In this document: positions 1 to 64,000 of the stretch, one piece after another
How the letters are laid out: every line of letters begins with the position of its first letter
Position numbering within the stretch: the first letter of the stretch is position 1
IMG/VR virus record: IMGVR_UViG_3300021425_000029
Coordinates: 3,266 to 67,265 of that record
Strand: one strand, 5' to 3'
DNA: 64,000 nt
Origin: a virus
Translations under genes and position numbers: made by a program
Notes under the pieces: model-generated
What the model was told of the DNA's origin: nothing
Databases searched by the model: none
The model's input: only the letters and a program-made list of their open reading frames with translations

Positions 1-7
1 ACATAGT

Positions 8-1228
8 TTACCTCTTCGGTTTTTCCCATCCCTTCAGTATATCTGGACTGAAGTTGTTATACGAAAATTCTAGACGATCAACCAACTTGACCGCATCACC
101 ACCTAATTTATCGATAGCAACAAATCCTTCTGCACCTGTCTTGACCTTATAACCTTTCTTGGTCTGAACAAACGAGTCTATAGAACTTATGCTATTTAAT
201 TTATTTATAAGTTTTAACTTCGCAAGAACAATACTTTTTTGCAAATCAAACATCTGAACTAGTGATTTTTTATTCCTTGGAGAGAAGAACTTCAGGATGT
301 CATCCAACTTCTGTTGTTGAACCATCTTACCCTTTTCGGTTTTGCGTTTCTCCATCTCTGCTTTGAATTTGGTGTTAATCCACTTGATTAAACCTGTTAC
401 GTGCGTATTACTGTTAGGAATCACAGTTTGAAGCCGCACAAAAGTGTTATTATACTGTTCGATCAGTTGTGCAAGGTCTTGATTCTTCTCTAACTCACGC
501 AGAGTAGAACCAGCGATCTTGTTGAATATCTTACCCGCATCGGATAGATGTTTGGTTACTTCGGCAGTCTCTTTCTTATCCATAGTCGCACCAGACACAT
601 CACGTAACATTGCATCCTGTGACCAGACATTGGAAGAGTTCTTAAACTTCGATACATCCACACCATAGGATGCCTTCATTGATTCAAAGTCTTTACCCGT
701 GTAAGTAGTGTGCCAGACGATGCCAATCTTCGCCTTACGCAATGCATCTGCTTGGTCATAGGGAACTGCATAGATGATTGTGTTAGGATGGAAGGTCACA
801 TACTTCTGACCATCGATAGTATCTGTCTTGATGTCTGGTTTTGAGAACAAGAAGTCACCTTGAATGACACCCTTGATACCCAGTTCAGGTAGATGTTTCA
901 ATGCGAGTTTCATCTTGTCTGCAAGGTCACCCGACATATCCGCATCAATCTCTTGGGCAGACTTATAGATTTTAGGATTCTTTGCAAAGATACCTTTCTT
1001 CGCAACAAAGAAGTTTCCGTCATTGGGGTCTTCGCCACAGAAGATTGCGGGCGCACCATCCCACTTGGTTGACAGTTTACTCTTGGTCTCACCCGCCAAC
1101 ATATCACGGAGTTCTCTCAGTGCATTGATTGCCTGTCGAGTACCGTTGACACCACCATAGAGAACCTTGTCCTCAATGTGAGTCATGTGAGTGTTCTTCT
1201 GTTCTGTTATGAAGTCTTTAAATTCCAT
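8..1228 (-). CDS. Conserved marine T4-like phage protein (DUF6267-like) with ligase-type nucleotidyltransferase motifs and a capsid-targeting-like N-terminus
   Basis: 406 aa; STKWDGAP (KxDG), IQGDFLF, GAEGFVA, AVKLVDR; N-terminus MEFKDFITE resembles the T4 internal-protein targeting sequence. Confidence 0.6.
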   Translation of the reverse strand: MEFKDFITEQKNTHMTHIEDKVLYGGVNGTRQAINALRELRDMLAGETKSKLSTKWDGAPAIFCGEDPNDGNFFVAKKGIFAKNPKIYKSAQEIDADMSGDLADKMKLALKHLPELGIKGVIQGDFLFSKPDIKTDTIDGQKYVTFHPNTIIYAVPYDQADALRKAKIGIVWHTTYTGKDFESMKASYGVDVSKFKNSSNVWSQDAMLRDVSGATMDKKETAEVTKHLSDAGKIFNKIAGSTLRELEKNQDLAQLIEQYNNTFVRLQTVIPNSNTHVTGLIKWINTKFKAEMEKRKTEKGKMVQQQKLDDILKFFSPRNKKSLVQMFDLQKSIVLAKLKLINKLNSISSIDSFVQTKKGYKVKTGAEGFVAIDKLGGDAVKLVDRLEFSYNNFSPDILKGWEKPKR

Positions 1229-2523
1229 TATGACACCTTCAAGTGAACAGCGGAGTTCTTTGTTTGGGATTTCGCAATACGAACCAGATAGTCCAACACT
1301 TGTTGTTCCCTACCCTTAATCGCAGTGAATAGTTCGACTACCATGTATTTGGATACCTGCCATTCAAACGGTTTCTTTTGTAGATTCGCAATCAGAGTAT
1401 CTCTATCGTCTCTCTCATTGGTCATCGAATAGTTCTTCCAGAAGTTATCATAGAACATTTCTGGATTCTTTTTCAACATCTGTTCGATAGTTCTCTTATC
1501 GGTCAGTGGTCTACCAGTTGCTTCCTTCATTGCATCACTGATACCACCATAGGATACCTTACCGTGTTTTGCCTTGTTGCCGATAATCTCACACTGGAAT
1601 GTCGGGAAGGTTCTGAACTGGAGTTGGAATCCACCAGACCCATACAAGTATCCATCCTTTGCACCATAGAAGTTCTTCTTACCAAAAGTCTGTTTGGTGA
1701 ACTGAGGTGCTTTGAATGGTTTACGGAAATTGACTTGTGATAGTTTGGGTTTCTTACCAGTCTTCTTGAGAGAGATACCCATGATGTCACGAGCGGCATA
1801 CGCCTTGAGTAACTCGTTATTCAACTCAGAGATACTGGATGCATTAAGAATATTGTACTTGTTCTCTGCACCACGAGCGACTGCCCAGATATCTGCGGGA
1901 GTCCACTTGTTGACATTACTGAATAGTTTCTCTTCACGGTTGAGTTTCTTGAATGTGTTTTCAAGTGCATCAACCCATGACGAACCACGATGCCATGTGT
2001 ACTGTTTCTTTTTCAATACCTTGTGAAGTATCTTCGCACCATTGATAGATGATGCAATCCACTGGTCATCCTTCAGTAGAATTTCATCTATCTTTGCATC
2101 GGTCTGTGTTTTCTGGAATGCCGCTTTGAGTTCGTCTGGAGAGAACTTTGTATTGGGGTTGTCCCATAACAATTGTGCATAGACACATTGGGCGGCTTCG
2201 GTTGCACGAGTGTTATCTGAACCCGCACCCGAACCAGATGTTCCACCACCAAACTCTTGAGTCTTTTTGAGTAGACCAAAGGACACTGATTCACCATCAA
2301 GTGTCTTGAGTGCCTTGGTGGGTAACCCTTTCTTATCCCCTGTACGGACTGCCTTTTCTACTGCGGGGTCATACTGAAGAACAATCGAATCACCCTTGGT
2401 GGTCTCGAATGGTTCACCCGCTTTGTACTTCTTAATGAATAGGTCAGCACGATACGCCCTATCTGGACGAACGATTTCCCCAAAGGTTAATGAGGTCTCT
2501 ATAAGTTGACTAAACTGAAGCAT
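1228..2523 (-). CDS. Hypothetical protein, PD-(D/E)XK nuclease-like, probable internal head protein
   Basis: Likely start 2523 (MLQFSQLIE); motifs NKWTPADIW and GISLKK; late promoter upstream. Confidence 0.5.
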   Translation of the reverse strand: MLQFSQLIETSLTFGEIVRPDRAYRADLFIKKYKAGEPFETTKGDSIVLQYDPAVEKAVRTGDKKGLPTKALKTLDGESVSFGLLKKTQEFGGGTSGSGAGSDNTRATEAAQCVYAQLLWDNPNTKFSPDELKAAFQKTQTDAKIDEILLKDDQWIASSINGAKILHKVLKKKQYTWHRGSSWVDALENTFKKLNREEKLFSNVNKWTPADIWAVARGAENKYNILNASSISELNNELLKAYAARDIMGISLKKTGKKPKLSQVNFRKPFKAPQFTKQTFGKKNFYGAKDGYLYGSGGFQLQFRTFPTFQCEIIGNKAKHGKVSYGGISDAMKEATGRPLTDKRTIEQMLKKNPEMFYDNFWKNYSMTNERDDRDTLIANLQKKPFEWQVSKYMVVELFTAIKGREQQVLDYLVRIAKSQTKNSAVHLKVS

Positions 2524-2559
2524 CGATTTCCCATAAGTCATAAAAGTGTATTATAACAC

Positions 2560-2567
2560 TATTTATA
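2560..2567 (-). promoter_or_regulatory. T4-type late promoter TATAAATA
   Basis: tatttata on the + strand just upstream of the 1228-2523 gene. Confidence 0.75.
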
Positions 2568-3243
2568 ACAAAATGGAAGTCGAATTTTGTTCTTCGTTAT
2601 ATTTTTCTATAGTTTCTCGTAATGGACGAACCCAGTTGTCACGATGTTCTACAAAGATTTGGGGTTCATGATCATCAACAACAATCATGGTAACCAACTG
2701 AGTGATGGGCATTCCAGTGCGTTCTTCCCACATAATTGAGTATGCAGACTCTTGCATAAAGTAGTTCTTGACCCAATCACGCTTCTTAGGTTTTGCAGAT
2801 GTCTTGAAGTCGATGATGGATAGTTTACCATCAAACTCGGCAACACAGTCAACACGACCAGCTACACCTAGATGATTACTGTAGAGTGGGGCTTCTTGTG
2901 CGTAGATTTTACCAATGTGTTTATCCAACAATGGTTTCATATCTTGGAAGTTTGCAATGATGTTGGGCATATACCCTGCGGTGTAGTTCGGGTCATTGTC
3001 CAAATACTTCTCAATGATTTCATGAACCGCAGTTCCACGAGTTGATGCTCGTCTTGAGATGCGATTCGCTTCTTCTTCACCAACACGCTTACGCCATGCG
3101 GCAATAGAATCACGAGACAGGATTGATAATACTGTAGTGATGGATGGTAGGTTGATTCCTTCGGGTGTCCTATATTGGCGACCCTTATCGGTAGTGACCG
3201 ATTCCATCTCAGTCAGTTCAACTTGTTCGTGTATAAAATTCAT
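2563..3243 (-). CDS. PD-(D/E)XK exonuclease of T4-like phages (Cas4/RecB-like fold)
   Basis: PSITTVL, RGTAVH, AGRVDC, IIDFKTS, YFMQESAY motifs. Confidence 0.85.
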   Translation of the reverse strand: MNFIHEQVELTEMESVTTDKGRQYRTPEGINLPSITTVLSILSRDSIAAWRKRVGEEEANRISRRASTRGTAVHEIIEKYLDNDPNYTAGYMPNIIANFQDMKPLLDKHIGKIYAQEAPLYSNHLGVAGRVDCVAEFDGKLSIIDFKTSAKPKKRDWVKNYFMQESAYSIMWEERTGMPITQLVTMIVVDDHEPQIFVEHRDNWVRPLRETIEKYNEEQNSTSILL

Positions 3244-3246
3244 AAT

Positions 3247-3483
3247 CTATCCAGTAATTGTTTGAAATACATTTCGTAATAGTAACAACACTCCAACAGT
3301 GTTTACGATGATCAAGGCACGGTCTTTCCACAATATCGAAACCCATAGCCATAGTGTAATACCAGCCGTTGAAAAAGTCAAGTCATAAATTTGCAGACCT
3401 TCAATACCCCTTATCGACATACCGATTAGTAGAGAAATCGATGCAACCCATTTAACATACCAGTCTAAAGATTTTTCATTCAT
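3247..3483 (-). CDS. Small membrane protein
   Basis: 78 aa, about three hydrophobic segments, WYVKW and WKDRALI motifs. Confidence 0.65.
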   Translation of the reverse strand: MNEKSLDWYVKWVASISLLIGMSIRGIEGLQIYDLTFSTAGITLWLWVSILWKDRALIIVNTVGVLLLLRNVFQTITG

Positions 3484-4085
3484 TTAAATTTGCCATTTTT
3501 CTCACGCAGTTTTGCCATTCGGTCACGAGCGGCCTTCCACTTGTTAAAGGTCAGTGGTTTTCGAGCGTTACCATATGCAAGTCCTTTGCGTTTGAATTCA
3601 TTCTTGAGAATCTTCTTCTCAGCAGTACCCATGAACGCACCGACCATTTCAAGTAGAGTCTGTCGGAAAGATCGACCATGATGCATATGTCCGAGACAGT
3701 GAGTAAGTTCGTGTAACAGTGTATACTTAGACAATCCACTAATAGGACATAATGAGACAGTCATACCATCGGTGTAACCCGACATAGTCTTACTTCGTCT
3801 TTGCATTGCGACAACTCTTGGAGTTCCTGCTAACAATCGAGTCATATTATTCTCGCAAGATGCTTTCCACAACTTACCCCACTTCTTACTTTTGTAAACT
3901 CGTTTGGCGAACTTCTGTGCCTCTTTGATGTCAGCAAACTTTGTGTCATCAATTTGTCTCTGAAACATCCACTCTGCCCGATAGGTTTTCAATCGTTCTG
4001 AGTCTTTACACTTCTCACCACGATTCTGTTTCTGTTCGTGTTTCAACAGGTAGGTTGCGTATTGAAGACTATCGTAATTAGCCAT
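3480..4085 (-). CDS. Zincin (SprT-like) metallopeptidase
   Basis: LLHELTHCLGHMHHGRSF (HExxH...HG.xF). Confidence 0.65.
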   Translation of the reverse strand: MANYDSLQYATYLLKHEQKQNRGEKCKDSERLKTYRAEWMFQRQIDDTKFADIKEAQKFAKRVYKSKKWGKLWKASCENNMTRLLAGTPRVVAMQRRSKTMSGYTDGMTVSLCPISGLSKYTLLHELTHCLGHMHHGRSFRQTLLEMVGAFMGTAEKKILKNEFKRKGLAYGNARKPLTFNKWKAARDRMAKLREKNGKFK

Positions 4086-4537
4086 TATATAACTCCCTCA
4101 TTCCAAACACGGTCAGTATAGACTTCTTGAAGGCGGAACGCTTCTTTCTCCCACGGTTGACGAGCATAAGCAGTACCGTAACCATAGACAGATGTTTTCC
4201 AACGAATCTTTCGACTCTTGGTTTTGACATCCCAGAAGTCAACCATCTCTCGTTTGACATACTGTTTGACATGAACTAGTTCGTGAATCACCGTAGTGAC
4301 AAATTCACGCAGACTTTGATTCTTTTCGACATCAATCAAAAACAGACGGTCATCTTCGTGTCTACACCAACCTTCAACACCGTCTTTGGTTAAGTCCTTT
4401 AAACGAATCTCAACTTCTAGTTTTCGGACTCTGGGGAGAAGTTCGTCTAATGTCCAGTAAGCAATTTTTTCGACAATATCTCGTTGCCACTTCTTACCAC
4501 CTTTAACCAACACTACCTTCATAAAAACCTCTCTCAA
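4085..4537 (-). CDS. Zincin metallopeptidase-like protein
   Basis: VIHELVHVKQ plus PWEKEA third-ligand motif. Confidence 0.7.
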   Translation of the reverse strand: MREVFMKVVLVKGGKKWQRDIVEKIAYWTLDELLPRVRKLEVEIRLKDLTKDGVEGWCRHEDDRLFLIDVEKNQSLREFVTTVIHELVHVKQYVKREMVDFWDVKTKSRKIRWKTSVYGYGTAYARQPWEKEAFRLQEVYTDRVWNEGVI

Positions 4538-4554
4538 CTCGACTTTACATATAC

Positions 4555-4583
4555 ATTATATGCTATTGGGCAGGTTTTGTCAA
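4555..4583 (-). promoter_or_regulatory. Sigma70-type early promoter
   Basis: TTGACA-17-TATAAT with AT-rich upstream element. Confidence 0.75.
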
Positions 4584-4632
4584 CTTATTTTTGAAATAAG
4601 ATTCCTTTATAAATCAATGACTTAGAATTTTT

Positions 4633-4911
4633 TTATACAATTAATCCGCTTGTGGCCTTGCGATATTCCTTCTCAATGTTCTCATTCACCTCAGTGATGA
4701 ACACCACTTGACTCATTTGGATATCAACCGAAAGAACATCGGGTTTGCCAGTTGCACAGATACCATGAGCGAAACCCATGCCCTGTTCTGTCTGGACAAT
4801 CATTCGTGGGTCTGACAGAGTCACTACAGATGTACCCTGTTGAACATACTTACCAACATACTCACCATATGCGGTCATTACTGAAACAACATCATTTTTA
4901 TTCATTTTCAA
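4633..4911 (-). CDS. Hypothetical protein (small beta-rich, Sm-like)
   Basis: 92 aa ORF in gene-dense context. Confidence 0.6.
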   Translation of the reverse strand: MKMNKNDVVSVMTAYGEYVGKYVQQGTSVVTLSDPRMIVQTEQGMGFAHGICATGKPDVLSVDIQMSQVVFITEVNENIEKEYRKATSGLIV

Positions 4912-4918
4912 TTCCTAT

Positions 4919-4946
4919 AAAAGTGGGTAGGGACAATCCCTACCCA
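4919..4946 (-). terminator. Intrinsic terminator
   Basis: Perfect 10-bp hairpin TGGGTAGGGA/TCCCTACCCA followed by CTTTT on the minus strand. Confidence 0.65.
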
Positions 4947-4961
4947 TTATCTATTATCAGA

Positions 4962-5930
4962 TTAAGCAGCGACTGCGTACTCAACCGCCTTCTCAACCGC
5001 ACGAATCTTACGAGTCTGGTTCGCACCAAACCATGCGGAAGACAATCGTGAATCAACCTCACGACCCATTCTGTGGTCAGTCAAGTAGGTCACACTGTTC
5101 AGTGCTTGCCACCATGAACCTTCACCATAGTTTGCGCCAGGCTGGGTCTCCAAGAAAGAGTATGCCTTTTGACCATTCGATGATAGATCAGCAAAGTCCT
5201 TGACTTGGATGTCCTTCTTACCCTTGTAGGTTCGTGGGAATACTTCGTTGTAGTACTGAACCAAAGAGTCCATAGAGAATCGTTTGGTAGAGAGGAACTC
5301 TGCCATCTCTTTGTACTTCGCAAACTTCTCTGAGGCAATACCCATTTGTTCCTTAACCATAGCAGGGTTGAACTCATTGCGGTGGTTTAGTGTCACCGAG
5401 TTCGCAACATTCTGACCCAAAGACATGGACAAGGTGTTGTTGCAGACCACTCGAATCGGAGTGAATCGAACATCGATTGCCTTACCATACTTGTGTGGGT
5501 TAGAGAACAGCAAGTAAGAATCAACTTGGTCTCCACCAAGGATGTCAAACGACTCCTTGATCTTCGCAAGTGCCCATACCATCTGACCACCCTTCAAAGA
5601 ACCCGCAGTGTGCATTTCCATGTCACCCGCCAGAGTGTACTCCGAGAAGAACTCAAACGCAGTCTCGTTCTGTACAGGATTCCAGTTGTCACCAACAACA
5701 TCAAGTACTTTATTGTCGGAAGATCGCACCAGTGCTTTCTTACCTTCAATCTCAACACCAGATGCGGTGGTCATTGTCTCTTTCTCGACAGACCAGTCTA
5801 GACCTGCCTTACTCATAATCTGGATCGGGGAAAGATCGGGGGCGACCTTCGTTCCTAATCCGTGCCAAGGTGTCTCACCAGCGTATGCCATTTGTGCGAC
5901 ACCATCTACCATTTCTACTTCATGACTCAT
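4962..5930 (-). CDS. DUF932-family protein
   Basis: PWHGLG, AGLDW, VQN..AF.F, TAGSLKGG, TPIRVVCNNTL motifs. Confidence 0.85.
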   Translation of the reverse strand: MSHEVEMVDGVAQMAYAGETPWHGLGTKVAPDLSPIQIMSKAGLDWSVEKETMTTASGVEIEGKKALVRSSDNKVLDVVGDNWNPVQNETAFEFFSEYTLAGDMEMHTAGSLKGGQMVWALAKIKESFDILGGDQVDSYLLFSNPHKYGKAIDVRFTPIRVVCNNTLSMSLGQNVANSVTLNHRNEFNPAMVKEQMGIASEKFAKYKEMAEFLSTKRFSMDSLVQYYNEVFPRTYKGKKDIQVKDFADLSSNGQKAYSFLETQPGANYGEGSWWQALNSVTYLTDHRMGREVDSRLSSAWFGANQTRKIRAVEKAVEYAVAA

Positions 5931-5941
5931 AATCTTCTCCT

Positions 5942-6295
5942 TTAACCTTCGACTCTATCGTGGACTGCAACTGCACCGTAGAATGATGCACCTAGTAACT
6001 TATCACAAAGGTCTGAAAACCTTGAGTCACTTGTTGTTGCATAGTTTCCACCAAACATAGTCCACTTACCTTTTTTCGAGACTGGGATTAGTCTCAAAAT
6101 CTTTCTCCCACCGATGGGTTCAGCCATCACCAATTCTGCGGCAGGATAATCATCACATGGTTCAAACGGCCCATCCGCATTCACCACTGTGAAACCTTTA
6201 CTGTATGAAGACTCACCACCAAGGGTAGTATCCACACCATCCAAAAAATCATTCCCATAAGGAACTTGTCTATAAACGCTTACATGAATTCCCAT
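5942..6295 (-). CDS. Hypothetical protein
   Basis: 117 aa, GAGG RBS; MFGGNY..SDSRF and HDRVE motifs. Confidence 0.7.
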   Translation of the reverse strand: MGIHVSVYRQVPYGNDFLDGVDTTLGGESSYSKGFTVVNADGPFEPCDDYPAAELVMAEPIGGRKILRLIPVSKKGKWTMFGGNYATTSDSRFSDLCDKLLGASFYGAVAVHDRVEG

Positions 6296-6310
6296 AATTT
6301 ATTTCCTCAA

Positions 6311-6538
6311 TTAAGCAATAGGGTAAATAGTATCACCGTAGTGATCGTTAAATAATTCGTCAATCTCTTGTGCAGACAGTGAAGCGTCAACGATGAGCAT
6401 CTCGTAGTCATCTTTGACGAACCAGTCATCACGGTTGCCGAACTTGTCGGTCTTTGGATTGTAGTAGTACTCGAACACAGGTTTGTTGTTCTGGTTTGTC
6501 AAGTAAACAATCGGGTTTAAGTGATTCACGCCAGTCAT
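6311..6538 (-). CDS. Hypothetical early protein
   Basis: Start moved to MTGVNHL, downstream of the early promoter at 6554-6600. Confidence 0.6.
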   Translation of the reverse strand: MTGVNHLNPIVYLTNQNNKPVFEYYYNPKTDKFGNRDDWFVKDDYEMLIVDASLSAQEIDELFNDHYGDTIYPIA

Positions 6539-6553
6539 TTCTCTATCTCTTTT

Positions 6554-6600
6554 CTCATTCTCAATACAAGTATTATATAGGACTCGACAACTATTGTCAA
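6554..6600 (-). promoter_or_regulatory. Early sigma70 promoter with conserved leader (copy A)
   Basis: TTGACA-17-TATAAT followed by ACTTGTATTGAGAATGAG. Confidence 0.85.
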
Positions 6601-6614
6601 GTCTTTTTTTCAAA

Positions 6615-6905
6615 TTAAGACCATTTTTCTGGAGCAGGGGTATATCGGATGTTTCGTTTGATATCCCATTTCTCGACAACAGGAAGACCACACTCGTCTT
6701 CATCAACACAAACATAGGCAACGGTCTTCTTGACCTCCGCATAACGATATTGTTGACCCAGACCACCTACCCACACCAAGTGAGGGAATCGGGTGAAAGG
6801 GCCGTGACCAAAGTCACCATTCTCAGAGTAGTGAAAAGACATACCGTAGTCTTTCTCAACAAACTCACCTAAAACTGGTTCAACACCTAAAGGGGCATAT
6901 GCCAT
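6615..6905 (-). CDS. Hypothetical protein
   Basis: 96 aa, GGAG RBS, coupled to upstream ORF. Confidence 0.65.
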   Translation of the reverse strand: MAYAPLGVEPVLGEFVEKDYGMSFHYSENGDFGHGPFTRFPHLVWVGGLGQQYRYAEVKKTVAYVCVDEDECGLPVVEKWDIKRNIRYTPAPEKWS

Positions 6906-7063
6906 TATTTAATCTCCATCTGGTCACGCATACCGAGACCAATAAAACCAAAACCGATTGAAGCGTAGAACAGACACTCAATGATAGACATGGTGTCCTG
7001 TTCCAAACCTCCCGCAGAACCAAATACAAAAAACGCACCAACTAAACCGTAAATCAAATTCAT
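6905..7063 (-). CDS. Small membrane protein (not in ORF track)
   Basis: Manually translated 52 aa MNLIYGLVGAFFVFGSAGGLEQD...QMEIK; GGAGG RBS; abuts both neighbours. Confidence 0.65.
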   Translation of the reverse strand: MNLIYGLVGAFFVFGSAGGLEQDTMSIIECLFYASIGFGFIGLGMRDQMEIK

Positions 7064-7242
7064 TGACCAACTACCTCCGTAGGGTTATAAAACTTAATAG
7101 TCTCGTCATCAACCATCTCAACAGGTTTATGGTTGGTCAACTGCCAGAAGTACTGGGGCAGTAATGAGTAAGACTTCAAGGGGGCGATAAATTCAACACC
7201 GTCTTCAAAAGATACATAGGTTAAGTTACTTAATTGATTCAT
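7060..7242 (-). CDS. Hypothetical protein
   Basis: 60 aa, AAGGAG RBS. Confidence 0.6.
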   Translation of the reverse strand: MNQLSNLTYVSFEDGVEFIAPLKSYSLLPQYFWQLTNHKPVEMVDDETIKFYNPTEVVGQ

Positions 7243-7430
7243 TATTTAATCTCCTTACGCTGTAAAGCGTGGTCAATCCAACAATCACTGATCAAGTCAC
7301 GATCCATGCGCCACTTGAACGCATCTTGGATTCGGTCAAAACGAGCCATCTCGTTATCGTTCACCATATTGCGAACAATGTAAACATACTCTTCGTTGAC
7401 TCTCTTCTCTCTCATATCACTGTTTCTCAT
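7242..7430 (-). CDS. Hypothetical early protein
   Basis: Start MRNSDM downstream of a sigma70 promoter at about 7462-7490. Confidence 0.55.
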   Translation of the reverse strand: MRNSDMREKRVNEEYVYIVRNMVNDNEMARFDRIQDAFKWRMDRDLISDCWIDHALQRKEIK

Positions 7431-7605
7431 ATCTCTCTCTCTTTTCTCATTTTGTATACACATTATAACCGCCCAGACAGGTTTCGTCAACCCTTATTTT
7501 GAAAATAAGTGAAATAATTTAGAATAAAATGGAATAAAAGGGAGTTTTTTAGAACTTTTTCGTATATGGAACGAAATTATCTCTACGGTTTTTCACCATT
7601 ATGGG

Positions 7606-7636
7606 GAAAAGAAGGGGAGATATTTCTATCTCCCCA
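7606..7636 (-). terminator. Intrinsic terminator after the pstS operon
   Basis: GGGGAGATA/TATCTCCCC hairpin plus U-rich tail on the minus strand. Confidence 0.7.
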
Positions 7637-7642
7637 AATATC

Positions 7643-7966
7643 TTAAAATGAATAACGAATCTCTGTTTCTACGCCATGTTTCCACGCATCTACATTTGTT
7701 GATTCAATCTTACCTTTTACAGTGAAACCATTATCAAACTTAAACTTATAACCAGCTTCTGCTGATGTACCACCATCAGACATAACACCTGCTTCGAGAT
7801 AAACTTTCTTACCTTTGTAACCTAGTCTCAAATGGTTAGTACCAGAACCTAGATCAATGTTGTCAAACTCGGTGAATTTGATTTTGTTTTTTGCTTCAAC
7901 ATATGGGCCTGCAAATGTTGATACCGACATAAGTGATACTAATACTACTGCGATTAAACTTTTCAT
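7643..7966 (-). CDS. Small exported outer-membrane beta-strand (porin-like) protein
   Basis: Signal peptide, alternating beta-strand pattern, C-terminal YSF. Confidence 0.6.
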   Translation of the reverse strand: MKSLIAVVLVSLMSVSTFAGPYVEAKNKIKFTEFDNIDLGSGTNHLRLGYKGKKVYLEAGVMSDGGTSAEAGYKFKFDNGFTVKGKIESTNVDAWKHGVETEIRYSF

Positions 7967-7975
7967 TGGGGTCTC

Positions 7976-8974
7976 CTATAAACCTTTGAATGAATTTCTA
8001 ACTTCTTTTGGTAATGGAATCATGCCCTTTTCGACAAGATAACCATCGTCACCCCATGACTTCTCGGAAGTGAACTCGTTTACATACTCAGCGATACCTG
8101 GCACTACACCAACATGAGCCTTCTTAACATAGAAGAATAGTGGGCGAGATACTGAATATGATTTGTCTGCAATGTTTTCGAATGTTGGTTCAACACCTTC
8201 AATCAATGAACCTTGCACAACATCGGCATTCTGGTCTAAGAATGAAAACCCGAAGATGCCATATGCGTCTTTATTTTTTGTTAACTTTTGTATGATTAGA
8301 TTGTCGTTTTCGCCTGCTTCGATGTATACACCATCTTCACGAATTGTATGACATATTGCTTTGTATGCTTTCTTATCAACTTTTTTCATTGCTTTAATTT
8401 CTGGAAACTTCTTACAACCACCTTCCATTGCTAACTCGACAAATGCATCACGAGTACCAGATGTTGGGGGTGGGCCAAGAACTTCAATTCTTACATTAGG
8501 TAAAGAAGAATCAATATCAGACCAATAGGTGTATGGGTTTTCGATAAGGTTACCATTTGAATCTGGTACTTCTTTCGCAAGAGCAAGAAAGATTTGTTTA
8601 CGTGTTACATTTAACACTTCACTCTCTTTACTGTTTGCAAGAACAATACCATCATATCCTACGTTTACTTCTAGTATATCCGTCACTCCATTTGAAGCAC
8701 ATTTTGCGACTTCAGAATCCTTGATAACACGACTTGCATTTGTAATGTCTGCATATTGTGTACCAACACCACCACAGAATAGTTTGAAACCACCACCTGT
8801 TCCAGTGCTTTCGATCTTTGGTGTTTTGATGTTTGCTTGCTTACCTACTCGTTCTGCAACGACTGTTGCGAAAGGATAAACTGTAGATGAACCTACAATT
8901 TCAACGGTTGAACGGGCGAAAGATTGGGTAGAAGCGAAGAGAGTTACTAGTACTACTACGATTAGACTTTTCAT
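7976..8974 (-). CDS. pstS: Phosphate ABC transporter periplasmic binding protein
   Basis: Signal peptide; GSSTVYP, STGTGGG, GPPPTSGTRD, SRPLFFY motifs. Confidence 0.95.
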   Translation of the reverse strand: MKSLIVVVLVTLFASTQSFARSTVEIVGSSTVYPFATVVAERVGKQANIKTPKIESTGTGGGFKLFCGGVGTQYADITNASRVIKDSEVAKCASNGVTDILEVNVGYDGIVLANSKESEVLNVTRKQIFLALAKEVPDSNGNLIENPYTYWSDIDSSLPNVRIEVLGPPPTSGTRDAFVELAMEGGCKKFPEIKAMKKVDKKAYKAICHTIREDGVYIEAGENDNLIIQKLTKNKDAYGIFGFSFLDQNADVVQGSLIEGVEPTFENIADKSYSVSRPLFFYVKKAHVGVVPGIAEYVNEFTSEKSWGDDGYLVEKGMIPLPKEVRNSFKGL

Positions 8975-9026
8975 AAATGGTCTCCTAAACCTAAGTGATT
9001 AGTCGTAGGTACTTATAAGTTTAGGT

Positions 9027-9077
9027 GTTACATTTGTGTTACAGTTGTGTTATAGTTTTATGAAGTTTTTATGACAG
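9027..9077 (-). promoter_or_regulatory. Tandem Pho box array (PhoB-type)
   Basis: Five heptamers at exact 11-bp spacing on the minus strand: CTGTCAT, ACTTCAT, CTATAAC, CTGTAAC, ATGTAAC, upstream of pstS. Confidence 0.85.
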
Positions 9078-10889
9078 AAAAGTATAGATGTCAATGAGTT
9101 CTTCTTTACCCTTGACTTTGATCTGACCTATCGATCTCGATTCAATGTTGGTAAGTTGTTCCATTGTGTTACTGGAGTAGATTGTTTTATATTCGAGATA
9201 GTCTCCTCGAGCGGCCGTTGCTTCGAGTCTTGCGGCAAGGTTGACTGCATCTCCGATGACTGAGTAGTCAAAACGAGATTCACTACCCATATTACCAACA
9301 ATGCAATCACCTGTATTGATACCAGTGCCAACATTGATGGGGGGTAGACCCTGTTCGCTATATCGTTGTCTGAGTTCATTGGTTTTCTCTTCTATCTCTA
9401 TCGCAGACTTCACTGCCATCTCTGCGTGGTTCTCACATGGGAGGGGAGCATTCCAGAATGCCATTATACAATCACCCATGTACTTGTCGATTGTGCCACC
9501 GTTATTTAGTATAATGTTAGTCATTTCATTGAGATAATTGTTAATTAATGTGACCAAACCTTCTGCATCGTCTCTGTTCTTGTAGTGTTCCGATATGGGG
9601 GTGAAACCACAGATGTCCATAAACAAGAAGGTCATCTCTTTTCTCTCACCACCCAACTTCATTAGACTCGGATCGTTGGCCAACATATCAACCATGTCGG
9701 GTGATAGGTATGTGCCGAACTGTCCCTTAATCATTTGTTTCGCTTTGAACTGTGTGTAGAACTGAACAAATGAACCGTGTGCAAATACTAGGGTCAAAGT
9801 GATGATGGGGAATGTCGGGTCTAGTTGTACATAGTGTGTACCAAACAATTCATAAACCGTGTACAGAATACCACCGATTATGATAAAATATGATACACCT
9901 GATACGAGTATATTAGCCCTCCCTAACAGAGCTAGGAGTATAACACACAACACAAGAGTTGTCAAGACCTCATAGAAAATAAATTCTGATGGTCTCTTGA
10001 GAACTACTCCATCGATCATTGTCTTGATTAGGTTTGCTTGAATGTCATGGGGATACATTGCACCCATCGGTGTAGATACCACATTAGAACCTTCAAAGGT
10101 TGCGCCTACAATAATAATCGAACCTTCGGGTATCTGGTCTAGTTCAGTGAATGAATATCTCTTGAACTCATTCCAGTATGCGATTGTAACTGTACCCGTT
10201 ACATCTGTAGTGATTGGTTTGAACTTGGGTATACGAACAAACTCAATACCATAGTCATCTGTGGATATCTGGTAGGACGAATCACCAGCCGCAACTCTGA
10301 GTACATCTAACGCAAATGCGGGATAGAGTCGATTGTCAAAGTTCTCTAGTAGTGGTTGTCTACGAATGATACCATCCACATCTTGGGCAGATGAGATTGT
10401 ACCGTAACCAAACGAGTTGTCATGGATGATTGGTTGTGCAAACAACATACCTTCCAGTTCTGGTCGGAAGTCCTCGGCATCCCTGTCACCGAATGTCGCA
10501 GTACCGATACGAGGTGGACGATAATCTGTGTTGGTTCGATTGGATGGTGCGATTGCGACTACTGCTTGTTTCCACGATAGGATATCTGCAAAGTATTCGT
10601 CTCCTCCGAATCTGTCTGGTTCTGAAAACAAGATATTCAGACCAATCAGACTATTCTCAATCTTGTCGATCTCGTCTGCCATTACTCTTCGGGGAATGGG
10701 ATACTGTCCGAATTTGTCCAGAGTTTTCTCATCGATATCCACCAGTACAATCTGTTCGGATACCGCAGTCTCTTGACTTCTCTGAAGAGAATCAAAAAAT
10801 GAGAGTCTTGCACTCTCTAATAGAAAGGGGTCAAGTAATCGTATACCTACCATCAACCCCAGTGTGATAAGTACTTGCCATGTCTTCAT
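9069..10889 (-). CDS. CHASE2-domain class III adenylyl cyclase
   Basis: N-terminal TM, CHASE2 motifs (IVLVDIDE, DVDGIIRR), three TMs, catalytic FMDICGFT, DKYMGDCIMA, GDAVNLAARLE. Confidence 0.92.
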   Translation of the reverse strand: MKTWQVLITLGLMVGIRLLDPFLLESARLSFFDSLQRSQETAVSEQIVLVDIDEKTLDKFGQYPIPRRVMADEIDKIENSLIGLNILFSEPDRFGGDEYFADILSWKQAVVAIAPSNRTNTDYRPPRIGTATFGDRDAEDFRPELEGMLFAQPIIHDNSFGYGTISSAQDVDGIIRRQPLLENFDNRLYPAFALDVLRVAAGDSSYQISTDDYGIEFVRIPKFKPITTDVTGTVTIAYWNEFKRYSFTELDQIPEGSIIIVGATFEGSNVVSTPMGAMYPHDIQANLIKTMIDGVVLKRPSEFIFYEVLTTLVLCVILLALLGRANILVSGVSYFIIIGGILYTVYELFGTHYVQLDPTFPIITLTLVFAHGSFVQFYTQFKAKQMIKGQFGTYLSPDMVDMLANDPSLMKLGGERKEMTFLFMDICGFTPISEHYKNRDDAEGLVTLINNYLNEMTNIILNNGGTIDKYMGDCIMAFWNAPLPCENHAEMAVKSAIEIEEKTNELRQRYSEQGLPPINVGTGINTGDCIVGNMGSESRFDYSVIGDAVNLAARLEATAARGDYLEYKTIYSSNTMEQLTNIESRSIGQIKVKGKEELIDIYTFLS

Positions 10890-12004
10890 TGTACTATACT
10901 TATAGTAGTACTTACACCATTGATTACAATGGGGTCTAACTCTTTTCCGTCTTGGTCTATGTTTATTTCTGTTTCTGCGTTCTTGTCAACCGATATCTCT
11001 ACGATATCGCTTACATTTCTACTCACCAATACATTCTCACCGTCAACAATAGTTGCAACCTGAGTGACTGTATCGAATCCTTCTTCTGTGCCTTGTAGGG
11101 ATAACTCACCAGTAGTTTGTTGTTCTTTTAGAACATCCTCACCCAGTGAGTCAAAGTTATCCAACATATCTTCGAGTAGTTCAACATCCAGTAAATTGAT
11201 ATCCAATTCATTGAACTCCAGATAGTCCTTCTCCAGTTCTTCTTCTGTTAACAAGTCCTCATCCAGAAAGTCTATGTCAAGGGGATTGATATTCTTAGCG
11301 GCACTCACGCCTGTCATGAACTCTTCTGCGGTCTGTCTTTTCTTAGGGGGATTAATAATCATGATGTTGTTCAACATATCCAGAGTCAAGTCTAGAATAG
11401 ATGGTTTACTTGGGGGTGTCTCCATAACTGTTGTTGTGGTAGACTGGAATGGTTTGTTAAGTACAACTTCACCTGTCATTGTCGAAACAATAATTTCACC
11501 AGATGATACTCCATTCACATTAGGAAGAAGCACCACTAGTGTCTTTCCGAACTCATCTACCGTAACTGTGAAGTCCGTTCCACGGATACCGATAGATGCA
11601 GTCGGGGTCTTGAGCCTGATATTCTCTTTATCAACCTTACCCAGTTGACCAGATATAAATCTGGCAGTACCTTGGGCAAAGGTCATTGCAAGATCAGACT
11701 TACTTGGATCATCATCGAACACCACATTGTCAATCACAATGCGTGTGTGTTCGGTCATTCTTAGTTTACTATCATCAACAAAACGAACCTGAAGGCGACC
11801 CTCACCAGTGCGAAGGTCATCCTTCGAGATTACATCTTGTCCTTGATTTGGTTCGATCTCGTCCGAATCACGGACAATCTGTCTCCAACCTACGGCTTTA
11901 TCTACTGCACCTACTTCACTACTAGTCGCAACCGCTGGCACTACCAGAGTCAGACTGAGTGATACAAATAGTAGCGTCTGTTGTACTCGTTCCCGAACCT
12001 TCAT
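10886..12004 (-). CDS. FecR-domain periplasmic protein
   Basis: Signal-like hydrophobic stretch; DDLRTGEGR, F.DDS, TPTASIGIRGTDF FecR motifs; acidic C-terminal half. Confidence 0.85.
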   Translation of the reverse strand: MKVRERVQQTLLFVSLSLTLVVPAVATSSEVGAVDKAVGWRQIVRDSDEIEPNQGQDVISKDDLRTGEGRLQVRFVDDSKLRMTEHTRIVIDNVVFDDDPSKSDLAMTFAQGTARFISGQLGKVDKENIRLKTPTASIGIRGTDFTVTVDEFGKTLVVLLPNVNGVSSGEIIVSTMTGEVVLNKPFQSTTTTVMETPPSKPSILDLTLDMLNNIMIINPPKKRQTAEEFMTGVSAAKNINPLDIDFLDEDLLTEEELEKDYLEFNELDINLLDVELLEDMLDNFDSLGEDVLKEQQTTGELSLQGTEEGFDTVTQVATIVDGENVLVSRNVSDIVEISVDKNAETEINIDQDGKELDPIVINGVSTTISIVQ

Positions 12005-12641
12005 AATCTATCTCCAGTGAATCTGTCTGTAGAGTTGATTCTTGATGTACCTCTATGTCCCAATAACTACCAACACCAGTCAACACGAATTCGTGTCCAG
12101 CATAACCAGAACCGTTGTATAGTAAACTATTGTTGTCACCCGCAACATCCAGATTGAATGTAAGGTCTTCAGCATCAATGTTAACATCCGCAGCGTTAAA
12201 GTCACCTTCTAATACAAAATCAAAGTCCACTCCAGTAGCGGTATCCACCGAACCGATATCAAAGTCTAGGTCGTTATTACCACCAGTGATATCAATTAAA
12301 TAGTCACCTCCATCTGCACCATGAGTATTGTCCTTGTCAACATCAAACAACAAATCGTTCGTAGAACCACTGATATCAATGTCCACTGTTGAAGTACCAA
12401 TAATCTTACCAATCATATTATTACTACCTCCACTTATGTTGACATTGAAATCCATGTTGTCGCCATCAAGCAACATTTTTGTTGTATCCGAAGTTGACCC
12501 ACCGACTTTGTTTCCAGAGCCGTCTTGAACAATTTCTATAACACCACCATCACCAACTTGGTCAATGTAGATTTCATTATCTGCATATGCAGCACCAATC
12601 AAGAACATCATAACAAAAGTTAATTTTTGTTTTGCGTTCAT
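11922..12641 (-). CDS. Curlin-like secreted beta-repeat protein
   Basis: Signal peptide, NEIYIDQVG, repeated hydrophobic-x-G-x-x-N units (ISGGSNN, ISGSTND, ITGGNND, VAGDNNS). Confidence 0.65.
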   Translation of the reverse strand: MNAKQKLTFVMMFLIGAAYADNEIYIDQVGDGGVIEIVQDGSGNKVGGSTSDTTKMLLDGDNMDFNVNISGGSNNMIGKIIGTSTVDIDISGSTNDLLFDVDKDNTHGADGGDYLIDITGGNNDLDFDIGSVDTATGVDFDFVLEGDFNAADVNIDAEDLTFNLDVAGDNNSLLYNGSGYAGHEFVLTGVGSYWDIEVHQESTLQTDSLEIDYEGSGTSTTDATICITQSDSGSASGCD

Positions 12642-12645
12642 TTTT

Positions 12646-13446
12646 TTACTTTTCTCCGTTTATAACCCAGAACCCTTTTTGGTTTCCTCTCAAAATGAGT
12701 TCCAGTACACCCGCCTCTATCGCACGTTGTGTCGCAATAGACACGGATTCGTTTTGGGTAACTCCCGATTCGATCTCAACCAGTTCTGTACCCTGCTCTA
12801 TAAATTTAAACACATCTCCACCGAAAGCTGTGGAGAGTATGGTCTTACTGGATATGACATCCAACAATACCTCACCTGTTGCAACTGACACCAATCGTAT
12901 ATTAATTGTCACGGTGTCTATACTAAATTCACGAGAAGTACCAATGCCAAGGTATCTGGCACCCGCACCACCCGTGTCAACGGAAGTATCGTATCCTACT
13001 ATACCTCCTGCAATTATCATACCAGCAAAATACAGTGCCGGCAGTTTCTGAGAGTCATTTCCCTCATAAGATTGACGAGTTTGACGAATCAACTGTCGTT
13101 CTCTCGTCAGATGGTCAAGAATTTGACGGTCTACCACACGAAAGAATTTTCCGTCACCCGCACGAGTCAGTGCCCTTATCAGATATACATCTGGAGCCTG
13201 TGTAACCGCAGAACTAAAACTCGTTCCACCACTACTGTTCTGTCTCTTCTGTCCCGTCTGGTCTGTAAACTTGTAAACCGCAACTGTAGGTTTCTTCTTG
13301 GGAACTCCTACATTAATCAACTCTTCTTGTAAAAGAGTGTATTGTACTTTCGGTTCTTCTCTTTCAGGTATCTCAAATTGACCTCCGCCAATCGAAGCAC
13401 AACTAGATACCAAAATCACCAAGGGGAATAGTAATAGTCGTGACAT
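12646..13446 (-). CDS. csgG: Curli secretion channel lipoprotein CsgG
   Basis: Lipobox LVSSC; VAVYKFTDQTGQ, FSSAVTQ, GGAGARYLGIG, VSVATGEVL motifs. Confidence 0.9.
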   Translation of the reverse strand: MSRLLLFPLVILVSSCASIGGGQFEIPEREEPKVQYTLLQEELINVGVPKKKPTVAVYKFTDQTGQKRQNSSGGTSFSSAVTQAPDVYLIRALTRAGDGKFFRVVDRQILDHLTRERQLIRQTRQSYEGNDSQKLPALYFAGMIIAGGIVGYDTSVDTGGAGARYLGIGTSREFSIDTVTINIRLVSVATGEVLLDVISSKTILSTAFGGDVFKFIEQGTELVEIESGVTQNESVSIATQRAIEAGVLELILRGNQKGFWVINGEK

Positions 13447-13849
13447 TTCCATACTCATCTGTTACTGTTAATACCACTTCATCACCATCGGTGACATATG
13501 ATATACCCGTTCCTTCTATGTTGAACTCGCCCGATTCACTAGGGTTTTCTCCAAACATACTATCTACAATCTGTCTTGACAGTGTAGAATAAATTCTACT
13601 TTCTACATTACGAATAAATTTTGCGAGAGTTGTATTCTCGGCATCCCTCTCCAGTTGTTTCTGCAATTCTTCCAGTTCTTTCTTTATCGTTTCTTTTCTA
13701 CTATGTTCTTGATTCTCAATAGTCAGATAATGGGATGATTGATTGATACCACTAAAGGAAGGTGACTTGAATTCATGTTCAATGGGTGCAGCTTGCAATC
13801 CTGTTGCCACAAAAAACAACAACCCGAAACTAAGTCTCATTTTCTTCAT
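13403..13849 (-). CDS. csgF: Curli assembly protein CsgF-like
   Basis: Signal peptide then FKSPSFSG; C-terminal G.VTTITIP; adjacent to csgG. Confidence 0.8.
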   Translation of the reverse strand: MKKMRLSFGLLFFVATGLQAAPIEHEFKSPSFSGINQSSHYLTIENQEHSRKETIKKELEELQKQLERDAENTTLAKFIRNVESRIYSTLSRQIVDSMFGENPSESGEFNIEGTGISYVTDGDEVVLTVTDEYGNVTTITIPLGDFGI

Positions 13850-14087
13850 CCTGTTTTCTCCTCATCTCGATTGCGGTGTCTAGTTTCTGTTGCAATCGGA
13901 TAATATCATTATCAAGCATACGAATACGGTCAATCAACGCAATCAAAGTGACAGTGGCTTCGCTAAGTTGTTTTTCTACTTCTTCGGTGATGGTTTTCCA
14001 CACAAAGTAAATCATGTAGAGCATACCTACAGCAGCGACTATTGGGAATCCAAAGTCCTTGATTTGCGTTACTATGTCAACTTCCAC
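13830..14087 (-). CDS. Small membrane protein with coiled coil
   Basis: IKDFGFPI, one TM, DRIRMLDNDIIRL. Confidence 0.7.
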   Translation of the reverse strand: MEVDIVTQIKDFGFPIVAAVGMLYMIYFVWKTITEEVEKQLSEATVTLIALIDRIRMLDNDIIRLQQKLDTAIEMRRKQDEENET

Positions 14088-14365
14088 TAGTCTCGCCTCG
14101 CATCTTCTTTACCGTCCGCTCTACTGATACGGTTGAGGTCGGGTCTTATTCCGAGAACAACACACATAGTAGTATCCATACGAATCATATCATGATTCAT
14201 AGTTTTTACACGATTATCAAGGCTCCCCACAATCCCATGTAATGACTTCACCTGTCCGATTACGCCATCCATTATATACTTGAGTGTCAGAAACATAAAG
14301 AAACCACCTATTAAGGCGGATGCGATAGGAAACCCCAATTCTTTTATTAGGGTAAATATATCCAT
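14087..14365 (-). CDS. Small membrane protein with coiled coil (paralogue of neighbour)
   Basis: IKELGFPI, one TM, NRVKTMNHDMIRM. Confidence 0.7.
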   Translation of the reverse strand: MDIFTLIKELGFPIASALIGGFFMFLTLKYIMDGVIGQVKSLHGIVGSLDNRVKTMNHDMIRMDTTMCVVLGIRPDLNRISRADGKEDARRD

Positions 14366-14370
14366 GCTGG

Positions 14371-14378
14371 TATTTATA
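14371..14378 (-). promoter_or_regulatory. Late promoter TATAAATA for the curli-cyclase operon
   Basis: Exact TATAAATA, 5 nt before the ATG at 14365. Confidence 0.8.
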
Positions 14379-14538
14379 CGAATAAACTTTTAAAAGGACA
14401 AAAAAAATCCCCGACTTTGCGGGGATTCTTCTTTCGATTGTATTTGGTTTTATCGGGTACGACTTTCTGTCGGTAGGGACTGTCCTTGTCGAACAAGACC
14501 CGACCATGACGAGACTTTATTCTTTTTTCCTTTTTCAT
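14374..14538 (-). CDS. ArfA-like small basic protein (not in ORF track)
   Basis: 54 aa MKKEKRIKSRHGRVLFDKDSPYRQKVVPDKTKYNRKKNPRKVGDFFCPFKSLFV; GAGG RBS; late promoter at 14558-14565. Confidence 0.6.
   Translation of the reverse strand: MKKEKRIKSRHGRVLFDKDSPYRQKVVPDKTKYNRKKNPRKVGDFFCPFKSLFV
14400..14427 (-). terminator. Intrinsic terminator inside the ArfA-like ORF
   Basis: AATCCCCG-CAAAGT-CGGGGATT hairpin running into 8 U residues. Confidence 0.85.
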
Positions 14539-14557
14539 GACACACCTCTAAAACTAT

Positions 14558-14565
14558 TATTTATA
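14558..14565 (-). promoter_or_regulatory. Late promoter TATAAATA
   Basis: Exact motif upstream of the ArfA-like ORF. Confidence 0.75.
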
Positions 14566-14794
14566 CTTCTTTACGAAGTTTTGAAATAAGAGTTTCTACA
14601 TAATCAAGGTAGGTTTTCATTTCATCTTCACTTTCAAAGTAAGGGGTGTTAGCGGTCATTGCATTGCAAGAACTGACTCCTTCATCAGCATGATACTGAA
14701 GATCACCCAGATAGTTTTCTAGAAGTTTTGTCGCAGTTTTCATTAGACTTTCTTTCATAAGTATGTTCCCATATCTCTTTGAATTTCTTCCCAA
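14561..14794 (-). CDS. Hypothetical protein
   Basis: ORF in a coupled run of small genes; true start probably further downstream. Confidence 0.5.
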   Translation of the reverse strand: MGRNSKRYGNILMKESLMKTATKLLENYLGDLQYHADEGVSSCNAMTANTPYFESEDEMKTYLDYVETLISKLRKEV

Positions 14795-14946
14795 TGATTA
14801 AGTGCAGTTTCCATTGCCATAGGGATTAAGGTTTTATCACGAAAGAAGGCTCTCTCCACTTCCGCAATCACTACATCACGAGATTCGTTGTAGTTACTCT
14901 CAGCGATCTCTTGACACTCAAAAACAAATTGTCCCATTCTACTCAT
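14755..14946 (-). CDS. Hypothetical protein
   Basis: 63 aa, coupled to neighbours. Confidence 0.55.
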   Translation of the reverse strand: MSRMGQFVFECQEIAESNYNESRDVVIAEVERAFFRDKTLIPMAMETALNHWEEIQRDMGTYL

Positions 14947-15038
14947 ACAATCACCAAATCCAAAACAAAGGTTGTAAAAATTAAAATGTACAGTCCAAGG
15001 ATTTCTCCTCTCAATGTTGCGTATTGTTCTTTATTCAT
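14943..15038 (-). CDS. 31-aa hydrophobic peptide (not in ORF track)
   Basis: MNKEQYATLRGEILGLYILIFTTFVLDLVIV; GGAG RBS; ATGA overlap with next gene. Confidence 0.5.
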   Translation of the reverse strand: MNKEQYATLRGEILGLYILIFTTFVLDLVIV

Positions 15039-15041
15039 AAT

Positions 15042-15386
15042 TTACTCCACAGATTTTATTTCATTACGGATGATTGCGTTCACTATTTCTTCCGCAATCA
15101 GTTTGTGGCCACCAATGTGCCACGGATAAAGGGTATAAGGGATAGACTCAGTACACCAGTTGTAAATGGTGACCACTTCAGTCTTGGTATCTTGGGGGTC
15201 ATCCGACAGTGGGTCTTGATAGGTGACCTTAGCAGACCACTCACAGTTGACTTTCTCATCACGACCCATATCGACATAGGTCGGTTCACCCAGAATAGAC
15301 ACTAACTTATCATAGGTAGTGTTGATAGTGCCTTGACGGCAGGTCAGGTTCACATCAACATCAGTCACATATTCAATAATATTCAT
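15042..15386 (-). CDS. Hypothetical early protein
   Basis: LVSILGEP, KVNCEW, TIYNW, WHIGG motifs; downstream of early promoter. Confidence 0.7.
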   Translation of the reverse strand: MNIIEYVTDVDVNLTCRQGTINTTYDKLVSILGEPTYVDMGRDEKVNCEWSAKVTYQDPLSDDPQDTKTEVVTIYNWCTESIPYTLYPWHIGGHKLIAEEIVNAIIRNEIKSVE

Positions 15387-15394
15387 AATCATTC

Positions 15395-15441
15395 CTCATT
15401 CTCAATACAAGTATTATACAGGGTTGAACAAGGTTTGTCAA
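15395..15441 (-). promoter_or_regulatory. Early sigma70 promoter with conserved leader (copy B)
   Basis: TTGACA-17-TATAATACTTGTATTGAGAATGAG. Confidence 0.85.
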
Positions 15442-15449
15442 GGATTATT

Positions 15450-15653
15450 TTAAGTATTATCTCCGTCACGATATACGACATCGGACTTGTTGAATATCTT
15501 AGGTTTTCCACCACGCATCCACCCACCTTTCTCCCAAGGTAGCGGCAGAGTCTTGCCCTCGTACTTCTCCTGTTCCATGTGTATACTCACATAAGTGATT
15601 AAGACTGCAACAAACAAAATTATAAAACCAAGTAAGTACTCTAACATAATCAC
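15450..15653 (-). CDS. Small membrane-anchored protein
   Basis: N-terminal TM; PLPWEK and YRDGDNT motifs. Confidence 0.6.
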   Translation of the reverse strand: MIMLEYLLGFIILFVAVLITYVSIHMEQEKYEGKTLPLPWEKGGWMRGGKPKIFNKSDVVYRDGDNT

Positions 15654-15925
15654 CTCTCGTAGTGGTCGTGAACATATAGTTGAATGATTGCATAGTGCAA
15701 TACTTTTAGAATATCTTTACGATTGTAACCATCTTTGTTACCATATCGTTGGGCATACTTCATGATGTTTCCGATACAGAAACCATCACCATGGCCACCA
15801 TCGATAATAAACTCAGTCGCCTGAAACTTATTCTTCGAATAGTGTTGTCCATATGTCCCATCAATATATTCAGACAATTCTTTGATTGCCTTGTCTTCGT
15901 AATACTTGTACTCAATCTTACTCAT
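15650..15925 (-). CDS. DUF3310-like protein
   Basis: HYS, GFCIGNIMKYAQRYGNK, DILKVLHY motifs. Confidence 0.75.
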   Translation of the reverse strand: MSKIEYKYYEDKAIKELSEYIDGTYGQHYSKNKFQATEFIIDGGHGDGFCIGNIMKYAQRYGNKDGYNRKDILKVLHYAIIQLYVHDHYER

Positions 15926-16470
15926 TAGTTCCACCTATAAAAAATATGTTCACCGATACTACCAACCATATCCATACCACGGTCATGAATCCAATCAGGA
16001 CTCACATAGGATGCATGATAGTGTGTAGCACCTTCTGTTATACCACGATACTCCCCATAAGTCAAGAAGTTTTGTGCAATTAATTTAGACCTTTCCCAAC
16101 TGTCGCCCTCATTTGGTTCGTCAGACTTTCCATCACAATACCAACTAAATTGACACTTGTGTCTTACAGGAACAACACGATCTCTTTCAAGATGCCATTC
16201 ACTTAGTACCGCTTGTTGTACAACACCACAAATAGAGGATGGATACCTAGTATCGTATACACGATTCATGGTAACATCCGCAACCGCAACTTGTCCCGCA
16301 AGGGATTCGTTTCGTGATTCATGGTAGATGTTTAAGGCGAGACATCGAATATCCGATGGTGAGTGCCAAAAGGACTCTTCGGTCTGATCAATGTTGTAAT
16401 TGGTTGCACTCGATACTGTACTCAGTATTCCGAGTGTAGTTATTCCTACTATTAGTCTTTTCATAATCAT
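15925..16470 (-). CDS. Cell wall hydrolase (SleB/Hydrolase_2 family)
   Basis: CLALNIYHESRNE, GQVAVA, CQFSWYCDG, GATHYHA, IGEHIFY. Confidence 0.9.
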   Translation of the reverse strand: MIMKRLIVGITTLGILSTVSSATNYNIDQTEESFWHSPSDIRCLALNIYHESRNESLAGQVAVADVTMNRVYDTRYPSSICGVVQQAVLSEWHLERDRVVPVRHKCQFSWYCDGKSDEPNEGDSWERSKLIAQNFLTYGEYRGITEGATHYHASYVSPDWIHDRGMDMVGSIGEHIFYRWN

Positions 16471-16501
16471 GTATCCATTATACCCACTGGGGTAAAAAAA
16501 G

Positions 16502-17272
16502 TCAAGCGGTTTCTTTGAATATAATATGCAAATTACCGTCTAAGGGACTATCGTTTGGGTCTTCCATTACTACCACTTCTTCAATGATATCTTCCATTGA
16601 TCTCAATTTATCCAACTGTCTGTTTAAAGATCGTGATTTGTCCGATGCATACAATCTTTGTAAATTTAGACTTGCGAACCCTTTGCCACCACTTCCCAAC
16701 AAACCATAGAAATCCTCCAATACCCTTTCTATGTCCGAATCAAAATGTAACGCACATTGGCTCATAATGTTTTTAAACTTGCCCCTATTTCTTTCATAAA
16801 AACTTAGTTGATTTTTTAAAGGGTGTTCTGAGACAACTGTAGGAACATCACTACTACCATCTTGAAAGTATGTCAGGGACGAGAAAGGATCGTGGCCAAT
16901 TACACTAGTAATGTCCACTTCATACTCGTTGACTGCATGATCAAACTGTAACGGATCAACCCCGTGTACATCGTAATAGTTTTTCCAATAATTTATACCA
17001 CAACCCATATCAACTATCTGTTCTTCTTTATTCAAATAGTTTTCTATGAAATAAAATCCCATCAGTGATGTGAATTTACTAACTATAAGTTTTCTTGGTA
17101 GGGTAAAAGTGTTCCACTCTTCTGACCATGTGAAGTCAACCCGATCAAGTATATAATCATATTCTCTTGTTAATTGACTCCACAATTCTGTTTCAACAAA
17201 ACCTTTCTTCCAACTCGTAAACCTTTCCGACTTCACAAAGTCTTCCGATGTCTTATAATAATCAAGTTTCAT
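16502..17272 (-). CDS. Class I SAM-dependent methyltransferase-like protein
   Basis: IVDMGCG, GVDP, ALHF, LLGSGGKGF. Confidence 0.6.
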   Translation of the reverse strand: MKLDYYKTSEDFVKSERFTSWKKGFVETELWSQLTREYDYILDRVDFTWSEEWNTFTLPRKLIVSKFTSLMGFYFIENYLNKEEQIVDMGCGINYWKNYYDVHGVDPLQFDHAVNEYEVDITSVIGHDPFSSLTYFQDGSSDVPTVVSEHPLKNQLSFYERNRGKFKNIMSQCALHFDSDIERVLEDFYGLLGSGGKGFASLNLQRLYASDKSRSLNRQLDKLRSMEDIIEEVVVMEDPNDSPLDGNLHIIFKETA

Positions 17273-17937
17273 TATGGGGTTTCTAGGTCTTCAACAAAAT
17301 CTTGGATAGCATCATATGCTTCATTCACATATAGATTACCATATGGGAACTTGAATGCGAGTGTGAAACGAGGACAGTTTGTCCACGCAGCGTGCCAACA
17401 ATGATGTTCGGGTTCTTCTATGCGACCAAACCTGTACCATCGTGCCTGCCATCCCTTAACATCTTTCTCTGTGATGATTTCATCTTTCTCTTTATCATAA
17501 TAAGAAAAGTAACCATCACCCTCTTCACTCCATGTAAGAATGATTTGATACCCGTGTGCATTCCAGTTAGTATGCCATCCTACAAATCCATTAGGTGGAT
17601 AGTAGGATGTGAGAGAGTTTGACCTTGCACCAAACAACATAGGAAGTTCGGTCTTAGTCCACCTCATCAATGGTTGGAATATATCGGGTCTGTGTTTAAC
17701 GCCTTGTGCTACTTGGAAACCATAACCCGTTTCGGGATACCCTACATGATCTTTGCCCTTAGCCATAATCTCGTGTAGATGTTCTTCTTGACAGAATCTC
17801 TCCCACTCTTCAACAGGAATGTCTCGTTGTAAATTATCAGATAACTCTTCACATAGTTCACGATGTTCAAGAAACATATTGACGGTCTTATCAAGAGTCG
17901 CCAACAGTTCCTTGTTTCTGATTACTATCTCAGTCAT
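17272..17937 (-). CDS. 2OG-Fe(II)/cupin-fold oxygenase-like protein
   Basis: YYPPNGFVGWHTN...CWHAAW...RFTLAF pattern. Confidence 0.55.
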   Translation of the reverse strand: MTEIVIRNKELLATLDKTVNMFLEHRELCEELSDNLQRDIPVEEWERFCQEEHLHEIMAKGKDHVGYPETGYGFQVAQGVKHRPDIFQPLMRWTKTELPMLFGARSNSLTSYYPPNGFVGWHTNWNAHGYQIILTWSEEGDGYFSYYDKEKDEIITEKDVKGWQARWYRFGRIEEPEHHCWHAAWTNCPRFTLAFKFPYGNLYVNEAYDAIQDFVEDLETP

Positions 17938-18589
17938 TCTCTAGTGCCGCAACCACTTGTGGAAAGTGTTGTTTGATAATATCCCAACACTGATCTGCAA
18001 CAATCATGTGTTCCTTCTGTGTACCATTACCCCGTCTCAAATCACAGTAGTGAATCCAACTGCGTAGTGACCCTGCCATATACAATGTGGATTCGGTCAT
18101 ACCCTCTGGCAACAATGCTCGTGCCTGTTCCTTAGCAATACCTTTCTCCAGTGCGGCCTTGTAAGACCTTTCTGCATCGTTCTTGATCTTTGCTTGTTCC
18201 ATAGACCACCACTCTTTGAGTACACGATCATCAGTAGAGACCGAGTTCTGTCGGTTCTTCTCATCCTGTAGTCGGCACTCACGAGTCTCAAAGTGAGTCT
18301 GTTCGGCATACCGTTGGGAGAACTCTTGGAATGCAAACGACCTATGACGAATGATCTGTCTCGCAATATCACGAGTAGTGACGATCTCCATAGTCATATG
18401 AACCATCTCGAAAGGCGACCAGTGATTCTCCTTGATCAGATACCCCAAGAGTTTAGATGCAGTCTTGGTGTTGTTCTGATTGGTGGGGTTACTCACTCTA
18501 GCAGTATACGCAACTAGTTCTGCCGCTGTGTTACAATCTGTGGTTGCACTTGGTTGACTCAGTGCAACTAGACTTACTTTACTCATCAT
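17930..18589 (-). CDS. thyX: Flavin-dependent thymidylate synthase
   Basis: HWSPFE, RHRSFAFQEFSQRY, EQARALLP, TQKEH. Confidence 0.95.
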   Translation of the reverse strand: MMSKVSLVALSQPSATTDCNTAAELVAYTARVSNPTNQNNTKTASKLLGYLIKENHWSPFEMVHMTMEIVTTRDIARQIIRHRSFAFQEFSQRYAEQTHFETRECRLQDEKNRQNSVSTDDRVLKEWWSMEQAKIKNDAERSYKAALEKGIAKEQARALLPEGMTESTLYMAGSLRSWIHYCDLRRGNGTQKEHMIVADQCWDIIKQHFPQVVAALEND

Positions 18590-18884
18590 CAGACTCCTTA
18601 ACAAATATTCCGTCTACCATTCGTCCCTTCCTATCTTTGATATCTGCATATGCAACCTCAAGACAGTGTTCCATTGGTAGACCATTTCTTTTTGCGATAT
18701 TGATAAGAACCACCATGATATCACCAATATCATCGGCAATGTCCCTACCCTTACAAACATTGTCGGACAACTCACCCACCTCTTGGATAAGTTTACACAC
18801 TTGGTCTTTGTCTGTCGCACCATCGATCAGATTACGATCACAGTGCCACTGTTCAACCAATTTAATCAAATCATCCATCTTCAC
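18579..18884 (-). CDS. MazG-like nucleotide pyrophosphohydrolase
   Basis: KLIQEVGEL, DDIGD, AY..IKDRKG..VDGIFVKE. Confidence 0.85.
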   Translation of the reverse strand: MKMDDLIKLVEQWHCDRNLIDGATDKDQVCKLIQEVGELSDNVCKGRDIADDIGDIMVVLINIAKRNGLPMEHCLEVAYADIKDRKGRMVDGIFVKESDDE

Positions 18885-19128
18885 TTACCTCATGTTGTGT
18901 TATACTTATGCCATCAACAACCTCTTGAATATCAATGTCACTCACTCTTAAATCATACTTGTCTCTCATATATTCCATCACGACTCTTGCAGTTGCCCTA
19001 CTTCCCAGTTCAATTCCATCCTCCTGTCCCTCATCGAATCCACTTGCGAATGATGTAACCCTACTCACCCAGTAAGTTACAAACATCAGTGCGATTGTGG
19101 TCAAAGGCCATCCCCAGTATAAGTCCAT
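18871..19128 (-). CDS. Hypothetical membrane-anchored protein
   Basis: 85 aa, N-terminal TM. Confidence 0.55.
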   Translation of the reverse strand: MDLYWGWPLTTIALMFVTYWVSRVTSFASGFDEGQEDGIELGSRATARVVMEYMRDKYDLRVSDIDIQEVVDGISITQHEVSEDG

Positions 19129-20534
19129 TATTCCATCCTAAAGTTCTTGAAGTTTTCTGATTTCATTCTCTGACCAGCGGAACTGTTATCAAAGACTGGT
19201 TTATCATCCCATCCCTTGTCAGGGTCAGCACTAGGTATCATCTCCTCGTCATCATCATCGGTCAGTCGCATCTTACTGCGGTCAACCTTGACAGTGAATC
19301 GGTTGTGTCTAGTCGGATCATTGTAACGATTCTTCAACTGTTTGACCATAATCTTACCTAGATTATTTAGTTCCTCATTAGATATCAATGCGAACATAAG
19401 GTCAGCGGTAGCGGGTAGACCAAACGATTCAGAAGTATCCTCCAGACCAACATCATCATTAGAATAACCACTACGAGTAGTCTGAGTAGCAGACATGATA
19501 GGCACATTGAACTCAACCGCAAGACCACGCAGTTCTTCTGCGATACTCTTGATATAAGAATAAGAGTTGATTGCACCACCCATACCCTTCATACGAGATG
19601 AGGCACAGATGTTCAGATAGTCCACAAAGATAATCTCAGGTACAAAGTTCTTCTTGAGTTTCAACTCATTGAGTAACGCACGGAAGTGACTGGTGTTTGC
19701 CTGTCCAGTCGGATACTCTTTGATAATCAGTTTACCTTGAGTCTTGGCGGCAATCTGACTAACCTTGTCAGTGAACATATCTTTAGATAGATTCTCTAAC
19801 TGGTCAATCGGTACATTCAGTAAGTTCGCATCAATCCTTTCTGCGATTCTTTCTTCTGCCATCTCCATTGTGATATACAATGCGTTCCTACCCTGCGACA
19901 ATGCAGCTGCAGCGACATGACACATAAACAGAGACTTACCCACACCAGTACCCGCAAGGGCAATGTTCAGAGTCTTGTTGGGCAGTCCACCCTTGGTGAT
20001 CTGATTGAAGTAGTCCAGATCAAACGGAATGCGTTCTTCCTGTTCGTGATAGAAGTCATATCGACCATCCACATTCTCCAGATAGTCGTGACCGATGTTA
20101 GTGTCAAACGAAACACCCAGTGCCTTACTCAATACATCGGGTATGGCATTCTTTTGTAGGGTTGCGTGTTTACCATCAATGATAGAGATAGACTCCATCA
20201 CTGCATTGAATACCGCACGGTCTTGACACCATTTCTCGGTGCGTTCAATCAACCAGTCTAGGTTTTCTGGTTCGGGGGTGAATAGGTCAGGGAGAAGGTC
20301 AACACCTTGGCGGTAGTCATCCTCTCCCATAGAGTTGTTTTCATCAATCTCAATCTTAAATGCTTCGAGTGATGGTAGTTTGTTGTATTTTGCAACGAAC
20401 TTGGTTACTTCTTTGAATAGTCCTTTATAAGTCCCTTGGAAGTATTCGGGAGATAGGAATGCACCCACCTTCCGCATATACTCGTCATTCGTTAATAGAT
20501 TCCTCAGAATCGTCTGTTCCAGATTGATATTCAT
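19128..20534 (-). CDS. gp41: Replicative helicase (T4 gp41)
   Basis: Walker A AGTGVGKS, ITMEMAEE, ATQTTRSG, SESFGLPATAD. Confidence 0.97.
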   Translation of the reverse strand: MNINLEQTILRNLLTNDEYMRKVGAFLSPEYFQGTYKGLFKEVTKFVAKYNKLPSLEAFKIEIDENNSMGEDDYRQGVDLLPDLFTPEPENLDWLIERTEKWCQDRAVFNAVMESISIIDGKHATLQKNAIPDVLSKALGVSFDTNIGHDYLENVDGRYDFYHEQEERIPFDLDYFNQITKGGLPNKTLNIALAGTGVGKSLFMCHVAAAALSQGRNALYITMEMAEERIAERIDANLLNVPIDQLENLSKDMFTDKVSQIAAKTQGKLIIKEYPTGQANTSHFRALLNELKLKKNFVPEIIFVDYLNICASSRMKGMGGAINSYSYIKSIAEELRGLAVEFNVPIMSATQTTRSGYSNDDVGLEDTSESFGLPATADLMFALISNEELNNLGKIMVKQLKNRYNDPTRHNRFTVKVDRSKMRLTDDDDEEMIPSADPDKGWDDKPVFDNSSAGQRMKSENFKNFRME

Positions 20535-20907
20535 TATATGTTTCTTCTAACTCCTCACTCATTTGTTCTGTCATCAATGTCTCACCAGTCTTGGTGTCTT
20601 GAGCCACCATCGTTCCTTCAGCAATAGACATTTCTATAATACTAGAGAGTATTCTACCAACATACTCTTGAAATGTCAAGTCTTCTGTTGTAATATCTTC
20701 AGGACTTGATACTACATCAAAGTTAAAAGAAATGTGACCGTCATCGCCATCGACACCAGAAAACTCAATAGCACCAAAAGAGATAACCGTTTCAGGGTAT
20801 TCTTCAAGTATACGAATATCCCATCCATGAGGATTCTCAGATGGGATGATTTCGTAATGAACCTTTTCACTTAATTGAGATTCAATTTCATTCATTGACA
20901 ATGTCAT
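20485..20907 (-). CDS. Head vertex assembly chaperone (gp40-like)
   Basis: Acidic protein syntenic with T4 gp40 between gp41 and uvsX. Confidence 0.5.
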   Translation of the reverse strand: MTLSMNEIESQLSEKVHYEIIPSENPHGWDIRILEEYPETVISFGAIEFSGVDGDDGHISFNFDVVSSPEDITTEDLTFQEYVGRILSSIIEMSIAEGTMVAQDTKTGETLMTEQMSEELEETYNEYQSGTDDSEESINE

Positions 20908-21934
20908 CCATTGATACCAATGACTTACGAGTGATAGAGTACTGAGACTGTAGGAAATCTTTGAAGTCTGTCTCTGCCCAGATAGGCGCCCAGAACTCGT
21001 CTTCCAGAGTTTGTTTCTCCCTTACTTTGGGGTCAACCATCTCTCCAGTCGATCTGTCAACCCTGCAATACCAACCATTACTAGGCTTACTGACATAACC
21101 ACCAGCAAGAGCAGCATCCAACAAACCGCTGTTACGCTCAACGCCACCTTGCCAAGACACGCTGATAGGAATCTTAGACTTCTCTTTGACATATCTTGAC
21201 TTCTCGACATTAATGACGAAATCATATCCTGTAACCTCCGTACCAGTTTTGTTCTGTCTACGACCCAGAATCCAGATGTTGTCTGCACTGTAGTAAATAC
21301 CAGTGCCACCACCTACGATATCTTTAGGGAAGAGACCAATTTCTTTATATGTATGGTTGACGGCAAGCATCGGAATGTTCTTCATGGTCAGGTACGGAGT
21401 ACACATACGGAACAGACCTTTGAGTGCTTTTGCTCGGGACATATCAGCCACCGACTTCTCGTTAATCGCATCTTCTAGTTCTTTTTTGGATGCGAGATTG
21501 CCAATTGAATCGATGACAATAATTACATCATCTTTTCTGTCAATATTCTCAAGTTGTGCAATTAAGTCGAACTTGAGTTCCTCGACATTGGCGATAGGTG
21601 TGTGTAACACCCGAGCGGTATCAATCCCAAACTGCTCAAAGTAAGATTGGGGACTACCAAACTCACTATCATAAAAGAGCAGAACTGCATCCTTCTTTGC
21701 CTCTAGATATGCCCCTGCCATTAGCAGTGCAAAAGAGGTCTTGAAGTGCTTAGAAGGGCCTGCCAAGACTGTTAGGCCAGGCGTGACACCACCGTCAATA
21801 CTTCCTGCTAACGCAATGTTCACCATCGGAACACTGGTTGGCACCATATCTTTTTCAGTGAAGAACTTACTCTCCGACAACACTTCCGTTGTCTTGATCT
21901 TGCTGTTCTTCTTTAGTTTGTCCATAATCGACAT
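20888..21934 (-). CDS. uvsX: RecA-like recombinase
   Basis: AGPSKHFKT, YDSEFG, DSIGNLAS, GGGTGIYYSAD. Confidence 0.97.
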   Translation of the reverse strand: MSIMDKLKKNSKIKTTEVLSESKFFTEKDMVPTSVPMVNIALAGSIDGGVTPGLTVLAGPSKHFKTSFALLMAGAYLEAKKDAVLLFYDSEFGSPQSYFEQFGIDTARVLHTPIANVEELKFDLIAQLENIDRKDDVIIVIDSIGNLASKKELEDAINEKSVADMSRAKALKGLFRMCTPYLTMKNIPMLAVNHTYKEIGLFPKDIVGGGTGIYYSADNIWILGRRQNKTGTEVTGYDFVINVEKSRYVKEKSKIPISVSWQGGVERNSGLLDAALAGGYVSKPSNGWYCRVDRSTGEMVDPKVREKQTLEDEFWAPIWAETDFKDFLQSQYSITRKSLVSMDDIVNE

Positions 21935-22808
21935 TATTTGACTCCTCACGTTCGTCTAGTTCATATTGTTTACGATAATTGTTGTTTATACTAACACACT
22001 TTTCAATTAATGTCAAGTCGGTATCAAACAAAGTAAATGCTTTTGTGTCTTTGGGGAAACACGCACCACCAAACCCACGCTTACCATCATAGCCAGGCAC
22101 ACGAGTATGACCCACCCCAATACGAGGGTCTTTGCCAATTGCGTTTGCAACAGTAGGGAAGTTACAACCAAACTTCTCAATCGAATCAAAGAGTTGATTG
22201 AAGAATGTAACCTTGGTCGCAAGGTATGAATTTACTCCGTACTTGATGAATGCAGCCTCAGGCCCAGAACAGAATAGATACTCTGTTGCAGTACACAGAC
22301 TGTACACATCATACAACTGTGCAAGTCCTTGACACGCATCAGGATGACCACCAATCACATGATACTCTGCGCTTACAAACTGTTCCTTTGCATTTGATTC
22401 TGTCAGGAACTCAGGATTGATAGTCAGTCGTTTGATGTCATCCTCAAATACGGAAGAATATAGACGATCTACAATATCAGGCGTGATTGTTGATTTGATA
22501 ACAACTCCACCTTCAGTATGTTCCAACAATTTCAGAGCGGCATCTTCTACGATGGATGCATCAACAAACCCACTCTCCGCCATAGGTGTTGGCGCACAGA
22601 CAAAAGTTACATGGGGTTGCCAGTCAACTAGGTCATCGATTGTTGTATCATACTTTGGGTCAACATAAAACTTTTCGATCTCTCGGTGAGTAAACGCATA
22701 GTCTACAGCACCTCCTACAAAACCATGACCAACAATACCAACCCTCAGTTTCTCTTGAACCATTTGGTGTTCGCCATTAGGATTGATATTTCTAGAACCT
22801 TCACTCAT
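21867..22808 (-). CDS. UDP-glucose/GDP-mannose dehydrogenase family protein (short form)
   Basis: GHGFVG, CAPTP, KSTI, NPEFL, GFGGACFPKD; no C-terminal UDP-binding domain. Confidence 0.85.
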   Translation of the reverse strand: MSEGSRNINPNGEHQMVQEKLRVGIVGHGFVGGAVDYAFTHREIEKFYVDPKYDTTIDDLVDWQPHVTFVCAPTPMAESGFVDASIVEDAALKLLEHTEGGVVIKSTITPDIVDRLYSSVFEDDIKRLTINPEFLTESNAKEQFVSAEYHVIGGHPDACQGLAQLYDVYSLCTATEYLFCSGPEAAFIKYGVNSYLATKVTFFNQLFDSIEKFGCNFPTVANAIGKDPRIGVGHTRVPGYDGKRGFGGACFPKDTKAFTLFDTDLTLIEKCVSINNNYRKQYELDEREESNNVDYGQTKEEQQDQDNGSVVGE

Positions 22809-23752
22809 TATTTTACTCCGTAATATTCTTTAAACCATCGAACAAATGCATTCACACCAACTTCGATGTTCACTTTGGGTTTATATCCGAGTTCTCTCAG
22901 TTTTCCTGTATTACTCCAAGTCTCTAGAGTATCAGCGGGATGTCGAGGAGCGAGAACAATGTCTGCCTCTTTCCCTAGTTCATTACTTATACACTCAATA
23001 AAGTGCATCAAGTCTACCTGTTTACCTCTACCAATATTGTAAATCTCACCAGAGTCAATATCAGAGAATAGTGCAATCTTAATACCTTCGATGATGTCAC
23101 CGATATAGGTAAAGTCTCGTTTCATCTTACCATAGTTAAATGCTTCGATAAAATGACCATGCATAATCTTATCAGTGAACTGGTATAGTGCCATGTCAGG
23201 TCTACCCCAAGGGCCATATACAGTGAAGAACCTCAGACCTACTGTGTTCAGTCCAGAGATTTTGAACTGACATTCGTTGCAGTACTTGGTGTATGCATAG
23301 GGATTCAACTGGTGACCAGTGACTTCATCTTCTACCCAACCAGTCTCAGGAATCGGCGTACCACCATAGACAGAACTGGTAGATGCATAGACTACCTTGG
23401 GCACATCATACATCTTACACACTTGAATAAGATTCTGTGTTCCGATGATGTTGTCATTATGATAGAGTTGTTCATTACCAACTGAATCACGCACACCCGC
23501 TCGTGCGGCCAAGTGCATCACGATATCTGGCATCTCTTTATTGAATACCATATCCAATGCATCGAAATCCTTCAGATCACAATCAATAACTTGGTGACCA
23601 AAGTATTCCACTCTGTCGTGTTTCAGTTGTGGGTCATAATAGTTATTGAAGTTATCAATACCAATAACCTCAAACCCATCTTCTAACAAACTGTCTGCAA
23701 GGTGCGAACCAATGAATCCTGCCGCACCAGTAATTAAAATCTTTCTACTCAT
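22808..23752 (-). CDS. NAD-dependent nucleotide-sugar epimerase (UDP-glucuronate 4-epimerase-like)
   Basis: TGAAGFIG, HLAARAGVR, YAYTK, LRFFTVYGPWGRPDMA. Confidence 0.9.
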   Translation of the reverse strand: MSRKILITGAAGFIGSHLADSLLEDGFEVIGIDNFNNYYDPQLKHDRVEYFGHQVIDCDLKDFDALDMVFNKEMPDIVMHLAARAGVRDSVGNEQLYHNDNIIGTQNLIQVCKMYDVPKVVYASTSSVYGGTPIPETGWVEDEVTGHQLNPYAYTKYCNECQFKISGLNTVGLRFFTVYGPWGRPDMALYQFTDKIMHGHFIEAFNYGKMKRDFTYIGDIIEGIKIALFSDIDSGEIYNIGRGKQVDLMHFIECISNELGKEADIVLAPRHPADTLETWSNTGKLRELGYKPKVNIEVGVNAFVRWFKEYYGVK

Positions 23753-24708
23753 TATCCATTCCTGTAAATGTATTCTAGTGCCCTGTCTGCCTCTTTATCT
23801 AGGGGTCTGTTTTCGTACCAGTTTCCAGTCTCCATATCCAACTCAGAACACATTGTCGCAATCTGATTAGCAGAGATAGGATAACCCTTTGACACAGCAT
23901 TACCCGCCACCGCAATCATGATCTGATACATCTTGTGATACCAACCTGTACCAGTGATTGCACGATACTCGTTCTCCAATCTTCTAGGAAAGAAAGGACA
24001 GTCACGATATGATGTCCAAGTAATGTCAGTATTATCTAGGGAATTCTTACGATGTTCCATGACCGCCTTTTGTAATTCAGGTGGCAATCTGTCCATGAAT
24101 GTTTTACCCTGTGGTTCAACAAATGAATACTTATCCATCAACATATCAGGATCAAGATGTACACCCTCATTTACGAATATGAAACCATACGCATTGGGAT
24201 ACTGGGCGGGGACATAATACATCCGTGATAAATCTTTTGTCTGTGCATCACCCAGACCATCGAACTGTTTGTTCATGGCGAACCAGAAGTGCGGTAACTC
24301 CTTACTGCGAACCTGTCTGGTTAACGGAAACACCAATCGGAACTTGGGTTGTTCTTCGGTTGACGATGCAGTATTGTAACAGACATAATGAAACCGTCCA
24401 TACTTCTCTGCGAGTTGTTCCTTTAGGCGCTCACTAGCACTGCGACTGGAATCACCAGATAGTACATAATCATCAATATCAAGACAAGCCCAACCGCCCC
24501 ATAGATCAACATTCTTATTAGACCGTGTAGTATCGGGGAAATAACGAGCAGGACTAATAAGAACACTAGAATCTCGACCACCTTTGTTACCCTCCTTATC
24601 AAACATATGATATAGTAATTCTTCGAACTCCTGCCATGACGGAATCTCCATACCCCGATGGGTCTGGTTGTCATAGGTATTCTTGAATATAGTAAGTGAA
24701 TATCTCAT
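23752..24708 (-). CDS. Archaeo-eukaryotic primase/PrimPol-like protein
   Basis: CLDIDD, YNTASS...PKFRLVFPL, DLSRMYYVP; start moved to MRYSLT. Confidence 0.65.
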   Translation of the reverse strand: MRYSLTIFKNTYDNQTHRGMEIPSWQEFEELLYHMFDKEGNKGGRDSSVLISPARYFPDTTRSNKNVDLWGGWACLDIDDYVLSGDSSRSASERLKEQLAEKYGRFHYVCYNTASSTEEQPKFRLVFPLTRQVRSKELPHFWFAMNKQFDGLGDAQTKDLSRMYYVPAQYPNAYGFIFVNEGVHLDPDMLMDKYSFVEPQGKTFMDRLPPELQKAVMEHRKNSLDNTDITWTSYRDCPFFPRRLENEYRAITGTGWYHKMYQIMIAVAGNAVSKGYPISANQIATMCSELDMETGNWYENRPLDKEADRALEYIYRNG

Positions 24709-24739
24709 GGTGTTATAATACCACAGTGTCCTATAAATG

Positions 24740-27220
24740 TCAAGAGAAAAAGTCCTCCAGTGATGCTTGAGGTTCGGCAGTCCACCCAACTGCATCTAGG
24801 ATTGGTTCAAGTGGGTCAAGGAATGTCTTGGAGAACATCTTATCATAGTCCACATACTTATCAAGTGCCAATTCACGAGGTAGGTTCTGAGGATAGGAAA
24901 TCACATTCTCCTTGATAGGATTGGGTGTCTTGAGATAGACAAACTTAATCTTCTCACCGTTCTTGATTTCCTCATGTCGCATACCCTTGGTGTGCTTGTT
25001 GTATAACAAAGCACCACGCACATGAATGGGCGTACTCTTCTTGTAGATGGTCTTGCGGTCACTCCACTTCTTGATGTCGTTCACCCCACGAGGGAATGAT
25101 ACATCTTCTGCGGGTAGATTGGTAAACTCATTGCGGAACTTGGTAATAAAGTTCTGTGTCTGATTCTCAGTTCCATTGATAATAACACCAAACACTTCTT
25201 TGAACTTGTCACGCACCACTTGAGGTGTAGATGACTTGACCGCCTCGATACCCATCATCTTGAGTTTGGGTTCTTTATACTGAACACCCTCGTTGTTATG
25301 CACATTGAGAATGTATCGTTTCTTTGCGACCCAGATACCACGGTCAGCGATTACCTCACGACCCATCTCCATACGATTGACATATGCATTGGTGTAGTCT
25401 GCAAGGTCAGCATATGCCTTGGTCAATACAGGTTCAAAGTGTTCGGAACAAATCTTGTCCAGAAACTTCACGGGATTTTGTGGTTTGAACTTATCGACCA
25501 ACTTACTCATACGAATATAGACCGAGTCGGTATCAATCGCAATAACATAGTCCTCGTCAGTATTGAGAAGGTTGTTCATCTCACGATTGACGGCTCGTTC
25601 TGCCCAGAGAATGGATAACTGACCCGCAAGAGTAATAGACTCCGCAACTCGTTGGTCAAAGTAACGAAACCATCTGTTACCCAATGCACCATAGAGACTG
25701 TTCATCAGAATCTTGATAGACATCTGTTGATTGTTCAGTGTCGCAATCTTGTTGGACAATGCCTTGGTCGGAGTCTGTTCATACTCCTGTTGTGCATTCA
25801 ACATCTGCTTCTTGATTTCTCTTCGTTCCGCATAATACTGTCGAATCACACTAGGGATGATACCCTCTTTCTCTTTACTAAATCGAACACCAGATGGTGC
25901 AATAGTATGGTCACCAACATTCGTATTAGTCACTTTGTTCAACATACGCTCTACATCGGTATCGACCAGACCATCTACCACAGTCTCAGGTGACATATTG
26001 TATTGAACAATAATCATGGGATACAGAGAGTTCAAGTCAAAGGATGTGACCCACTCGTGCGAACCGACTTGGGGTTCTTTCACATAACCACCCGCAAAGT
26101 CGCCTTTGGGTTTTTCTTCTTTGGACGGAACTGCAATCTTCTTGAGGTTCAGAATACGATAGATGATGGTATCCCAGATAGTAGTAGTACCAAACACTTC
26201 TTCATAGTTCACACCACCACGATAGGCCATGGTCATTGCAAGAGTGATCAATCCGAGTTTCTCTTCCAACAGGTCAACCAGTTCAACATCTCGGATGTTG
26301 TAGTCAATAAACTTCTGGTGGTCTTCCTTGTATAGTGTGTGTAGGTTACCGTGTTCTTCATACGAGAGTTTGCGTTCACCCAACACCACATGAGCGATAT
26401 GGTCTAGTCGATAGGATTCTTGTTGACCCAGTGTATTGTAGGTAAACTTACGGAACAGGTCATAGTAGTCAAGTTGTGCAATACCCATGAGGTCATAGGT
26501 GTCAACATCTTTCATACCCATCTTACCACGAACTGTGCGAGAGGATACCACGCCCCAAGGTGAATATCGTTTGATAGACTCTTCACCAATAACCTTTCTT
26601 GTTCTGTTAACAAGATAGGGAATATCAAACTGTTTGGTGTTCCAACCAGTGACAATGTCAGGTGATCCGTGATTCTGCCAGTAGTCAAGGAACTTATCGA
26701 TCAGTTGTAATTCGGAATCACATTTGTTGTAGATCGCATTCTCTGGTGGGTCATAATCACCCAGTCCCCACACACGAAAGAAATCTTCTTTACTGGATTT
26801 GGTGCATATAGAGATAACTGGATAGTCTGCTTTTTCTGGTTCGGGGAATCCTTCATCGGATGCAACCTCAATATCGATAGTAGTGATGACAGGCAGTTCA
26901 CGGTCAAACTTAATTTCGTTGGGGAACTTCTGTGCGATAAACTGCGAGATGAAATTGTTCTGTCCGTAGACTTTGAAGTTGTCTACGTGTTGGTAACGCT
27001 TCTGAAACTCAGTAGCTTCACGCATAGAATCAAACTCTATCGGTGCAACAGGTTTACCGTCAAGGGTCTTCCATGTACATAGAGTTCCTTTAGATGGTGT
27101 TTGTGCTGACACATACATGGTAGGTTTGAAGGGGATGCGTTTCTTGACTCGTTGTCCATCCTTGTACCCACGGTACAGAAGGGTAGAACCATATCGGTCA
27201 ATTGATGTATAAAAATCCAT
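24740..27220 (-). CDS. gp43: Family B DNA polymerase (T4 gp43)
   Basis: DIEV exonuclease motif, [26 protein letters not shown]. Confidence 0.98.
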
Positions 27221-27272
27221 AGGGTCTCCATTGCAATGATGTTACACATTATACAGAACAGGGCGGAGAATG

Positions 27273-28019
27273 TCAAGGAATAATTTTAAAGCCTGGATGT
27301 CTGTCTTCGGGTTTTGTTTTCATACCATCATGTTCTTGGGTGATACCCCAAGACCTAGATATCACTTGGGTCGATGACCTCACAAAGTTACAGTTCGTGC
27401 CATGAAAGTTATACACTTCGTATAGTTCTTTTGCGGTCTTACCAACACTCACACATTCGGTGTTGGGGTGATGGGTCATAAATGTATACTGACGATTCTG
27501 TCCCTTACCATCATGACTCAGGTATGTCTTGACTAGTCTCTCCACACAACCATATGGGCCACCGTTTAGAGGAAATCCTTGATTCAACAATAAGTCATTC
27601 ATGTATATGGCACATCTACGAGAGAATGAATAACAGGACATGAACAGACCAAAGTTCGCATAGTCCAGTCCGTGTTCCATAGTGAAATCAAACTGTCTTT
27701 TGAATTCGTCAGGATGTTCCAGATACGAATCGTGTTCTAATACAAAGAAACGACTTCTACTTTCTGCACGTTTCTTAATGAACTGCCAATGGGTAATGTC
27801 TCCCGCTCGTTCACTCTTGGTGCTTTGTTTGTCCTTCTGCATCTTCTGGAGTAAAGGTTTCCAGTTGTAGAGAGGTTCTAATTCTGAGATAGTATCGGGA
27901 GTGTAACATTGAACAACTTCAATGTCAAGAAGGTTTTGTTTTGACCATGACTCCAATGCAACCTCTGTATACCTCACAGAGATAGGATTGTTCAGGTCTG
28001 CAATCATGTATGCTTTCAT
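27273..28019 (-). CDS. Glycosyltransferase family 25-like protein
   Basis: KAYMI, SERAGDITHW, FFVLEHDS motifs. Confidence 0.5.
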   Translation of the reverse strand: MKAYMIADLNNPISVRYTEVALESWSKQNLLDIEVVQCYTPDTISELEPLYNWKPLLQKMQKDKQSTKSERAGDITHWQFIKKRAESRSRFFVLEHDSYLEHPDEFKRQFDFTMEHGLDYANFGLFMSCYSFSRRCAIYMNDLLLNQGFPLNGGPYGCVERLVKTYLSHDGKGQNRQYTFMTHHPNTECVSVGKTAKELYEVYNFHGTNCNFVRSSTQVISRSWGITQEHDGMKTKPEDRHPGFKIIP

Positions 28020-28027
28020 AATAATTG

Positions 28028-28049
28028 AAAGGGGCAGTTTCCCGCCCCC
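28028..28049 (-). terminator. Intrinsic terminator
   Basis: GGGGCGG-GAAA-CTGCCCC hairpin followed by TTT. Confidence 0.6.
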
Positions 28050-28059
28050 TTCTCTCTTG

Positions 28060-28143
28060 TTAGAGCAGTGGTTGTAATGCAGTCAACATCAGGGCGATAG
28101 AGACTACGGCCAACCCTACTTCCATCTTAGTATCGGATTTCAT
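28060..28143 (-). CDS. 27-aa hydrophobic peptide (not in ORF track)
   Basis: MKSDTKMEVGLAVVSIALMLTALQPLL; GAGG RBS; followed by terminator. Confidence 0.55.
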   Translation of the reverse strand: MKSDTKMEVGLAVVSIALMLTALQPLL

Positions 28144-28160
28144 GTTTTTCCTCGTTTAAA

Positions 28161-28577
28161 TTAAGAGATTTTAATTTTACGAGGCTGCTTCTCTTTTGGG
28201 ATTTCCAACTTCAGGGTAACTGCAAGGATACCGTCTTTGAGAGATGCACCAGTTACTAGGACATACTCACTAAGTCTAAACTGCCTTCTAAAGGCCTTGG
28301 TCGAAATACCACGGTGAATTACTTCACGGTCTCTAGACTCATGTTGACCACTAATGGTCAGGGAGCGTTCTTTCTGTTCTATATTCAGTTCTTCTTCTTT
28401 GAATCCCGCAACTGCGACCTCAATTAAAAACTCATCATCCGATAACTTCACGATGTTGTGAGGTGGATAATGATCATTGGCGTGTTTAGTTGCGTATTCT
28501 AGTTCGTTGAACATATGGTCGAAACCAATGAATGCAGAACGTGGGAATAGTTGTTTACCTACTTTTAGATTTGTCAT
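28161..28577 (-). CDS. hsp20: Small heat shock protein (Hsp20/IbpA-like)
   Basis: FIGFD, YPPHNI, AVAGF, HRGIS, A.LKDGIL, KIKI. Confidence 0.95.
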   Translation of the reverse strand: MTNLKVGKQLFPRSAFIGFDHMFNELEYATKHANDHYPPHNIVKLSDDEFLIEVAVAGFKEEELNIEQKERSLTISGQHESRDREVIHRGISTKAFRRQFRLSEYVLVTGASLKDGILAVTLKLEIPKEKQPRKIKIS

Positions 28578-28662
28578 GTCGCTTTATCTCCTATATTAAT
28601 TTAGCAAGATGAATAAGAACCCGAACATACGGCATTCTTACGGTGTCACAATTTCGTGACAC
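28578..28662 (-). promoter_or_regulatory. ROSE-like RNA thermometer in the hsp20 5' UTR
   Basis: Two upstream hairpins, then AUCUU-G-CUA pairing with UAG-GAGAU (SD) with a bulged G in UUGCU. Confidence 0.75.
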
Positions 28663-28686
28663 TACTATATATAAGAATTTATATTT

Positions 28687-29253
28687 CTATATAAAGTCTC
28701 TTGGGTCACAGTCAAGGTCACTCTCAAAACCAAATGAGAATGTAACCCGTGATACTGTGGGTTGCAGTTGATGCCATGTACCCCTTGGGATAAACACGCA
28801 ATCGCCTGGCTGCATAATGACAGTCTCGTCCGCATTCCTTGGTTCTTCGTTATAACCGATAGTGATTTTACACTCACCGATCATCTGAAGTAGGAATACA
28901 TCCATACTGTCTTTATGTCTCGGATACGAACCAGAGTTTTGACCAAATCCACAGAACGCAATGTTCGTGATTTGGGGCGCACCCTTTTCGTATTCAAATT
29001 TCTTTGGAGCGGGTTCTACAAAGAACTCTTCCATCTCCGTAACAATGTCTTTTGCAATCTGCGGTGCAGAGGGTCTTAGATGGAACGAGTTCATACCCAA
29101 TCTTGATTTTTCACGATTCCAGTCATATAATTCTTTTGGATGACTGTTGACCAAAGCCATCGCTTCGTCCCAAGTCCATTGGATGTCCTGTTTAGACCCC
29201 CACCAATGTTTCTTGTTGCGAATATCTTCTATGTGGTCTTTAAAACCAATCAT
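28687..29253 (-). CDS. JmjC/cupin Fe(II)-2OG dioxygenase-like protein
   Basis: HKDSMDVFLLQMIG (HxD), MQPGDCVFIPRGTWHQ. Confidence 0.8.
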   Translation of the reverse strand: MIGFKDHIEDIRNKKHWWGSKQDIQWTWDEAMALVNSHPKELYDWNREKSRLGMNSFHLRPSAPQIAKDIVTEMEEFFVEPAPKKFEYEKGAPQITNIAFCGFGQNSGSYPRHKDSMDVFLLQMIGECKITIGYNEEPRNADETVIMQPGDCVFIPRGTWHQLQPTVSRVTFSFGFESDLDCDPRDFI

Positions 29254-29851
29254 CTAATGTAACCTTTTCAAATTTAGACAATCTATCAGTAATCAGAATT
29301 GTTTTCTTATCTTCACCTGTGGGTTTGACATACTTCTCTTTGATTCCTGCACTGTCATCCCATTTCATAGATACAGACTTTCTATCCTTTGGCAATCCCG
29401 CAGTCTCTCCAATCTTCTTCCAGTTGTCTGCAAGATAGACTGCACCCTTCTTACCGTCTCCGATTGTAGTGAGTATGGCAATCAAGTCATCACCATATCT
29501 ATCATACCAATCTTTCTTTGCACGATTACGAACTGCCTTGAGAACTTGACTTCCCAGATTAGGTATATGTTTAATCATACAGAACCGTTTGTTATCGGCA
29601 ACCATGTTAAACATAGGATCAAATTCTTTTTGAGATTTGTCAAAGTAGTTGAGTATGGATTTGGGTGTTGGTTTAAAACCACTACCAATCCAGAATGTAC
29701 CGACTAACTCGTTTTCATAATAAATTAGATACTTAATGCATCTACCCACAGTCCTTGCACTTGCAACATAACTGTGATATTTGACCACAACATCATCAGC
29801 CAGTTTCTTCTGGTGTTTAGACTCTGCGATTTTTATAGTGAGTTTACTCAT
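29240..29851 (-). CDS. Mom-like/DUF4338 GNAT-fold protein, putative DNA-modifying enzyme
   Basis: KYHSY, LVGTFWIG, NKRFC, PNLGSQVL, GAVYLADNWKKIGET motif order. Confidence 0.65.
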   Translation of the reverse strand: MSKLTIKIAESKHQKKLADDVVVKYHSYVASARTVGRCIKYLIYYENELVGTFWIGSGFKPTPKSILNYFDKSQKEFDPMFNMVADNKRFCMIKHIPNLGSQVLKAVRNRAKKDWYDRYGDDLIAILTTIGDGKKGAVYLADNWKKIGETAGLPKDRKSVSMKWDDSAGIKEKYVKPTGEDKKTILITDRLSKFEKVTLDDWF

Positions 29852-30470
29852 AATTCATAAGTAAATTTGTTAATTCTTCACGACTATATCGCATTTTTAA
29901 TTCGTCTAGCAATTCCTCAGTCGGGAATCCTGGCCCGAGACCAACAGTGCGACCCATCCGATCAAAAACATACTTGTCTCCGTAAAACTTATTGCAGTAG
30001 TTACATTGAGGTATGACATTTTCAGGACTCATATCTTTACGAGGATTCATATGACCTTTCTCTAGAACAACTTTACCGTGTTCGTATCGATGACGCTTAC
30101 CTTCTTTCGCACTACAAGTCGCACATTCGCAATCATAGGCACTCTTCATCTCAGTGAAGTCAGAAGTATTTAGTTCGTTCAATCTTTTCTTGGCATGGAA
30201 TGATGGGTGAGGTTCTTTTGTGGTTACCAATCGGTAGTTGCCCTTTCCATCCTGTTCGACATACCAACCAGATTGTTTACCAAGATGTCGGGCATCCTGT
30301 AGATCAGACCCTTGATAGTTGATTAGTTTGGCAATCTCTCCCTTGGTCAACCAAGTCCCTTCGTACTCGTGTAAGACCATCAGAGTCTTGTACTTGTTGC
30401 TCCCCTCTCGGAAGTTGAACTTGACCCCATGTGGTTTCAGATAGGTTTCCCAATCAGATCGTAAACTCAT
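29844..30470 (-). CDS. HNH endonuclease with N-terminal helical domain
   Basis: CATC...LEKGHMNP...ENVIPQCNYCN; start moved to MSLRSDW after GAGG RBS. Confidence 0.8.
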   Translation of the reverse strand: MSLRSDWETYLKPHGVKFNFREGSNKYKTLMVLHEYEGTWLTKGEIAKLINYQGSDLQDARHLGKQSGWYVEQDGKGNYRLVTTKEPHPSFHAKKRLNELNTSDFTEMKSAYDCECATCSAKEGKRHRYEHGKVVLEKGHMNPRKDMSPENVIPQCNYCNKFYGDKYVFDRMGRTVGLGPGFPTEELLDELKMRYSREELTNLLMNYE

Positions 30471-30480
30471 AATATAAATC

Positions 30481-30528
30481 CTCATTCTCAATACAAGTAT
30501 TATACCACACCAGATCAAGAGTTGTCAA
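30481..30528 (-). promoter_or_regulatory. Early sigma70 promoter with conserved leader (copy C)
   Basis: TTGACA-18-TATAATACTTGTATTGAGAATGAG. Confidence 0.85.
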
Positions 30529-30540
30529 GGAATTATTTCA

Positions 30541-30666
30541 TTAATCGCCTTTGTTTTCAAAGTGATTGTCAATCCAACACTTTCCATAATATAAAATACC
30601 TAACCAAACACTGAACAGTATACCATCAAAGTAGGTCAATTCATTCCAAGCACCAACAAAGTCCAT
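30541..30666 (-). CDS. 41-aa membrane peptide (not in ORF track)
   Basis: MDFVGAWNELTYFDGILFSVWLGILYYGKCWIDNHFENKGD; TAATG coupling with regA. Confidence 0.55.
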   Translation of the reverse strand: MDFVGAWNELTYFDGILFSVWLGILYYGKCWIDNHFENKGD

Positions 30667-31076
30667 TACTTATTACCTATGTTATATTTGGGACACAACT
30701 CCCACTGGTCTTTATCTTTGTAACCGATAATTTTAATCTGTCTGAGAGGAGCGCATTCTTGTGCAACCTCTTTGTTTTGAATCTCAACCAAACCCCAGTC
30801 AGACAATAATGTTGCAATCGTATTTCTACGCTGCACATCACTCTCTTCTAGATTTGCCTTCTTACCGTCCAACATAAACAGTTCTTTAAAATGGACAATA
30901 TAGTATCGTCCTTGTTTATGCAAGATGTGACAGGATTGAAATAGTTTTTGTTCTTTGCGTGATGCGACACCGATACGGGTCAGAGTTTCACGAACTTTGA
31001 GGAAGTCATCAGGTTCGGCTAGAGTGATCTCTAACATACTCACAGGACTCCATGACACTAAATTACTTTCTTCCAC
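30666..31076 (-). CDS. regA: Translational repressor RegA
   Basis: PDDFLKVRETLTRIG, QSCHILHKQG.YYIVHFKELF. Confidence 0.97.
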   Translation of the reverse strand: MEESNLVSWSPVSMLEITLAEPDDFLKVRETLTRIGVASRKEQKLFQSCHILHKQGRYYIVHFKELFMLDGKKANLEESDVQRRNTIATLLSDWGLVEIQNKEVAQECAPLRQIKIIGYKDKDQWELCPKYNIGNK

Positions 31077-31440
31077 CTTTGTTCACCTTTTCTTTTATTT
31101 GTTTAATTTGAGAAGGTGAGAGGAGAGATAGTATTTGTCTTGCTTTCTCATTACTATATCCATAATAAGTTTTCACCGACTCAAGGTCATTTTCTAATTC
31201 AGGTTTTACCCACTTGGAGAAACGCTTTCGTTTCCTAATTATATTTATAAGAAACGAGAATTGTAGACGAGAGTCTAGGTGATGATACTTATTCATCTCA
31301 TTTGCAATGACAACTGTGTCAGAGAAATAAGATAAGGAACGGTTGACCATGAAAGGTGCATATGCCTTTTCATCTTCACGGGTAACCATGATATCTTTCT
31401 TGGAGTAGTTAATCGCATTCACATAATCAAAAGGGTTCAT
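31063..31440 (-). CDS. gp62: Clamp loader small subunit (gp62)
   Basis: PFMVNRSLS, KRFSKW, YYGYSNEKA. Confidence 0.92.
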   Translation of the reverse strand: MNPFDYVNAINYSKKDIMVTREDEKAYAPFMVNRSLSYFSDTVVIANEMNKYHHLDSRLQFSFLINIIRKRKRFSKWVKPELENDLESVKTYYGYSNEKARQILSLLSPSQIKQIKEKVNKGGRK

Positions 31441-31910
31441 CAGGGAAATAGTCTCCGTTTCCAAGGTAGGTTATCAGGGTCTTTGTCATCGGTTGTTTCC
31501 AACACTATACCACACTTTTCTAGGAAAGTCAATCCTTCTTCTGTTTTAAAGTTGTGTCCATACACGACTCTTGTGATTCCTGCTTGGTAGATGAGTTTTG
31601 CACAGTCGAGACATGGGGCACACGTTGCGTAAAGAACTGCACCCTCTGCCGACTCTGTCGATCTCGCAACCTTCGTAATTGCATTCGCTTCCGCATGAAG
31701 TACTTCCTTTTTAGTTACTAGAGTTTGGTCATCGGGCATACCAACGACATCCTCACAGTTATTGTCCCACCCACTTGGCATACCATTGTATCCAATTGAG
31801 ATGATACGATTGTCTTTTACGATCACACAACCAACCTTCATCCTTTTTGCAGATGATAGTTGTGCATAGGTCTCCGCAACCTGTAGATGTGCCTTGTCCC
31901 ACTTATCCAA
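31440..31910 (-). CDS. cd: dCMP deaminase
   Basis: GYNGMPSG, HAEANAI, PCLDCAK. Confidence 0.92.
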   Translation of the reverse strand: MDKWDKAHLQVAETYAQLSSAKRMKVGCVIVKDNRIISIGYNGMPSGWDNNCEDVVGMPDDQTLVTKKEVLHAEANAITKVARSTESAEGAVLYATCAPCLDCAKLIYQAGITRVVYGHNFKTEEGLTFLEKCGIVLETTDDKDPDNLPWKRRLFP

Positions 31911-32103
31911 AATCAAACTCCATCTGCATAGGTTTCCATTCACCCTCAACCATTGTCAGTGACATAGGTTTGTAAACAGGTTCTTCTTTTGATTCTTCGA
32001 TGACGATGACATACTCACCACTACATTTATGAATTCTATTTCCATATTCGTCTGTGGTCAAACAGTCCTCAATCTTATCATTGTGTCTAAGATATTTAAT
32101 CAT
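31903..32103 (-). CDS. Hypothetical protein
   Basis: Start moved to MIKYLRH (ATGA overlap with upstream ORF). Confidence 0.5.
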   Translation of the reverse strand: MIKYLRHNDKIEDCLTTDEYGNRIHKCSGEYVIVIEESKEEPVYKPMSLTMVEGEWKPMQMEFDFG

Positions 32104-32279
32104 AATCCAATCAACCCCCAACCATGATTTGCTATTGCGTTTAAGATAATAAAGAAACAGGTTGCGATATGTACTAACCACCAGAAGGTTCTGATAACTG
32201 CAATCGCATCGGCTTGTTTATCAGTCTCTCCGACTTTCTCTCCAAGCGACTTCGCCCAGATTCTCCACCATCTACCCAT
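32100..32279 (-). CDS. Small membrane protein (not in ORF track)
   Basis: 59 aa MGRWWRIWAKSLGEKVGETDKQADAIAVIRT..., a motif I recall from marine T4-like phages. Confidence 0.7.
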   Translation of the reverse strand: MGRWWRIWAKSLGEKVGETDKQADAIAVIRTFWWLVHIATCFFIILNAIANHGWGLIGL

Positions 32280-32544
32280 TGACTTTCTCTACTGATAACT
32301 GTTGATATTTATAATAATCCTCGGTTGTTCGTTCAAAGGAAGTCCATGCGGCAGACATTCTAACATCCGCAAGTTCTTTGATACCAATCAACAGGTTCAT
32401 GAGTTTATCTTGGTGGTCTGCTTTTAACCCCTCAAAGAATGGGTCATCACCAACATACTTCAAGACATCATCAACATCATCTGAGATATTACTGACCCGC
32501 ATCAGGTCTTCTTCTAATTTCTGGATACTATTCATATTCAACAT
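32272..32544 (-). CDS. Hypothetical protein
   Basis: 90 aa helical protein. Confidence 0.6.
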   Translation of the reverse strand: MLNMNSIQKLEEDLMRVSNISDDVDDVLKYVGDDPFFEGLKADHQDKLMNLLIGIKELADVRMSAAWTSFERTTEDYYKYQQLSVEKVNG

Positions 32545-33466
32545 TTGCCATACACTCCGTCAGACACGCTACTAAGTTTAGTTCATGGTCTGCCACAAAT
32601 GCATTCTTGTATTGATAATCAGCAAGGATTAGAATGAGTTGTGGGATAGACGCTGGTTTTACCTTACCTTCCATTGCATCATAGATACCACGGAAGACTG
32701 CAGCGGGTTCGGTGTCCATATTATTGACCACCCAACTACGCATCTTTTTGAAGTCTTTGTTCTTTAGTGATTGAAATAGAGTACCATAGTTACTGTTGTT
32801 ATCATTAATGAGAACTCCAGTTTCCAATTTACCAGAGATAGAATGACGCTGTGCCTCGTTGAGTACTCGTCTCCAGTCTGGTGCATACTTACCAATCAGT
32901 CCTGCAATGACATCGTTATTATAGGTCACACCCTCTTCATCAAGGATAGTTTGTAGTCGGGTCATGAACTGACCACACAAACTTGCCATGATTTTCTTGG
33001 ATGTGTTGAACTCATACACACTGCAACGAGAGTGTAGGGGTTCGATGACTTTGTTCTTGAAGTTGCAAGTCAGAATGAATCGACAGTTCTGAGAGAACTC
33101 TTCGATGAATCCACGCAATGCGGGTTGGGTTGACTGTGCATTAAGGTAGTCCGCCTCGTCCAATATAACTACCTTGTAGCCGCCTGAGAGAGAGACAGAC
33201 GAGGCGAACTGTTTGATTTTACCACGCAGGGTGTCGATGTTCCCTTCTTCCGAACCATTGATGACAATATAGTCAAGACCCAGTTCGTCACATATCGCAC
33301 GAGCGATTGTAGTTTTACCAGTACCCGCAGTACCAGTGAACATCATGTTAGGGATTTCTCCAGAGTTTACAATCTTTTGGAATGTAGTCTTTGCGTCCTC
33401 ACTAAGAATAGTGTCTTGGACTTTGTGGGGCCTGTACTTCTCGACCCAAAGGAATTCGTTAGACAT
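32528..33466 (-). CDS. gp44: Clamp loader large subunit (gp44)
   Basis: LWVEKYRP, GTAGTGKT, DEAD, PLHSRC. Confidence 0.97.
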   Translation of the reverse strand: MSNEFLWVEKYRPHKVQDTILSEDAKTTFQKIVNSGEIPNMMFTGTAGTGKTTIARAICDELGLDYIVINGSEEGNIDTLRGKIKQFASSVSLSGGYKVVILDEADYLNAQSTQPALRGFIEEFSQNCRFILTCNFKNKVIEPLHSRCSVYEFNTSKKIMASLCGQFMTRLQTILDEEGVTYNNDVIAGLIGKYAPDWRRVLNEAQRHSISGKLETGVLINDNNSNYGTLFQSLKNKDFKKMRSWVVNNMDTEPAAVFRGIYDAMEGKVKPASIPQLILILADYQYKNAFVADHELNLVACLTECMANVEYE

Positions 33467-33606
33467 ATAGTCTCCATAATAAAAAAGTGTATCATATACT
33501 TTACATTGTATATTATATGAAACAAATTGTCAAGTATTTTAGACAAAAATTTGGGGATGGGGAGGAAAGGAAACTCACCCACCCCCACGATACTGAACAG
33601 TACCGC

Positions 33607-33813
33607 TTACTCCTCAACACCTTGTTCAGACTGATACTCTTCACAGAGTTGAATGATCTGAACTGCTTGGTCTCTCAATTGACCAATGGTGGAGAGTTCT
33701 TCCCCTTTGAATCCACCTCGTTGTACAACCGTGTCGATTACCGCAACAGTTGAACGAGAAACTCGGTTACCCAGTTCGTAGATTGTGCTGTGGTCTTTTA
33801 CTGCTTTTGCCAT
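33607..33813 (-). CDS. Hypothetical protein
   Basis: IDTVVQRGGFKGEELSTIG motif; GGAG RBS. Confidence 0.65.
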   Translation of the reverse strand: MAKAVKDHSTIYELGNRVSRSTVAVIDTVVQRGGFKGEELSTIGQLRDQAVQIIQLCEEYQSEQGVEE

Positions 33814-33817
33814 TTTG

Positions 33818-34495
33818 TTATGCTCCGTATGTCGATGATTTTTCAAGTGCAATATAATATTCGATAGATGATTGTTGAGATTTGAACTGAGAAATCAACT
33901 TACTAGAGATATTCACAGAGAAGTCCTCATTAACCACTTTCAAGTTTCCTACATTAAGAATAAAGTTGAAGTCCACACCTTCTGGATATTCACCTTCTAC
34001 ATCGATAGAGAATGCATTACTTGTCGCATCCTTACTGTCAATAACAGATAGACGAACTGCGCCAGTGGTTGGAGAGATAGAAATCTCATCGTGACCAAGA
34101 GCTGCAGCGGCACGTTTCACTTTACCTAGTGTATCAGTATCTAGGACGAAATTAACTTCCGCATCTGGCATATTGATATCCTTGCCTGGCGATGTCAACA
34201 TCTCAGGGTCAGAGAAGAAGTACTTCACTGAGGAACGACCAGTAGAGTCACCCACCACAACATAGTCCTTCTCGAACTTGAGTCGGGGAGAGTCAACCAA
34301 TGACAGTACATTCAGAAACTCTGTCAGGTCATAGATGCCAAATGAGGCGGGGAACTCTTCGGGGAGTTCTGCCTTGGATAAAACATTCCTTGCAACAGAA
34401 ATGGTTTTAACAGTGCTACCTTCAGTGATAACAATGTTGGGGTTAATTGTTGAATAGTTCTTGAGAACATTCAGTGTAGTATCGGATAATTCCAT
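33818..34495 (-). CDS. gp45: Sliding clamp (gp45)
   Basis: LKNYSTINPNI, FGIYDLTEFL, YYIALE. Confidence 0.95.
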   Translation of the reverse strand: MELSDTTLNVLKNYSTINPNIVITEGSTVKTISVARNVLSKAELPEEFPASFGIYDLTEFLNVLSLVDSPRLKFEKDYVVVGDSTGRSSVKYFFSDPEMLTSPGKDINMPDAEVNFVLDTDTLGKVKRAAAALGHDEISISPTTGAVRLSVIDSKDATSNAFSIDVEGEYPEGVDFNFILNVGNLKVVNEDFSVNISSKLISQFKSQQSSIEYYIALEKSSTYGA

Positions 34496-34556
34496 AATGT
34501 ATTCCTCTCGGTTTTCTAATTTATAAAGGGTATGATAACACAAGTTTCACTTAAAG

Positions 34557-36272
34557 TCAAGACTTTATTTTACTAAAGTTCTTTTCTTTTACGAACTCAA
34601 TCTTACGATGGAAATGAGCATCTTCGAGTTCACTCTTGTGAGAGATTACAAACACATTTGTATCCTCACCTAGCGTAGAGATAATCTTCATGAGGTTCTC
34701 AATACCCTCTTCATCCAGAGATGAGTCGAATGTCTCGTCAAGGATTAGTAGATTAGTCGCCACACTGTTCTTCATCTTTGCAATCTGTCTCCAAGTAAAT
34801 AGTAGGGACAAGTCAATTCGTTGTTTCTCACCCTCAGAGAATGAGTCATACGAAAAGTTGTCACGATGTCTGGATCGGATAGTCTCTTGGAAACTCTCAT
34901 CCAGATCAAAGTGTACAAAGAAGTCTAGAATCTGTAGGTACTTGTTGGTCAACTGATTGATGACAGGCAAGTACTGTTTAATGATCTTGGTCTTGATACC
35001 AGTGTCTTTCAGTAACTCTGCATACACTTGGTTATAAGAATGTTGTTCTGCAAGTTTGTACTTGGTCTCTTGCAACTGTTCCTTTTCCTCACGCAGTTTC
35101 TCTAGTGCAGAGTTTGCCTCCGACAGATCACCACTCTCATTATCAATACGAGAAATCTCATCATTCAGTTTGTCGATGTTCGTATTGATTCGCATGATCT
35201 CTTGGTTGTTTGCATCAACCTTAGACTGCCAGTTGCGAATGTGATCCTGTTGTTTGTGAAGTCCTTCGATGACCTCATTCAAAGTATCAGACTGAACCTT
35301 ATGCATATCCAATGCGTTTGCGATAGTACCCGCCTTGGTCTTACACTTACTCAGATGATACTCTTTCAACTTACGATCAATCTCTTGATCACAGGTAGGA
35401 CACTTGTCATTCTCCTCAAAGAACTTTGCCTGTTTGACAACATCCTTCTGTTGGGCACGAAACCCAGCGGCAAAGTCATTTAGTTCTTGGAGTTTTTTCT
35501 GATTAGAAACAATCTCAGTAGTGACCAACTTGGACTCTGCGACATCTATACTGACTTGAGCATTCGCCTCATTGAGTTCACGGATGTCACCCTGTAGGGT
35601 CTTTATGTTCGCCAGTTTCTCGTTCTTCTGGTATGCAGTGATCTCACTCAGATCACGCAGATACTTCTTCTGTGCATTGATCTTTGTATCAACCAGATTA
35701 ATGTAATGTTCGTTTGACCGTAACTGGTCTTTGTGTAAACTCATCTTTTCTTTGAGAATACCATTCATCTTGGAGAACATATTGATGTCGAGTAGGTCTT
35801 CGATAACCTCTCGTCTAGACCCACCAGCCAACTGCATGAATGGCACAAAGGATGACGAACCCAGTACCACAATCTGGTGAAACGATTTGTGGTTCAACTT
35901 GATGATGTTCTTTTCCAACATCTGTTGGTATTCTTTTGCATGGGAGTCTTGGTTTATCATGCTACCGTTGACCCATATCTCAAACTTGTTAGGTTTGATA
36001 CCACGCACAACCTTGTACTCTTGTTTACCAATGGAGAACTCAACCTCTACCAATGTACCTTTACCATTGATAGTGTTCACCAATTGACCCTTGGATATCT
36101 TCCGATGGGGTTTACCAAACAGACCAAACGACAGTGCATCGAGCATAGTAGACTTACCCGCACCGTTATGACCCACCACCAAAGTAGTCGGAGTCTCGTC
36201 AAAATTGATTTCTGTCAGGTTGTTACCTGTCGAAAGAAAGTTTTTGAATCTAAGTTTTTGGAAATTTATCAT
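34557..36272 (-). CDS. gp46: Recombination endonuclease subunit, Rad50/SbcC-like (gp46)
   Basis: GHNGAGKS, CPTC zinc hook, FSEGEK, ILDETFD. Confidence 0.97.
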   Translation of the reverse strand: MINFQKLRFKNFLSTGNNLTEINFDETPTTLVVGHNGAGKSTMLDALSFGLFGKPHRKISKGQLVNTINGKGTLVEVEFSIGKQEYKVVRGIKPNKFEIWVNGSMINQDSHAKEYQQMLEKNIIKLNHKSFHQIVVLGSSSFVPFMQLAGGSRREVIEDLLDINMFSKMNGILKEKMSLHKDQLRSNEHYINLVDTKINAQKKYLRDLSEITAYQKNEKLANIKTLQGDIRELNEANAQVSIDVAESKLVTTEIVSNQKKLQELNDFAAGFRAQQKDVVKQAKFFEENDKCPTCDQEIDRKLKEYHLSKCKTKAGTIANALDMHKVQSDTLNEVIEGLHKQQDHIRNWQSKVDANNQEIMRINTNIDKLNDEISRIDNESGDLSEANSALEKLREEKEQLQETKYKLAEQHSYNQVYAELLKDTGIKTKIIKQYLPVINQLTNKYLQILDFFVHFDLDESFQETIRSRHRDNFSYDSFSEGEKQRIDLSLLFTWRQIAKMKNSVATNLLILDETFDSSLDEEGIENLMKIISTLGEDTNVFVISHKSELEDAHFHRKIEFVKEKNFSKIKS

Positions 36273-36309
36273 TGGGGTATAATACCACTCTCATCATATA
36301 ATGTCAAGT

Positions 36310-36627
36310 TTATTTTTCGGTCATCCCGCACCAATTACACTCTTCATCCTTGCCGATCATCATGGTACTTGCCTCTGCTGTACAGTAGTGTTCCCACATC
36401 TCAAACTTCTTCCTAAGTTGTTCGATACTCTTCTTGGTAGGAATACCATGAAACGCCATCAACTCTTCCTCACCATCTTCATTACGATCACGATTGCCGT
36501 CACCATTGAGTTCGGTCAAGTCCTGTTGTTTATGTTTCTGATTCTTCTTACCAAAGATTGCATCCCAATTATCTTCGTACTGTTTCCTGTCGGGAATCGG
36601 TCTTGGTTTATCTCCCTTACCGCTCAT
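36310..36627 (-). CDS. Hypothetical protein
   Basis: GKGDKPRP...NWDAIF motif; C-terminal HYC...CNWCG. Confidence 0.6.
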   Translation of the reverse strand: MSGKGDKPRPIPDRKQYEDNWDAIFGKKNQKHKQQDLTELNGDGNRDRNEDGEEELMAFHGIPTKKSIEQLRKKFEMWEHYCTAEASTMMIGKDEECNWCGMTEK

Positions 36628-37000
36628 ATACATTCCTATATTCAAGTTCTGTTATCATCGCTTCTTTGAACTGATAGGCAATGGTTTTGACATTGTCCAA
36701 CACAGCTCTAATGTGGTCAGTTTCCATATCACACAGTCGAATGTATCTCAATTCTTGTTTACCATCCTTACCTCGACTACCCCACTCAACACCTTCTCGA
36801 ATCATATCAAAAGGATCATCGTCCCAAACACAGCGGTCTATCTCATCACCATTGGCAGAATGTCTTTGATATGCAAGACCACCATCAACCATATATTCCT
36901 TACCATTGGCATCAGTGTGCGTGACACAATCGTGCCGACTGCGAGAATGTAGTATTGTGCCATCGGGTGTTTCTATAGCATTCTTAATTAATTTGGCCAT
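36617..37000 (-). CDS. Hypothetical protein
   Basis: SRSRHD, MVDGG, WGSRGKDG motifs. Confidence 0.7.
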   Translation of the reverse strand: MAKLIKNAIETPDGTILHSRSRHDCVTHTDANGKEYMVDGGLAYQRHSANGDEIDRCVWDDDPFDMIREGVEWGSRGKDGKQELRYIRLCDMETDHIRAVLDNVKTIAYQFKEAMITELEYRNVYER

Positions 37001-37671
37001 TTGGTTATCCTCTGATAAGTATTATTAAGATTGTCATGCACAAGTATCGCCACACCGTTCTCAACAGGGACAAACCAGTCTTCGTCAAGAATCACAGATT
37101 TGTAACTCCAACCTACTGGCAAATCGATTTTTTCTCCCAAAGTCGATAAATCGGATTCCTTCAAATCCTTGTTAACTGTCAGAGACATAGACTGCATTAC
37201 ATACCCAAATCCATTAGAATCAGATAACAAATACACCTCATTCCCTTCTTTAAAAACCCATATGTTTTCTCTTGGCACCTCCATGTTAACATATGGTATT
37301 GGCGCATAAGCAAACTGTAAAGTTGTCATTTTCTTAAATTTTAGGTCACCGATATATTGCGGTTCTACTTTCGGAAACTCCATTCCCACCGAAGAGTTCA
37401 TGACAAAATACCTTGGCCCATTTTCGGTGATTTCGTCTGCACCACTAGATTCGTACAATTTGTCGATATCAATTTGTTCCCACTGATCTTGTGGACATTC
37501 ATGTAAACCTTGAGAACCCCAAACCTCAGTCTTGTCTTCAAAACGGATTAAAAGTTCACAATATCTGTATCCTCGCAAATCTACAAAGTGTTTAATAACA
37601 AATCTGCGTAGGTCATCTACACTACACCCAACCAATACAAGACTTAAAAAAACAACCAATATCTTATTCAT
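36988..37671 (-). CDS. Lipoprotein of unknown function
   Basis: Lipobox LVGC; RYCE, GLHECP, NGPRY, YVMQS, LPVGW motifs. Confidence 0.65.
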   Translation of the reverse strand: MNKILVVFLSLVLVGCSVDDLRRFVIKHFVDLRGYRYCELLIRFEDKTEVWGSQGLHECPQDQWEQIDIDKLYESSGADEITENGPRYFVMNSSVGMEFPKVEPQYIGDLKFKKMTTLQFAYAPIPYVNMEVPRENIWVFKEGNEVYLLSDSNGFGYVMQSMSLTVNKDLKESDLSTLGEKIDLPVGWSYKSVILDEDWFVPVENGVAILVHDNLNNTYQRITKWPN

Positions 37672-38729
37672 TATACAATCTCCATACTCTGTGCTTCTTT
37701 CATCAAGTGAGAAACTTCTTTCTTGATTCGATCTTTATCTAGGTCAGTAACAACATTGTCAATATAATCGTATACCAGTGTCTCGGTATCGTCAACAGAT
37801 ATGTTGTCATCATCCACATTAGAACCGATGAACTCTGCAAAGTCTTCCGCAATCTTGAGTTCGTGAATCTTCTGCGCCTGTACACGGTCAATGAATCGTT
37901 CAAACTCATAGGGGTCACCCTTGTTGGTGACAATGACCTTGACGAACTTGTTATCCAGATACCGAAGGTCTTTGAACTTATTCATCTTCTCATGGTCATA
38001 GTAAATCTTCTCGTAGATACGCAGAGGATTCTGTACCGCAGTCAGTTCTCTTGTTTCAGTATCAAGAATATGGAAGTGTTTGGGGTCATCACAATCGTTC
38101 CAGAAGAACTCCATCTGACTACCCAAGTAATGAATGTTATCCATACTGGACTTGGCATGGAAGTGACCAGACAGAACCATATCGAATCTGTCAAAGTGTT
38201 TCTTACTCATACCATCCATACAGACTTGTCCCCGTGACATCTCGAAACCTTGTAGTTCCAAGTGAGCGCCCACGATATCTGCCTTACAATTAGAGAGAAA
38301 CTCAAGTGTTGCTTTCTCGTTCTCAGGGTTAATCCAAGGTACTAAAGCAACAGATAAGTTGTCATACTTTACCACCGTTGGCTCCATGATAAGGTTCACT
38401 TCATTCATATAGTGACCTTGGAGTTCCTTCAGTGCGTTCAACTCATTGGTGTTCTTATAGTACACATCATGATTGCCTGGAATGATATCCATAGTGATAC
38501 CATGTTCCCGCATAGGTTCAAGGAATATCTTACGATTATGTTGCAATGCCTTGAAGTTGATAGTCTTTCGATTATCGTAGTAATCACCAAGGTGTAATAT
38601 CTGTGTGATATTATTCTCAACCAAGTATGGGAAAAAGACATCCCTATAGAACCTTTCTTGGTAATCCATAAAAATGTCAGATGAGTTTCGACACCCTGCG
38701 TGTGTGTCATTTAGAATTGCAATCTTCAT
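37671..38729 (-). CDS. gp47: Recombination endonuclease subunit, Mre11/SbcD-like (gp47)
   Basis: DTH, LGDYYD, GNHD, SGHFH. Confidence 0.96.
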   Translation of the reverse strand: MKIAILNDTHAGCRNSSDIFMDYQERFYRDVFFPYLVENNITQILHLGDYYDNRKTINFKALQHNRKIFLEPMREHGITMDIIPGNHDVYYKNTNELNALKELQGHYMNEVNLIMEPTVVKYDNLSVALVPWINPENEKATLEFLSNCKADIVGAHLELQGFEMSRGQVCMDGMSKKHFDRFDMVLSGHFHAKSSMDNIHYLGSQMEFFWNDCDDPKHFHILDTETRELTAVQNPLRIYEKIYYDHEKMNKFKDLRYLDNKFVKVIVTNKGDPYEFERFIDRVQAQKIHELKIAEDFAEFIGSNVDDDNISVDDTETLVYDYIDNVVTDLDKDRIKKEVSHLMKEAQSMEIV

Positions 38730-38944
38730 GTGTCAGTCACCATAATGTCTAGGCATTCTTTACTGGTAAAGGTGTAACCAATTGCCTTCATAAAATCTTC
38801 ACAAACTTGTACCATTTCATCACGAGTCAAATCCTTCTGCATCACCTCAAAGGTGACACGAGTGTTCACGGATGTATGATGTTCGTATGGGTTACAGACT
38901 AACTTTAGGTATGGTTTTTCCAGTGCTGGGTTCGTTTCCACCAT
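38726..38944 (-). CDS. Hypothetical protein
   Basis: 72 aa, FMKAIGY motif. Confidence 0.6.
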   Translation of the reverse strand: MVETNPALEKPYLKLVCNPYEHHTSVNTRVTFEVMQKDLTRDEMVQVCEDFMKAIGYTFTSKECLDIMVTDT

Positions 38945-39081
38945 TCTCTTGTATCCTCACTTGTTTCATTGCTTCAGCCATAGGTAAACGATTTGCACTA
39001 CTATTCTGCATCTTAATCGCCTTTCTACGAATTTGTTTTAATTCACTTTTTCTTTTGTCCATTATACATCACTCCACATCA

Positions 39082-39678
39082 TTAGTCAACTATAAAATTA
39101 CTTAAATCTGAATCTGCTTTGACGGTACGCCTCTTGCGTTCCTTCTTAACAATCTCCTTCCACACACTATCCTTATCTTTCACTTCATCAATACGAGTTC
39201 TGAGTTGATCAACAAACGCCTGTGCGACTTGTGCAGATTGGTCATCACCCAACTCATTATCAAGGAAAGCTTCAACACCAGTCTGTTCCATATACTTCAT
39301 CTTGATGTCTTGTTGTTTCTTTTCTTTCTCAATCCTACGCAAGAACGCAAACCACGAAATCTGTGTGAAGTATGCAAACGCATTAGGTTTACCTGTACGA
39401 GTCGCTGCTTCGATGTTGTAGTTCTCAATCGCCTTGAGACAGTTTTCTACCGCATCCATCACCATCTCTTCCCGATAGGTGTATCGGACAAAGTTTGCCT
39501 TATGTGATAAACCCTCACATATCTTGAGGAAACACTGTGCAATATAATCAGGCACAACAGGTAACGGAGATGAACTTGATTTCGCTTCCTGTACAGTCGT
39601 GCAGTAGTCTACCACCGCTTGGGAGAACTGTGCATTGTTTACATAATGCGGTTTGTCTTTTGGTTTAATCTTTGCCAT
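39082..39678 (-). CDS. gp55: Late-transcription sigma factor (gp55)
   Basis: HYVNN, NFVRYTYREEM, NAFAYFTQI, FLRRIEKEKKQ. Confidence 0.97.
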   Translation of the reverse strand: MAKIKPKDKPHYVNNAQFSQAVVDYCTTVQEAKSSSSPLPVVPDYIAQCFLKICEGLSHKANFVRYTYREEMVMDAVENCLKAIENYNIEAATRTGKPNAFAYFTQISWFAFLRRIEKEKKQQDIKMKYMEQTGVEAFLDNELGDDQSAQVAQAFVDQLRTRIDEVKDKDSVWKEIVKKERKRRTVKADSDLSNFIVD

Positions 39679-39708
39679 TTTCAATTTCCATTTCGTATTG
39701 ATTTCTCA

Positions 39709-39737
39709 ATTATAGATGATGTTGTAATAAAAGTCAA
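39709..39737 (-). promoter_or_regulatory. Sigma70 promoter for gp55
   Basis: TTGACT-17-TATAAT. Confidence 0.75.
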
Positions 39738-39761
39738 GTCAAATATTTTTTAAATTAGGTC

Positions 39762-39790
39762 TTGACATTTTCTGATTTTGCGTGTATAAT
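39762..39790 (+). promoter_or_regulatory. Consensus sigma70 promoter firing antisense
   Basis: TTGACA-17-TATAAT with AT-rich upstream element; no credible plus-strand gene follows. Confidence 0.7.
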
Positions 39791-39823
39791 TAGCTTTGCG
39801 TTCTGGGAGGGTTGAATACCTCG

Positions 39824-40273
39824 TTAATGTACCCTCTTAGGATCGAACATATCAATCACATTAGACCCGCTATCCATACGAGAGAGATACTCGTCAATCT
39901 TATCTTTAACATTCTTTTTACTTTTGTCCACCTTTTCCTGAAATGTTTGATTGTATTCCTGTTCTCTTGTCTCATTCATTTCTGCCATATCAACAACAGC
40001 TGCATTATACTGAACAAGTAGAGTCTCGGGCGGGAAACCGATACCCACAATACTATTGAGATTTAATATAATAATATCATCGGGATGTTCCTGATATACC
40101 ATCCAAGGTCTAAAAGAGAAATACTTAATTCCATCGGTAGTTTCTTGCAGAACTAGTTTCATAGCCTTTCTGATTAAAATTTCTGTTTCGTATCCATCAT
40201 TCCATTGCACGACTTCACACACCACTTCTTCTCCAGAAGTTGTTTTAAACTGTCTTAATTCAGGTTCGTTCAT
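39824..40273 (-). CDS. Hypothetical protein between uvsW and gp55
   Basis: KTTSGEEVVC and FRPWM motifs; conserved position in marine T4-like phages. Confidence 0.7.
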   Translation of the reverse strand: MNEPELRQFKTTSGEEVVCEVVQWNDGYETEILIRKAMKLVLQETTDGIKYFSFRPWMVYQEHPDDIIILNLNSIVGIGFPPETLLVQYNAAVVDMAEMNETREQEYNQTFQEKVDKSKKNVKDKIDEYLSRMDSGSNVIDMFDPKRVH

Positions 40274-41754
40274 TTTAAATCCAATTTATAAATTTTGTAA
40301 GGAAACTGCTCAGTTGTATATATCTTAATTCTTTCTGCACTGTGTCGCAGTGTAAAGTTCTTGTGTGACTTGATATGCATATCATCCGCAATATCATATA
40401 ACTTGGTCACAGACCCATCATCAGACTGTCTCAATCCACGCCCTATGGACTGTAGTACTTTTACTTGGGACTTGCTAGGACTGGCGAATATAATATTATG
40501 TAAGTTCCTAATATTAATACCAGTACTGAAAGTACCCAAACTAGCAACAATGATCGCATTCTTCTGTTTCTCCACAATACCACGAATCTGTTCACGGTCA
40601 GAGGCCTCAACTTCACCAGACACATAGTATACAGGACGGTCACCCGCCTTATCTCTTATCTGGTCAAACAAAGGTTTACCATGTTTCTCCACGAACTGGA
40701 ACAGAACCAGAGAGTTACCTTTCTGGTCTAACGCAAGGTTGGTTATAAGTCTATTACGACTCTCATTTTGAACAATGTAGTCCATCTCTTCTTGGTAGGT
40801 GTAGTCCTTTACCATATGACATATATCATTGTGATAACGCAACAACAATACAGAGATGTCTATCTTCGCAAGTGTGCCTTTCTCTTGTAGGTCTTTGGTC
40901 ATGGTGACTCGTTTGGTTGGCCCGAACAGACCTTCAAGTACGAGTTTGTTTGTTTCTGTACCGTCTAGTGTGCCCGTAGTGCCGAATCGATACTCAGCAT
41001 TGACACACTTGTTCATGATACCTGACAGGGACTTCGCCTTAAATAGATGCACCTCGTCACCAAACACACAACCCATATCCTCGAACCATTCTCTCGGAAA
41101 CTTGTAGATGGACTGCCATGTAGAGATGATGATAGGTTTGTCGGTTGTCTTGTCCTTACCACTATAGATACGATGTACATTGTTCGCAACATCATATCCA
41201 TAGTCTTCAAAGTCTTTGTACATCTGTTCTACCAGACTTGTTGTCGGAACAACAATGAGTATCTGTTTATCAAAGTTGTCCATATACCAACGCAACAGGT
41301 TATAGATGATAAACGACTTACCACTACCAGTCGGTGACAATAGGATTGCCCGTTTCTTTTCGATACCATGTGTTACAGCATCATACTGGTAATCACGCAA
41401 CGGAAACGGCAAGTTCAGTTCTCCCTGAAACTTAACAAGATTCTGGTGTTGGACATGATTGGTTTGTGCGGGATGACCATAGTCTGTCTCCTGTAGTTGG
41501 AGAGGATACATACGGTCAGAACAGAACTTCTTCAGATGTTCGTAGAGACCCGTGTTGAGTTCACGAGTAATCTGATTAAAGAGTTTGATTTTGCCATCCC
41601 ATTTACGAGACTTGTACGCAGGCATGAACTTATAGCCAGGCACAAAGAACGAGAAGTAATCCCGCAACTCTTGGAGTTGGTGTTGGTTACAATCAACCAA
41701 CATCATGGAATGGTCTTTCAATCCAACAGTAATGGTATTAGGTAATGTAGTCAT
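40270..41754 (-). CDS. uvsW: SF2 RNA-DNA/DNA helicase
   Basis: SPTGSGKS, DEVH, TTGT, QSIGRGLR. Confidence 0.96.
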   Translation of the reverse strand: MTTLPNTITVGLKDHSMMLVDCNQHQLQELRDYFSFFVPGYKFMPAYKSRKWDGKIKLFNQITRELNTGLYEHLKKFCSDRMYPLQLQETDYGHPAQTNHVQHQNLVKFQGELNLPFPLRDYQYDAVTHGIEKKRAILLSPTGSGKSFIIYNLLRWYMDNFDKQILIVVPTTSLVEQMYKDFEDYGYDVANNVHRIYSGKDKTTDKPIIISTWQSIYKFPREWFEDMGCVFGDEVHLFKAKSLSGIMNKCVNAEYRFGTTGTLDGTETNKLVLEGLFGPTKRVTMTKDLQEKGTLAKIDISVLLLRYHNDICHMVKDYTYQEEMDYIVQNESRNRLITNLALDQKGNSLVLFQFVEKHGKPLFDQIRDKAGDRPVYYVSGEVEASDREQIRGIVEKQKNAIIVASLGTFSTGINIRNLHNIIFASPSKSQVKVLQSIGRGLRQSDDGSVTKLYDIADDMHIKSHKNFTLRHSAERIKIYTTEQFPYKIYKLDLK

Positions 41755-41769
41755 ACATCTATATATGTC

Positions 41770-42219
41770 TTACATACCAGCTTCAAAACTCTTCCATCTT
41801 ATCATGTTGGAAATTGTTTGATGTCGCCAATTTAGATTGTTTACTATCTCCGTGAGAGTCTCAATCAGTGTCTTCAAATACTGAATCTTCATCTCAGACT
41901 CTTGGATTTCCTTATCGGAATCGTAGTAGTACTCTTTGAAGTTCTTGGTGGTTGCACTCAACCCATCATAGGGATCGTATGCCCAACCACGAGATTCAAT
42001 ATCCTCTTGAGACATCTTACCTTCGTAATAGAGATACTTGTCTTTGAGTAGAACCTTCTGTTTGAACTCCGCTTGTTTCAGTCGCAGTTTAGTCAGAGAC
42101 AGGTACTCAAGATACTTAGCATGAAGAGCTGGTGTTGCCCTTGAAGTTTCATCAAGTTGATGTTGGGGTATTTGGGAGTCTTCTTTCCACTCCGCAAGGA
42201 TGCTTTCTAAATCAATCAT
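41770..42219 (-). CDS. uvsY: Recombination mediator
   Basis: PALHAKYL, YYEGK, I.NMIRW; synteny. Confidence 0.9.
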   Translation of the reverse strand: MIDLESILAEWKEDSQIPQHQLDETSRATPALHAKYLEYLSLTKLRLKQAEFKQKVLLKDKYLYYEGKMSQEDIESRGWAYDPYDGLSATTKNFKEYYYDSDKEIQESEMKIQYLKTLIETLTEIVNNLNWRHQTISNMIRWKSFEAGM

Positions 42220-42251
42220 AATGTAATTATACTATAAGTTAGGGTTTAAAG

Positions 42252-42779
42252 TCAAATTATTTCGAATTGCGAGAACCTAAATGATGCAGCGAAAGTAACA
42301 TAGGTGGTATCGCCTGTGGTAGAAACAAATTCAATGTCACCAAGACTAGTCGGTACACAATCCAGATATCTAATTTTCTGTACAGTGTTATTGTGACTAG
42401 ACAGAACATGGAGAGTGACATCCGCATAGGTTGGTATCTTGGTATCCCTTTGTCCCGCAGACACTTGACCATCATTCACGATACGAGTCATCCAGTCAAA
42501 CATCTCACGATAGGATTTCATGTCCTCGTCCAAGATGATATTAAACGATACCTCAGAGAATGTCATCTTGTCACCCGCCAGTGGTACAGATGTAATTCTA
42601 CGCACAGGTAGTTCCAACGGAGTCAACTGTGCGCCTGGATGGCTGACAGACTGAACAAAGTATTCCATGTTCGGATACCTAGTTCTGTCGATGACTACCT
42701 TAAAACCCGTAGGTTGTAAGTAGTTCAGATTGGTAGTCAGTTCTTCGTCTGTAATTTGAATGTTGCTATCTACTGGCAT
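42252..42779 (-). CDS. gp3: Tail completion/sheath stabiliser (gp3-like)
   Basis: NYLQPTGF, ILDEDMKSY, tube-protein-like fold; late promoter at 42803-42810. Confidence 0.8.
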   Translation of the reverse strand: MPVDSNIQITDEELTTNLNYLQPTGFKVVIDRTRYPNMEYFVQSVSHPGAQLTPLELPVRRITSVPLAGDKMTFSEVSFNIILDEDMKSYREMFDWMTRIVNDGQVSAGQRDTKIPTYADVTLHVLSSHNNTVQKIRYLDCVPTSLGDIEFVSTTGDTTYVTFAASFRFSQFEII

Positions 42780-42802
42780 AACGACCTCTTATATTATACT
42801 TC

Positions 42803-42810
42803 TATTTATA
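42803..42810 (-). promoter_or_regulatory. Late promoter TATAAATA
   Basis: Exact motif upstream of gp3. Confidence 0.75.
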
Positions 42811-42815
42811 AGAGT

Positions 42816-43232
42816 TTAGTCCCAAAGTCCTTCATAATATTTACCAAAGAGACGGAAACCATTTTGTATGCGATTCTGTTCTTCTTCATCGAACTCAAAT
42901 CGTTCTCCTTTGTTCAATTTGCAGTCGAAAGCATATATCATTTCTGCCATCACCCAGTCCCAACGATCATGAATCAATTGTTCATTCTCTTCGGTGTCAC
43001 CTTGTAACTCAAAAGGAACATCCTCTTCATCCACTAACGGAGAACCGTGTTTGGTCTTTGCGAGTTGGTACAACATCGGTTGGATAATATCTGCCAATGT
43101 GCAATCCATTGACCATGTATCCCAAGGGTCAATGCGAATCTTTTTCTTTTGTTCGGGCGCATAACCAAACCAATGATAAAGGTATGTGTGATACCAACGC
43201 CAAGTTGGATATTTTCCTATCTTAATTTTCAT
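42816..43232 (-). CDS. Hypothetical protein
   Basis: IDPWDTWSMD.TLA.II.PML and GFRLFGKYY..LWD motifs. Confidence 0.75.
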   Translation of the reverse strand: MKIKIGKYPTWRWYHTYLYHWFGYAPEQKKKIRIDPWDTWSMDCTLADIIQPMLYQLAKTKHGSPLVDEEDVPFELQGDTEENEQLIHDRWDWVMAEMIYAFDCKLNKGERFEFDEEEQNRIQNGFRLFGKYYEGLWD

Positions 43233-43233
43233 A

Positions 43234-43389
43234 TCATTTCACCACTTTTAAACTGACACTATCACTATCGATAATGTTCCATTCAATTGTATCACCTATT
43301 TTCAAACCAAGGTTGTCCATCTGCTCTGGTGTAAACTCTACACACAGATTGCCCTCTTCGTCCTCAACTATTGTTAATTTGTTTTTCAT
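43234..43389 (-). CDS. AbrB/MazE-like small DNA-binding protein (not in ORF track)
   Basis: 51 aa MKNKLTIVEDEEGNLCVEFTPEQMDNLGLKIGDTIEW... Confidence 0.55.
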   Translation of the reverse strand: MKNKLTIVEDEEGNLCVEFTPEQMDNLGLKIGDTIEWNIIDSDSVSLKVVK

Positions 43390-43753
43390 CTCGGTTATCC
43401 CACGGTGCGTTTTGGTAACAAGGTTTGGGCATCCTTTCCTTATACTTTACTAGTATATGGTGACCATCTTCAGTCTTGGTAACCTCTATACTTTCAAATA
43501 CCTGTTCTCTTGGTTTTCCAAAACACTTGTTTAGACTTTGGCCTGGCGCCATATATCTAGGGTTGTGTTTCAGAAAGTCACGGAGTTCTGCATCCCTTTT
43601 CAATTGTTGTTCTATTATATATGTAGAAAAACAATCGGATGTTTTGTCCCAATCTTGATGTTTGTCTAGACAATCCTTTGCGACTTGATTACCATTGGCC
43701 CAAGTGAGTGGGGTCAACAGAGTCAACCCCAAGACTATCTTATTCATAGACAA
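43364..43753 (-). CDS. Exported hypothetical protein
   Basis: Signal peptide, four Cys. Confidence 0.55.
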   Translation of the reverse strand: MSMNKIVLGLTLLTPLTWANGNQVAKDCLDKHQDWDKTSDCFSTYIIEQQLKRDAELRDFLKHNPRYMAPGQSLNKCFGKPREQVFESIEVTKTEDGHHILVKYKERMPKPCYQNAPWDNRDEKQINNS

Positions 43754-43934
43754 TTCTACCCTTGCCTACCCATTCAATTTCTTCGAACTTCTCTTCATAG
43801 GTCTTACCATCAACAGTGAACCCAACTTCATGCAGTTCTTTCAACACAAACTTGACTGCTGCTTTGGCATTATCAAATGTGTACCATTTCAGACACTCAC
43901 GACCTTGATTGGCCAGTCTCACTTCATACTTCAT
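43740..43934 (-). CDS. Hypothetical protein
   Basis: 64 aa, AGGAG RBS. Confidence 0.6.
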   Translation of the reverse strand: MKYEVRLANQGRECLKWYTFDNAKAAVKFVLKELHEVGFTVDGKTYEEKFEEIEWVGKGRIVYE

Positions 43935-43935
43935 A

Positions 43936-44307
43936 TTACTCTCCTAGAGTCCAAGTTCGTGGAGGGAATCCCTCCATGTAATGTTCCTGAGTAGCAACAT
44001 AATTGTCACCCTCAACTTTGATGTACACTGGGCGTTCCCAGTGTTCGCAGATGTTAGACTCCTTGAAGTCTACATCATCAACGAGATCAGAACCAAGAAC
44101 ATATTCTTGGGCATAGTCGTTGCTCTCCGACACGAGATCGAACAGGGTATCATAGTACCCCTCGGATCGTGCATCCTCAATTGATACACCCTCTACCACA
44201 TAGGTAGAACCACCCTTGTCCTTCCAGTACTGAGGGCATTCCCCAGTACCATCCCAGTCATGGGCGCCATAGTTCTCACGATATTGTGTGTAAATTACTA
44301 CTTTCAT
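43936..44307 (-). CDS. Hypothetical protein
   Basis: TQYRENYGAHDWDG.GECPQYWK.KGGS motif. Confidence 0.75.
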   Translation of the reverse strand: MKVVIYTQYRENYGAHDWDGTGECPQYWKDKGGSTYVVEGVSIEDARSEGYYDTLFDLVSESNDYAQEYVLGSDLVDDVDFKESNICEHWERPVYIKVEGDNYVATQEHYMEGFPPRTWTLGE

Positions 44308-44507
44308 TATGATCTCTCCTCTTGAATTGCTTCATAGTGTTCATTCTCAGAACGAACCTCTTCAATGTATCTCCAAGTCGCAGGGACTACACGATTATTG
44401 GACAACACTAACTCTTCACGATACTCATGGGAATAATTGATGTCCACAACTTGAACCCATTTTTTCCTATTGCGGAGTCGGACAAAATCGTTTTCAAAAA
44501 TAATCAT
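44307..44507 (-). CDS. Hypothetical early protein
   Basis: 66 aa downstream of early promoter. Confidence 0.6.
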   Translation of the reverse strand: MIIFENDFVRLRNRKKWVQVVDINYSHEYREELVLSNNRVVPATWRYIEEVRSENEHYEAIQEERS

Positions 44508-44524
44508 AATTCACACTCTCAGTT

Positions 44525-44571
44525 CTCATTCTCAATACAAGTATTATACAACATAGAACATCTTTTGTCTA
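44525..44571 (-). promoter_or_regulatory. Early sigma70 promoter with conserved leader (copy D)
   Basis: TAGACA-17-TATAATACTTGTATTGAGAATGAG. Confidence 0.8.
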
Positions 44572-44582
44572 ATACTATTTTG

Positions 44583-44771
44583 TCATAAGGGAGACACTTT
44601 TAAGAACTTTCTTCGTGCCTTTGACCATTGTTTCATAGGTTTCTTGAACATGATTTCTTCGGTAGTACCGACCTTTATATAACCCGCCAGTTGACCTGCC
44701 TTGTTCACAATGTAGGTATGATTGGAGACATTATGCTCTCCCCAATCAGTGACCTCTTGTAAGTACTCCAT
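44583..44771 (-). CDS. Hypothetical protein
   Basis: LQEVTDW, NHTY, RRKF motifs. Confidence 0.65.
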   Translation of the reverse strand: MEYLQEVTDWGEHNVSNHTYIVNKAGQLAGYIKVGTTEEIMFKKPMKQWSKARRKFLKVSPL

Positions 44772-45115
44772 TATAGTGCCCTCTTCTTACGAGGTTTGAA
44801 ACCAAGCATTTCCATCGCAGCGACTGGAGAACCAGAAACCTCGTAACCATACTTCTCAGAGTAGAATCGGTTGTTATGGTCAGACAGTTCAAGATACTGT
44901 TCAACAGTAGCATTCTTGACTAGGAAGTTAATCCAAGACTTGTAGGGTTTACGACCATACTTGAATCGTGCAATAAAGGCAGGTTTCATCTTACCTACCC
45001 AAGATGGGTGACAGTCAGGATGAACCTCATCCATTGTCTTAGATCCCTCGTAAGGGCCGTTGTACATGAGAAACGAACCGTCCCATGTGAACTCTTCTTT
45101 AATAAATGCAGTCAT
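44771..45115 (-). CDS. Hypothetical early protein
   Basis: Start moved to MTAFIKEE; FIARFKY, FLVKN motifs. Confidence 0.65.
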   Translation of the reverse strand: MTAFIKEEFTWDGSFLMYNGPYEGSKTMDEVHPDCHPSWVGKMKPAFIARFKYGRKPYKSWINFLVKNATVEQYLELSDHNNRFYSEKYGYEVSGSPVAAMEMLGFKPRKKRAL

Positions 45116-45128
45116 ATCAATTACCTTT

Positions 45129-45175
45129 CTCATTATCAATACAAGTATTATACAGTCTGGTACATCTTTTGTCAA
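45129..45175 (-). promoter_or_regulatory. Early sigma70 promoter with conserved leader (copy E)
   Basis: TTGACA-17-TATAATACTTGTATTGATAATGAG. Confidence 0.85.
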
Positions 45176-45210
45176 CACTTATTTTCAAAAAAAGTAAAAT
45201 AAATTAGTAC

Positions 45211-45239
45211 TTGACATTGTTTGCTATATACTGTATGAT
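45211..45239 (+). promoter_or_regulatory. Sigma70 promoter of the plus-strand island
   Basis: TTGACA-17-TATGAT followed by GAGG RBS. Confidence 0.8.
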
Positions 45240-45263
45240 GGTAAACATTAATGAGGAATCCAC

Positions 45264-46385
45264 ATGAAACTAACACCAGAAGATGCTCGATATGCAGCGA
45301 GTGTATTTAACGATTACTTCGGAAAGATTCAAGATATCGCAGAATACAATAGGGGAATCAAGTTAGAACGCATTGCAGAAATGCCGTTCACCTTGCCCGG
45401 CATGGGCCCTGAAGAAGACTTCTTCACGGACTTCGATATGCACCCGTCCGAAATGAACTTTGCGGTTGATTCTATGCCACTTGATGCATTTCATCAGTAC
45501 CTAGAGATAACTTCATCCGCACCAGTTGAGAAGTCAATTCCAGGCAAGCAGTTAAATAAAATTGTGCGTGAAACCAACACTGGTAAAATCGTAGGTATGA
45601 TTCGATTCGGTTCTCCTACTATTAATAGTAGACCACGCAATCAACTCCTCGGTAAACCACTTGATACAACGAATCCAGAAGTCATGAAACGATTTAATGA
45701 TTCTGTGATAATGGGTTTTGCTATTGTGGCTGCCCAACCATTCGGGTTCAACTACCTCGGTGGTAAGTTACTGGCAGCAATCTGTTGTTCTCATGAGATG
45801 CGTGAAGAACTCAACAAGAAGTATGATGCAAACATCTGTATGTTCGAGACAACCAGTTTATATGGTTCTACCAAAGCACTGTCTCAGTATGATGGTATGA
45901 AACCTATACTTCGTTTTAGTGGTTTGACAGTATCTAACTTTTTGCCACTAATCAACGATGATATTTTTAGAAACCTCAACACATGGTTCGAGGATAAGAT
46001 TGGCGAACCACTCGTGCCTGTGGATGCCTCATCACGCAAACTAAAAACACAAACCAAGATGGTTGGTATCATCAAATCGTCTCTCAAGGGTGAGAAGGGA
46101 TATGATGAGTTCTGTCAAACCCTAGACCATGCATCAGGTCTTACGCAACAAAAACGCAGTTTCTATTCTCATTTTGGGTACGAGAATGTAGTCCCATATC
46201 TGAACATGGAAACCGACACATTAGTCAAGAAAGAAAACTATGATCGTTTCTATCTTGATAACCAAATCGATTGGTGGAAGCGTCAAGCAACCAAACGATA
46301 TAACAAGTTGAAAGAACAAAACGGAATCCGTACAGTTCTGGAGACTTGGAATACCAATGCTGACGAAATCGATATTATAAGATAA
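45264..46385 (+). CDS. DUF4338 (DruA/Mom-related GNAT-fold) protein
   Basis: GKIVGMIRFGSP, QPFGFNYLGGKLLA, FETTSLYG, SQYDGM motifs. Confidence 0.75.
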   Translation: MKLTPEDARYAASVFNDYFGKIQDIAEYNRGIKLERIAEMPFTLPGMGPEEDFFTDFDMHPSEMNFAVDSMPLDAFHQYLEITSSAPVEKSIPGKQLNKIVRETNTGKIVGMIRFGSPTINSRPRNQLLGKPLDTTNPEVMKRFNDSVIMGFAIVAAQPFGFNYLGGKLLAAICCSHEMREELNKKYDANICMFETTSLYGSTKALSQYDGMKPILRFSGLTVSNFLPLINDDIFRNLNTWFEDKIGEPLVPVDASSRKLKTQTKMVGIIKSSLKGEKGYDEFCQTLDHASGLTQQKRSFYSHFGYENVVPYLNMETDTLVKKENYDRFYLDNQIDWWKRQATKRYNKLKEQNGIRTVLETWNTNADEIDIIR

Positions 46386-46403
46386 GAATCTTATATATAA
46401 TAC

Positions 46404-46463
46404 TGTCAGTTCCAAATGGTCTGACACTTTAACTTAACTTTCTAGTTCCAGATGGTCTAGAAA
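46404..46463 (+). repeat. Two tandem hairpins with shared core AGTTCCARATGGTCT
   Basis: TGTCAG-TT-CCA-AA-TGG-T-CTGACA and TTTCTAG-TT-CCA-GA-TGG-T-CTAGAAA. Confidence 0.8.
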
Positions 46464-46479
46464 ACAACGGAGAAATGAT

Positions 46480-47466
46480 ATGACTACAGTCGTAAAATCT
46501 ACGCACATCAGTGCAAAACTAATTCAATCAGAAGGTGCTACATTCGTAGACTACATCGAGATTGACCCCCAAGACATCTATGTTTCTAAAACCGACTTGT
46601 CGGGCACTACAGGAAACAATCCCACACGATTTGCTTTAGACATGGGTAATGTCCAAGCACTTGCACAATCCTTCAAACAAAGTGGTCAAGACCTTTCATG
46701 TTCCACTATGGTTGTGGAGAAGTTGCCCAAACCAATCAAGGATTTTGACACAAACCGAGTCTATTCCTACCGATTGGTCACAGGAGCGCATCGTCATGCA
46801 GCAATGACTTCTATTAAGATGGATAAGGTGATTGTTGCATTGTATGAGTTTGAGAACCGTGAAGCTCAACTTAGATTTCAGTTAGTTGAAAACAATCACG
46901 CACCGAGCAAGGCATCTACTGCCGATGATCTTTGTAATGCACTGTGTTATGCAGTGCATCAGGGTTTCATTAGAAAGGATCGCAAAGCGATGGAATCTTA
47001 CCTTGCACCAATGAATAAGATTCATGGTAACACCAAGAATAAAGCGATAGCAATGGCATTAAGAGAAACTGGTGCATATCAAGACTATCACATATATACT
47101 CCCCAAGATGTGAAAGATTGGACAGCATCTAATGGTTTTGTTACAAGTGGTAAACTTGATAATAATCGCAATCAGGCTGGATGGTCTGTTAAAGAGGGGT
47201 ATGAGTATGAGTTCTTGATGAGTGCTATCAAGAAATATAGTGAGGAAGAACTGGAAAGTTATTTTGTCTGTCACGCCAAAGCACCAACAGAGAAAAAGTC
47301 TCTTGATGAAAAGCGTGATGGTATGACTTCGGAGTTTCGTAAACTAGAGAAGGCACTTGATAATGTATTTGAATACAAACGAAACAACGGCAAGTATCCT
47401 TGGTATGTGCTGGGTTTCTTACCACAAGATAATGGAAAGAAAGAAAATACCTTGATTGACGCTTGA
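46480..47466 (+). CDS. ParB/Srx-like domain protein
   Basis: NPTR, LAQSFKQSG, YRLVTGAHRHAA (GxHR), QLVENN. Confidence 0.7.
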   Translation: MTTVVKSTHISAKLIQSEGATFVDYIEIDPQDIYVSKTDLSGTTGNNPTRFALDMGNVQALAQSFKQSGQDLSCSTMVVEKLPKPIKDFDTNRVYSYRLVTGAHRHAAMTSIKMDKVIVALYEFENREAQLRFQLVENNHAPSKASTADDLCNALCYAVHQGFIRKDRKAMESYLAPMNKIHGNTKNKAIAMALRETGAYQDYHIYTPQDVKDWTASNGFVTSGKLDNNRNQAGWSVKEGYEYEFLMSAIKKYSEEELESYFVCHAKAPTEKKSLDEKRDGMTSEFRKLEKALDNVFEYKRNNGKYPWYVLGFLPQDNGKKENTLIDA

Positions 47467-47491
47467 CTTTCTCTGTTTAGTGTGTTACTAT
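47463..47491 (+). promoter_or_regulatory. Sigma70 promoter for the tRNA
   Basis: TTGACT-17-TACTAT. Confidence 0.7.
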
Positions 47492-47502
47492 ATAAAAACA
47501 AT

Positions 47503-47574
47503 GCGGAGTTAGTATAATGATTACATTAGGTGTCCAACCTAAAGATGGAGGTTCAAGTCCTCTGCTCCGCTCCA
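47503..47574 (+). tRNA. tRNA-Gly(TCC), atypical
   Basis: Acceptor GCGGAGT/GCTCCGC, U73, encoded CCA, anticodon arm TTAGG-TGTCCAA-CCTAA, T arm GGAGG-TTCAAGT-CCTCT; short D loop, G33. Confidence 0.85.
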
Positions 47575-47589
47575 ATTTTTTTACCTTTA

Positions 47590-47611
47590 CCCCGCTTCTG
47601 CGGGGTTTTTT
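47590..47611 (+). terminator. Intrinsic terminator after the tRNA
   Basis: CCCCGC-TTCT-GCGGGG plus T run. Confidence 0.85.
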
Positions 47612-47625
47612 AAGACAGATGTGAA

Positions 47626-48282
47626 ATGAAAACCAGACTCTTAGTTGATTGTATCGAAACAGACCAGTTTACTCTGGGTGTGTTGGGGAGGTCTGGCACA
47701 AGAAGTTTTGCGGATTACATCACTAGGTACTACATGGATTTTGTGTGGGAACTCCGCAAACGAGTACATCTAGGACTCGAATCCGCTCCAAAAAGAGAAC
47801 CGTCCCATCACCAATATTCGGTTACAGATATTGATACCTTCAACTCTATACCAAATAAGATTATGGTAGTGCGTGACCCAATAGACAGGGCAAAAAGTGG
47901 TATTGCTGTCAATTTCAATCCAGACTTTCATGGCAAACCGACTTTGCAATATATCGATTGGGACATGATTGATTATATCATTCCTTTCGAGGATATTAGT
48001 AACAAGTATCTAAATGGTTTTAATCATAATGTTGGGATAACACATGAAGCCGAAAGTTCGGTGGTCAAGGAAGTGGATCGGGTTATGAGTGAATCTGATC
48101 CTAAACAGGAAGGTGTATACTGGACAACTTGGTCACTTGATGACTTTGATTTCACACGAGAGATTGAAACCTACAATCTTGTTCTTAAAACAAAAGAGAA
48201 GTTACCCCCCTCACTATGGATTGAGTTACTAAGCAAGGTAACCGCCTGTAATATCCCATCCAAACATCTATTAAAGTGGTAG
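47626..48282 (+). CDS. Sulfotransferase-like protein
   Basis: GRSGTRS (5'-PSB-like) and VVRDPIDRAKS (3'-PB-like) motifs. Confidence 0.55.
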   Translation: MKTRLLVDCIETDQFTLGVLGRSGTRSFADYITRYYMDFVWELRKRVHLGLESAPKREPSHHQYSVTDIDTFNSIPNKIMVVRDPIDRAKSGIAVNFNPDFHGKPTLQYIDWDMIDYIIPFEDISNKYLNGFNHNVGITHEAESSVVKEVDRVMSESDPKQEGVYWTTWSLDDFDFTREIETYNLVLKTKEKLPPSLWIELLSKVTACNIPSKHLLKW

Positions 48283-48284
48283 AC

Positions 48285-48313
48285 AAAAAAAGGGAGACCC
48301 GAAAGTCTCCCTT
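48285..48313. terminator. Terminator between convergent gp23 and the plus-strand island
   Basis: AAGGGAGAC/GTCTCCCTT hairpin; the adjacent A run gives a U tail on the minus strand. Confidence 0.8.
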
Positions 48314-48355
48314 AAAATATGGTGAGTTAACCTCACTCTTATTTTTATACCAATC

Positions 48356-49669
48356 TTAGGTCAAGATGTTAGTCACCTTGAAGATACGGTAGTACTGGTT
48401 AGTCTTAGCAGTAGCAAGACCGTCAGAAGGTGTAGAACCAACAAATGGGTTTGAAGCCATTCCGTAACGAGTTTTAAACCCGATGCGAGGTTGGAAGTCA
48501 TCTTCACCAACTGCTTTAACCATTTGCAGAGGAACATATGGGCAGTAGAATACACCACTGTCATATGGGTTCTGACCTTTATAACCAACAGTGATGTAAT
48601 CAGTGTTAGCATAAGGATCGATGTATACACGGATACGACCGTTCAATACACCAGCAAAAGTGTTACCAGTATCGTCAACCTGAAGGTTGTTGTTGATAGC
48701 AGGACTGTAGTCCAAAGAACCAGCAGCAGCAAGAGCAGTAGCAACATCTGAAGAACAGATTACAACATTACCTTTACCACGGCGAGTCTCTTTAGCAATT
48801 ACATTACACTCACGGTCAATCTGAACAGTCAGACCTTTGAACTTCTCAGCAGACCAACGACCATCAGTATCAGAACTCATGTTGAAGATACCTTTGGCAG
48901 TTACATTAGACTGTTGAGCACCAGTTTTCGCCTGAGAGTTAACAGTACGAATAACTTCACGGTTGATTTCTGCAAGAATCTCAGTTGACAGAATGTTTGC
49001 CAACTCAGTTTCAGCGTCCAGACCGTGGATCGCTTTAAGGTCTTGAGCAAGTTCAAGAGTGTATTCTGCTTTCAAAGCACGAGACTTAGCAGTAACAGTT
49101 TGACGCTCAATGGTGAAACCCATTTCGTTGAAAGAAGAACCACCAGTACGACCAAGTGCTTCAGCATCAGCAGTAGGCATACCACCAGCGGCAAGAGAAG
49201 TCAAACGACCTCCTTCACTGTCAACACCGTTCCAACCAGAAGCGTTATCTGAATCGTGAGTACCAGAACTGTCACCAGAGAACTGAGTTTCAGCTTCGTT
49301 GAACAGTGCTTCACGGTTAGAAGTAGAACCACCTTGGTAACGAGACTTCATAGCGAAGATCAAACCAGTTGGGCCATTCATAGGTTGAACACCACACACA
49401 TCATAAGCGATGAGGTTAGGCATTGCACGGCGAACCAGTGAAATCAATACTGGGTCAAAGTTGTTTACTGAACCAGTGTTGTTCGCACCAGCAGCAGCGT
49501 TTTCGGAAAGGAAACCCTGAGAAGCAGAACGCTCTTCAGCGATTGCTTTTTCTTGGTTTTCTAGGATTGCAGCGGTAACTGCACGGCGGTGATTGTCTTG
49601 GATCACGCCAGCAGACTCTTCGTTAAGAACGGGAGCCCACTTTTCGATTAAACTATCGTAAGATTGCAT
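48356..49669 (-). CDS. gp23: Major capsid protein (gp23)
   Basis: KWAPVL, LENQE, GVQPMNGPTGLIFAM, SRALKAEYT, YCPYVPL. Confidence 0.98.
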   Translation of the reverse strand: MQSYDSLIEKWAPVLNEESAGVIQDNHRRAVTAAILENQEKAIAEERSASQGFLSENAAAGANNTGSVNNFDPVLISLVRRAMPNLIAYDVCGVQPMNGPTGLIFAMKSRYQGGSTSNREALFNEAETQFSGDSSGTHDSDNASGWNGVDSEGGRLTSLAAGGMPTADAEALGRTGGSSFNEMGFTIERQTVTAKSRALKAEYTLELAQDLKAIHGLDAETELANILSTEILAEINREVIRTVNSQAKTGAQQSNVTAKGIFNMSSDTDGRWSAEKFKGLTVQIDRECNVIAKETRRGKGNVVICSSDVATALAAAGSLDYSPAINNNLQVDDTGNTFAGVLNGRIRVYIDPYANTDYITVGYKGQNPYDSGVFYCPYVPLQMVKAVGEDDFQPRIGFKTRYGMASNPFVGSTPSDGLATAKTNQYYRIFKVTNILT

Positions 49670-49684
49670 TTGAAAATTCCTTAA

Positions 49685-50740
49685 TTATCTTTTAGGGGTT
49701 GTTTTGCGAATAGTTTGGAGGTAGGATTCCATCACAGATGATACTTCGACAGTACTGTCAGCATCTTCTACGATCTGTTCTACTTCTTCACCATCAGTTA
49801 CTTCTTTGGTGAAGTACGACTCGACAACAGTTTTAACTTTAGAGGCGAATTGATCTTCGTCTTCAAAGTCAATGTCTTCTACGAGTGACTTCAGTTTAAC
49901 TACTTGAGTCTCAGCAAGGTCACGAGACGATTCACGAATAATCGTTTCACGCTTGTAAACTTCTAGTTCTTCAGTAGTATCAATTACTTTCTGAGTAGTT
50001 TCGTTGAGTTTTGTTTCCAACTCTTCAACGGACTCAGCAAGTTCGTCAACTAGGTCAACTTTGGATTCGGGAACTTCAATGTAAGACTCTGTAAACAGGT
50101 CTTTCATTTTGTCCATGAAAGTCTCGGCAATTTCAGTACGGAGACCGTTCTGGATTGCAACTTGATTTTCTTCCATCCAAGATTCAACTACATAGTTCAG
50201 GTAGCTGTCTACTTTCTCTACAAGGTCTGCCTTCGTAGAAGAGATTTCTTCTGCGAGTTCTTCCTTGTACTGTGCTTCGATACGATCTACTTCTTCAGAT
50301 AGTTTCGATTTCACAGCTGCTTCAAAAATTACTGCGGTTTTGGCCTTAAACTCATCACTGAGAGTGGCTTCAGACTCGACTAATGCATCCAGTTCAGCAG
50401 CAGTGTCAACAGTCGTTTCCACGATTGCATCTTCTTCTACTTCAACATCTTCGCCCATCATTTTACCGTATTGTGCTTGAAGGTCTGCCTTTTTCATGGC
50501 GTGTAACTTCATGCTCATAGCATTGATCATGCCCGCTTTAGTTTTTGGTGCAGGAGCTTGTTTCGCTTTGGTAGCGTCTGCTGCTTTATCTACAGATGCA
50601 ATTGACTCATCTTCGTCAGTTGCATTTGCATCAGGTTTCCCTTTAGGAGCAGGAGCGCTTCCTTCTTCGAGAGTTTCTTCCACAATGTCGTTAATGTCTT
50701 CATCGTGAAGTTCAACTTCGACTTTAGTTTCTTCAGTCAT
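49685..50740 (-). CDS. gp22: Prohead core scaffold (gp22)
   Basis: LSDEFKAK..IFEAAV, VDSYLNYVVESW. Confidence 0.93.
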   Translation of the reverse strand: MTEETKVEVELHDEDINDIVEETLEEGSAPAPKGKPDANATDEDESIASVDKAADATKAKQAPAPKTKAGMINAMSMKLHAMKKADLQAQYGKMMGEDVEVEEDAIVETTVDTAAELDALVESEATLSDEFKAKTAVIFEAAVKSKLSEEVDRIEAQYKEELAEEISSTKADLVEKVDSYLNYVVESWMEENQVAIQNGLRTEIAETFMDKMKDLFTESYIEVPESKVDLVDELAESVEELETKLNETTQKVIDTTEELEVYKRETIIRESSRDLAETQVVKLKSLVEDIDFEDEDQFASKVKTVVESYFTKEVTDGEEVEQIVEDADSTVEVSSVMESYLQTIRKTTPKR

Positions 50741-50750
50741 AATTGACTCC

Positions 50751-51413
50751 TTACATATTAGATTTAATTAACGAGAGGAAATTTTTGAACTCTCGAACAC
50801 TTGTCTCATATAAGACAGTTTTCGGAGCAGTTTTAATTTCAGTCTCCATTTCTTCAATTACTTGAGGACACAAAACACCGTTATTCCAAACCCAGTCTAC
50901 ACCTTCCATTATACCATTAACAAATGCTTCAGGTGCGCTAGGGTCTTGTACGATGTCAACCGTACTAAGAATAAAGTCGTCTTTCACGACCATTGCGCCA
51001 TTTCGTTGCTCAAGACTACCCATACCACGAGTTGACACTCCTAGTTGGACACCACCATCAAGAAGACCTTTAACAATCTTACCCATTGGAGTTTCCAATA
51101 TTTGTGCCTTTCCTACCACATCATTTCCCTCAAACTTGAGGTCGGTGATGAGGTGAGAAACTTTGTCTAAGTTAACTGTCGGCCCTTCGGGGTGGTTTAG
51201 TTCCCCTACTGCCCGTTTCTTAGATACTTGTTCTGTTACATACTTGTTTACCGCATTCTCCATAATGGCCTTGGGGTAAACTCGTCCGTTTCTATTCTTT
51301 TTGTCTGCCTGTGCGAAAACACCTTCGATGATATAGTTCTTATCACCATTCTCTTTCTTCTCTACGATACACTGTAGAGTGTCGTTTTCGGTAAACTCTG
51401 TGATCAACTTCAT
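50751..51413 (-). CDS. gp21: Prohead protease (gp21)
   Basis: NRNGRVY, GELNHP, GVSTRGMGS, DPSAP. Confidence 0.96.
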   Translation of the reverse strand: MKLITEFTENDTLQCIVEKKENGDKNYIIEGVFAQADKKNRNGRVYPKAIMENAVNKYVTEQVSKKRAVGELNHPEGPTVNLDKVSHLITDLKFEGNDVVGKAQILETPMGKIVKGLLDGGVQLGVSTRGMGSLEQRNGAMVVKDDFILSTVDIVQDPSAPEAFVNGIMEGVDWVWNNGVLCPQVIEEMETEIKTAPKTVLYETSVREFKNFLSLIKSNM

Positions 51414-51628
51414 TAGGTTAATTCCTTTATTACTTTTTCCGCAGACTTCTCTGCATCCTTTAGTGACTTGAAAGCGTCCAGTCGGTCACCATCAATATAC
51501 ACCACAAAAGGAAGTGTTCCCTTCTCCTTTACTATAAGGACAGGGATACGCTTAATCTTCTTATCAAAGACTACTTCACCTTTCGGTTTCTTTTTGAGTT
51601 CAGACAGAAGTGTTTTGAAACTTTTCAT
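51413..51628 (-). CDS. Small head protein (gp68-like position)
   Basis: MKSFKTLLSE targeting-like N-terminus; late promoter at 51634-51641. Confidence 0.6.
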   Translation of the reverse strand: MKSFKTLLSELKKKPKGEVVFDKKIKRIPVLIVKEKGTLPFVVYIDGDRLDAFKSLKDAEKSAEKVIKELT

Positions 51629-51633
51629 AGTAT

Positions 51634-51641
51634 TATTTATA
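51634..51641 (-). promoter_or_regulatory. Late promoter TATAAATA
   Basis: Exact motif 5 nt before the ATG at 51628. Confidence 0.8.
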
Positions 51642-51661
51642 CAAATTTATTTTTTCAAACA

Positions 51662-51916
51662 CTAAAATAACCAAGTTTCCATACCACTAAACCAAGGCAT
51701 AACGGAATCTGCTATCGATGTTACCACCCAATCTGTTAGTGGAGCCGGAAAGTGTTCGGGGAAGAAAAGCAATAAGATAGTATTAACGACAACTACTTTT
51801 ATCATTGTCGCAACAAAAATTAACTTCAAAACAGCTATCGGTGTTACTTTCCTCTCTCCTCGTATCATCTGTGCTAGAGGAAATTGCCACTTTCCATTCT
51901 CAATAAATTTTGACAT
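51662..51916 (-). CDS. Membrane protein inserted in the head cluster
   Basis: 84 aa, long hydrophobic segment, TAATG coupling. Confidence 0.55.
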   Translation of the reverse strand: MSKFIENGKWQFPLAQMIRGERKVTPIAVLKLIFVATMIKVVVVNTILLLFFPEHFPAPLTDWVVTSIADSVMPWFSGMETWLF

Positions 51917-52203
51917 TATTCATCTTCATCATCGTCAAGTTCAGCAATGACTTCTTCCTCGTCATCCTCAACTTCTTCTTCGTCTTCTAATTCAATCTCT
52001 TCTTCTTCGACTTCGATATCATCATCTTGATCGTTAAATAGAGCCTGTGCAACTGCGACTTTCTGTGCTTCTAGTGCATCTGCCATCTTGTCTTGTATAA
52101 GACTCTGGAATGAACCTTCTGCATTATTCAAATCACCATCAGTGATCTGATTGATTAATTGTTCTACCGCAGATACTTCAACTTCTTGATTTTCTTCACT
52201 CAT
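51916..52203 (-). CDS. Prohead core protein (gp67-like)
   Basis: Very acidic C-terminus, directly after the portal. Confidence 0.7.
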   Translation of the reverse strand: MSEENQEVEVSAVEQLINQITDGDLNNAEGSFQSLIQDKMADALEAQKVAVAQALFNDQDDDIEVEEEEIELEDEEEVEDDEEEVIAELDDDEDE

Positions 52204-53708
52204 TAGATTTCCTCATCTTCGTCTTGGACTGAGTTCTCGCCCTCAACTTGTTTCTTCATTTCTTCGATGTCCTCATCAGACATCATCATTACATTTTTCA
52301 TTGCCCACTCTCGTGAGAAATACTCACCAACATACTGAGATACTTGGTCAAGAGTTTGCAGTCTGTTCTGTAACAGTTCCGCATTCTTTAATTCAGTAAA
52401 GTGGTTGTCTCGCTGGAAGTCTACTGTGACAAAACTCTTCCACTCTTCCCAATCCTGTTCGGTGATAACACCTTTCAAGATTAGTTGTTTCTTGAGAATA
52501 CCAGTAAACAAAGTAGCGAAACGTTTACGGAGTCTGTCAATGAACTTCTGGAACTTCACTTCGTCCCTAGAAATCTCAGTTGACCTACCCAGCGTAAATT
52601 GTGCTTCCTGTTCCAAACGAGATACTGGTACATTCAATGAACGATACAGTCTCTTCTGGAAGTACAGGATATCATCAATCTGACCAAGATTCTCACCGCC
52701 TGGCAATGTACTTATCTCTGTACCACGACCACCTTCTCTACGAGGTAACCAGAAGTCTTCGAGCATGGACATATGTTTGCGGTCATCTTTTAGTTGTCCC
52801 GTGTTGGAATCGTAAACAATCTTATTACGATAACGAGACATGATTTCTTTCATATACGCTTCTGATTTATTACGAGGCATATTACCTACATCAATGTAGA
52901 ATATTCTTCGTTCAGGAGCACGAGCAAGACGGTAGATTACAAGTGAATCTTCCATCATGCGTAATTGGTTGATTGGTTTCAATGCCTTGTGTAAATAAGA
53001 CACAACCTGTTTCTTAGTCGGGTCTAATAGACCACTAGAAACATACGAAACACTATCGGGAGAAAGTCTTACACCTTGGTTAGTTCCTGCTTTCTCTTGA
53101 TAGATGTAAAATTCTTTTACCTGTTTAACTACCTTTGCACCAGTGACAGGGTCTTTCTCGTGTTTTACTTCTTTAACTTTACGAATCTTAGCGGCATCAA
53201 TCGTTCTGATTTCTTGGATACCCGCTTTAAGATTTGATTCATTCACTACGAGATGGTGATACACACGACCATCAACATAGAATGAACGGAATATGTCATG
53301 ACCAAGTTCGGTAAACTTCAACATACCATAGATGTTGTTGAACTCTTCGGTCATTTGTTTTTTGATATTGTCTGGAGCTTCTACTTTGTCCAGATTGAGT
53401 TCACAAGAGATATCCATCTCAGAACCAACAATTGCTTCGTTGACGATATCTTCTACAGCGGCATCAACTTCAGGGTGTGTTGCAACACCACGATATTTAA
53501 TAATAAGTTGTTGGTTATCCTTTGCCTTGTTTCCCTCCATGTCAATGTATTGACCATAGTGAGAACCACTAGCAGTAACATACCCCGCACCATCATCATC
53601 GGTGGGAGCAACGATAGACTTTAACTTGTCTTTCTCTTTCTCAGACTTTTCTTGTCTCTTGATTTCAAAACCAAAAAGTTTGAGAATGTTGTTGTCTTGT
53701 TCTGCCAT
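52203..53708 (-). CDS. gp20: Portal protein (gp20)
   Basis: NQLRMMEDSLVIYRLARAPERRIFYIDVGN, EDFWLPRREGG. Confidence 0.98.
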   Translation of the reverse strand: MAEQDNNILKLFGFEIKRQEKSEKEKDKLKSIVAPTDDDGAGYVTASGSHYGQYIDMEGNKAKDNQQLIIKYRGVATHPEVDAAVEDIVNEAIVGSEMDISCELNLDKVEAPDNIKKQMTEEFNNIYGMLKFTELGHDIFRSFYVDGRVYHHLVVNESNLKAGIQEIRTIDAAKIRKVKEVKHEKDPVTGAKVVKQVKEFYIYQEKAGTNQGVRLSPDSVSYVSSGLLDPTKKQVVSYLHKALKPINQLRMMEDSLVIYRLARAPERRIFYIDVGNMPRNKSEAYMKEIMSRYRNKIVYDSNTGQLKDDRKHMSMLEDFWLPRREGGRGTEISTLPGGENLGQIDDILYFQKRLYRSLNVPVSRLEQEAQFTLGRSTEISRDEVKFQKFIDRLRKRFATLFTGILKKQLILKGVITEQDWEEWKSFVTVDFQRDNHFTELKNAELLQNRLQTLDQVSQYVGEYFSREWAMKNVMMMSDEDIEEMKKQVEGENSVQDEDEEI

Positions 53709-53775
53709 ATACTTGCCTTATGCTTATAATAAAGAGGTAAGGGATTTCTCCCCTACCCCTCTATCTATAACTAGA

Positions 53776-54303
53776 TTAACTAGTTGTATTGCTTTCCCAG
53801 TACTGAATCTGAAAATCTACCGTAAACTCTTCAATAGCGTCTACAGTCTCATAACTTACATCAATCGCACTTACTGTTGTTGGGAAACAACCACGGAAGT
53901 TATAAGTCTTGAGAGTTTCACCATCTCTGTCCAACTGTTCAATAATCAGGTCTGCTTGGTAATCTACAGGATTACTCAGACCAGTATTGGCTTGGTGGGC
54001 ATTGATACCATTCATCCATCGTTCCATAGCATTACGGATTGCGAAATCAGTATCATTGATAATGGTTACTGTCCAAGGTTCGAATGTACGGTCTCCAGCC
54101 ATTTTCAACTGGCGACCACGGAAAGGAACTTCAAATACATTCATTACTGACGCTGGCAACTGAGCAGTCTTACAAAGGAAAGATGTAAGTTCTACATCTC
54201 CCCCAGCATAGCCTGGAAAGTTGACTGTCGCTTTAAAGAGATTAGGACGAGCGCCCCCACCTCTAAGTTTTGATTTAAAATCATCTACGCCTAAAATTGC
54301 CAT
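53776..54303 (-). CDS. gp19: Tail tube protein (gp19)
   Basis: GGARPNLF, FRGRQLKMAGDRTF, IEEFTV. Confidence 0.96.
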   Translation of the reverse strand: MAILGVDDFKSKLRGGGARPNLFKATVNFPGYAGGDVELTSFLCKTAQLPASVMNVFEVPFRGRQLKMAGDRTFEPWTVTIINDTDFAIRNAMERWMNGINAHQANTGLSNPVDYQADLIIEQLDRDGETLKTYNFRGCFPTTVSAIDVSYETVDAIEEFTVDFQIQYWESNTTS

Positions 54304-54316
54304 TTTTCCTTACTCC

Positions 54317-56092
54317 TTAAACTGTGCCAACTACTTCTTCAAACTCGACACCAGTTCTAACTGCAACAAAGTTCAATGTTACATAGTTGATAGAACGAGC
54401 GGGTTTGATGAAGATAGAAGCAATAAATTCATTACGGTCAACCACAGCAGGGGTATTGTTCGTTTCGTCACAGACTACACGGAAGTCGGTAATACCTCGT
54501 CTTCCCTGAATCTCACGAAGGAACGGTTCAACAATGTTAACGAATTCTGCACGAGTAAACTCGTCATTGAACTCAAACATTACATTGCGACCCGCAATTG
54601 CGATTGCTCTTTCAACACCCAAGAACAATCTACGAACATTGATTCTGTCAAATGCAGAAGGTCTTGATTCGTTAGTCTTGTCACCGAAGAGCATGATGCC
54701 TTCGCCTGGAATGTTTGCAATCGGGTTGATACCTACCTTGTATAATGCATCTCTTTCTGCCTTAGTTGGAGAAAGGACAATGTCGGTGATACCGAGATAT
54801 CTACCTCGTCTTGAACCAGCAGGAGAGAACCAAGGAGCAGCGACCAAGTCGGTTGCAGCCATGAGACCCGCAGTAGAAGAAGCGGCAGGAATCTTAATGT
54901 ACTTGTCATTATACTTGTCAAATACTTTAAGATAGTTATTGTCTTGAACTAGATACGAGGATTTAGTATATGTGTTATTACACGCAAGAACACCCGCATT
55001 TGTACCTACTGTGATTACAGCGTTACGAGAAGGTGAGGCAACTGCCACACAATCTTTACGAGTTGAACCCGCAATACTCACTAGGTCATTAACGACAGTG
55101 GTTGCGGTTGCATCTGCAATTGATTCTGGAGCGATCAAGAAATCTACTTCGATATTTTCTTTGTCTTCAAACTTGTCAAAACCACGAAGAACATCATCTG
55201 TTCCGAGTGATGCAGAAGTTATACCAGAGGTGAAAGACCAAGTGTTTTGAACTGAAGCAAATGTTTGTCCAGTAGCAAAATTCTCACCAGTTGTTGTTGC
55301 ATTTTCACCCCACTTCGGGCCAGCAAAGTCATTCACGCCATCTGAATCGCCAGCAAGGTGGAAGTCACCAGCATATATCCAACTAGAACGATTCTTCAAA
55401 ACATCTTTATAGTAGTTTGAAGTACCGTCAGATGCCTTTGCGTTTTTGGCAACAGATAGGTATGGGAAGGTTTCTAGCACTGTTCCGACAGTTCCAGAGA
55501 TGTCACCAGTTTCGTCAACGACTACAACATGAATTTCATCATTGGAAGCACCAAGATTAGAGGCGAATGCGGATGTGCTTGGAGCACCATCGAATTCGTC
55601 TTTATATGCCCAAGCGTTAAAGTCTGTGACGGCAGTACCAGAACTATCCGCAACACCCAAGATGGAAACTTTCAAAGCGTTTCCGATCTGGCCGGGATAC
55701 TTAGCGATGAACGCACCGTCAGAACTATCAAGAGATAGGTCTTCGAATGCATCAAGGTTGTTGATTGATTGTGCGGTCAAAGCACCGAGTGAAGTGTGGT
55801 TTGCGACAGCATTAACGCCATCACTATCCTGCTCACGAACAACATAGAGTGAGTTAGAATATCTTAAAAAATACGCTGCAGAATGAAAATCTACCGTATT
55901 ATCGTCAGTTGGTGCTGAGAAGGTACTCACTAGTCCAGATTCGTCTGAGACTAGAGTCGCAACTCCCACAGGCCCCCAACCGAAATTCCCCACGAATGCA
56001 CCAGTAGAAGTTTGAACATTGGGGACTACGCCCGTCAGATCAATTTCTTTTACTGTTACAGCGGGAGAAGCAGAGGGTGTAAAAAGAGCCAT
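54317..56092 (-). CDS. gp18: Tail sheath protein (gp18)
   Basis: SPAV..EIDLT, WGP, PWFSPAG, FDRINVRRLF, FEFND. Confidence 0.97.
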   Translation of the reverse strand: MALFTPSASPAVTVKEIDLTGVVPNVQTSTGAFVGNFGWGPVGVATLVSDESGLVSTFSAPTDDNTVDFHSAAYFLRYSNSLYVVREQDSDGVNAVANHTSLGALTAQSINNLDAFEDLSLDSSDGAFIAKYPGQIGNALKVSILGVADSSGTAVTDFNAWAYKDEFDGAPSTSAFASNLGASNDEIHVVVVDETGDISGTVGTVLETFPYLSVAKNAKASDGTSNYYKDVLKNRSSWIYAGDFHLAGDSDGVNDFAGPKWGENATTTGENFATGQTFASVQNTWSFTSGITSASLGTDDVLRGFDKFEDKENIEVDFLIAPESIADATATTVVNDLVSIAGSTRKDCVAVASPSRNAVITVGTNAGVLACNNTYTKSSYLVQDNNYLKVFDKYNDKYIKIPAASSTAGLMAATDLVAAPWFSPAGSRRGRYLGITDIVLSPTKAERDALYKVGINPIANIPGEGIMLFGDKTNESRPSAFDRINVRRLFLGVERAIAIAGRNVMFEFNDEFTRAEFVNIVEPFLREIQGRRGITDFRVVCDETNNTPAVVDRNEFIASIFIKPARSINYVTLNFVAVRTGVEFEEVVGTV

Positions 56093-56153
56093 AACTGTTT
56101 TCCTTTAGTTTCTAATTATAAGTTTTCATAATACGGTAATGTTCACATACTTT

Positions 56154-56161
56154 TATTTATA
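56154..56161 (-). promoter_or_regulatory. Late promoter TATAAATA
   Basis: Exact motif upstream of gp18. Confidence 0.75.
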
Positions 56162-56163
56162 CA

Positions 56164-57804
56164 TTACCAATCTTCTACACCTACACTCGTACCCTCGAAG
56201 GTATGCCAACCCATTGCTTTCTGTTCTTCTTCCTGTCGAACTTCTTGTAAACCATCATCAATGAACCCTACAGGCGGTACATCGTCTTCGATTTCTTTCA
56301 TTTTCTTTGCAAACATTATCTCTTTCAGATTGATATCTGTCATATCTGCAAAGAATTGTGAGGACACAAAGTAACCGAACATAACCAGATTCATCATTAG
56401 GTCATCATGGTTACCATCAGATGCTTCGTATGATTGACCCTTAGAGACAAAAGTAGAGACTTCCATGATAGTATTCTCATCTACAATGTCGAGTTTGGTT
56501 GTTTCTAGGATATCTTTAATCGCAGAACAACCCAATCGTTTCACCTTGCGATTCATCTCGACACCAATACGGTCTGCCTTGACAGCTGATTCCATATGAA
56601 TATTATCATACTCCAAGTCCTGATATAATCCATTACATACTACCTGTCCCGAATCATTGGACTCAATGATGACATATGCCTCATTGTAGAGCTTTGCGTA
56701 CTTATATATAATATTAGGAAAGAGTAATGGAGATATAGTATTATTGCGATAAACAGCAACCTGCTTGAACGGTCTTGTGCTAATGTCGATAACGTTAAAC
56801 GTAGAATAATCCTGTCCTCTTCCTTTTGATACGTCTACCATCATGAGATATTCATGTTTGAAAGAACCTTTTTCAAACTCTTTGTTGGGACGGTCATATA
56901 TTAATAAGTCGCCCCCTTCAAGAACTTCTGAGGGGTTTGACGCTCTAAATGATAACAATGTTTCGGCATTGATAAGAGTATCGCCTGTTCCAAAAAAGGT
57001 GTTACCAAACTCTTGGTCAAACTGCAATTGTGATGTGTTCGCAATTGTTTGTTTCTTCCACTCCTCGTCTCGGCCTGGCACATCATACCAGTTGACCGTA
57101 AACGGAGAGAATTCGTTTACCTTCTGAACAGCCCCTTCCCAAATCTTATGGAATGTATTACCGATACCATTTGCGGTAGAAGTGATAATAACCTTTGTAT
57201 CCTTACCCGCAGAGATAACAGGATAGGTAGAAGTATAGAACTCATTCGCTCTTTCCACAAATGCAAATTCGTCAAGGAATAGTAGGTTAACAGACATACC
57301 ACGAATGGAACTACCAGAGGTAGCAGCGGCAATAATGCGAGAGTTATTACTAAACTCAATCGAACCTTTGTTGAGTGCCTTCGTGCCCGGCTGCAAAAAG
57401 AATGGTAGATTCTCCAACATGAGTGTGACCCTTGCAAGCATCTCTCTTGCAGTCGCACCTTTGTTCGCCAGAATTGCGATAGTTTTTTCACTATGGAAAC
57501 AAGCATACCAGATTATGTATCCTACTGAACTAATCGATTTACCAGACTGTCTACAAGCGAGAACAATAGAGAATCGATTGTTATTGAAGTGGTCAAACAT
57601 CTTCTCTTGATATGGATATAGTCTAAAGGGGACTAGTCCGTGATCTAGAGAGATTACCTTGAGATATGTTTTACAAAAGTGTACAGGGTCTTTGGCACAC
57701 TTAATGTATTCCTTTATTTCTTCTTCGGTAAAATTGTGTTGAACTCCATCTCTCTTGACATTTATATTACCAAGATAGCTTTCATTCTGATTCGGGTTCG
57801 ACAT
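56164..57804 (-). CDS. gp17: Terminase large subunit (gp17)
   Basis: RQSGKS, LDEFAF, STANG, DVSKGRGQDYS, HDDLMM. Confidence 0.98.
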   Translation of the reverse strand: MSNPNQNESYLGNINVKRDGVQHNFTEEEIKEYIKCAKDPVHFCKTYLKVISLDHGLVPFRLYPYQEKMFDHFNNNRFSIVLACRQSGKSISSVGYIIWYACFHSEKTIAILANKGATAREMLARVTLMLENLPFFLQPGTKALNKGSIEFSNNSRIIAAATSGSSIRGMSVNLLFLDEFAFVERANEFYTSTYPVISAGKDTKVIITSTANGIGNTFHKIWEGAVQKVNEFSPFTVNWYDVPGRDEEWKKQTIANTSQLQFDQEFGNTFFGTGDTLINAETLLSFRASNPSEVLEGGDLLIYDRPNKEFEKGSFKHEYLMMVDVSKGRGQDYSTFNVIDISTRPFKQVAVYRNNTISPLLFPNIIYKYAKLYNEAYVIIESNDSGQVVCNGLYQDLEYDNIHMESAVKADRIGVEMNRKVKRLGCSAIKDILETTKLDIVDENTIMEVSTFVSKGQSYEASDGNHDDLMMNLVMFGYFVSSQFFADMTDINLKEIMFAKKMKEIEDDVPPVGFIDDGLQEVRQEEEQKAMGWHTFEGTSVGVEDW

Positions 57805-58144
57805 CTATTACTTTTTCCACTTGTTCATTCTGTATGAGACGTTGTAAGTCTGTTGTAGTTCCTACAAATAGGTTGTTGGTAGTGTTACCTAGTTGTTTGG
57901 GTTGATCATCATCCTTATTGATTTCCTTGTGTTTCTTATTCAAGTCCATCAGTTTATCGGTGACATCTGCCATGTTCTTCATCATACCAGATAACACTTC
58001 AAACGCACGAGGATGTTCACTCTCTCGTGCGACTTCTATCATCAAGTCCATACTCTCTCTACCCTTCTCAATTATATCATGGTAGGTATCACGAGAAGTA
58101 GTATAGTCATCTCTTATATTCTTATCGTTACTTTTATCACTCAT
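57782..58144 (-). CDS. gp16: Terminase small subunit (gp16)
   Basis: EHPRAFEV, NNLFVGTT.DL. Confidence 0.92.
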   Translation of the reverse strand: MSDKSNDKNIRDDYTTSRDTYHDIIEKGRESMDLMIEVARESEHPRAFEVLSGMMKNMADVTDKLMDLNKKHKEINKDDDQPKQLGNTTNNLFVGTTTDLQRLIQNEQVEKVIDVEPESE

Positions 58145-58920
58145 TATGCACTGTCCACATCAGTTTCAATAAATCCGTAATCACTATCCGCACTTACGGA
58201 TGATGGGTCTGGAGTAACCTGTAAGGTCTTGATGTATACATCACTGTCAGCGAGTCCTGCTTCTTGTAAGAACAGGTTACTGTTAACCTCACGGATAATA
58301 TTCTTATTAGACTCAGGGCCATACAGAGAAATTTTCATTTCAAAGTCTAATGTATATATGATAGTTCTTCGTTGTTCAACCGCACCTTCAAAGTCATCCG
58401 AGAATGTTACACCAGACAATGTGACAGGCACATCTTCAGTCAGTGTAGGTATATCAGAAAACGGTTTGATTGTCAAGGTGTATTGTGGTGCAAAGTATGG
58501 TAGAATCTGTTCTACAATCTGTAGTGCATCATCCTGTGACTTTGCATAGACATTCAACTGAAACGAAATTATGTAGGGTGTTGATGTATAAAGTTTTCGT
58601 CTTTTATTGACATCACTAACAGCTGTTGATATCGCATTGGTCTTGGGCAATTGACGAGTTGCATCATATTGCATATTCGTAATCTCGAAAGACATACGAG
58701 GCAACTTGATCGCCACTCTGCGTTCTGCATCCTCACCCTTCGACATTTCCTCTAGTCGGGAAATGAAGTTTCTCTTGGGTGCATAGGATAACGGGACTTT
58801 CACCTGTGAGATAGTCTCGCCCGCACTGTTCTGTCTTAGAACATGGAGATTGTTGAACATCGATCCAAATACAGATACCGCAGTTCGTACTCTCTTATTA
58901 TAAAACCAAGTTCCAAACAT
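58144..58920 (-). CDS. gp15: Tail sheath stabiliser/terminator (gp15)
   Basis: VPLSYAPK, LPRMSFE, QIVEQILPYF. Confidence 0.94.
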   Translation of the reverse strand: MFGTWFYNKRVRTAVSVFGSMFNNLHVLRQNSAGETISQVKVPLSYAPKRNFISRLEEMSKGEDAERRVAIKLPRMSFEITNMQYDATRQLPKTNAISTAVSDVNKRRKLYTSTPYIISFQLNVYAKSQDDALQIVEQILPYFAPQYTLTIKPFSDIPTLTEDVPVTLSGVTFSDDFEGAVEQRRTIIYTLDFEMKISLYGPESNKNIIREVNSNLFLQEAGLADSDVYIKTLQVTPDPSSVSADSDYGFIETDVDSA

Positions 58921-59795
58921 TATGCAATATCTCCGAATGGATTACTCTCTGAGAAGTCAAGGAAGTCTGCCTCGAAATCATCAAAGATTTTATTTTGTGC
59001 ATCTTTCTGAATCTCTTGTAATTCTGACACCAATGTTGGTGTTGCTGATGCACTTGAAGTACTACCTACAACTGCAACATTAGTGGTAAATGTGTGGAAC
59101 TTACCATCGGTTGCACCGACATGAGCGAGTTGTAGGATACCATCTGAATCAGACCAGTCAGTAACCTCACCTTTCATCGAATATGTGTCGAATGTTTGGG
59201 TAACAGTTTCACCAACTTCGTAAGACAATCCTGTTCCAGTTGGCATATTCAATGCATATTGGAATGCGGCTTCTTCCTCAATAACATCGATATCCACAAT
59301 GCCTGTATCCATATCCTCATCACTATACTCGAACAACTCACATTGCATACGGAATGTAGGCAATTGGTTCAACTGGAAGAACGGAGTTTCGGTCTCTACT
59401 CTACGAATCTCAAATATAGATTGAGACAGAGTCAGATAGATTAGGTCACCCTCACGAGGACGGAAGTTATTCTCTGCAAGACGATTACCTACAAGTTGTT
59501 TCCATCTTTTTCTTGAAACAACAAAGTTTGCTTGATCTCTTAGTTCGATACCAAACTTAGTGAACAGGTCACCCTCACCGTCAAACGCTTCGGTGTTTTC
59601 GATATACATTTCTACCTTATAGGCAGAACCAAATCGTGAAGGAACATCATCAAGAAAGACAGAATCTTTGTTGATGATCTCACGAGGGAGGTAATAAACA
59701 TCCTGTCCATACATCTTGAGGGCTTCAATAATAATGTCCTCATAGACTGTCTGTTCAGAACGAACACCCTGTTTAAAGTATGGGTTCGTTGGCAT
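58920..59795 (-). CDS. gp14: Neck protein (gp14)
   Basis: YGQDVYYLPR, KFG, RPREGDLIY, DFSESNPFG. Confidence 0.94.
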   Translation of the reverse strand: MPTNPYFKQGVRSEQTVYEDIIIEALKMYGQDVYYLPREIINKDSVFLDDVPSRFGSAYKVEMYIENTEAFDGEGDLFTKFGIELRDQANFVVSRKRWKQLVGNRLAENNFRPREGDLIYLTLSQSIFEIRRVETETPFFQLNQLPTFRMQCELFEYSDEDMDTGIVDIDVIEEEAAFQYALNMPTGTGLSYEVGETVTQTFDTYSMKGEVTDWSDSDGILQLAHVGATDGKFHTFTTNVAVVGSTSSASATPTLVSELQEIQKDAQNKIFDDFEADFLDFSESNPFGDIA

Positions 59796-59799
59796 TATG

Positions 59800-60597
59800 T
59801 TATCCTACAAAGAAGTCTGGTGGAGTGTCATACTCATTATATATTCTTTGTCTAACTGTCTCTATCTCTTGTTTGGCATCTTCTAGTATTTGTCTACCAT
59901 TCAGTTGAACACCGCCTGGCAACACCATTCCCTCAAACTTAATAAGATTCTGTCCCCACTGTTCTTTGATAAGTGCAGTCGCATATTCTTTCAAGAAGAT
60001 GTTATTATAGACTACAGGTGTAACATTAGGGTTATTCGAAATATACATTTCTACCATAATCGTATCACCCACTTTCACATCACCACTTTGTATTGCACCA
60101 AAGATACTAAGTACTTTACTAGAATAGTTCCACTGAATTTGTGGAGTACCACTCAGTTTCATATCAATAAGTGACATATATTGTTGCATCTGTTCGTAGT
60201 ATGCAATCCCGCCCGTTCCACTCTGCAAATCGTAAATATCATTGAGTCGCATCTGATATTGGGCATCCATGAAGTTTGTACCTGAAGAGGATGTGCTAAA
60301 AGGAAGAACTCTGACAATACTAAGAATATTTTCAGGATTGAAATTTGACAAAAAGGCATCCGTGTCAGCATCAAAATCAATAAATTTACGATCCACTATT
60401 GCTTGTGTGATATCGATTTCTAAATATATACGGGCAGACCCTTCTGCATCATATTCAAGAAACAACTGCATTGCATCGTTTACACGATCTTCTATCTGTT
60501 CATCATCGACATTAATTTCGACTACGGGTGCGCCTAGTTTGCGTAGACAATATTCTATAAACTCGTCTCTGGTTGTTATTCTATTATAGTTTGCCAT
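59800..60597 (-). CDS. gp13: Neck protein (gp13)
   Basis: LRKLGAPVVEINV, QWGQNL.KF, LPGGVQLNG. Confidence 0.94.
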   Translation of the reverse strand: MANYNRITTRDEFIEYCLRKLGAPVVEINVDDEQIEDRVNDAMQLFLEYDAEGSARIYLEIDITQAIVDRKFIDFDADTDAFLSNFNPENILSIVRVLPFSTSSSGTNFMDAQYQMRLNDIYDLQSGTGGIAYYEQMQQYMSLIDMKLSGTPQIQWNYSSKVLSIFGAIQSGDVKVGDTIMVEMYISNNPNVTPVVYNNIFLKEYATALIKEQWGQNLIKFEGMVLPGGVQLNGRQILEDAKQEIETVRQRIYNEYDTPPDFFVG

Positions 60598-60611
60598 TTA
60601 TCTATTTATCC

Positions 60612-63600
60612 TTAGTTTAACAATGTGCCTGCATTGTTATACACATTAATTCTGTAGTGTGAGCCATGTTGTCCATCAAGTAAGTCAGCGTCCAATCCCG
60701 TTCCCGAACCATCTACTGTCTTTATTGCGGTCAGTATTTCGGATGCAGTTTGGTCTGCGGTTGCACCAGATTCAATACCATCTAGTTTTGTACCATCTGC
60801 CGCAACATCACGACCATCAACTGTACCATCGACTGTGATATTTCCGGCAACTTCAAGACCAGTACCATTGATCAGTTTTAATGCACTTCCAGTGAGTCGT
60901 TGAACAATAGTGTTCGACCCCGCTTTCTTCACTGCATATTCAATCAGACCATCTTCTGTTCCATCGGTTACATCACTTGTCTTACCTGTAATCTTCGCAT
61001 AGAGGACAGACTGTGATGCATCATTCTCACCTGTAAATTTAATCTGACCAAGATAGTCACCATCAGAAGGTGATGCGCTATTTCGAACTAAGTCAACTTC
61101 TGGGCCAGAGGCAGAAGTGCCATCAGTAGATGTTACGGTTAAACTGCCAGTAGTACTGATATTACCTGTACCAGTGATGTTATTACCATTGAGATCAAGA
61201 TTGGCACCCAATTGTGGAGAGGTATCATTAACAAGGTTAGTGTTAACCGAGAACACACCTGTTGAACTATTGTAAGATAGGTCACCACTCGCAGACACCA
61301 ATCCTCTTATATCTGCATCACTTGGGCCAGTGTATGTGATTACACCAGTACCACTATTGTATGAAGCAGAACCAAGACCACCAGCATCAGTTACCGATAT
61401 AGCGGAACGAGCATTTGCAGTTGTGAACTTGGTTACACTAAATTCACCAGTACTTGAGTTATAACTTAGGTCACCACCAGCACTCAATAAACCTCTTACT
61501 TGTGCATCGGTTCTTTGTGTGAATGACATCACACCTGTTCCACTGTTGTAACTTAGGTCACCACCAGCGGATACTAGTCCTCTTACCTCTGCATCTGTTC
61601 TCTCTGTAAAGGATACTACACCAGTAGTAGAGTTATATGCAAGGTCACCACTAACACTAATCGCACTTCTTGCCCTTGCGGTTGTGTGATAAAGGTTTGA
61701 CCCTTCTGATAAGTCTCCAGTATTATGATTGGAGATATCAGATGCTTGACCTGTTAAGTTTGCGGTAATCGTTCCCGCAGAGAAGTTACCAGATGCATCA
61801 CGGGAAACAATCGCAGAACCAGTGTTTGCGTTTGTGGCAGTAGTCGCAGAGTTGTTTACCTTACCCGCAGTACTAATCGTTGCAAGTTTTGTATCTGCAA
61901 TTGCGGCATCTGATTTAATGTCTGCGTTGACAATAGTGTCAGATGCAATACTTGTTGCAAGTGTAACCGCACCAGTACCATCAAAGGATACCGCACTGGC
62001 AGTAACATCCCCTGTTAGAGAGAAGTTTCTACCCGTTGCAAGTGCCGATGCAGTAGAGGCGTTACCTGTTACCGCACCAGTCAGATTACCTTCAAATGTA
62101 TCTGCAACCAGAGTCGCAAGACTGAATGAGGCATCCGCAGTGTTGATAATTCCTGTTGGTGTTGAGTCATACTCGTCAATCAGTTTCCACTTCTCATCTG
62201 TGACATCAAAGAATATACCCGCATGGGTATATCCAACACCACTTGTACCAGTGTTTCGGTTAGTGAAGAAACCAGTATCAACATTTACTGGAGCAGCAGA
62301 ACCAGTCCACTTGTCACCCACGGTGTGACCTGTAGTTGCACCGAATTCAATGTCGATATTATCACTGAGTGTTTGTGCTGACCCTGTGATACTAATACCT
62401 GTTGCTTGAGGTGATGCAGAATCATAACCCCATTCAAATGTGTCTGGTGTTCCTGTTGCATCAATCTTCACATAGAAGTTTGTTGATGATGTTCCTTGGA
62501 AATGTCCACCAAAGAAAGCATCGTCAAGGCCAGAACCTTGGAAAGTTGTATTCGCTTCACCAATCGTATCACCCTCATTGAGACGATACATTGGAGAACC
62601 TTGGGTTACATTAGATGTACCTACAGTAGTCTGACTACCCAGAATGGTAAGGTTACCATCGACTTGTAAGTCCGTCCCGATGTGTGCAGATGTCTGAACA
62701 CGGAAAGAACGAACAGAGTGGTTCTGTTGATTGACCAACAGAATACCGTTATCTGAATCACCCGATTGAACAACCCAACCCAAACACATAGGGAAGTTTG
62801 GGTATGTCGGAGATGCATTCTGGTGTGAACCAGGCGTAGTCACGGATACGAAGAAGTTCGTTCCATCACTCAAGTGTGCAGTGTTTACTTCGGTCAATTG
62901 ACCAGCAATCAAACAGTGACCATATGAGTTGTTTGCGATATCTTGAGCGGCAATACCTTGAGCGTTGTATGCATTCACATCTGTCGCATCTGCAAGACCG
63001 ATAGTTGGAACATCAATAGAACCTGAAGTGTAGTTACCAGAGAAGTATAGTGCAGAACCTTTCTTAATAGTTGCACCAGTATTGTTGAATACTCGTTGAT
63101 GTTCCTGAGTACCAACCTCGTGAACCATACCAGTGATATCATCATTGTAGTTAAGTGTCTTATGCTTGTTATCATAATACAACAGACCTTCACTATATGG
63201 TTGATGTGAGTCAAATCTTGTGGTATCAAACTGAATGTTCAGAAGTGATGCTGAATCCGCAACCAACTGAGTAGTCTTTAATTTACTTTCTACACGCAAG
63301 TCATCAAAGTGTTCACTCAAACCATCAACAAGGATAATACCGTTATTTGAGTCAGCGACCAGAACACGACCAATGTGGAATGGATAACCAGTATCAACGG
63401 TTACGGGAGTTTCTGTAACAACACCCGCAGAATCAGCAGACAAGAATAGAATATTACCCGCAGTCATTCCACCCGTGTTTACATCACGAACCAGACCATA
63501 ACGAGTTACCCAACCGTGTGCGCCATCTGGAATATCCATTGTCGCAAGACCAGTCGCTTGACCAGTTGTAGAGGTGTTTGCTCTTGCAAGTGATACTTGT

Positions 63601-64000
63601 GGGTGTTTACCATGAGCCGTTCCAGAGATGTATACTGCATCACCATTACTGATTGCAGCACCAGTCATGTTATGAACATACAGGAAAATTTCTTGACCAA
63701 TGTTCAGTGTGACATCTGGATTTGGATTATTCTGTGTATCAAGAACAAGTGATAGACCCTTTTGATGGTCTGAGTCAAAATACAATGTTCCAGCAGCATT
63801 TGAATGTCTTGATGTGAGAACACTAAAGTTAATTCCATCAACAACCGCAGAATCTAATGTAGTCTTCGCAAAGGTTACATCATCGGTAGTTCCGACTGAT
63901 TGACCAATCGCAACCGAACCATCGGTGATTGTGACACCAGTTCCACCAGAGAAATGCGCTCTTGTTTCAGATGCACTTGGGCCAGTGTATGTGATTACAC
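60612..64000 (-). CDS. Large virion fibre/structural protein, 5' end outside the window
   Basis: Frame stays open from 63785 to the window edge; Gly/Thr/Ser-rich; GDLSYNS.TG repeats; LDADLLDG C-terminal motif. Confidence 0.85.
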   Translation of the reverse strand, partial: VITYTGPSASETRAHFSGGTGVTITDGSVAIGQSVGTTDDVTFAKTTLDSAVVDGINFSVLTSRHSNAAGTLYFDSDHQKGLSLVLDTQNNPNPDVTLNIGQEIFLYVHNMTGAAISNGDAVYISGTAHGKHPQVSLARANTSTTGQATGLATMDIPDGAHGWVTRYGLVRDVNTGGMTAGNILFLSADSAGVVTETPVTVDTGYPFHIGRVLVADSNNGIILVDGLSEHFDDLRVESKLKTTQLVADSASLLNIQFDTTRFDSHQPYSEGLLYYDNKHKTLNYNDDITGMVHEVGTQEHQRVFNNTGATIKKGSALYFSGNYTSGSIDVPTIGLADATDVNAYNAQGIAAQDIANNSYGHCLIAGQLTEVNTAHLSDGTNFFVSVTTPGSHQNASPTYPNFPMCLGWVVQSGDSDNGILLVNQQNHSVRSFRVQTSAHIGTDLQVDGNLTILGSQTTVGTSNVTQGSPMYRLNEGDTIGEANTTFQGSGLDDAFFGGHFQGTSSTNFYVKIDATGTPDTFEWGYDSASPQATGISITGSAQTLSDNIDIEFGATTGHTVGDKWTGSAAPVNVDTGFFTNRNTGTSGVGYTHAGIFFDVTDEKWKLIDEYDSTPTGIINTADASFSLATLVADTFEGNLTGAVTGNASTASALATGRNFSLTGDVTASAVSFDGTGAVTLATSIASDTIVNADIKSDAAIADTKLATISTAGKVNNSATTATNANTGSAIVSRDASGNFSAGTITANLTGQASDISNHNTGDLSEGSNLYHTTARARSAISVSGDLAYNSTTGVVSFTERTDAEVRGLVSAGGDLSYNSGTGVMSFTQRTDAQVRGLLSAGGDLSYNSSTGEFSVTKFTTANARSAISVTDAGGLGSASYNSGTGVITYTGPSDADIRGLVSASGDLSYNSSTGVFSVNTNLVNDTSPQLGANLDLNGNNITGTGNISTTGSLTVTSTDGTSASGPEVDLVRNSASPSDGDYLGQIKFTGENDASQSVLYAKITGKTSDVTDGTEDGLIEYAVKKAGSNTIVQRLTGSALKLINGTGLEVAGNITVDGTVDGRDVAADGTKLDGIESGATADQTASEILTAIKTVDGSGTGLDADLLDGQHGSHYRINVYNNAGTLLN
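61245..61665 (-). repeat. Tandem coding repeats in the fibre gene
   Basis: About five units of (RGL.S)A.GDLSYNS.TG.; related nucleotide blocks at 61440-61520 and 61530-61605. Confidence 0.75.

What the first reader, a model, noticed from the sequence alone, without database searches (positions are those of the whole stretch)
14374..14565. Unannotated ArfA-like peptide transcribed as a non-stop mRNA
Seen: late promoter, GAGG RBS and a 54-codon basic ORF (...LFDKDSPYRQKVVPDKTKYNRKK...). A strong intrinsic terminator (14400-14427) lies inside the ORF about 8 codons before the stop, and the read-through tail is hydrophobic (FFCPFKSLFV). Knowledge: ArfA has a similar P.(F/Y)RQ.V...K..Y.RK core and a hydrophobic tail, and ArfA/BrfA are made from truncated non-stop mRNAs so they accumulate only when tmRNA is saturated. 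Inference: a phage-encoded, tmRNA-gated ribosome rescue factor that keeps ribosomes recycling late in infection.
Basis: partly seen in the sequence, partly recalled or inferred. Interest (0 to 1): 0.8.

Follow-up and report, generated by a model that had tools for sequence, protein, structure and literature searches.

The report
Phage ArfA-like peptide lacking a stop
A marine T4-like phage carries a tiny, well-conserved gene resembling the bacterial ribosome-rescue factor ArfA, and a transcription terminator inside the gene probably means its message normally ends before the stop codon, as happens with ArfA.

Summary
Window 14374-14538 (-) is a 54-codon basic ORF behind an exact TATAAATA late promoter and a GAGG ribosome-binding site. 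A canonical hairpin plus T8 terminator (14400-14433) lies inside the ORF, 8 sense codons before the stop.

It is a real gene. 18 protein relatives and 64 viral loci were found, and dN/dS is 0.06 over codons 2-37. In the closer clade (31 of 31 loci) the first ~45 residues and the hairpin/T-run are kept. The tail after the T-run varies freely in length and sequence.

The window protein itself hits no Pfam model. Its wider family has 227 clusters of 40-60 aa peptides and overlaps Pfam DUF7230, whose clear members are Acinetobacter T4-like phage proteins. That family is a distant ArfA relative. Its profile finds only ArfA among solved structures (E 0.002). hhalign gives 89-91% probability, and 0 of 200 column shuffles come near. 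In 401 bacterial genomes its best hit is a true arfA.

Most of the wide family (146 of 150 clusters) lacks the internal terminator, so tmRNA gating is a clade-specific add-on.

Rescue activity and the non-stop transcript are inferred, not shown. Two phage papers already annotate "ArfA" in passing. I found nothing in print on DUF7230, and nothing on a non-stop design in a phage among the passages I read.

The parts
14558..14565 (-). T4-type late promoter TATAAATA. It overlaps the stop codon of the upstream 77-aa ORF.
   Evidence: 9 of 9 such sites in the window are on the minus strand. An exact copy lies within 70 nt upstream in 12 of 19 distinct closer homologues.
14545..14548 (-). GAGG ribosome-binding site, 6 nt before the ATG
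   Evidence: read directly
14374..14538 (-). Full 54-codon ORF including the stop (TAA 14374-14376)
14401..14538 (-). Conserved core, codons 1-46. This is the ArfA-like peptide expected from the terminated transcript.
   Evidence: conservation. dN/dS 0.063 over codons 2-37. hhalign to ArfA.
14400..14433 (-). Intrinsic terminator inside the ORF. A-rich 5' flank, core stem 14420-14427 / 14406-14413, loop 14414-14419, T8 14400-14407. It encodes ...KKNPRKVGDFF.
14377..14400 (-). Read-through tail, codons 47-54 (CPFKSLFV). Not conserved among homologues.
   Evidence: stop lies 16-52 nt after the start of the T-run; tails differ in length and sequence
14371..14378 (-). Next late promoter TATAAATA. 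It contains the ORF's stop codon and starts the downstream unit of small membrane proteins and csgF/csgG-like genes.

Best explanation
The gene encodes a phage version of the ArfA type of ribosome-rescue peptide. It belongs to a large, mostly phage-borne family that overlaps Pfam DUF7230.

Proposed mechanism:
1. It is its own small late transcription unit: TATAAATA, GAGG, then 46 conserved codons.
2. The unit's intrinsic terminator lies within the reading frame, so most transcripts should end in the U-tract at about codon 46, with no stop codon.
3. Ribosomes reaching that 3' end are normally freed by host tmRNA-SmpB, which tags the peptide for degradation.
4. When trans-translation is saturated, for example late in infection or when mRNAs are being cut, the untagged ~45-46 aa peptide accumulates.
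5. Its basic C-terminal half (KTKYNRKK...) then lies in the empty mRNA channel of stalled ribosomes.
6. Its hydrophobic VLF..SPY/F part recruits and activates a class-1 release factor, freeing the ribosome without tagging the phage protein.

Shown here: a real conserved gene, a conserved in-frame terminator, and distant homology to ArfA over ArfA residues 9-50. Inferred: that termination is efficient, tmRNA tagging, ribosome binding, use of a release factor, and the benefit to the phage.
For: Real gene:
- 18 relatives and 64 viral loci.
- dN/dS 0.063 over 91 pairs of 14 sequences.
- 227 clusters at E<=1e-3 in the exhaustive profile search.

Terminator:
- It lies in the ORF in 31 of 31 closer loci, which make 21 distinct sequences including the window. 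Hairpins fold at -9.9 to -14.0 kcal/mol.
- 97.8% of 134 stem cells pair. One C-G to U-A double change turns Arg into Cys and Gly into Arg in the peptide.
- A 3-nt loop deletion keeps the stem.
- Tails after the T-run are unconstrained.

ArfA relation:
- The A3 profile against 177,635 PDB sequences gives 7 hits at E<=10. Six are ArfA (E 0.0019-0.032) and the seventh is nucleolin at E 1.6.
- hhalign of A3 against ArfA alignments gives 91.4% (E 8.9e-7) and 88.7% (E 2.6e-6, 39 columns).
- Column shuffles: 0 of 200 reach score 33. Mean 8.6, sd 1.8, max 15.3. The reversed alignment scores 10.2.
- 15 of 132 members touch Pfam ArfA (best E 3.7e-4) and 59 of 132 touch DUF7230.
- Among 401 sampled bacterial genomes the profile's best six-frame hit is a true arfA.
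- The DUF7230 model's only hit in an Escherichia genome lies on arfA, though at E 0.99.

Aligned positions. ArfA L19, L20, D22, F25, R26, V29, Y39, R41 and K42 align to L15, F16, D19, Y22, R23, V26, Y33, R35 and K36. [quoted passage not shown]

Precedents:
- ArfA is made from a non-stop mRNA, and full-length ArfA with its hydrophobic tail is unstable (PMC3989581, passages).
- BrfA has a rho-independent terminator inside its ORF (PMC6881298, passages).
- A bacterial ArfA found here (L151) also has an in-ORF hairpin plus T8 and a tail beginning CFFW.
Against: - The window protein alone matches no Pfam, NCBIfam or PDB entry.
- PF03889 and PF23876 both find nothing in the window's own record.
- The narrow alignment A2 gives only 6-9% hhalign probability to ArfA, and its profile does not find ArfA in the PDB. 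The link therefore rests on the wide family profile.
- ArfA's invariant KGKGS block is absent: there is a 3-residue gap at that point. ArfA P23 and L24 align to S and P.
- An arfA-bearing genome (G001) was not matched by A3 at E<=1e-3.
- 146 of 150 listed clusters and 0 of 19 distant viral representatives show an internal terminator, so the family does not need gating.
- Covariation in the stem amounts to one event. 7 of 500 shuffles reach the observed score.
- Terminator efficiency with T4-type late transcription is unknown.
- The host is unknown.
- No expression data exist: no RNA holder was listed.
- The hydrophobic tail may simply reflect T-rich DNA.
Confidence: 0.5

Rival explanations
1. 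It is an ArfA-like ribosome peptide, but it is not gated. The terminator merely ends the late unit and drifted into the 3' end of a tightly packed gene. Enough read-through, or transcripts from upstream promoters, yields a full-length protein whose tail does not matter.
For: Most family members have ordinary stops and hydrophilic ends. In Ac42 the terminator follows the stop by a few bases, so a lost stop codon would place it in frame. Some clade members have only T5 followed by CTTAT, which is a weaker U-tract.
Against: No in-frame stop precedes the hairpin in 31 of 31 loci, even though a stop before the hairpin would be an easy change. Tails differ by indels and frame, which is not expected of a translated functional segment. 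The same layout occurs in BrfA and in a bacterial ArfA (L151).
Confidence: 0.2
2. It binds the ribosome's mRNA channel but does something other than rescue. Examples: it blocks host tmRNA-SmpB, ArfA or ArfB access; it parks or protects vacant ribosomes; or it biases translation towards phage messages.
For: The best-conserved part is the basic half (KVV.DKTKY.RK). ArfA's KGKGS block is missing, and ArfA P23 and L24 are not kept residue for residue.
Against: The similarity extends into ArfA's N-terminal minidomain (residues 9-25), including the L19 and F25 positions that contact RF2.
Confidence: 0.17
3. It is a generic basic nucleic-acid-binding peptide, for example for DNA or RNA condensation or as a virion internal protein. 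On this view its likeness to ArfA is convergent or compositional.
For: The sequence is very short and lysine/arginine-rich. Direct searches with the window protein are blank.
Against: Column-shuffled ArfA alignments of the same composition never score near the real one: 0 of 200, max 15.3 against 33.0. ArfA is the only family found in the PDB. A six-frame search of 401 genomes returned arfA as its top hit.
Confidence: 0.08

Closest known systems
ArfA (alternative ribosome-rescue factor A, Pfam PF03889; E. coli YhdL)
   Same: - A small basic peptide with a hydrophobic N-terminal part and a basic C-terminal part. It aligns over ArfA residues 9-50.
- The Y-x-R-K motif is kept, and most of the wide family also has the following K-H.
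- A hairpin lies inside the ORF, followed by a hydrophobic, dispensable tail.
   Different: - The window protein scores below every Pfam threshold.
- The KGKGS block is missing.
- E. coli arfA is cut by RNase III at its hairpin. Here the hairpin is a textbook intrinsic terminator.
- It is phage-borne and driven by a late promoter.
- The release factor it would use is unknown.
BrfA of Bacillus subtilis
   Same: It has a rho-independent terminator inside the coding region, leaving about 9 untranslated codons. The product accumulates only when trans-translation fails (PMC6881298, passages). The gene layout is the same as here.
   Different: I found no sequence relation and did not test for one. 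BrfA is a chromosomal gene of a Gram-positive bacterium.
Pfam DUF7230 (PF23876), e.g. Acinetobacter phage Ac42 gp003
   Same: Same family by transitive homology. 14 of 32 and 59 of 132 relatives match the model. Ac42 gp003 scores 51.6 bits and an unannotated phage 133 ORF scores 48.8 bits.
   Different: - The window protein itself does not reach the model.
- Ac42 gp003 has a normal stop with the terminator after it, and lies beside rIIA in what is an early region in T4 (recalled).
- No function is recorded for DUF7230, and no paper mentions it.
Phage genes already annotated as ArfA: pelagiphage HTVC027P gp30 and Citromicrobium phage RXM g10
   Same: These are phage-encoded, ArfA-annotated small proteins. 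gp30 was reported as highly expressed early and late (PMC12753301, passages; PMC8953757, passage).
   Different: - gp30 keeps the K-K-G-R-G-S block, but scores only 20.2 bits against a cut-off of 25.5 in my scan.
- gp30 does not align to the A3 profile: hhalign probability 0.7%.
- In the passages I read, neither paper discusses a non-stop design.
- I did not examine RXM g10.

Membership tests
ArfA (PF03889) | Match to the Pfam ArfA model at or above its gathering score (25.5 bits) | tested here: not met
   Window ORF: 0 families at E<=10. Own viral record: 0 matches. Relatives: 1 of 32 at E 0.2 and 15 of 132 with best E 3.7e-4. The calls show no member above the cut-off.
ArfA (PF03889) | Detectable homology to ArfA by profile methods, with controls | tested here: met
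   Met for the wide family profile A3. PDB search: only ArfA, E 0.0019. hhalign 91.4% and 88.7%. 0 of 200 shuffles reach the score. A true arfA is the top six-frame hit in 401 genomes. Not met for the narrow alignment A2: 6-9%.
ArfA (PF03889) | Hydrophobic N-terminal minidomain that contacts RF2 (L19, L24, F25; P23 at the decoding centre; A18) | tested here: inconclusive
   By the alignment: A18 to V14, L19 to L15, L20 to F16, P23 to S20, L24 to P21, F25 to Y22 (F in most relatives). L15, F16 and P21 are at least 90% conserved in A3. Residue roles come from PMC5378476 passages. The Pro and Leu order is shifted by one residue.
ArfA (PF03889) | Basic C-terminal tail with the K-G-K-G-S-Y-x-R-K block that fills the mRNA channel | tested here: inconclusive
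   Y33, R35 and K36 align to Y39, R41 and K42. R35 is at least 90% conserved. The G-K-G residues are deleted in the whole phage family. K34-S38 and R41 are invariant among the 15 ArfA sequences aligned.
ArfA (PF03889) | Synthesis from a non-stop mRNA made by a hairpin inside the ORF | tested here: inconclusive
   The sequence feature is present and conserved in 31 of 31 closer loci. The transcript 3' end is not testable here, and no RNA run was listed.
ArfA (PF03889) | RF2-dependent peptidyl-tRNA hydrolysis on ribosomes with an empty A-site mRNA channel | not testable with these tools
   This needs biochemistry.
DUF7230 (PF23876) | Match to the model at or above 27 bits | tested here: not met
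   Window ORF: no hit. Relatives reach it: L035 at 27.1 bits, Ac42 gp003 at 51.6 bits. Membership of the window protein is by transitive homology only. It is 52% identical to L035 in A2.

The most novel reading that the evidence does not exclude
DUF7230 and its many unnamed relatives are a large, mainly phage-borne branch of the ArfA superfamily. Phages of very different hosts would then routinely bring their own release-factor-dependent ribosome-rescue peptide. These hosts include the alphaproteobacterial hosts SAR116, rhizobia and roseobacters, which lie outside the beta- and gammaproteobacterial subsets reported to have ArfA, as well as Acinetobacter. One marine T4-like clade has gone further and wired the peptide to host tmRNA capacity through an in-frame terminator. 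That would give the phage a built-in sensor of translational distress, possibly a counter to RNA-cutting abortive-infection defences.
Probability: 0.35. Interest if true: 0.8.

Novelty: new variant of a known kind. Interest (0 to 1): 0.66.

Why it matters
Ribosome rescue is treated as a bacterial housekeeping matter. ArfA is reported only in subsets of beta- and gammaproteobacteria (Schaub 2012, as cited in PMC3989591). If the family is a true ArfA branch, three things follow:
- A family of unknown function (DUF7230) gets a testable function.
- Many phages would be shown to manipulate the rescue of stalled ribosomes.
- There would be a natural case of a virus reading the load on the host's tmRNA system.

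It is directly testable with the standard E. coli ssrA/arfA genetics and reconstituted translation assays already used for ArfA and BrfA.

Tried and rejected
Searches and comparisons that gave nothing, or less than hoped:
- Direct searches with the window protein were blank: Pfam, NCBIfam and PDB phmmer. PHROGs gave two weak hits to families of unknown function.
- Megablast of 1.6 kb against phages gave no match.
- tblastn of the ORF against phages gave 6 records, none significant (best E 2).
- tblastn with P0200 gave no match.
- The narrow alignment A2 did not reach ArfA.
- The family was not found in Phage C48C1, Melnitz, Mosig or HTVC008M: 0 of 4.
- HTVC027P gp30 did not align to the A3 profile, so I do not use its published expression pattern as evidence for this gene.
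- RNA evidence: no RNA holder was listed.
- No structure prediction was run. ArfA is ordered only on the ribosome, so I judged that a monomer model of a 46-aa basic peptide would say little.

Ideas considered and not pursued:
- The gene might be a small RNA rather than a protein gene. Rejected on dN/dS 0.063.
- RNA polymerase slippage on the T8 run might supply a stop. By my reading, one extra U would give a stop four codons later. This was not tested and the feature is not conserved.

Limits on what I could see:
- The ArfA alignments used for hhalign are dominated by Enterobacteriaceae. The genome scan returned only close relatives, and only three diverse ArfA sequences were added.
- A3 holds the window plus 131 of the 150 listed representatives. 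I left out 19 by eye, mostly those with long N- or C-terminal extensions, and also P0018.
- The claim that Neisseria gonorrhoeae arfA uses its hairpin as a terminator is my recollection of Schaub et al. 2012. That paper is not held, so I did not see it.
- Supplements were not opened. Table S3 of PMC12753301 may bear on gp30 expression.

Full report
WHAT IS THERE

The window is a fragment of an uncultured marine T4-like myophage. The record is a 67,265-base IMG/VR entry, and CheckV puts it at 37% complete. It carries T4-type portal, sheath, terminase, DNA polymerase and helicase genes. Its portal is 70.6% identical to Phage C48C1 and about 53% identical to the Methylophilales phage Melnitz and Pelagibacter phage Mosig group.

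Upstream lies an exact TATAAATA (14558-14565), which overlaps the stop of the preceding 77-aa ORF. GAGG sits six bases before the ATG. All nine TATAAATA sites in the window are on this strand. Shuffles give a mean of 2.8, and 0 of 100 reach nine. From general knowledge of T4, TATAAATA is the late-promoter element.

Inside the ORF lies a canonical intrinsic terminator. The stem is AATCCCCG / CGGGGATT with a six-base loop, followed by T8 at 14400-14407 and preceded by an A-rich stretch. An 81-nt fold gives -19.1 kcal/mol. The T-run falls in codons 44-47. Eight sense codons follow, and the stop codon sits inside the next TATAAATA (14371-14378), which heads the downstream genes. The gene is therefore a self-contained promoter-to-terminator unit whose terminator comes before its stop codon.

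IS IT A REAL GENE?

Yes.
- The word-indexed search gave 18 relatives, E 8e-24 to 9e-9.
- A scan of viral contigs gave 64 loci.
- Among 14 clade sequences, dN/dS over codons 2-37 is 0.063 across 91 pairs.
- An exhaustive profile search gave 227 clusters (at 50% identity) with E<=1e-3. Nearly all are peptides of 40-60 residues.

THE TERMINATOR ACROSS HOMOLOGUES

In loci L001-L031, the closer clade, the first ~45 residues are conserved. The hairpin and T-run lie inside the ORF in 31 of 31 loci. With the window these make 21 distinct sequences. Hairpins fold at -9.9 to -14.0 kcal/mol, T-runs are 5-9 long, and the stop lies 16-52 nt after the start of the T-run. After the T-run the predicted tails share neither length nor sequence.

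On an alignment of the 21 sequences, 97.8% of 134 stem cells pair.
- Four distinct rows show C-G changed to U-G.
- One pair changes on both sides, C-G to U-A, in L021-L023. That turns Arg into Cys and Gly into Arg in the peptide.
- Two loci have a 3-nt loop deletion.

This says the stem, rather than the amino acids it encodes, is what is kept. Formally, though, the covariation is a single event, and 7 of 500 shuffles reach the observed score.

An exact TATAAATA lies within 70 nt upstream in 12 of 19 distinct clade representatives.

Against a general rule, none of 19 more distant viral representatives has a terminator in the ORF. Only 4 of the 150 listed clusters carry the hairpin-encoded N-P-R-K-x-G-D-F signature. 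The rest end in short hydrophilic tails with ordinary stops.

WHAT FAMILY IS IT?

The window protein alone hits nothing in Pfam, NCBIfam or the PDB. Neither the ArfA model nor the DUF7230 model finds anything in the window's own record.

Its relatives do reach a family. 14 of 32 and 59 of 132 match Pfam DUF7230. The clear members of that family are proteins of Acinetobacter T4-like phages. Ac42 gp003 scores 51.6 bits, and an unannotated 36-aa ORF of phage 133 scores 48.8 bits.

Further cultured-phage relatives appear in 86 records at weak tblastn E-values: Acinetobacter 63, Sinorhizobium 7, Agrobacterium 5, Roseobacter 3, Rhizobium 3 and others. They include an unannotated 53-aa ORF in Puniceispirillum phage HMO-2011 (DUF7230 24.2 bits).

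The family is rare in bacterial chromosomes. Only 2 of 401 sampled genomes of the phylum had a match. No paper mentions DUF7230.

IS IT RELATED TO ArfA?

Evidence for a relation:
- The profile of the wide family (A3: the window plus 131 representatives) was searched against all 177,635 distinct PDB sequences. It gives seven hits at E<=10. Six are ArfA chains (E 0.0019-0.032) and the seventh is nucleolin at E 1.6.
- hhalign of A3 against an enterobacterial ArfA alignment gives 91.4% probability, E 8.9e-7.
- Against an alignment that also holds three diverse ArfA sequences from other genomes, it gives 88.7%, E 2.6e-6, over 39 columns covering ArfA residues 9-50.
- Shuffling the columns of the ArfA alignment 200 times gave scores of 8.6 +/- 1.8 (max 15.3) against the real 33.0. 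The reversed alignment scored 10.2. Composition therefore does not explain the match.
- 15 of 132 members touch Pfam ArfA below threshold, best E 3.7e-4.
- In the 401-genome six-frame search, the best hit of the phage-family profile is a bona fide arfA (E 9.7e-5).
- Conversely, the DUF7230 model's only hit in an Escherichia genome falls on arfA, though at a non-significant E of 0.99.
- The Atlas feature search lists a DUF7230 cluster first (0.90) and an ArfA cluster at rank 29 (0.87). This is a lead only.

Evidence against:
- The narrow clade alignment reaches only 6-9% probability, and its profile misses ArfA in the PDB.
- One arfA-bearing genome was not matched at E<=1e-3.
- ArfA's invariant K-G-K-G-S block is replaced by a three-residue gap.
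- HTVC027P gp30, published as ArfA, scores 20.2 bits against a cut-off of 25.5 and does not align to A3.

I read this as distant homology at about 0.8, not as membership of Pfam ArfA.

HOW THE ALIGNED RESIDUES MAP ONTO FUNCTION

In the cryo-EM work on ArfA and RF2 (PMC5378476, passages read):
- The C-terminus lies in the mRNA tunnel.
- L19, L24 and F25 form the hydrophobic patch that binds Trp319 of the RF2 switch loop.
- P23 contacts A1492 and A1493.
- A18 sits in the core of the N-terminal minidomain.

By the alignment these positions correspond to V14 (A18), L15 (L19), S20 and P21 (P23 and L24, with the order shifted), and Y22 (F25; F in most relatives). The basic half aligns Y33-x-R35-K36 with Y39-x-R41-K42. 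L15, F16, P21 and R35 are at least 90% conserved across A3. The parts of ArfA that do the work are thus broadly represented. The fit is not residue-perfect, and which release factor would be used cannot be told.

MECHANISM PROPOSED

The gene is transcribed late from its own promoter and terminated in the U-tract at about codon 46, so it should yield a message without a stop codon.

From established knowledge of ArfA (PMC3989581, passages) and BrfA (PMC6881298, passages), such a message is a substrate of tmRNA-SmpB. The product is tagged and degraded while trans-translation has spare capacity, and it accumulates untagged when that capacity is exceeded. BrfA uses exactly this layout, a rho-independent terminator inside the ORF. 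One bacterial ArfA recovered here (L151) also has an in-frame hairpin plus T8 with a tail beginning CFFW, and another (L150) has an ordinary stop. ArfA itself therefore shows both designs.

I recall that Schaub et al. 2012 showed a terminator-type hairpin for a neisserial arfA. I could not read that paper.

The benefit to the phage is inferred. It would keep ribosomes recycling, without tagging phage proteins, late in infection or when messages are being cut.

Shown: the anatomy, its conservation, and the distant homology. Inferred: termination efficiency, tagging, ribosome binding and release-factor recruitment.

RIVALS

- The same peptide without gating, with the terminator merely drifted into the frame: 0.2.
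- A channel-binding peptide with another role, such as blocking host rescue factors or parking ribosomes: 0.17.
- A generic basic nucleic-acid binder whose ArfA likeness is convergent: 0.08. The controls argue against this one.

NOVELTY

Phage genes annotated as ArfA have been mentioned in passing in two papers: HTVC027P gp30 (PMC12753301) and Citromicrobium phage RXM g10 (PMC8953757). I read passages only. Neither passage treats regulation.

My searches turned up no paper dealing with DUF7230, with phage ArfA families, or with a non-stop design in a phage. The terms were 'DUF7230', 'PF03889', 'ArfA' + 'phage-encoded' + 'ribosome rescue', 'ArfA' + 'phage genome' + 'ribosome', and 'alternative ribosome-rescue factor' + 'pelagiphage'. 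The library is limited to open papers.

I class the finding as a new variant of a known kind: a phage-borne, DUF7230-type ArfA relative carrying the non-stop design.

VERDICT

Interest is 0.66.

Noticed in passing
L157 1287-1448 (Puniceispirillum phage HMO-2011, GU557055.1): An unannotated 53-aa ORF of the same family lies between annotated genes 01 and 02. DUF7230 scores 24.2 bits, and the A3 profile gives E 7.8e-4 for the record. Its N-terminal N-P-V-A-K-A-L-L stretch resembles ArfA's N-A-I-E-A-L-L.
   Followed up: partly
L159 510-620 (Acinetobacter phage 133, HM114315.1): An unannotated 36-aa DUF7230 ORF (48.8 bits) overlaps the end of Acj133p022. Its Ac42 counterpart, gp003, is annotated as hypothetical and lies just upstream of rIIA.
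   Followed up: partly
L151 942-1106 and L150 140-256 (unnamed bacterial genomes G112, G062): Two bacterial ArfA genes with opposite designs. One has an in-ORF hairpin plus T8 terminator and a hydrophobic tail. The other has an ordinary stop straight after K-H-R.
   Followed up: partly
window 13830-14365 (-): Two adjacent paralogous small membrane proteins of 85 and 92 aa, both phrog_18771, follow the next late promoter and precede the csgF/csgG-like genes. The 85-aa one has weak holin and spanin-like hits (E 0.003-0.01).
   Followed up: no
window 14400-14407 (-): By my reading of the sequence, one extra U in the T8 run would bring a TAA into frame four codons later. The idea was not tested, and the feature is not conserved in the homologues.
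   Followed up: no
This may be a prophage or a phage contig binned with the genome. The neighbour was not identified.
   Followed up: no
P0147 and P0258 (representative clusters): Two members keep the K-H of the ArfA-like Y-x-R-K-x-K-H motif and then add the hairpin-encoded N-P-R-(K/R)-x-G-D-F-F. The terminator therefore seems to have been appended after the complete motif.
   Followed up: no

What the first reader, a model, noticed from the sequence alone, without database searches (positions are those of the whole stretch)
45211..47611. Plus-strand island pairing a DUF4338/Mom-like GNAT with a ParB-like protein and a non-canonical tRNA-Gly: candidate tRNA-dependent DNA hypermodification system
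Seen: the only plus-strand block in the window, inserted between gp23 and gp3, carries a DUF4338-type gene, a ParB-like gene and the window's single tRNA (Gly), which has its own promoter and terminator. A second Mom-like gene lies at 29240-29851. Knowledge: Mu Mom is a GNAT-fold enzyme making N6-carbamoylmethyladenine and, as I recall, has been reported to use Gly-tRNA-Gly as donor; ParB-like genes recur in phage DNA-modification loci. Inference: the phage may supply a dedicated glycyl-donor tRNA, diverted from translation, for base modification.
Basis: partly seen in the sequence, partly recalled or inferred. Interest (0 to 1): 0.85.

Follow-up and report, generated by a model that had tools for sequence, protein, structure and literature searches.

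The report
Phage Mom-like enzyme with its own tRNA-Gly
A marine T4-like phage carries an acyltransferase of the same broad kind as phage Mu's DNA-modifying Mom enzyme next to a DNA-binding-type partner and an oddly built glycine tRNA, and this enzyme-tRNA pairing recurs across related phages, which suggests the phage brings its own glycine carrier for a chemical modification, probably of its DNA.

Summary
On the + strand, 45211-48282 holds a promoter-like site, a 373-aa DUF4338/DruA-family GNAT, a 328-aa ParB-N-like protein, a tRNA-Gly(UCC) with a terminator, and a sulfotransferase-like gene that the finding left out.

- **The tRNA.** It is real (Rfam 47.8 bits) and atypical. It has G33 where tRNAs have U33, and its D loop lacks G18G19. 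The acceptor stem, U73, encoded CCA and C35C36 are intact.
- **The GNAT.** Its model's top solved-structure match is Mu Mom (Z 9.4), about level with ordinary GNATs. Sequence profiles do not place it in the Mom family.
- **The second GNAT (29240-29851).** It matches a Mom-like PHROG and aligns to the first GNAT at 90.7% probability.

The main result is co-occurrence.
- 31 of 80 related loci hold a tRNA-Gly-like gene beside the GNAT, always on its strand. ARAGORN found no other tRNA type there.
- In capsid-anchored loci, 9 of 10 with the GNAT have the tRNA, against 0 of 17 without it.
- All 9 larger records with the GNAT encode a tRNA-Gly. None of 3 related phages without a close homolog does.
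- Positions 33 and 34 and the elbow vary, while the acceptor end does not.

Best reading (about 0.5): a Mom-like, Gly-tRNA-dependent modification module with a dedicated glycyl carrier. The chemistry is untested.

The parts
45211..45239 (+). sigma-70-like promoter site of the + strand block (TTGACA-17-TATGAT)
   Evidence: 11 of 12 matches. It faces a perfect 12 of 12 site on the - strand at 45175-45147. The total count of such sites in the region does not exceed shuffles.
45264..46385 (+). GNAT1: 373-aa DUF4338/DruA-family acyltransferase, Mom-like by fold
   Evidence: Pfam PF14236 E 9.4e-11. phrog_19197 matches full length. Model pLDDT 78.7. Top of 48,161 solved chains is 8bv8_B, Mu Mom: Z 9.4, rmsd 4.0, 173 aligned. 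hhalign to the GNAT2 family gives 90.7%.
46480..47466 (+). 328-aa partner with a ParB/Srx-like N-terminal half and an unassigned C-terminal half
   Evidence: phrog_3264 E 9.8e-4. Model pLDDT 65.8. Best structural match is 5k5d_B, pNOB8 ParB-N: Z 6.6, rmsd 3.7, 143 aligned, model residues 18-199. Relative P0465, 81% identical, carries PF02195. Relatives lie directly after the GNAT in 9 loci.
47463..47491 (+). weak promoter-like site before the tRNA (TTGACT-17-TACTAT, TG before the second hexamer)
   Evidence: 9 of 12 matches. Weak on its own.
47503..47574 (+). atypical tRNA-Gly(UCC), with CCA encoded
   Evidence: ARAGORN. Rfam tRNA 47.8 bits, with G at the U33 position and no G18G19. Covariation across 12 homologs: 15 of 21 pairs changed on both sides and 96.4% of cells paired. 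It is the sole tRNA of the contig.
47589..47606 (+). intrinsic-terminator-like hairpin and T run after the tRNA
   Evidence: 7 pairs, 6 of them G-C, followed by TTTTTT.
47626..48282 (+). 218-aa sulfotransferase-like protein, an occasional accessory of the block
   Evidence: ESM Atlas feature score 0.95 to viral sulfotransferase clusters, 171 shared features. No Pfam, PHROG or NCBIfam hit. A relative lies after the tRNA only in L038, and elsewhere in L006.
48290..48313 (-). terminator-like hairpin between the block and the capsid gene
   Evidence: 10 pairs, T runs on both sides.
29240..29851 (-). GNAT2: 203-aa second DUF4338/Mom-like acyltransferase
   Evidence: phrog_1384 'Mom-like DNA modification protein' E 1.5e-5. 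Pfam DruA E 4.2e-5, below cut-off. hhalign to the GNAT1 family gives 90.7%, E 1.2e-6. hhalign to the Mom family gives E 0.0047, probability 7%.
29844..30518 (-). HNH-endonuclease-like gene directly upstream of GNAT2
   Evidence: phrog_1271 HNH endonuclease E 4.8e-4. Weak.
28687..29253 (-). JmjC/cupin-type protein directly downstream of GNAT2
   Evidence: Pfam JmjC_2 E 8.4e-11.

Best explanation
The block is a Mom-type modification module that brings its own glycine carrier.

Shown here:
- GNAT1 is a DUF4338-clade GNAT.
- A tRNA-Gly-like gene is genetically tied to this GNAT family across diverse marine T4-like phages.
- These tRNAs keep the cloverleaf by compensatory change.
- They always keep G1-C72, C2-G71, G3-C70 (one exception), U73, C35C36 and, with one exception, an encoded CCA.
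- They vary or degenerate at U33, at base 34 and in the D-loop/T-loop elbow.

Inferred:
- The host glycyl-tRNA synthetase charges the phage tRNA.
- GNAT1 takes the glycyl group from its 3' end, as Mu Mom does from Gly-tRNA-Gly.
- GNAT1 puts the glycyl group on a base of phage DNA. This protects the DNA from host nucleases.
- The ParB-like partner binds or slides on DNA to bring the enzyme to its substrate. In other phages the partner is a DUF262-like protein with an HNH-type end, or another ParB-like protein. Where it has a nuclease end, it may attack unmodified DNA.
- A private carrier that decodes poorly would feed the enzyme without draining, or depending on, the host's translational tRNA-Gly pool.
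- GNAT2, with its HNH-like neighbour, may be a second module that draws on the same carrier.
For: (1) Local linkage.
- Of 80 viral loci with a GNAT1 homolog (59-94% identity; one search kept the best 80 of 122), ARAGORN finds a tRNA in 23. There is one tRNA per locus, every one is typed Gly, and all lie on the GNAT strand.
- A covariance model raises this to 31 of 80. All are on the GNAT strand.
- The tRNA lies 5-797 bases upstream of the GNAT, 48-76 bases directly downstream, or 397-1465 bases downstream behind one gene.
- It occurs both in the capsid-side context and in the DNA-polymerase context.

(2) Control within close relatives.
- 27 capsid-anchored loci have at least 4 kb beyond the capsid gene.
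- 9 of the 10 with the GNAT have the tRNA-Gly, against 0 of the 17 without it. Fisher p = 2e-6, not corrected for relatedness.

(3) Whole records.
- A tRNA-Gly is present in 5 of 5 long metagenomic records with the GNAT. One is a complete 144,435-base genome whose only tRNA is this one.
- It is present in 4 of 4 cultured phages with the GNAT. In HTVC008M the model's only hit is a tRNA-Gly(ACC).
- C48C1, Melnitz-3 and Mosig lack a close homolog. All 14 of their tRNAs were typed and none is Gly.

(4) Spread on the tree. Adjacency needs at least 7 changes on the GNAT tree and occurs in both main clades (quick tree).

(5) The tRNA is functional but oddly constrained.
- 96.4% of cells are paired, and 15 of 21 pairs changed on both sides. 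None of 500 shuffles reaches this.
- Among 29 distinct sequences the acceptor end and C35C36 are fixed.
- Position 33 is G in the window's clade. Position 34 is U, A, G or C.
- Several have T loops without the usual T-psi-C and D loops without GG. One lacks the D arm.
- This fits the Mom paper's surmise that Mom reads mainly the 3' acceptor end, since all three E. coli isoacceptors work (PMC13219725, sections 9 and 14).

(6) Enzyme kinship.
- GNAT fold, with Mom ranked first among 48,161 chains.
- 'Mom' is the first named match of known function in the viral library (rank 8, E 1e-2), ahead of matches to endonuclease-like jumbo-phage proteins.
- GNAT2 matches a Mom-like PHROG and links to GNAT1 at 90.7%.
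- Authors of PMC12801897 (passages read) annotated the S-SCSM2R homolog as methylcarbamoylase mom. It is 53% identical to GNAT1.

(7) DNA context.
- Partners are ParB-like: c48 and c63 (phrog_1033, E 3.5e-4).
- Another partner is weakly GmrSD_N-like with a weak HNH-like end.
- In cyanophages and pelagiphages the gene sits among replication genes.
Against: - No sequence method places GNAT1 in the Mom family. There is no PF25680 hit at E up to 0.1, and BLASTP finds nothing. hhalign of the two families gives E 0.34 and probability 0.2%.
- Mom's lead in the structure search is within 1 Z of ordinary acetyl-CoA GNATs (9.4 against 9.2 and 8.9). Foldseek against the PDB gave no match at E 0.001 or better.
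- In the weak GNAT2-Mom alignment, Mom's essential R111 and S124 do not meet conserved residues.
- GNAT1 keeps an invariant Q158-P-F-G161 ... G166-G167-K168 where classical GNATs hold the CoA pyrophosphate (alignment; the motif is recalled, not from a call). An acyl-CoA donor is therefore not excluded.
- Of 37 distinct, assessable loci, 14 have no tRNA next to the GNAT.
- Mosig has a distant DUF4338 protein (29% identity) and no tRNA-Gly.
- Several linked tRNAs look fully canonical, for example the G001 copy at 69.7 bits on Rfam's tRNA model, and could serve translation.
- GGA and GGG make up 25% of glycine codons in the window, so a UCC tRNA has something to read.
- The site beyond the capsid gene is a hot spot. 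A sister lineage holds a tRNA-Asp there.
- The counts are not phylogenetically independent, and several loci come from the same contigs in both sets.
Confidence: 0.5

Rival explanations
1. The tRNA is the enzyme's target or a countermeasure, not its donor. GNAT1 would acetylate the amino group of Gly-tRNA-Gly, as the TacT-type GNAT toxins do, to shut down translation. Alternatively, the phage tRNA would replace or decoy host tRNA-Gly that is attacked during infection.
For: - The same linkage data fit this reading.
- GNAT1 keeps a glycine-rich loop at the place of the CoA-binding motif (motif recalled).
- The Mom paper's Figure 5 legend lists GNAT toxins that acetylate charged tRNA (PMC13219725, section 14).
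- That TacT prefers Gly-tRNA-Gly is my recollection, from no call.
Against: - A replacement tRNA should decode well, yet G33, A34, broken elbows and a copy without a D arm occur.
- ParB-like, DUF262/HNH-like and HNH partners and the replication-module setting point to DNA.
- No antitoxin-like small partner is conserved.
Confidence: 0.13
2. GNAT1 does use Gly-tRNA as donor, but the acceptor is not DNA. It would be a protein, a cell-envelope precursor, a lipid or a small molecule, as with FemX/FemA, L/F-transferase, MprF or PacB.
For: - S. aureus FemA is rank 4 in the structure search (1lrz_A: Z 8.7, rmsd 3.3, 147 aligned), level with Mom within 1 Z.
- All linkage data fit equally well.
- An S21 ribosomal-protein gene (L007-L009) or a YunG-like gene sometimes follows the GNAT.
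Against: - The recurrent partners are of DNA-binding or nuclease kinds.
- GNAT2 matches a Mom-like PHROG and sits beside an HNH-like gene.
- GNAT1 has one GNAT domain with a helical insertion, not the double GNAT and coiled coil of Fem proteins. The single domain is from the model; the Fem architecture is recalled.
Confidence: 0.15
3. The tRNA-Gly is an ordinary translational helper, and its adjacency is hitch-hiking. Both lie in a variable, recombination-prone cassette, and GNAT1 uses an acyl-CoA for an unrelated job.
For: - The site beyond the capsid gene varies, and a sister lineage holds a tRNA-Asp there.
- In S-CAM9 and S-SCSM2R the tRNA-Gly lies in ordinary tRNA clusters far from the GNAT.
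- GGA and GGG are 25% of glycine codons.
- Some linked copies are canonical.
Against: - Only tRNA-Gly, never another type, sits by the GNAT in 31 loci. This holds in two unrelated genome contexts and in at least four arrangements.
- 9 of 10 against 0 of 17 in close relatives.
- 9 of 9 against 0 of 3 whole records.
- Decoding features decay while the acceptor end is fixed.
- The capsid gene uses GGA or GGG in 3 of 40 glycine codons.
Confidence: 0.15
4. GNAT1 is a viral copy of the Druantia type I protein DruA. It would act as a decoy or inhibitor of that host defence system, with no catalytic role for the tRNA.
For: Pfam DruA and PADLOC DruA models match residues 83-200.
Against: - The match covers only the GNAT core (profile positions 72-182 of 297).
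- The catalytic-core motifs are invariant across 24-31 homologs, as expected of an active enzyme.
- This reading does not explain the tRNA linkage.
- No other Druantia gene is nearby.
Confidence: 0.05

Closest known systems
Phage Mu Mom (Pfam PF25680; PDB 8bv8), the Gly-tRNA-Gly-dependent adenine N6-carbamoylmethylating GNAT
   Same: - GNAT fold.
- Top structural match to GNAT1 (Z 9.4, 173 of 202 residues aligned).
- A helical insertion before the last strand in both: model helices 232-291, and Mom's insertion at about 175-209 (PMC13219725, section 13 passage).
- A phage gene.
- A genetic tie to tRNA-Gly here matches Mom's proven donor.
   Different: - No significant sequence or profile similarity.
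- GNAT1 is 373 aa against 241, with N- and C-terminal helical extensions.
- No equivalents of R111 and S124 could be found.
- Mu uses host tRNA-Gly and encodes none.
- Mu has the Com regulator, not a ParB-like partner.
- Mom is a late gene according to the paper, whereas this block has a sigma-70-like site.
DruA / DUF4338 (Pfam PF14236), the signature protein of Druantia type I defence systems
   Same: GNAT1 passes the family's curated cut-off. DUF4338 is called a GNAT domain in PMC10853773 (passage read).
   Different: - The gene is viral and has no DruB-E neighbours.
- The match covers only the GNAT core.
- The function of DruA is not known to me, and no paper that I read states it. The search listed work on Druantia type III only.
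Mom-endonuclease fusions and multiple 'momylation' genes of jumbo phages (Iyer et al. 2021, PMC7824862, passages read)
   Same: - A Mom-like GNAT is paired with a nuclease or DNA-binding module.
- There is more than one such enzyme per genome.
- Endonuclease-like jumbo-phage proteins appear among the viral structural matches.
   Different: - Here the partner is a separate gene of the ParB/Srx kind, or HNH for GNAT2.
- That paper assumed an acyl-CoA donor.
- In the passages that I read it mentions no tRNA gene.
Aminoacyl-tRNA-dependent GNAT-fold transferases (FemX/FemA, L/F-transferase, PacB)
   Same: They use a charged tRNA as amino-acid donor outside translation. FemA is a close structural match (Z 8.7), and it uses Gly-tRNA, some isoacceptors of which are poor in translation (recalled, from no call).
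   Different: Their acceptors are peptidoglycan, proteins or antibiotics. Their domain architecture differs, and they have no DNA-type partners.

Membership tests
GNAT superfamily | GNAT alpha/beta fold | tested here: met
   Model pLDDT 78.7. 229 chains reach Z of 5 or more. All 50 entries shown have the GNAT fold or a fold related to it (FemA, acyl-homoserine-lactone synthase and the like), and most are GNAT acyltransferases. Foldseek probabilities are 0.96-1.00 for many GNATs.
DruA / DUF4338 (PF14236) | Score over Pfam's gathering cut-off | tested here: met
   GNAT1 scores 41.8 bits against 27, E 9.4e-11. GNAT2 scores 23.3 bits, below the cut-off, though some of its relatives carry PF14236.
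Druantia type I system | DruA together with DruB-DruE (large helicase) in one locus | tested here: not met
   PADLOC on 5 proteins of the two loci gave DruA models only. Pfam on 53 other window proteins shows T4-type replication and structural genes.
Mom family (PF25680) | Match to the family profile | tested here: not met
   Mu Mom hits PF25680 at E 2.4e-75. GNAT1 has no hit at E up to 0.1. hhalign between the families gives E 0.34.
Mom family (PF25680) | Essential residues R111 and S124 | tested here: inconclusive
   The only alignment available is weak: GNAT2 family against Mom family, E 0.0047, probability 7%. It does not pair these residues with conserved ones. The fold tools gave no residue-level structural alignment.
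Mom family (PF25680) | HTH-like helical insertion needed for activity | tested here: inconclusive
   The model has helices at 232-246, 258-274 and 280-291 between strands 217-221 and 298-302. Mom aligns over more residues (173) than plain GNATs do (134-155). Equivalence was not shown.
Mom family (PF25680) | Gly-tRNA-Gly as donor and adenine in dsDNA as acceptor | not testable with these tools
   Only genomic linkage to tRNA-Gly is shown.
tRNA (Rfam RF00005) | Score over the gathering cut-off and a cloverleaf kept by covariation | tested here: met
   47.8 bits against 29. 15 of 21 pairs changed on both sides, and none of 500 shuffles reaches this.
Canonical elongator tRNA | U33, G18G19 and the T-psi-C loop | tested here: not met
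   The window's tRNA has G33 and no G18G19. Other linked copies have T loops such as UGCAUUA and D loops such as AAAAGUA. Roughly a third of the distinct copies are canonical.
tRNA-Gly identity for bacterial glycyl-tRNA synthetase | G1-C72, C2-G71, G3-C70, U73, C35, C36 (set recalled, from no call) | tested here: met
   All are present in the window's tRNA. The first three pairs are invariant in 12 of 12 sequences. U73 and C35C36 are present in all 29 distinct sequences. Charging itself was not tested.
ParB/Srx superfamily (PF02195) | Profile match or ParB-N fold with the GxxR box | tested here: inconclusive
   ORF2 has no Pfam hit. Weak matches: phrog_3264 and TIGR00180. Z 6.6 to pNOB8 ParB-N on a model of pLDDT 65.8. 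G102, R105 and A108 are invariant in 6 sequences. A relative 81% identical carries PF02195.

The most novel reading that the evidence does not exclude
These phage tRNA-Gly genes are not translation genes. They would be dedicated glycyl carriers ('cofactor tRNAs') that co-evolve with DUF4338-clade GNATs. Selection would hold only what the synthetase and the transferase read: the acceptor stem, U73, CCA and C35C36. It would not hold what the ribosome reads. If so, the whole DUF4338 family would be aminoacyl-tRNA-dependent nucleic-acid modifiers. That includes DruA of Druantia type I and the relatives found in giant viruses. The lone tRNA of phages such as HTVC008M would then be explained.
Probability: 0.3. 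Interest if true: 0.9.

Novelty: new variant of a known kind. Interest (0 to 1): 0.78.

Why it matters
- Only one enzyme, Mu Mom, is known to use a charged tRNA to modify DNA, and it borrows host tRNA. If the pairing found here is functional, abundant ocean phages of cyanobacteria, SAR11 and related hosts would carry a wider, sequence-divergent branch of that chemistry together with a private, partly non-decoding tRNA.
- This would give a concrete, testable function to DUF4338/DruA, whose role in Druantia type I defence I found stated in none of the papers that I read.
- It would offer a non-translational reason for some phage tRNA genes, which are usually put down to codon usage.
- It would predict a new or Mom-like base modification in marine phage DNA. 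Such a modification would affect restriction, sequencing signals and metagenome interpretation.
- Cultured carriers exist, so the test is ordinary bench work.
- I found no paper linking a phage tRNA-Gly to Mom-like or DUF4338 genes. The PDF supplements of PMC13219725 could not be seen. They cover the authors' network of more than 8000 metagenomic homologs and might touch on this.

Tried and rejected
- **Mom by sequence.** BLASTP of GNAT1 and GNAT2 against Mu Mom and against each other found nothing. hhalign of the GNAT1 family against the Mom family gave E 0.34.
- **Solved structures by sequence.** PDB sequence searches for GNAT1, the ORF2 family and the partner families c63 and c27 gave nothing beyond chance, apart from weak Cas9 HNH-domain hits for the c27 C-terminus at E 0.3-1.
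- **Foldseek against the PDB.** No match for GNAT1 at E 0.001 or better.
- **Partner families.** hhalign of the ORF2 family against c63 and c27 was not significant. Against c144 it was borderline (E 2.9e-4, probability 40%).
- **Annotation libraries.** NCBIfam gave no name for GNAT1, GNAT2 or ORF3.
- **Druantia literature.** One preprint searched for the whole word DruA held none.
- **GNAT1-ORF2 complex.** Prediction was never run. The queue was full at each of seven hand-ins.
- **Sequencing runs.** No RNA holder is listed for the block.
- **ORF1-ORF2 spacer.** The two hairpins are no more stable than shuffles (z -1.19).
- **Codon-usage explanation.** Considered and not excluded.
- **A first Pfam call** failed on a wrong strand and was repeated correctly.

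Full report
**What is there.**
The window is part of a 67,265-base viral contig from a marine T4-like phage.
- Its capsid protein is 70% identical to that of phage C48C1, 65% to Methylophilales phage Melnitz and 62% to Pelagibacter phage HTVC008M.
- Pfam shows the usual T4-type replication and structural genes, almost all on the - strand.

Between the capsid gene (48356-49669, -) and a run of small - strand genes lies a + strand block:
- a TTGACA-17-TATGAT site at 45211-45239;
- ORF1/GNAT1 (45264-46385);
- ORF2 (46480-47466);
- a weak promoter-like site (47463-47491);
- tRNA-Gly(UCC) (47503-47574);
- a strong terminator (47589-47606);
- ORF3 (47626-48282);
- a terminator-like hairpin with T runs on both sides (48290-48313).

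In C48C1 and Melnitz-3 the capsid gene is followed directly by the tail-tube-like gene, UvsY and UvsW. The block is therefore an insertion relative to them.

**The proteins.**

*GNAT1.*
- It passes Pfam's cut-off for DruA/DUF4338 (E 9.4e-11). It matches phrog_19197 end to end and PADLOC's DruA models weakly.
- A comparative-genomics paper calls DUF4338 a GNAT domain (PMC10853773, passage read).
- An AlphaFold2 model built from 24 homologs (pLDDT 78.7) is a GNAT core at residues 60-316. It has a three-helix insertion before the last strand and helical ends.
- Against 48,161 representative solved chains, the top match is the crystal structure of Mu Mom (8bv8_B: Z 9.4, rmsd 4.0, 173 aligned). Plain GNATs follow at Z 9.2-8.0, and S. 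aureus FemA is at Z 8.7. These values are within 1 Z of each other, so the ranking alone proves little.
- In the viral structure library, the best matches are uncharacterised giant-virus and phage proteins. The first named match of known function is a Salmonella-phage Mom (rank 8, E 1e-2). Endonuclease-like jumbo-phage proteins follow further down.
- By sequence GNAT1 is not a Mom. It has no PF25680 hit, BLASTP finds nothing, and hhalign gives E 0.34.

*GNAT2 (29240-29851, -).*
- It bridges the two families loosely. It matches the PHROG 'Mom-like DNA modification protein' (E 1.5e-5).
- It aligns to the GNAT1 family at 90.7% probability (E 1.2e-6).
- It aligns to the Mom family only at E 0.0047 and probability 7%.
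- It lies beside an HNH-like gene and a JmjC/cupin gene.

*Published annotation of a homolog.* The authors of PMC12801897 (passages read) annotated the S-SCSM2R homolog, 53% identical to GNAT1, as 'methylcarbamoylase mom'. [quoted passage not shown] They assumed acetyl-CoA as donor and made no link to a tRNA.

*ORF2.*
- It is weakly ParB-like by sequence.
- Its low-confidence model (pLDDT 65.8) best matches the ParB-N domain of pNOB8 (Z 6.6, rmsd 3.7, 143 aligned). PadC and KorB come lower.
- A relative 81% identical to it carries PF02195.
- The C-terminal half (204-328) has only weak, unconvincing restriction-enzyme-like matches.

*ORF3.* It looks like a sulfotransferase. It accompanies the block only in L038.

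**The tRNA.**
- Rfam's alignment and a model-based alignment of 29 distinct relatives show that the window's tRNA has the anticodon loop U-G-UCC-A-A. That puts G where U33 stands in nearly all tRNAs.
- Its D loop has no G18G19. Its T loop is normal, and it ends in U73-CCA.
- It has G1-C72, C2-G71, G3-C70, U73, C35 and C36. I recall these as the identity set of bacterial glycyl-tRNA synthetase; no call gave this.
- The fold is under selection. Across 12 homologs, 96.4% of cells pair and 15 of 21 pairs changed on both sides. Slid controls and 500 shuffles all fall far short.

**The linkage.**

*Local adjacency.*
- I fetched the 80 best of 122 viral loci that encode a GNAT1 homolog.
- ARAGORN found a tRNA in 23 of the 80. 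There was one per locus, each typed Gly (19 UCC, 4 ACC), and each on the GNAT's strand.
- A covariance model built from 12 of them found 31 of 80, all on that strand. It found none in the 12-kb HTVC008M stretch.
- The 8 extra copies were missed by ARAGORN because they are odd. Their T loops read UGCAUUA or GGCAGUA, and their D loops read AAAAGUA. One has a CCC-type loop, and one has no D arm.
- The tRNA lies just upstream of the GNAT, just downstream, or behind one intervening gene.
- The pair occurs in two unrelated settings: between the capsid and gp3-like genes, and after the DNA polymerase gene.
- Among 54 full-length GNAT rows (53 different sequences), 23 have the tRNA alongside. 14 have none although at least 0.9 kb upstream and 1.7 kb downstream are available, and 17 are too truncated to tell.
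- On a quick maximum-likelihood tree the trait needs 10 changes, at least 7 of them forced by supported branches, and it occurs in both main clades (the careful search did not finish).

*Controls.*
- (a) Capsid-anchored loci from close relatives. 27 of these 80 loci have at least 4 kb beyond the capsid gene.
  - Of these, 10 have the GNAT and 9 of those have the tRNA-Gly.
  - The other 17 lack the GNAT and none has a tRNA-Gly, though 6 hold a tRNA-Asp at that site. Fisher p = 2e-6.
  - Four of the ten positives are contigs already in the first set, and the rows are related, so the p-value overstates independence.
- (b) Five long records with the GNAT. All five hold a tRNA-Gly.
  - One complete 144,435-base genome has this as its only tRNA.
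  - In two records without an adjacent copy, a tRNA-Gly(GCC) lies about 8 kb away.
  - In one 54.6-kb fragment the only tRNA is a tRNA-Gly far from the GNAT.
- (c) Four cultured carriers. All hold a tRNA-Gly (ARAGORN was run on the best-scoring locus of each record, 4 of the 12 loci).
  - HTVC008M has a single model hit, a tRNA-Gly(ACC) 8.3 kb upstream on the same strand.
  - S-SSM7 has one 3.2 kb downstream (also annotated).
  - In S-CAM9 and S-SCSM2R it lies inside tRNA clusters.
- (d) Three cultured relatives without a close homolog. C48C1, Melnitz-3 and Mosig hold 14 tRNAs, all typed, and none is Gly. Mosig does have a distant DUF4338 protein (29% identity), which is a mild counter-example for the wider family.

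**Reading.**
- Mu Mom transfers glycine from Gly-tRNA-Gly to adenine N6 in dsDNA. It accepts all three E. coli isoacceptors but not Gly-tRNA-Ala. Its authors surmise that it reads mainly the acceptor end (PMC13219725, abstract and sections 9 and 14).
- The pattern here is what one expects if a Mom-like enzyme and a private glycyl carrier evolve together. The acceptor end and the synthetase's anticodon bases are fixed. Position 33, position 34 and the elbow are free to drift.
- A tRNA needed for decoding should not tolerate G33, A34 or a broken elbow.
- DNA as the target is the weaker inference. It rests on three things:
  - the ParB-like (c48, c63) and weakly DUF262/HNH-like (c27) partners;
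  - the HNH-like neighbour of GNAT2;
  - the placement among replication genes in cyanophages and pelagiphages.
- I put the full chain at about 0.5: Gly-tRNA as donor, DNA as acceptor, and a dedicated carrier.

**What speaks against it.**
- Membership of the Mom family fails by sequence.
- Mom's catalytic residues could not be placed.
- GNAT1 keeps a glycine-rich loop where GNATs bind CoA (motif recalled).
- 14 of 37 assessable loci lack an adjacent tRNA.
- Some linked tRNAs are canonical.
- GGA and GGG are 25% of glycine codons in the window, though only 3 of 40 in the capsid gene.
- The insertion site is a hot spot.

The rivals are therefore kept. The tRNA could be a target or a decoy (0.13). 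The acceptor could be something other than DNA (0.15). The tRNA could be an ordinary one that hitch-hikes (0.15). GNAT1 could be a Druantia decoy (0.05).

**Novelty.**
- tRNA-dependent DNA modification by Mom is published. I found no paper on a phage-encoded tRNA-Gly tied to a DUF4338-clade GNAT and a ParB-like partner.
- The PDF supplements of the Mom paper were not readable here. They might show whether its metagenomic homolog network includes this family.
- I file this as a new variant of a known kind.

Noticed in passing
window 7979-13849 (- strand): A run of host-like genes inside the phage: a PstS-type phosphate-binding protein, a CHASE2-adenylate/guanylate cyclase, a FecR-domain protein, and the curli secretion components CsgG and CsgF. 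A cyclase together with CsgGF in a T4-like phage is unusual.
   Followed up: no
L150, L153-L158, L160, L161 (just beyond the capsid gene): A sister lineage without the GNAT holds a tRNA-Asp(GTC) at the same variable site beyond the capsid gene. I did not look at what it sits beside.
   Followed up: partly
L007:2948-3244, also L008 and L009: A ribosomal protein S21 homolog (Pfam E 1.1e-16) directly follows the GNAT in three loci that lack the tRNA.
   Followed up: no
L065, L077, L061, L066, L067, L026, L030: A small YunG-like protein (PF24585, E 1.6e-6) lies directly after the GNAT. In L065 and L077 it lies between the GNAT and the tRNA.
   Followed up: no
window 46408-46458: Two similar hairpins lie in the ORF1-ORF2 spacer. 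They share a 15-base direct repeat, AGTTCCAAATGGTCT and AGTTCCAGATGGTCT, 36 bases apart, and their loops contain UUCCA as the tRNA-Gly anticodon loops do. Folding is no better than shuffles (z -1.19).
   Followed up: partly
L074:3994-4057 and L077:4149-4217: Minimal tRNA-like genes lie next to the GNAT. One has no D arm and a long anticodon-type hairpin. The other has a CCC-type loop and a 5' end reading GCC. Both keep the acceptor stem, U73 and CCA.
   Followed up: partly
GNAT1 model against the viral structure library: The best structural matches are uncharacterised proteins of giant viruses: Faunusvirus (E 5e-14), Yasminevirus and Dasosvirus. DUF4338-like GNATs therefore occur in viruses of eukaryotes too.
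   Followed up: no
window 21870-23752 (- strand): UDP-glucose/GDP-mannose dehydrogenase-like and NAD-dependent epimerase/dehydratase genes lie between UvsX and the DNA polymerase gene. This is sugar-nucleotide chemistry of unknown use.
   Followed up: no
window 45147-45175 (- strand): A perfect 12 of 12 sigma-70 consensus site (TTGACA-17-TATAAT) faces away from the block's own promoter-like site, which gives a divergent pair.
   Followed up: no
window 47626-48282: ORF3 resembles viral sulfotransferases (Atlas score 0.95). It follows the tRNA here and in L038 only, and its role is unknown.
   Followed up: partly

Follow-up and report, generated by a model that had tools for sequence, protein, structure and literature searches.

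A conserved tRNA-Gly(UCC) of marine T4-like phages with G33 and no G18G19 doublet, possibly a private carrier of glycine

Both U33 and the elbow involving G18G19 belong to the most strongly conserved parts of tRNAs. When a bacterial virus has a natural tRNA that is conserved and yet lacks both, this is rare material on what these features serve. The gene considered here is the only tRNA gene that ARAGORN calls, as tRNA-Gly(tcc), in the 64-kb stretch of viral DNA that was analysed as a whole and is referred to below as the window (IMG/VR record IMGVR_UViG_3300021425_000029). The initial annotation had proposed that the tRNA could be charged with glycine but would decode poorly, and that it would be either an aminoacyl donor or a variant resistant to anticodon nucleases. 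The gene and its unusual parts are:

47503..47574, + strand: tRNA-Gly(UCC), 72 nt, CCA encoded (ARAGORN, Rfam, cloverleaf fold, covariation, T4 alignment)
47516..47520, + strand: shortened D loop AAUGA (alignment with relatives L064 and L040 and with T4)
47532, + strand: G33, in the loop UGUCCAA at 47531-47537 (read from the sequence)
47552..47558, + strand: T loop UUCAAGU, with A57 and G59, the family norm being UUCGAUU (alignment)

The gene encodes a tRNA-Gly(UCC) of 72 nt, called by ARAGORN and recognised as a tRNA by Rfam. The Infernal-type check which had been suggested gives a match of the Rfam tRNA model (RF00005) to 47503-47571 with 47.8 bits (E 3.9e-07; gathering score 29) and a 3-column gap in the D loop; canonical sister tRNAs of related phages score 69.7 and 73.5 bits under the same model. 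At minimum energy the sequence takes the shape of a cloverleaf (-23.5 kcal/mol, z = -3.2), and none of 200 shuffled sequences folds as well. The acceptor stem is made of G1-C72, C2-G71, G3-C70, G4-C69, A5-U68, G6-C67 and U7-G66, followed by U73 and the encoded CCA, and the D stem of G10-C25, U11-A24 and A12-U23, U13 and U22 being unpaired. The anticodon stem UUAGG/CCUAA closes the loop U32 G33 U34 C35 C36 A37 A38, and the T stem consists of G49-U65, G50-C64, A51-U63, G52-C62 and G53-C61. All the glycine identity marks listed at the outset (G1-C72, C2-G71, U73, C35C36) are thus found intact together with CCA, as are the A51-U63 pair and the three departures. In place of the near-invariant U33 expected of an elongator tRNA-Gly there is a G; the D loop, AAUGA against AAUGGYA in sister alleles, has lost 2 nt, one G of G18G19 among them, and because it holds a single G the doublet is absent; the T loop retains U54 U55 C56 but has A57 and G59, and the elbow is not of the G18G19/T-psi-C type. 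We considered whether the register of the anticodon might be shifted (a loop of 9 nt, or GUC as the anticodon) and dropped the idea, because compensatory changes maintain the 5-bp stem and the 7-nt loop.

Could the oddities come from the assembly, or from the decay of a disused gene? A contig from an independent sequencing run (X2) covers 47300-47593 with 0 differences, one from run X4 covers 47300-47587 with 1 difference somewhere in that span, and run X1, possibly the source sample, covers the whole stretch with 0 differences; the contigs of X3 leave 47436-47537 uncovered. The short D arm is found in 35 other IMG/VR contigs and the loop is UGUCCAA in all 36, window included; a pattern search with the anticodon loop left free as N7 recovered the same 21 of 21 contigs. 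Pattern search found 0 contigs with the intermediate state, i.e. a full D loop with G33, and neither an intermediate nor a reversion to U33 occurs among the 36 contigs, despite flanks diverged to about 67% identity. These contigs represent 11 distinct alleles, in which 16 of the 72 columns vary, none of the 7 in the anticodon loop against 16 of the 65 elsewhere, a comparison to which so few variable columns give little power. Stem changes are compensatory, in the acceptor (G6-C67 to A6-U67) and in the anticodon stem (UUAGG/CCUAA to UCGGG/CUCGA or UCGGG/CCCGA). Family-wide, 96.1% of the cells are paired, as compared with 76.8% in shuffles and 46-55% in slid controls, and 16 of the 21 pairs change on both sides, a number reached by 0 of 500 shuffles. 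Among 33 contigs the tRNA has a mean pairwise identity of 0.947, against 0.679 in the upstream flank and 0.658 in the downstream one.

Both the gene and its departures from the norm are thus real, neither an assembly error nor the random decay which the initial annotation had named as a possible refutation. A decaying pseudogene or an artefact would agree with the low Rfam score of the window tRNA and with the fact that related odd members go uncalled by ARAGORN, and with the count of 0 tRNAs given for the cultured Pelagibacter phage HTVC008M in a published tRNAscan-SE table (PMC7029224), though this phage carries a non-canonical member of the same tRNA family. Against this stand the conservation, the covariation, a conserved promoter and terminator (see below) and the independent assemblies, and we consider this explanation refuted for practical purposes. 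Neither the 2 kb around the gene (megablast) nor the tRNA alone (blastn) has a match among 50,697 GenBank phage records, and a search of 185,579 prokaryote species, each represented by one genome, did not find the short-D-arm pattern.

Its alignment with T4 tRNA-Gly (69% identity, 51 of 74 columns) shows that the window tRNA derives, as an allele, from the T4-type phage gene, and a covariance model built on the family gives the T4 gene 89.4 bits. The T4 orthologue is one which we take to be a translational tRNA. Relatives with a normal U33 and GG occupy the same genomic place; their loop is UUUCCAA, so that G33 is the sole loop difference. The change of U33 to G, the loss of two D-loop bases and the altered T loop co-occur, and sequence comparison supports well both that the contigs carrying them form one clade of uncultured marine T4-like myoviruses (the G33 clade) and that the three changes have been held since its origin. 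Remodelling of the elbow is found in several members unlike one another: apart from the G33 clade, where the T loop is altered jointly with the D loop, in loci L067-69 (T loop UGCAAUU), in L066 and L091-93/96 (D loop AAAAGUA, T loop UGCAUUA or GGCAGUA) and in HTVC008M (D loop AGAAGUA, T loop AGCGUUA). In L043, C56 is replaced by A and the D loop is without G, and position 34 is A in L042/44/45, L066, L097/L099 and HTVC008M. As a group, tRNA-Gly(UCC) genes are the commonest shared tRNA of the T4-like phages sampled (12 of 17 named phages), and in one complete genome of 144,435 bp with terminal repeats the gene is the only tRNA found. Searches by blastn with a canonical sister tRNA brought mostly unrelated tRNA-Gly genes and were of no use for co-occurrence. 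The literature on U33/G33 tRNAs and the U-turn yielded no G33 phage tRNA, and such a phage tRNA-Gly is absent from the pelagimyophage literature in its available parts, supplementary tables aside.

The surroundings of the gene, all on the + strand, are the following:

45211..45239, + strand: putative sigma-70-type promoter before the DUF4338 gene (TTGACA, 17 nt, TATGAT; match to consensus)
45264..46385, + strand: protein of 373 aa with a GNAT fold, DUF4338/DruA-like, which may be the partner of the tRNA (Pfam DruA, AlphaFold2, Foldseek, VIA-align)
46480..47466, + strand: variable gene between the GNAT and tRNA genes, weakly ParB-like (PHROG ParB-like families, E about 1e-3 only)
47463..47491, + strand: putative sigma-70-type promoter of the tRNA gene (TTGACT, 17 nt, TACTAT, with TG before the second hexamer; consensus scan)
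47589..47612, + strand: putative intrinsic terminator, a 7-bp GC-rich stem and then a T run
47626..48282, + strand: sulfotransferase-like gene, a tentative label (protein atlas score 0.95, 171 features shared with phage 'sulfotransferase family' clusters)

In 17 of the 21 members compared, first hexamers of the cTTGACAt type and TATAAT or TACTAT second hexamers recur at an unchanged distance in flanks that are otherwise different, and a terminator-like hairpin follows the tRNA in most members of the G33 clade. That the gene would be transcribed separately, from its own near-consensus promoter to its own terminator, is well supported by these signals. The gene at 46480..47466, which has no Pfam family above cutoff, is replaced or absent in many relatives, and the island that separates gp23 from the tail-tube/uvsY genes is an exchange hot spot. 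The gene at 47626..48282 matches neither Pfam nor PHROG; a link between it and the tRNA was considered and dropped, the two being probably unrelated. Sub-threshold Pfam matches of the genes flanking the tRNA (E up to 5), such as Cpf1 REC2 (0.0036) and RecBCD gamma (0.17), were discarded. Among the 8 neighbouring proteins scanned, none has a Pfam match to the Fem family.

The identity set of GlyRS comprises G1-C72, C2-G71, G3-C70, U73, C35 and C36. These elements and CCA are invariant or nearly so among 17 family members, and a comparison of 12 members, T4 among them, shows no variation in acceptor pairs 1 to 4, U73, CCA, C35 or C36. The expectation that the tRNA can be charged with glycine is thereby borne out at the level of sequence, and the tRNA is probably chargeable. 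The same cannot be said of weak binding to EF-Tu, which had been expected from A51-U63. Using a published T-stem table (PMC3239215) and a limit of 1.3 kcal/mol for outliers, the window T stem (GU/GC/AU) is predicted to bind with -9.9 kcal/mol, i.e. 0.9 weaker than the mean of bacterial Gly-UCC (-10.8, sd 0.68) and within the limit. Predicted values are -9.9 to -10.2 for the G33 clade, -9.1 and -8.0, hence weaker, for canonical sisters at the same locus, -9.5 for the staphylococcal non-proteogenic tRNA and -11.0 for the T4 T stem. A51-U63 alone predicts no weak binding because the tight-binding G49-U65 adjoins it. Poor decoding was not borne out either; in Candida, constructs with G33 still decode, if less efficiently (PMC1991585). 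Codon use fits a role in codon supply only weakly and gives no signal for or against decoding: in 44 ORFs of the window, GGA makes up 17.7% of the glycine codons, GGG 6.6% and GGT 66%, and gp23 has 2 GGA among its 40 glycine codons. Phages that have the G33 allele, those that have canonical alleles and those in which no tRNA was seen are alike in how often they use GGA; some contigs are counted twice in this comparison because they hold several loci.

If the tRNA were to deliver glycine elsewhere than to the ribosome, the candidate partner would be the DUF4338 protein. It matches Pfam DruA (PF14236) at 9.4e-11 and not Pfam Mom, and DruA is matched by 36 of 37 aligned homologues. The window has a second DUF4338-like ORF at 29240-29851. 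Its AlphaFold2 model (pLDDT 92.4) retrieves GNAT folds with Foldseek, acyl-CoA enzymes being in the top rows, and the GNAT fold is clear in this model; DUF4338 has also been termed a GNAT domain (PMC10853773). With VIA-align the top row is Mu Mom (8bv8, Z 9.9), which has the longest alignment (186 residues), and FemA has Z 9.1, but dozens of ordinary acetyl-CoA GNATs score within 1 Z unit of the Mom match, in effect a tie. A conserved Q-x-x-G...G-G-K stretch of the DUF4338 family could be a CoA-binding loop. At the level of profiles nothing connects the two families: hhalign of the DUF4338 profile gives a probability of 0.2% against Mu Mom and of 0.4% (E 0.16) against a 26-member Mom profile, Mu Mom matches PF25680 at 2.4e-75 while the DUF4338 neighbour matches PF14236 only, and protein and profile have no significant match among PDB chains (best PurD, E 0.047, and a peptidase, E 0.77). 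In phage Mu, the enzyme Mom, whose GNAT fold has an added helical insertion, takes glycine from Gly-tRNAGly and attaches it to N6 of adenine in double-stranded DNA. It accepts all three E. coli tRNA-Gly isoacceptors, hence a private tRNA is no necessity for a Mom-like enzyme (PMC13219725). Phage-encoded tRNAs, DUF4338, Druantia, T4-like phages and cyanophages do not come up in the available text of that paper, supplements aside. The literature searched gives no function for DUF4338/DruA, and the passages on DruA in the accessible part of 10.1101/2025.09.15.676423 all concern Druantia in general.

How closely are the two genes linked? A T4-type tRNA-Gly or tRNA-Gly-like gene lies within 1.5 kb of a DUF4338 gene at 34 of the 80 loci examined (at least 122 exist), and every tRNA found near DUF4338 genes in these 80 loci is a Gly tRNA. 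Its place varies from 17 nt upstream to 1.47 kb downstream of the DUF4338 gene, in about six layouts and two genome contexts. In L067-69, gp23 is 99% identical to that of the window, but the GNAT (63%), the middle gene and the tRNA-Gly are different; the three are exchanged as one cassette. On the other hand, where a DUF4338 locus has at least 2.6 kb on both sides, a tRNA is nearby in only 8 of 25 cases. The tRNA of HTVC008M lies 8.3 kb from the DUF4338 gene, just upstream of a phage ribosomal protein S21 gene, that of genome G009 more than 25 kb away, beside tmRNA, and in cyanophages the tRNA-Gly is canonical and 3 to about 150 kb from the DUF4338 gene. As raw counts, tRNA-Gly is found in 8 of 9 named T4-like phages with a DUF4338 gene and in 4 of 8 without one.

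Our preferred reading, to which we would give a probability of about 0.4, is that the tRNA is a private glycine carrier, possibly still decoding. In this view the phage makes the tRNA so that a tRNA-dependent GNAT transferase receives activated glycine, the most plausible target of this enzyme being the phage DNA, and the tRNA may still read GGA/GGG at reduced efficiency; the models are Mom with Gly-tRNAGly and the Fem transferases with the staphylococcal non-proteogenic tRNA-Gly. The gene appears to have kept all that is needed for glycylation and for presenting glycine on the CCA end, and to have dropped features which mainly serve the ribosome. It is this pattern of what was kept and lost, taken with the frequent adjacency to a DUF4338 GNAT gene of Mom-like fold, that makes a carrier role the one we judge most likely, and the weak fit to codon supply, GGA and GGG being minor codons without raised use, counts for it as well, as do the presence of this one tRNA in the complete 144,435-bp genome and the tRNA-Gly genes beside some mom genes. 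Several observations speak against it. The EF-Tu affinity predicted for the G33 clade is tighter than that of its sisters, the opposite of what a dedicated donor would lead one to expect; the whole anticodon loop is invariant in the clade, beyond C35 and C36; the DUF4338 family is, by profile comparison, without sequence-level homology to Mom; T4-like phages commonly have a tRNA-Gly, with or without a DUF4338 gene; the T4 orthologue is translational; and, by analogy with the Candida constructs, G33 may reduce decoding without abolishing it. A wider proposal, which we regard as doubtful, is that DUF4338 GNATs, known in phages as a 'putative cytoplasmic protein' family, and by extension DruA of type I Druantia, would be Mom-like tRNA-dependent glycyl transferases. 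The T4-type tRNA-Gly would then have turned into a private and largely non-decoding carrier, most specialised in the short-D-loop G33 clade, and the cassette of GNAT, ParB-like and tRNA-Gly genes would be a portable module for DNA hypermodification.

Of the two roles offered by the initial annotation, both remain leading readings, and the comparative data lean somewhat to the donor. The other, that the tRNA is a decoder hardened against a defence, is in our opinion unlikely, although it comes next after the carrier. The tRNA would still read GGA/GGG, and G33, perhaps with the elbow, would resist a tRNase of the host or of a competitor that depletes the host tRNA-Gly(UCC); changes in the D and T loops may compensate kinetically for the distorted loop. 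This would account for G33 being the sole loop difference from the sisters and adjoining the wobble base, for the invariance of the full loop and the predicted EF-Tu affinity, which is not lowered, and for the descent of the family from a translational tRNA. A lone tRNA species behind a near-consensus, early-type promoter would fit the rescue of a single target. Studies of T5 tRNA against PARIS and retron effectors reportedly exist and would support it too; to our knowledge, however, there is no tRNase specific for tRNA-Gly, which counts against it. Anticodon-loop changes by which phage tRNAs escape host tRNases have already been proposed (PMC10264068, in the part available), but position 33 and glycine have 0 occurrences in the main text of that paper. 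That G33 tRNAs decode in Candida (PMC1991585) is in favour, whereas the minor status of GGA and GGG in the window phage is not, and resistance alone leaves unexplained the repeated loss of the elbow in the family and the linkage to the GNAT gene.

It is slightly less likely that we deal with an ordinary codon-supplementing tRNA, in which three changes, mildly harmful or neutral and co-adapted, stem from one ancestor and persist only because a functional tRNA of any kind is conserved; the tRNA and GNAT genes would be close simply because both lie in a hypervariable island. Such an explanation would be in keeping with how common tRNA-Gly(UCC) is in T4-like phages, with gene exchange in the island and with the low power of the comparison between columns. 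The G+C content of the phage is 41%, and in a host with a higher one, should that be the case, GGA could be limiting. It is at odds with the lack of any U33 reversion or intermediate in the 36 contigs, with the loss of elbow features in several other branches and with GGA or GGG use that is not raised. A last possibility, and a quite improbable one, is a decoy or regulatory tRNA-like RNA that delivers no glycine and, being produced in quantity, binds and occupies a host factor, e.g. a tRNA-sensing defence protein, a GNAT toxin which acetylates Gly-tRNAGly or a sensor of uncharged tRNA. The strong promoter, the terminator and the erosion of features for ribosome use in an otherwise retained shape would suit a decoy, and GNAT toxins acting on Gly-tRNAGly, such as TacT, do exist (PMC13219725, available part). 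But all GlyRS marks and the encoded CCA are strictly retained, a sign that the RNA is charged, and the window holds no candidate target.

Should the carrier reading be true, this would be the first virus-encoded tRNA dedicated to a non-decoding role; it would widen what was discovered in 2026, the use of Gly-tRNAGly by Mom, and would suggest a testable activity for DUF4338/DruA. Should evasion be the answer, there would be an undescribed defence against tRNA-Gly in abundant marine bacteria. Either way there is a consequence for annotation: ARAGORN misses relatives of the gene, and HTVC008M, which is tabled without tRNA and yet carries a family member, offers a laboratory system for the family, on Pelagibacter ubique HTCC1062.

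Among known systems, the nearest by descent are T4 tRNA-Gly (NC_000866.4 72291-72364) and the tRNA-Gly(UCC) of T4-like cyanophages, which share with the window gene the GCGGA... acceptor, the GUAU/(A/U)UAC D stem, the UCC anticodon and the encoded UCCA end. They differ by U33, the GG of the D loop and a T loop of the UUCGAUU type, and most lie in tRNA clusters, whereas the window gene is solitary with its own putative promoter and terminator; the T4 T stem also predicts tight EF-Tu binding (-11.0 against -9.9). The Candida tRNA-Ser(CAG) is one other natural tRNA with G33 that has been documented; it decodes, constructs with G33 are described as having medium and not high efficiency, and a synthetase recognises the tRNA less well when G33 is present (PMC1991585). 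This tRNA is eukaryotic, carries another amino acid and has a normal elbow, and its G33 tunes mischarging, for which there is no evident parallel here. The phage tRNAs proposed to escape nucleases resemble that of the window in having one loop change next to a preserved anticodon; the available part of PMC10264068 treats neither position 33 nor tRNA-Gly, and here the elbow is altered too and we know of no matching nuclease.

In the non-proteogenic tRNA-Gly of staphylococci, position 33 is still U, and GUGC stands where GT-psi-C is usual. The staphylococcal tRNA-Gly(UCC) retains glycine identity and has D- and T-arm features unlike those of decoding isoacceptors (PMC7826273); the window tRNA retains this identity too, and its D and T loops differ from those of its decoding sisters, though not necessarily by the same determinants. 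The staphylococcal partners FmhB, FemA and FemB are GNAT-fold aminoacyl transferases, a fold shared by the DUF4338 model (PMC7826273 and PMC3239215, as far as available). The staphylococcal tRNA is a weak binder of EF-Tu by prediction and by measurement (the same sources), and according to the accessible text of PMC7826273 its lineage is confined to staphylococci. The window tRNA, in contrast, is of T4-type descent, with no Fem-family gene seen nearby and a T stem (-9.9) that is no outlier. Mu Mom, for its part, belongs to another Pfam family than the DUF4338 protein, without profile-level similarity, and Mu uses host tRNAs. It is nevertheless a phage enzyme of GNAT fold acting on Gly-tRNAGly and the top VIA-align row for the DUF4338 model, and some genuine mom genes also adjoin tRNA-Gly: among the best 80 of at least 547 mom loci, an intact tRNA-Gly(UCC) stands 121-203 nt upstream of mom in 3, and weaker tRNA-Gly-like matches lie beside it in 5 more, one of which has a Gly-type acceptor, U73 and CCA without a normal anticodon loop.

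The record (67,265 bases; CheckV completeness 37%) has tRNA-Gly(UCC) as its only tRNA, and this is also the single tRNA that ARAGORN finds in the window (tRNA-Gly(tcc), 47503-47574). At the gathering threshold the window matches one Rfam family only, tRNA, with 47.8 bits, versus 69.7 and 73.5 bits for canonical sisters (alleles of related phages with U33 and a D-loop GG). The molecule folds as a cloverleaf, and direct reading bore out the features listed in the initial annotation: the glycine marks are present (G1-C72, C2-G71 and also G3-C70, U73, C35, C36, encoded CCA), position 33 (base 47532) is a G in the anticodon loop UGUCCAA, the D loop is AAUGA with one G only, and the T stem contains A51-U63. 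Among contigs of public runs, X2 has 0 differences from the window across 47300-47593, X4 has one somewhere within 47300-47587, and X1 possibly represents the source sample.

Features around the tRNA gene (window positions)
45264-46385, plus strand: DUF4338/DruA protein, 373 aa, after a promoter-like site; Pfam DruA/DUF4338 match
between the DUF4338 gene and the tRNA, plus strand: variable gene; weak ParB-like PHROG matches
ending 11 nt before the tRNA: promoter-like site TTGACT-17-TACTAT with upstream TG; consensus match
47503-47574, plus strand: tRNA-Gly(UCC)
3' of the tRNA: putative terminator, GC-rich hairpin and T run; sequence signal
47626-48282, plus strand: sulfotransferase-like gene, next after the tRNA; similar to sulfotransferase-family clusters of phages (atlas score 0.95)
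48356-49669, minus strand: gp23, major capsid protein, T4-type
near the tRNA, minus strand: scaffold, prohead protease and portal genes, T4-type

The window gp23 is 70.5% identical to that of Phage C48C1, 64.7% to that of Methylophilales phage Melnitz and 61.6% to that of Pelagibacter phage HTVC008M, which, together with the T4-type neighbours, places the phage among uncultured marine T4-like myoviruses, in the neighbourhood of pelagimyophages and Kyanoviridae. This region has only one plus-strand block, and the tRNA gene is part of it; gp23 flanks the block on one side, the tail-tube-like and uvsY genes on the other. C48C1 and Melnitz have one or two small genes in that interval. The hexamers and terminator recur in relatives with otherwise differing flanks, and by this consensus evidence the tRNA gene is predicted to have its own signals. 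Two similar hairpin-forming repeats (core TTCCARATGGTCT) are found at 46404-46463 (+), in the spacer that separates the DUF4338 gene from the gene after it, and the sulfotransferase-like gene has homologues in loci L064 (45% identity) and L028 (38%).

Identity to phage T4 tRNA-Gly is 69% (51/74 columns), the two being alike in acceptor stem, D stem, anticodon and 3' end. Canonical versions occur at the same place in related marine phages: the L064 tRNA has the window's acceptor and D stems, yet a D loop AAUGGCA, U33 and a T loop UUCGAUU, and L040, L052, L073, L074 and L078 are canonical like it. The window allele is therefore derived, and it brings together three changes: G in place of U33, a D loop shorter by two bases, and a T loop with A57 and G59. 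Elbow invariants are gone in several branches, namely the G33 clade (the window and contigs sharing its short D arm and loop), L067-69, the group of L066, L091-93 and L096 (D loop AAAAGUA; T loops UGCAUUA or GGCAGUA) and HTVC008M, while acceptor stem, U73, CCA and C35C36 are retained. The L043 tRNA has no G in the D loop and A in place of C56. Anticodon ACC (A34), unusual in bacteria-type tRNA-Gly, is present in several differing sequences (L042/L044/L045, L066, L097/L099, HTVC008M); in phages with it, GGT is the main glycine codon. The HTVC008M tRNA-Gly(ACC) is unannotated (KC465899.1 91140-91213, L104/L125), between cobS and the gene for phage ribosomal protein S21; no second tRNA match occurs in the record, and this one (Rfam tRNA 49.5 bits, family model 78.7 bits) is non-canonical in its D loop, AGAAGUA, and its T loop, AGCGUUA. 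A table published in PMC7029224 gives this phage 0 tRNAs. Our literature search returned no description of the window tRNA, of any G33 phage tRNA or of DUF4338-linked tRNA-Gly.

Relatives might have shown random decay; instead the tRNA is conserved. A 35-base pattern over the anticodon and T arms matches 21 IMG/VR contigs, and the same 21 with the seven loop bases left free, so that there is no hidden U33 version among close relatives. A short-D-arm pattern with the anticodon arm unspecified matches 35 IMG/VR contigs, and the loop is UGUCCAA in 35/35 and in the window; G33 combined with a full D loop was found in 0 contigs by pattern search. These 36 contigs contain 11 distinct alleles, in which G6-C67 becomes A6-U67 and the anticodon stem is re-paired in two ways (UUAGG/CCUAA to UCGGG/CUCGA or UCGGG/CCCGA), with a constant anticodon loop in all 11. 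Mean pairwise identity in the 33 contigs with flanks is 0.947 for the tRNA, far above the 0.679 upstream and 0.658 downstream; gp23 of clade contigs is 76-93% identical to the window protein. Over 17 family members, cloverleaf pairing is kept in 96.1% of cells, versus 76.8 ± 1.3% when shuffled and 46-55% with slid partners, and both sides have changed in 16 of 21 pairs. It is firmly supported that this is a real, conserved tRNA-Gly of T4 descent, separately transcribed as its predicted signals would have it, and equally that it carries all GlyRS marks and maintains G33 and a compact elbow. A pseudogene or artefact, which the low Rfam score might have suggested, is extremely improbable.

The block behaves as a cassette. 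In L001-L021 the order is invariant: the DUF4338 gene comes first, the variable middle and the tRNA come next, and gp23 follows on the opposite strand. L067, L068 and L069 have gp23 99% and gp22 91% identical to those of the window, but their DUF4338 protein is only 63% identical, the middle gene is different (27%) and the tRNA-Gly is another one (75 nt, U33, D loop AACGAGUA, T loop UGCAAUU); near-identical gp23 next to three differing genes points to a three-gene block swapped as a unit by recombination.

The DUF4338 protein has 612 relatives at E ≤ 0.001 in a search of 1.84 billion representatives, and Pfam DruA matches 36 of 37 aligned homologues. Its AlphaFold2 model is confident (pLDDT 92.4), and Foldseek relates it to GNAT-fold enzymes (malonyl-CoA decarboxylase, CurA GNAT, RimI, TmcA); DUF4338 is also named a GNAT domain in PMC10853773. 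VIA-align re-ranking places phage Mu Mom (8bv8) at the top (Z 9.9; longest alignment, 186 residues), with dozens of acetyltransferases, and also FemA (Z 9.1), within one Z unit. Profile comparison of DUF4338 with Mom gave no support (probability 0.2% and 0.4%), nor did the protein match Mom's own Pfam family. A second, shorter DUF4338-like ORF at 29240-29851 (-) (Pfam DruA E 4.2e-05, below cutoff; no match to Pfam Mom) overlaps a JmjC/cupin-domain gene, its neighbours being 28687-29253 (-) and 29844-30518 (-).

Adjacency was surveyed in the best 80 of 122 IMG/VR loci with DUF4338 relatives, many of them cut short. ARAGORN detected tRNAs in 26 of the 80, all of them tRNA-Gly, and a family covariance model with a D-arm pattern added 8 that it had missed (34/80). 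Relative to the DUF4338 gene, the tRNA is placed anywhere from 17 nt upstream to 1.47 kb downstream, in two differing contexts, one being the gp23-uvsY island. Where at least 2.6 kb was available on both sides, 8 of 25 loci had a tRNA and 17 had none.

Full-length tRNA-Gly missed by ARAGORN (family covariance model 71-78 bits; 61-550 nt downstream of DUF4338 genes)
L066 2341-2414
L091/L092 6186-6259
L093 6675-6748
L096 1546-1619

L098 has a 64-nt element (3994-4057; family model 32.5 bits) 598 nt downstream of its DUF4338 gene, with Gly-type acceptor stem, T arm, U73 and CCA and unrecognisable D and anticodon arms. Elsewhere the two genes are apart: ~8 kb in larger contigs G006 and G007 (bacterial-type GCC tRNA-Gly), 8.3 kb in HTVC008M, >25 kb in G009 (tRNA-Gly beside tmRNA), and distant in cyanophages, whose tRNA-Gly is canonical. 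L105, the contig of L063, carries a canonical T4-type tRNA-Gly(UCC) at 1501-1574 and, ~400 nt downstream of it, a phage tmRNA (1985-2312, tag ANDNYAHEEYALAA), the pair being far from the phage's DUF4338 gene. Of the named T4-like phages, 8/9 with a DUF4338 gene have a tRNA-Gly, as do 4/8 without one. From these raw counts, which ignore kinship, the association is real in the pelagimyophage-like group and not general.

Weak EF-Tu binding, which had been proposed for the window tRNA, gets no clear support from the T-stem model: with the averaged T-stem increments of PMC3239215 the G33 clade is predicted to be no weaker than its sisters, and is no outlier by the criterion of that paper. Taken together, the marine family is predicted by this model to be on the weak side.

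Predicted EF-Tu affinity (kcal/mol)
window T stem (G49-U65, G50-C64, A51-U63): -9.9
G51-U63 alleles of the G33 clade: -10.2
canonical sisters at the locus: -9.1 and -8.0
L093/96: -8.1
HTVC008M: -9.6
T4 tRNA-Gly: -11.0
five cyanophages: -9.6 to -10.8
bacterial Gly-UCC mean: -10.8 (sd 0.68)
staphylococcal non-proteogenic species: -9.5

Glycine codons in 44 window ORFs are GGT 66%, GGA 17.7%, GGC 9.5% and GGG 6.6%, and GGA accounts for 2 of the 40 in gp23. In common genes the GGA fraction is 11.7% in G33-allele phages, 13.0% with canonical UCC and 15.3% where no tRNA was seen; such figures neither back codon supply nor rule it out.

The reading that we favour, at a probability of roughly 0.4, is that the tRNA would serve as a glycine carrier for a tRNA-dependent GNAT transferase, possibly with residual decoding. 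The pattern of kept and lost features argues for it, as do the cassette behaviour of the block and the frequent adjacency to a GNAT with a Mom-like fold. It is weakened by the lack of sequence homology between the DUF4338 protein and Mom and by the anticodon loop unchanged across the clade; a decoder hardened against tRNA-targeting defence, foreseen in the initial annotation as resistance to anticodon nucleases, is a less probable but serious competitor. The many DUF4338 loci without an adjoining tRNA, the frequency of tRNA-Gly in T4-like phages and the predicted EF-Tu figures also count against a carrier, and an ordinary decoder in which the changes are tolerated is only a little less plausible than a hardened one, despite the joint maintenance of G33 and compact elbow. 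A decoy role seems quite unlikely.

The carrier reading also draws on published precedents, Mom and Fem. Mom moves glycine from Gly-tRNAGly onto N6 of adenine in double-stranded DNA; it is active with all three E. coli isoacceptors and inactive with Gly on tRNA-Ala, its tRNA recognition being probably centred on the acceptor end (Silva et al., PMC13219725). The main text of that paper contains no mention of DUF4338, Druantia, cyanophage or T4-like. Genuine mom loci can also carry a tRNA-Gly. In the best 80 of 547 IMG/VR relatives of Mom, five have weaker, decayed or non-canonical tRNA-Gly-like elements next to mom (L212, L218, L219, L223, L249; the L249 element combines a Gly-type acceptor stem with U73 and CCA, its anticodon arm and T loop being abnormal). 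In three others a canonical tRNA-Gly(UCC) is intact and precedes mom by 121-203 nt; these mom genes are of the Pfam Mom type and share 49-69% identity with Mu Mom:

L217 2806-2879: canonical tRNA-Gly(UCC), upstream of mom
L220 2800-2873: canonical tRNA-Gly(UCC), upstream of mom
L222 2724-2797: canonical tRNA-Gly(UCC), upstream of mom
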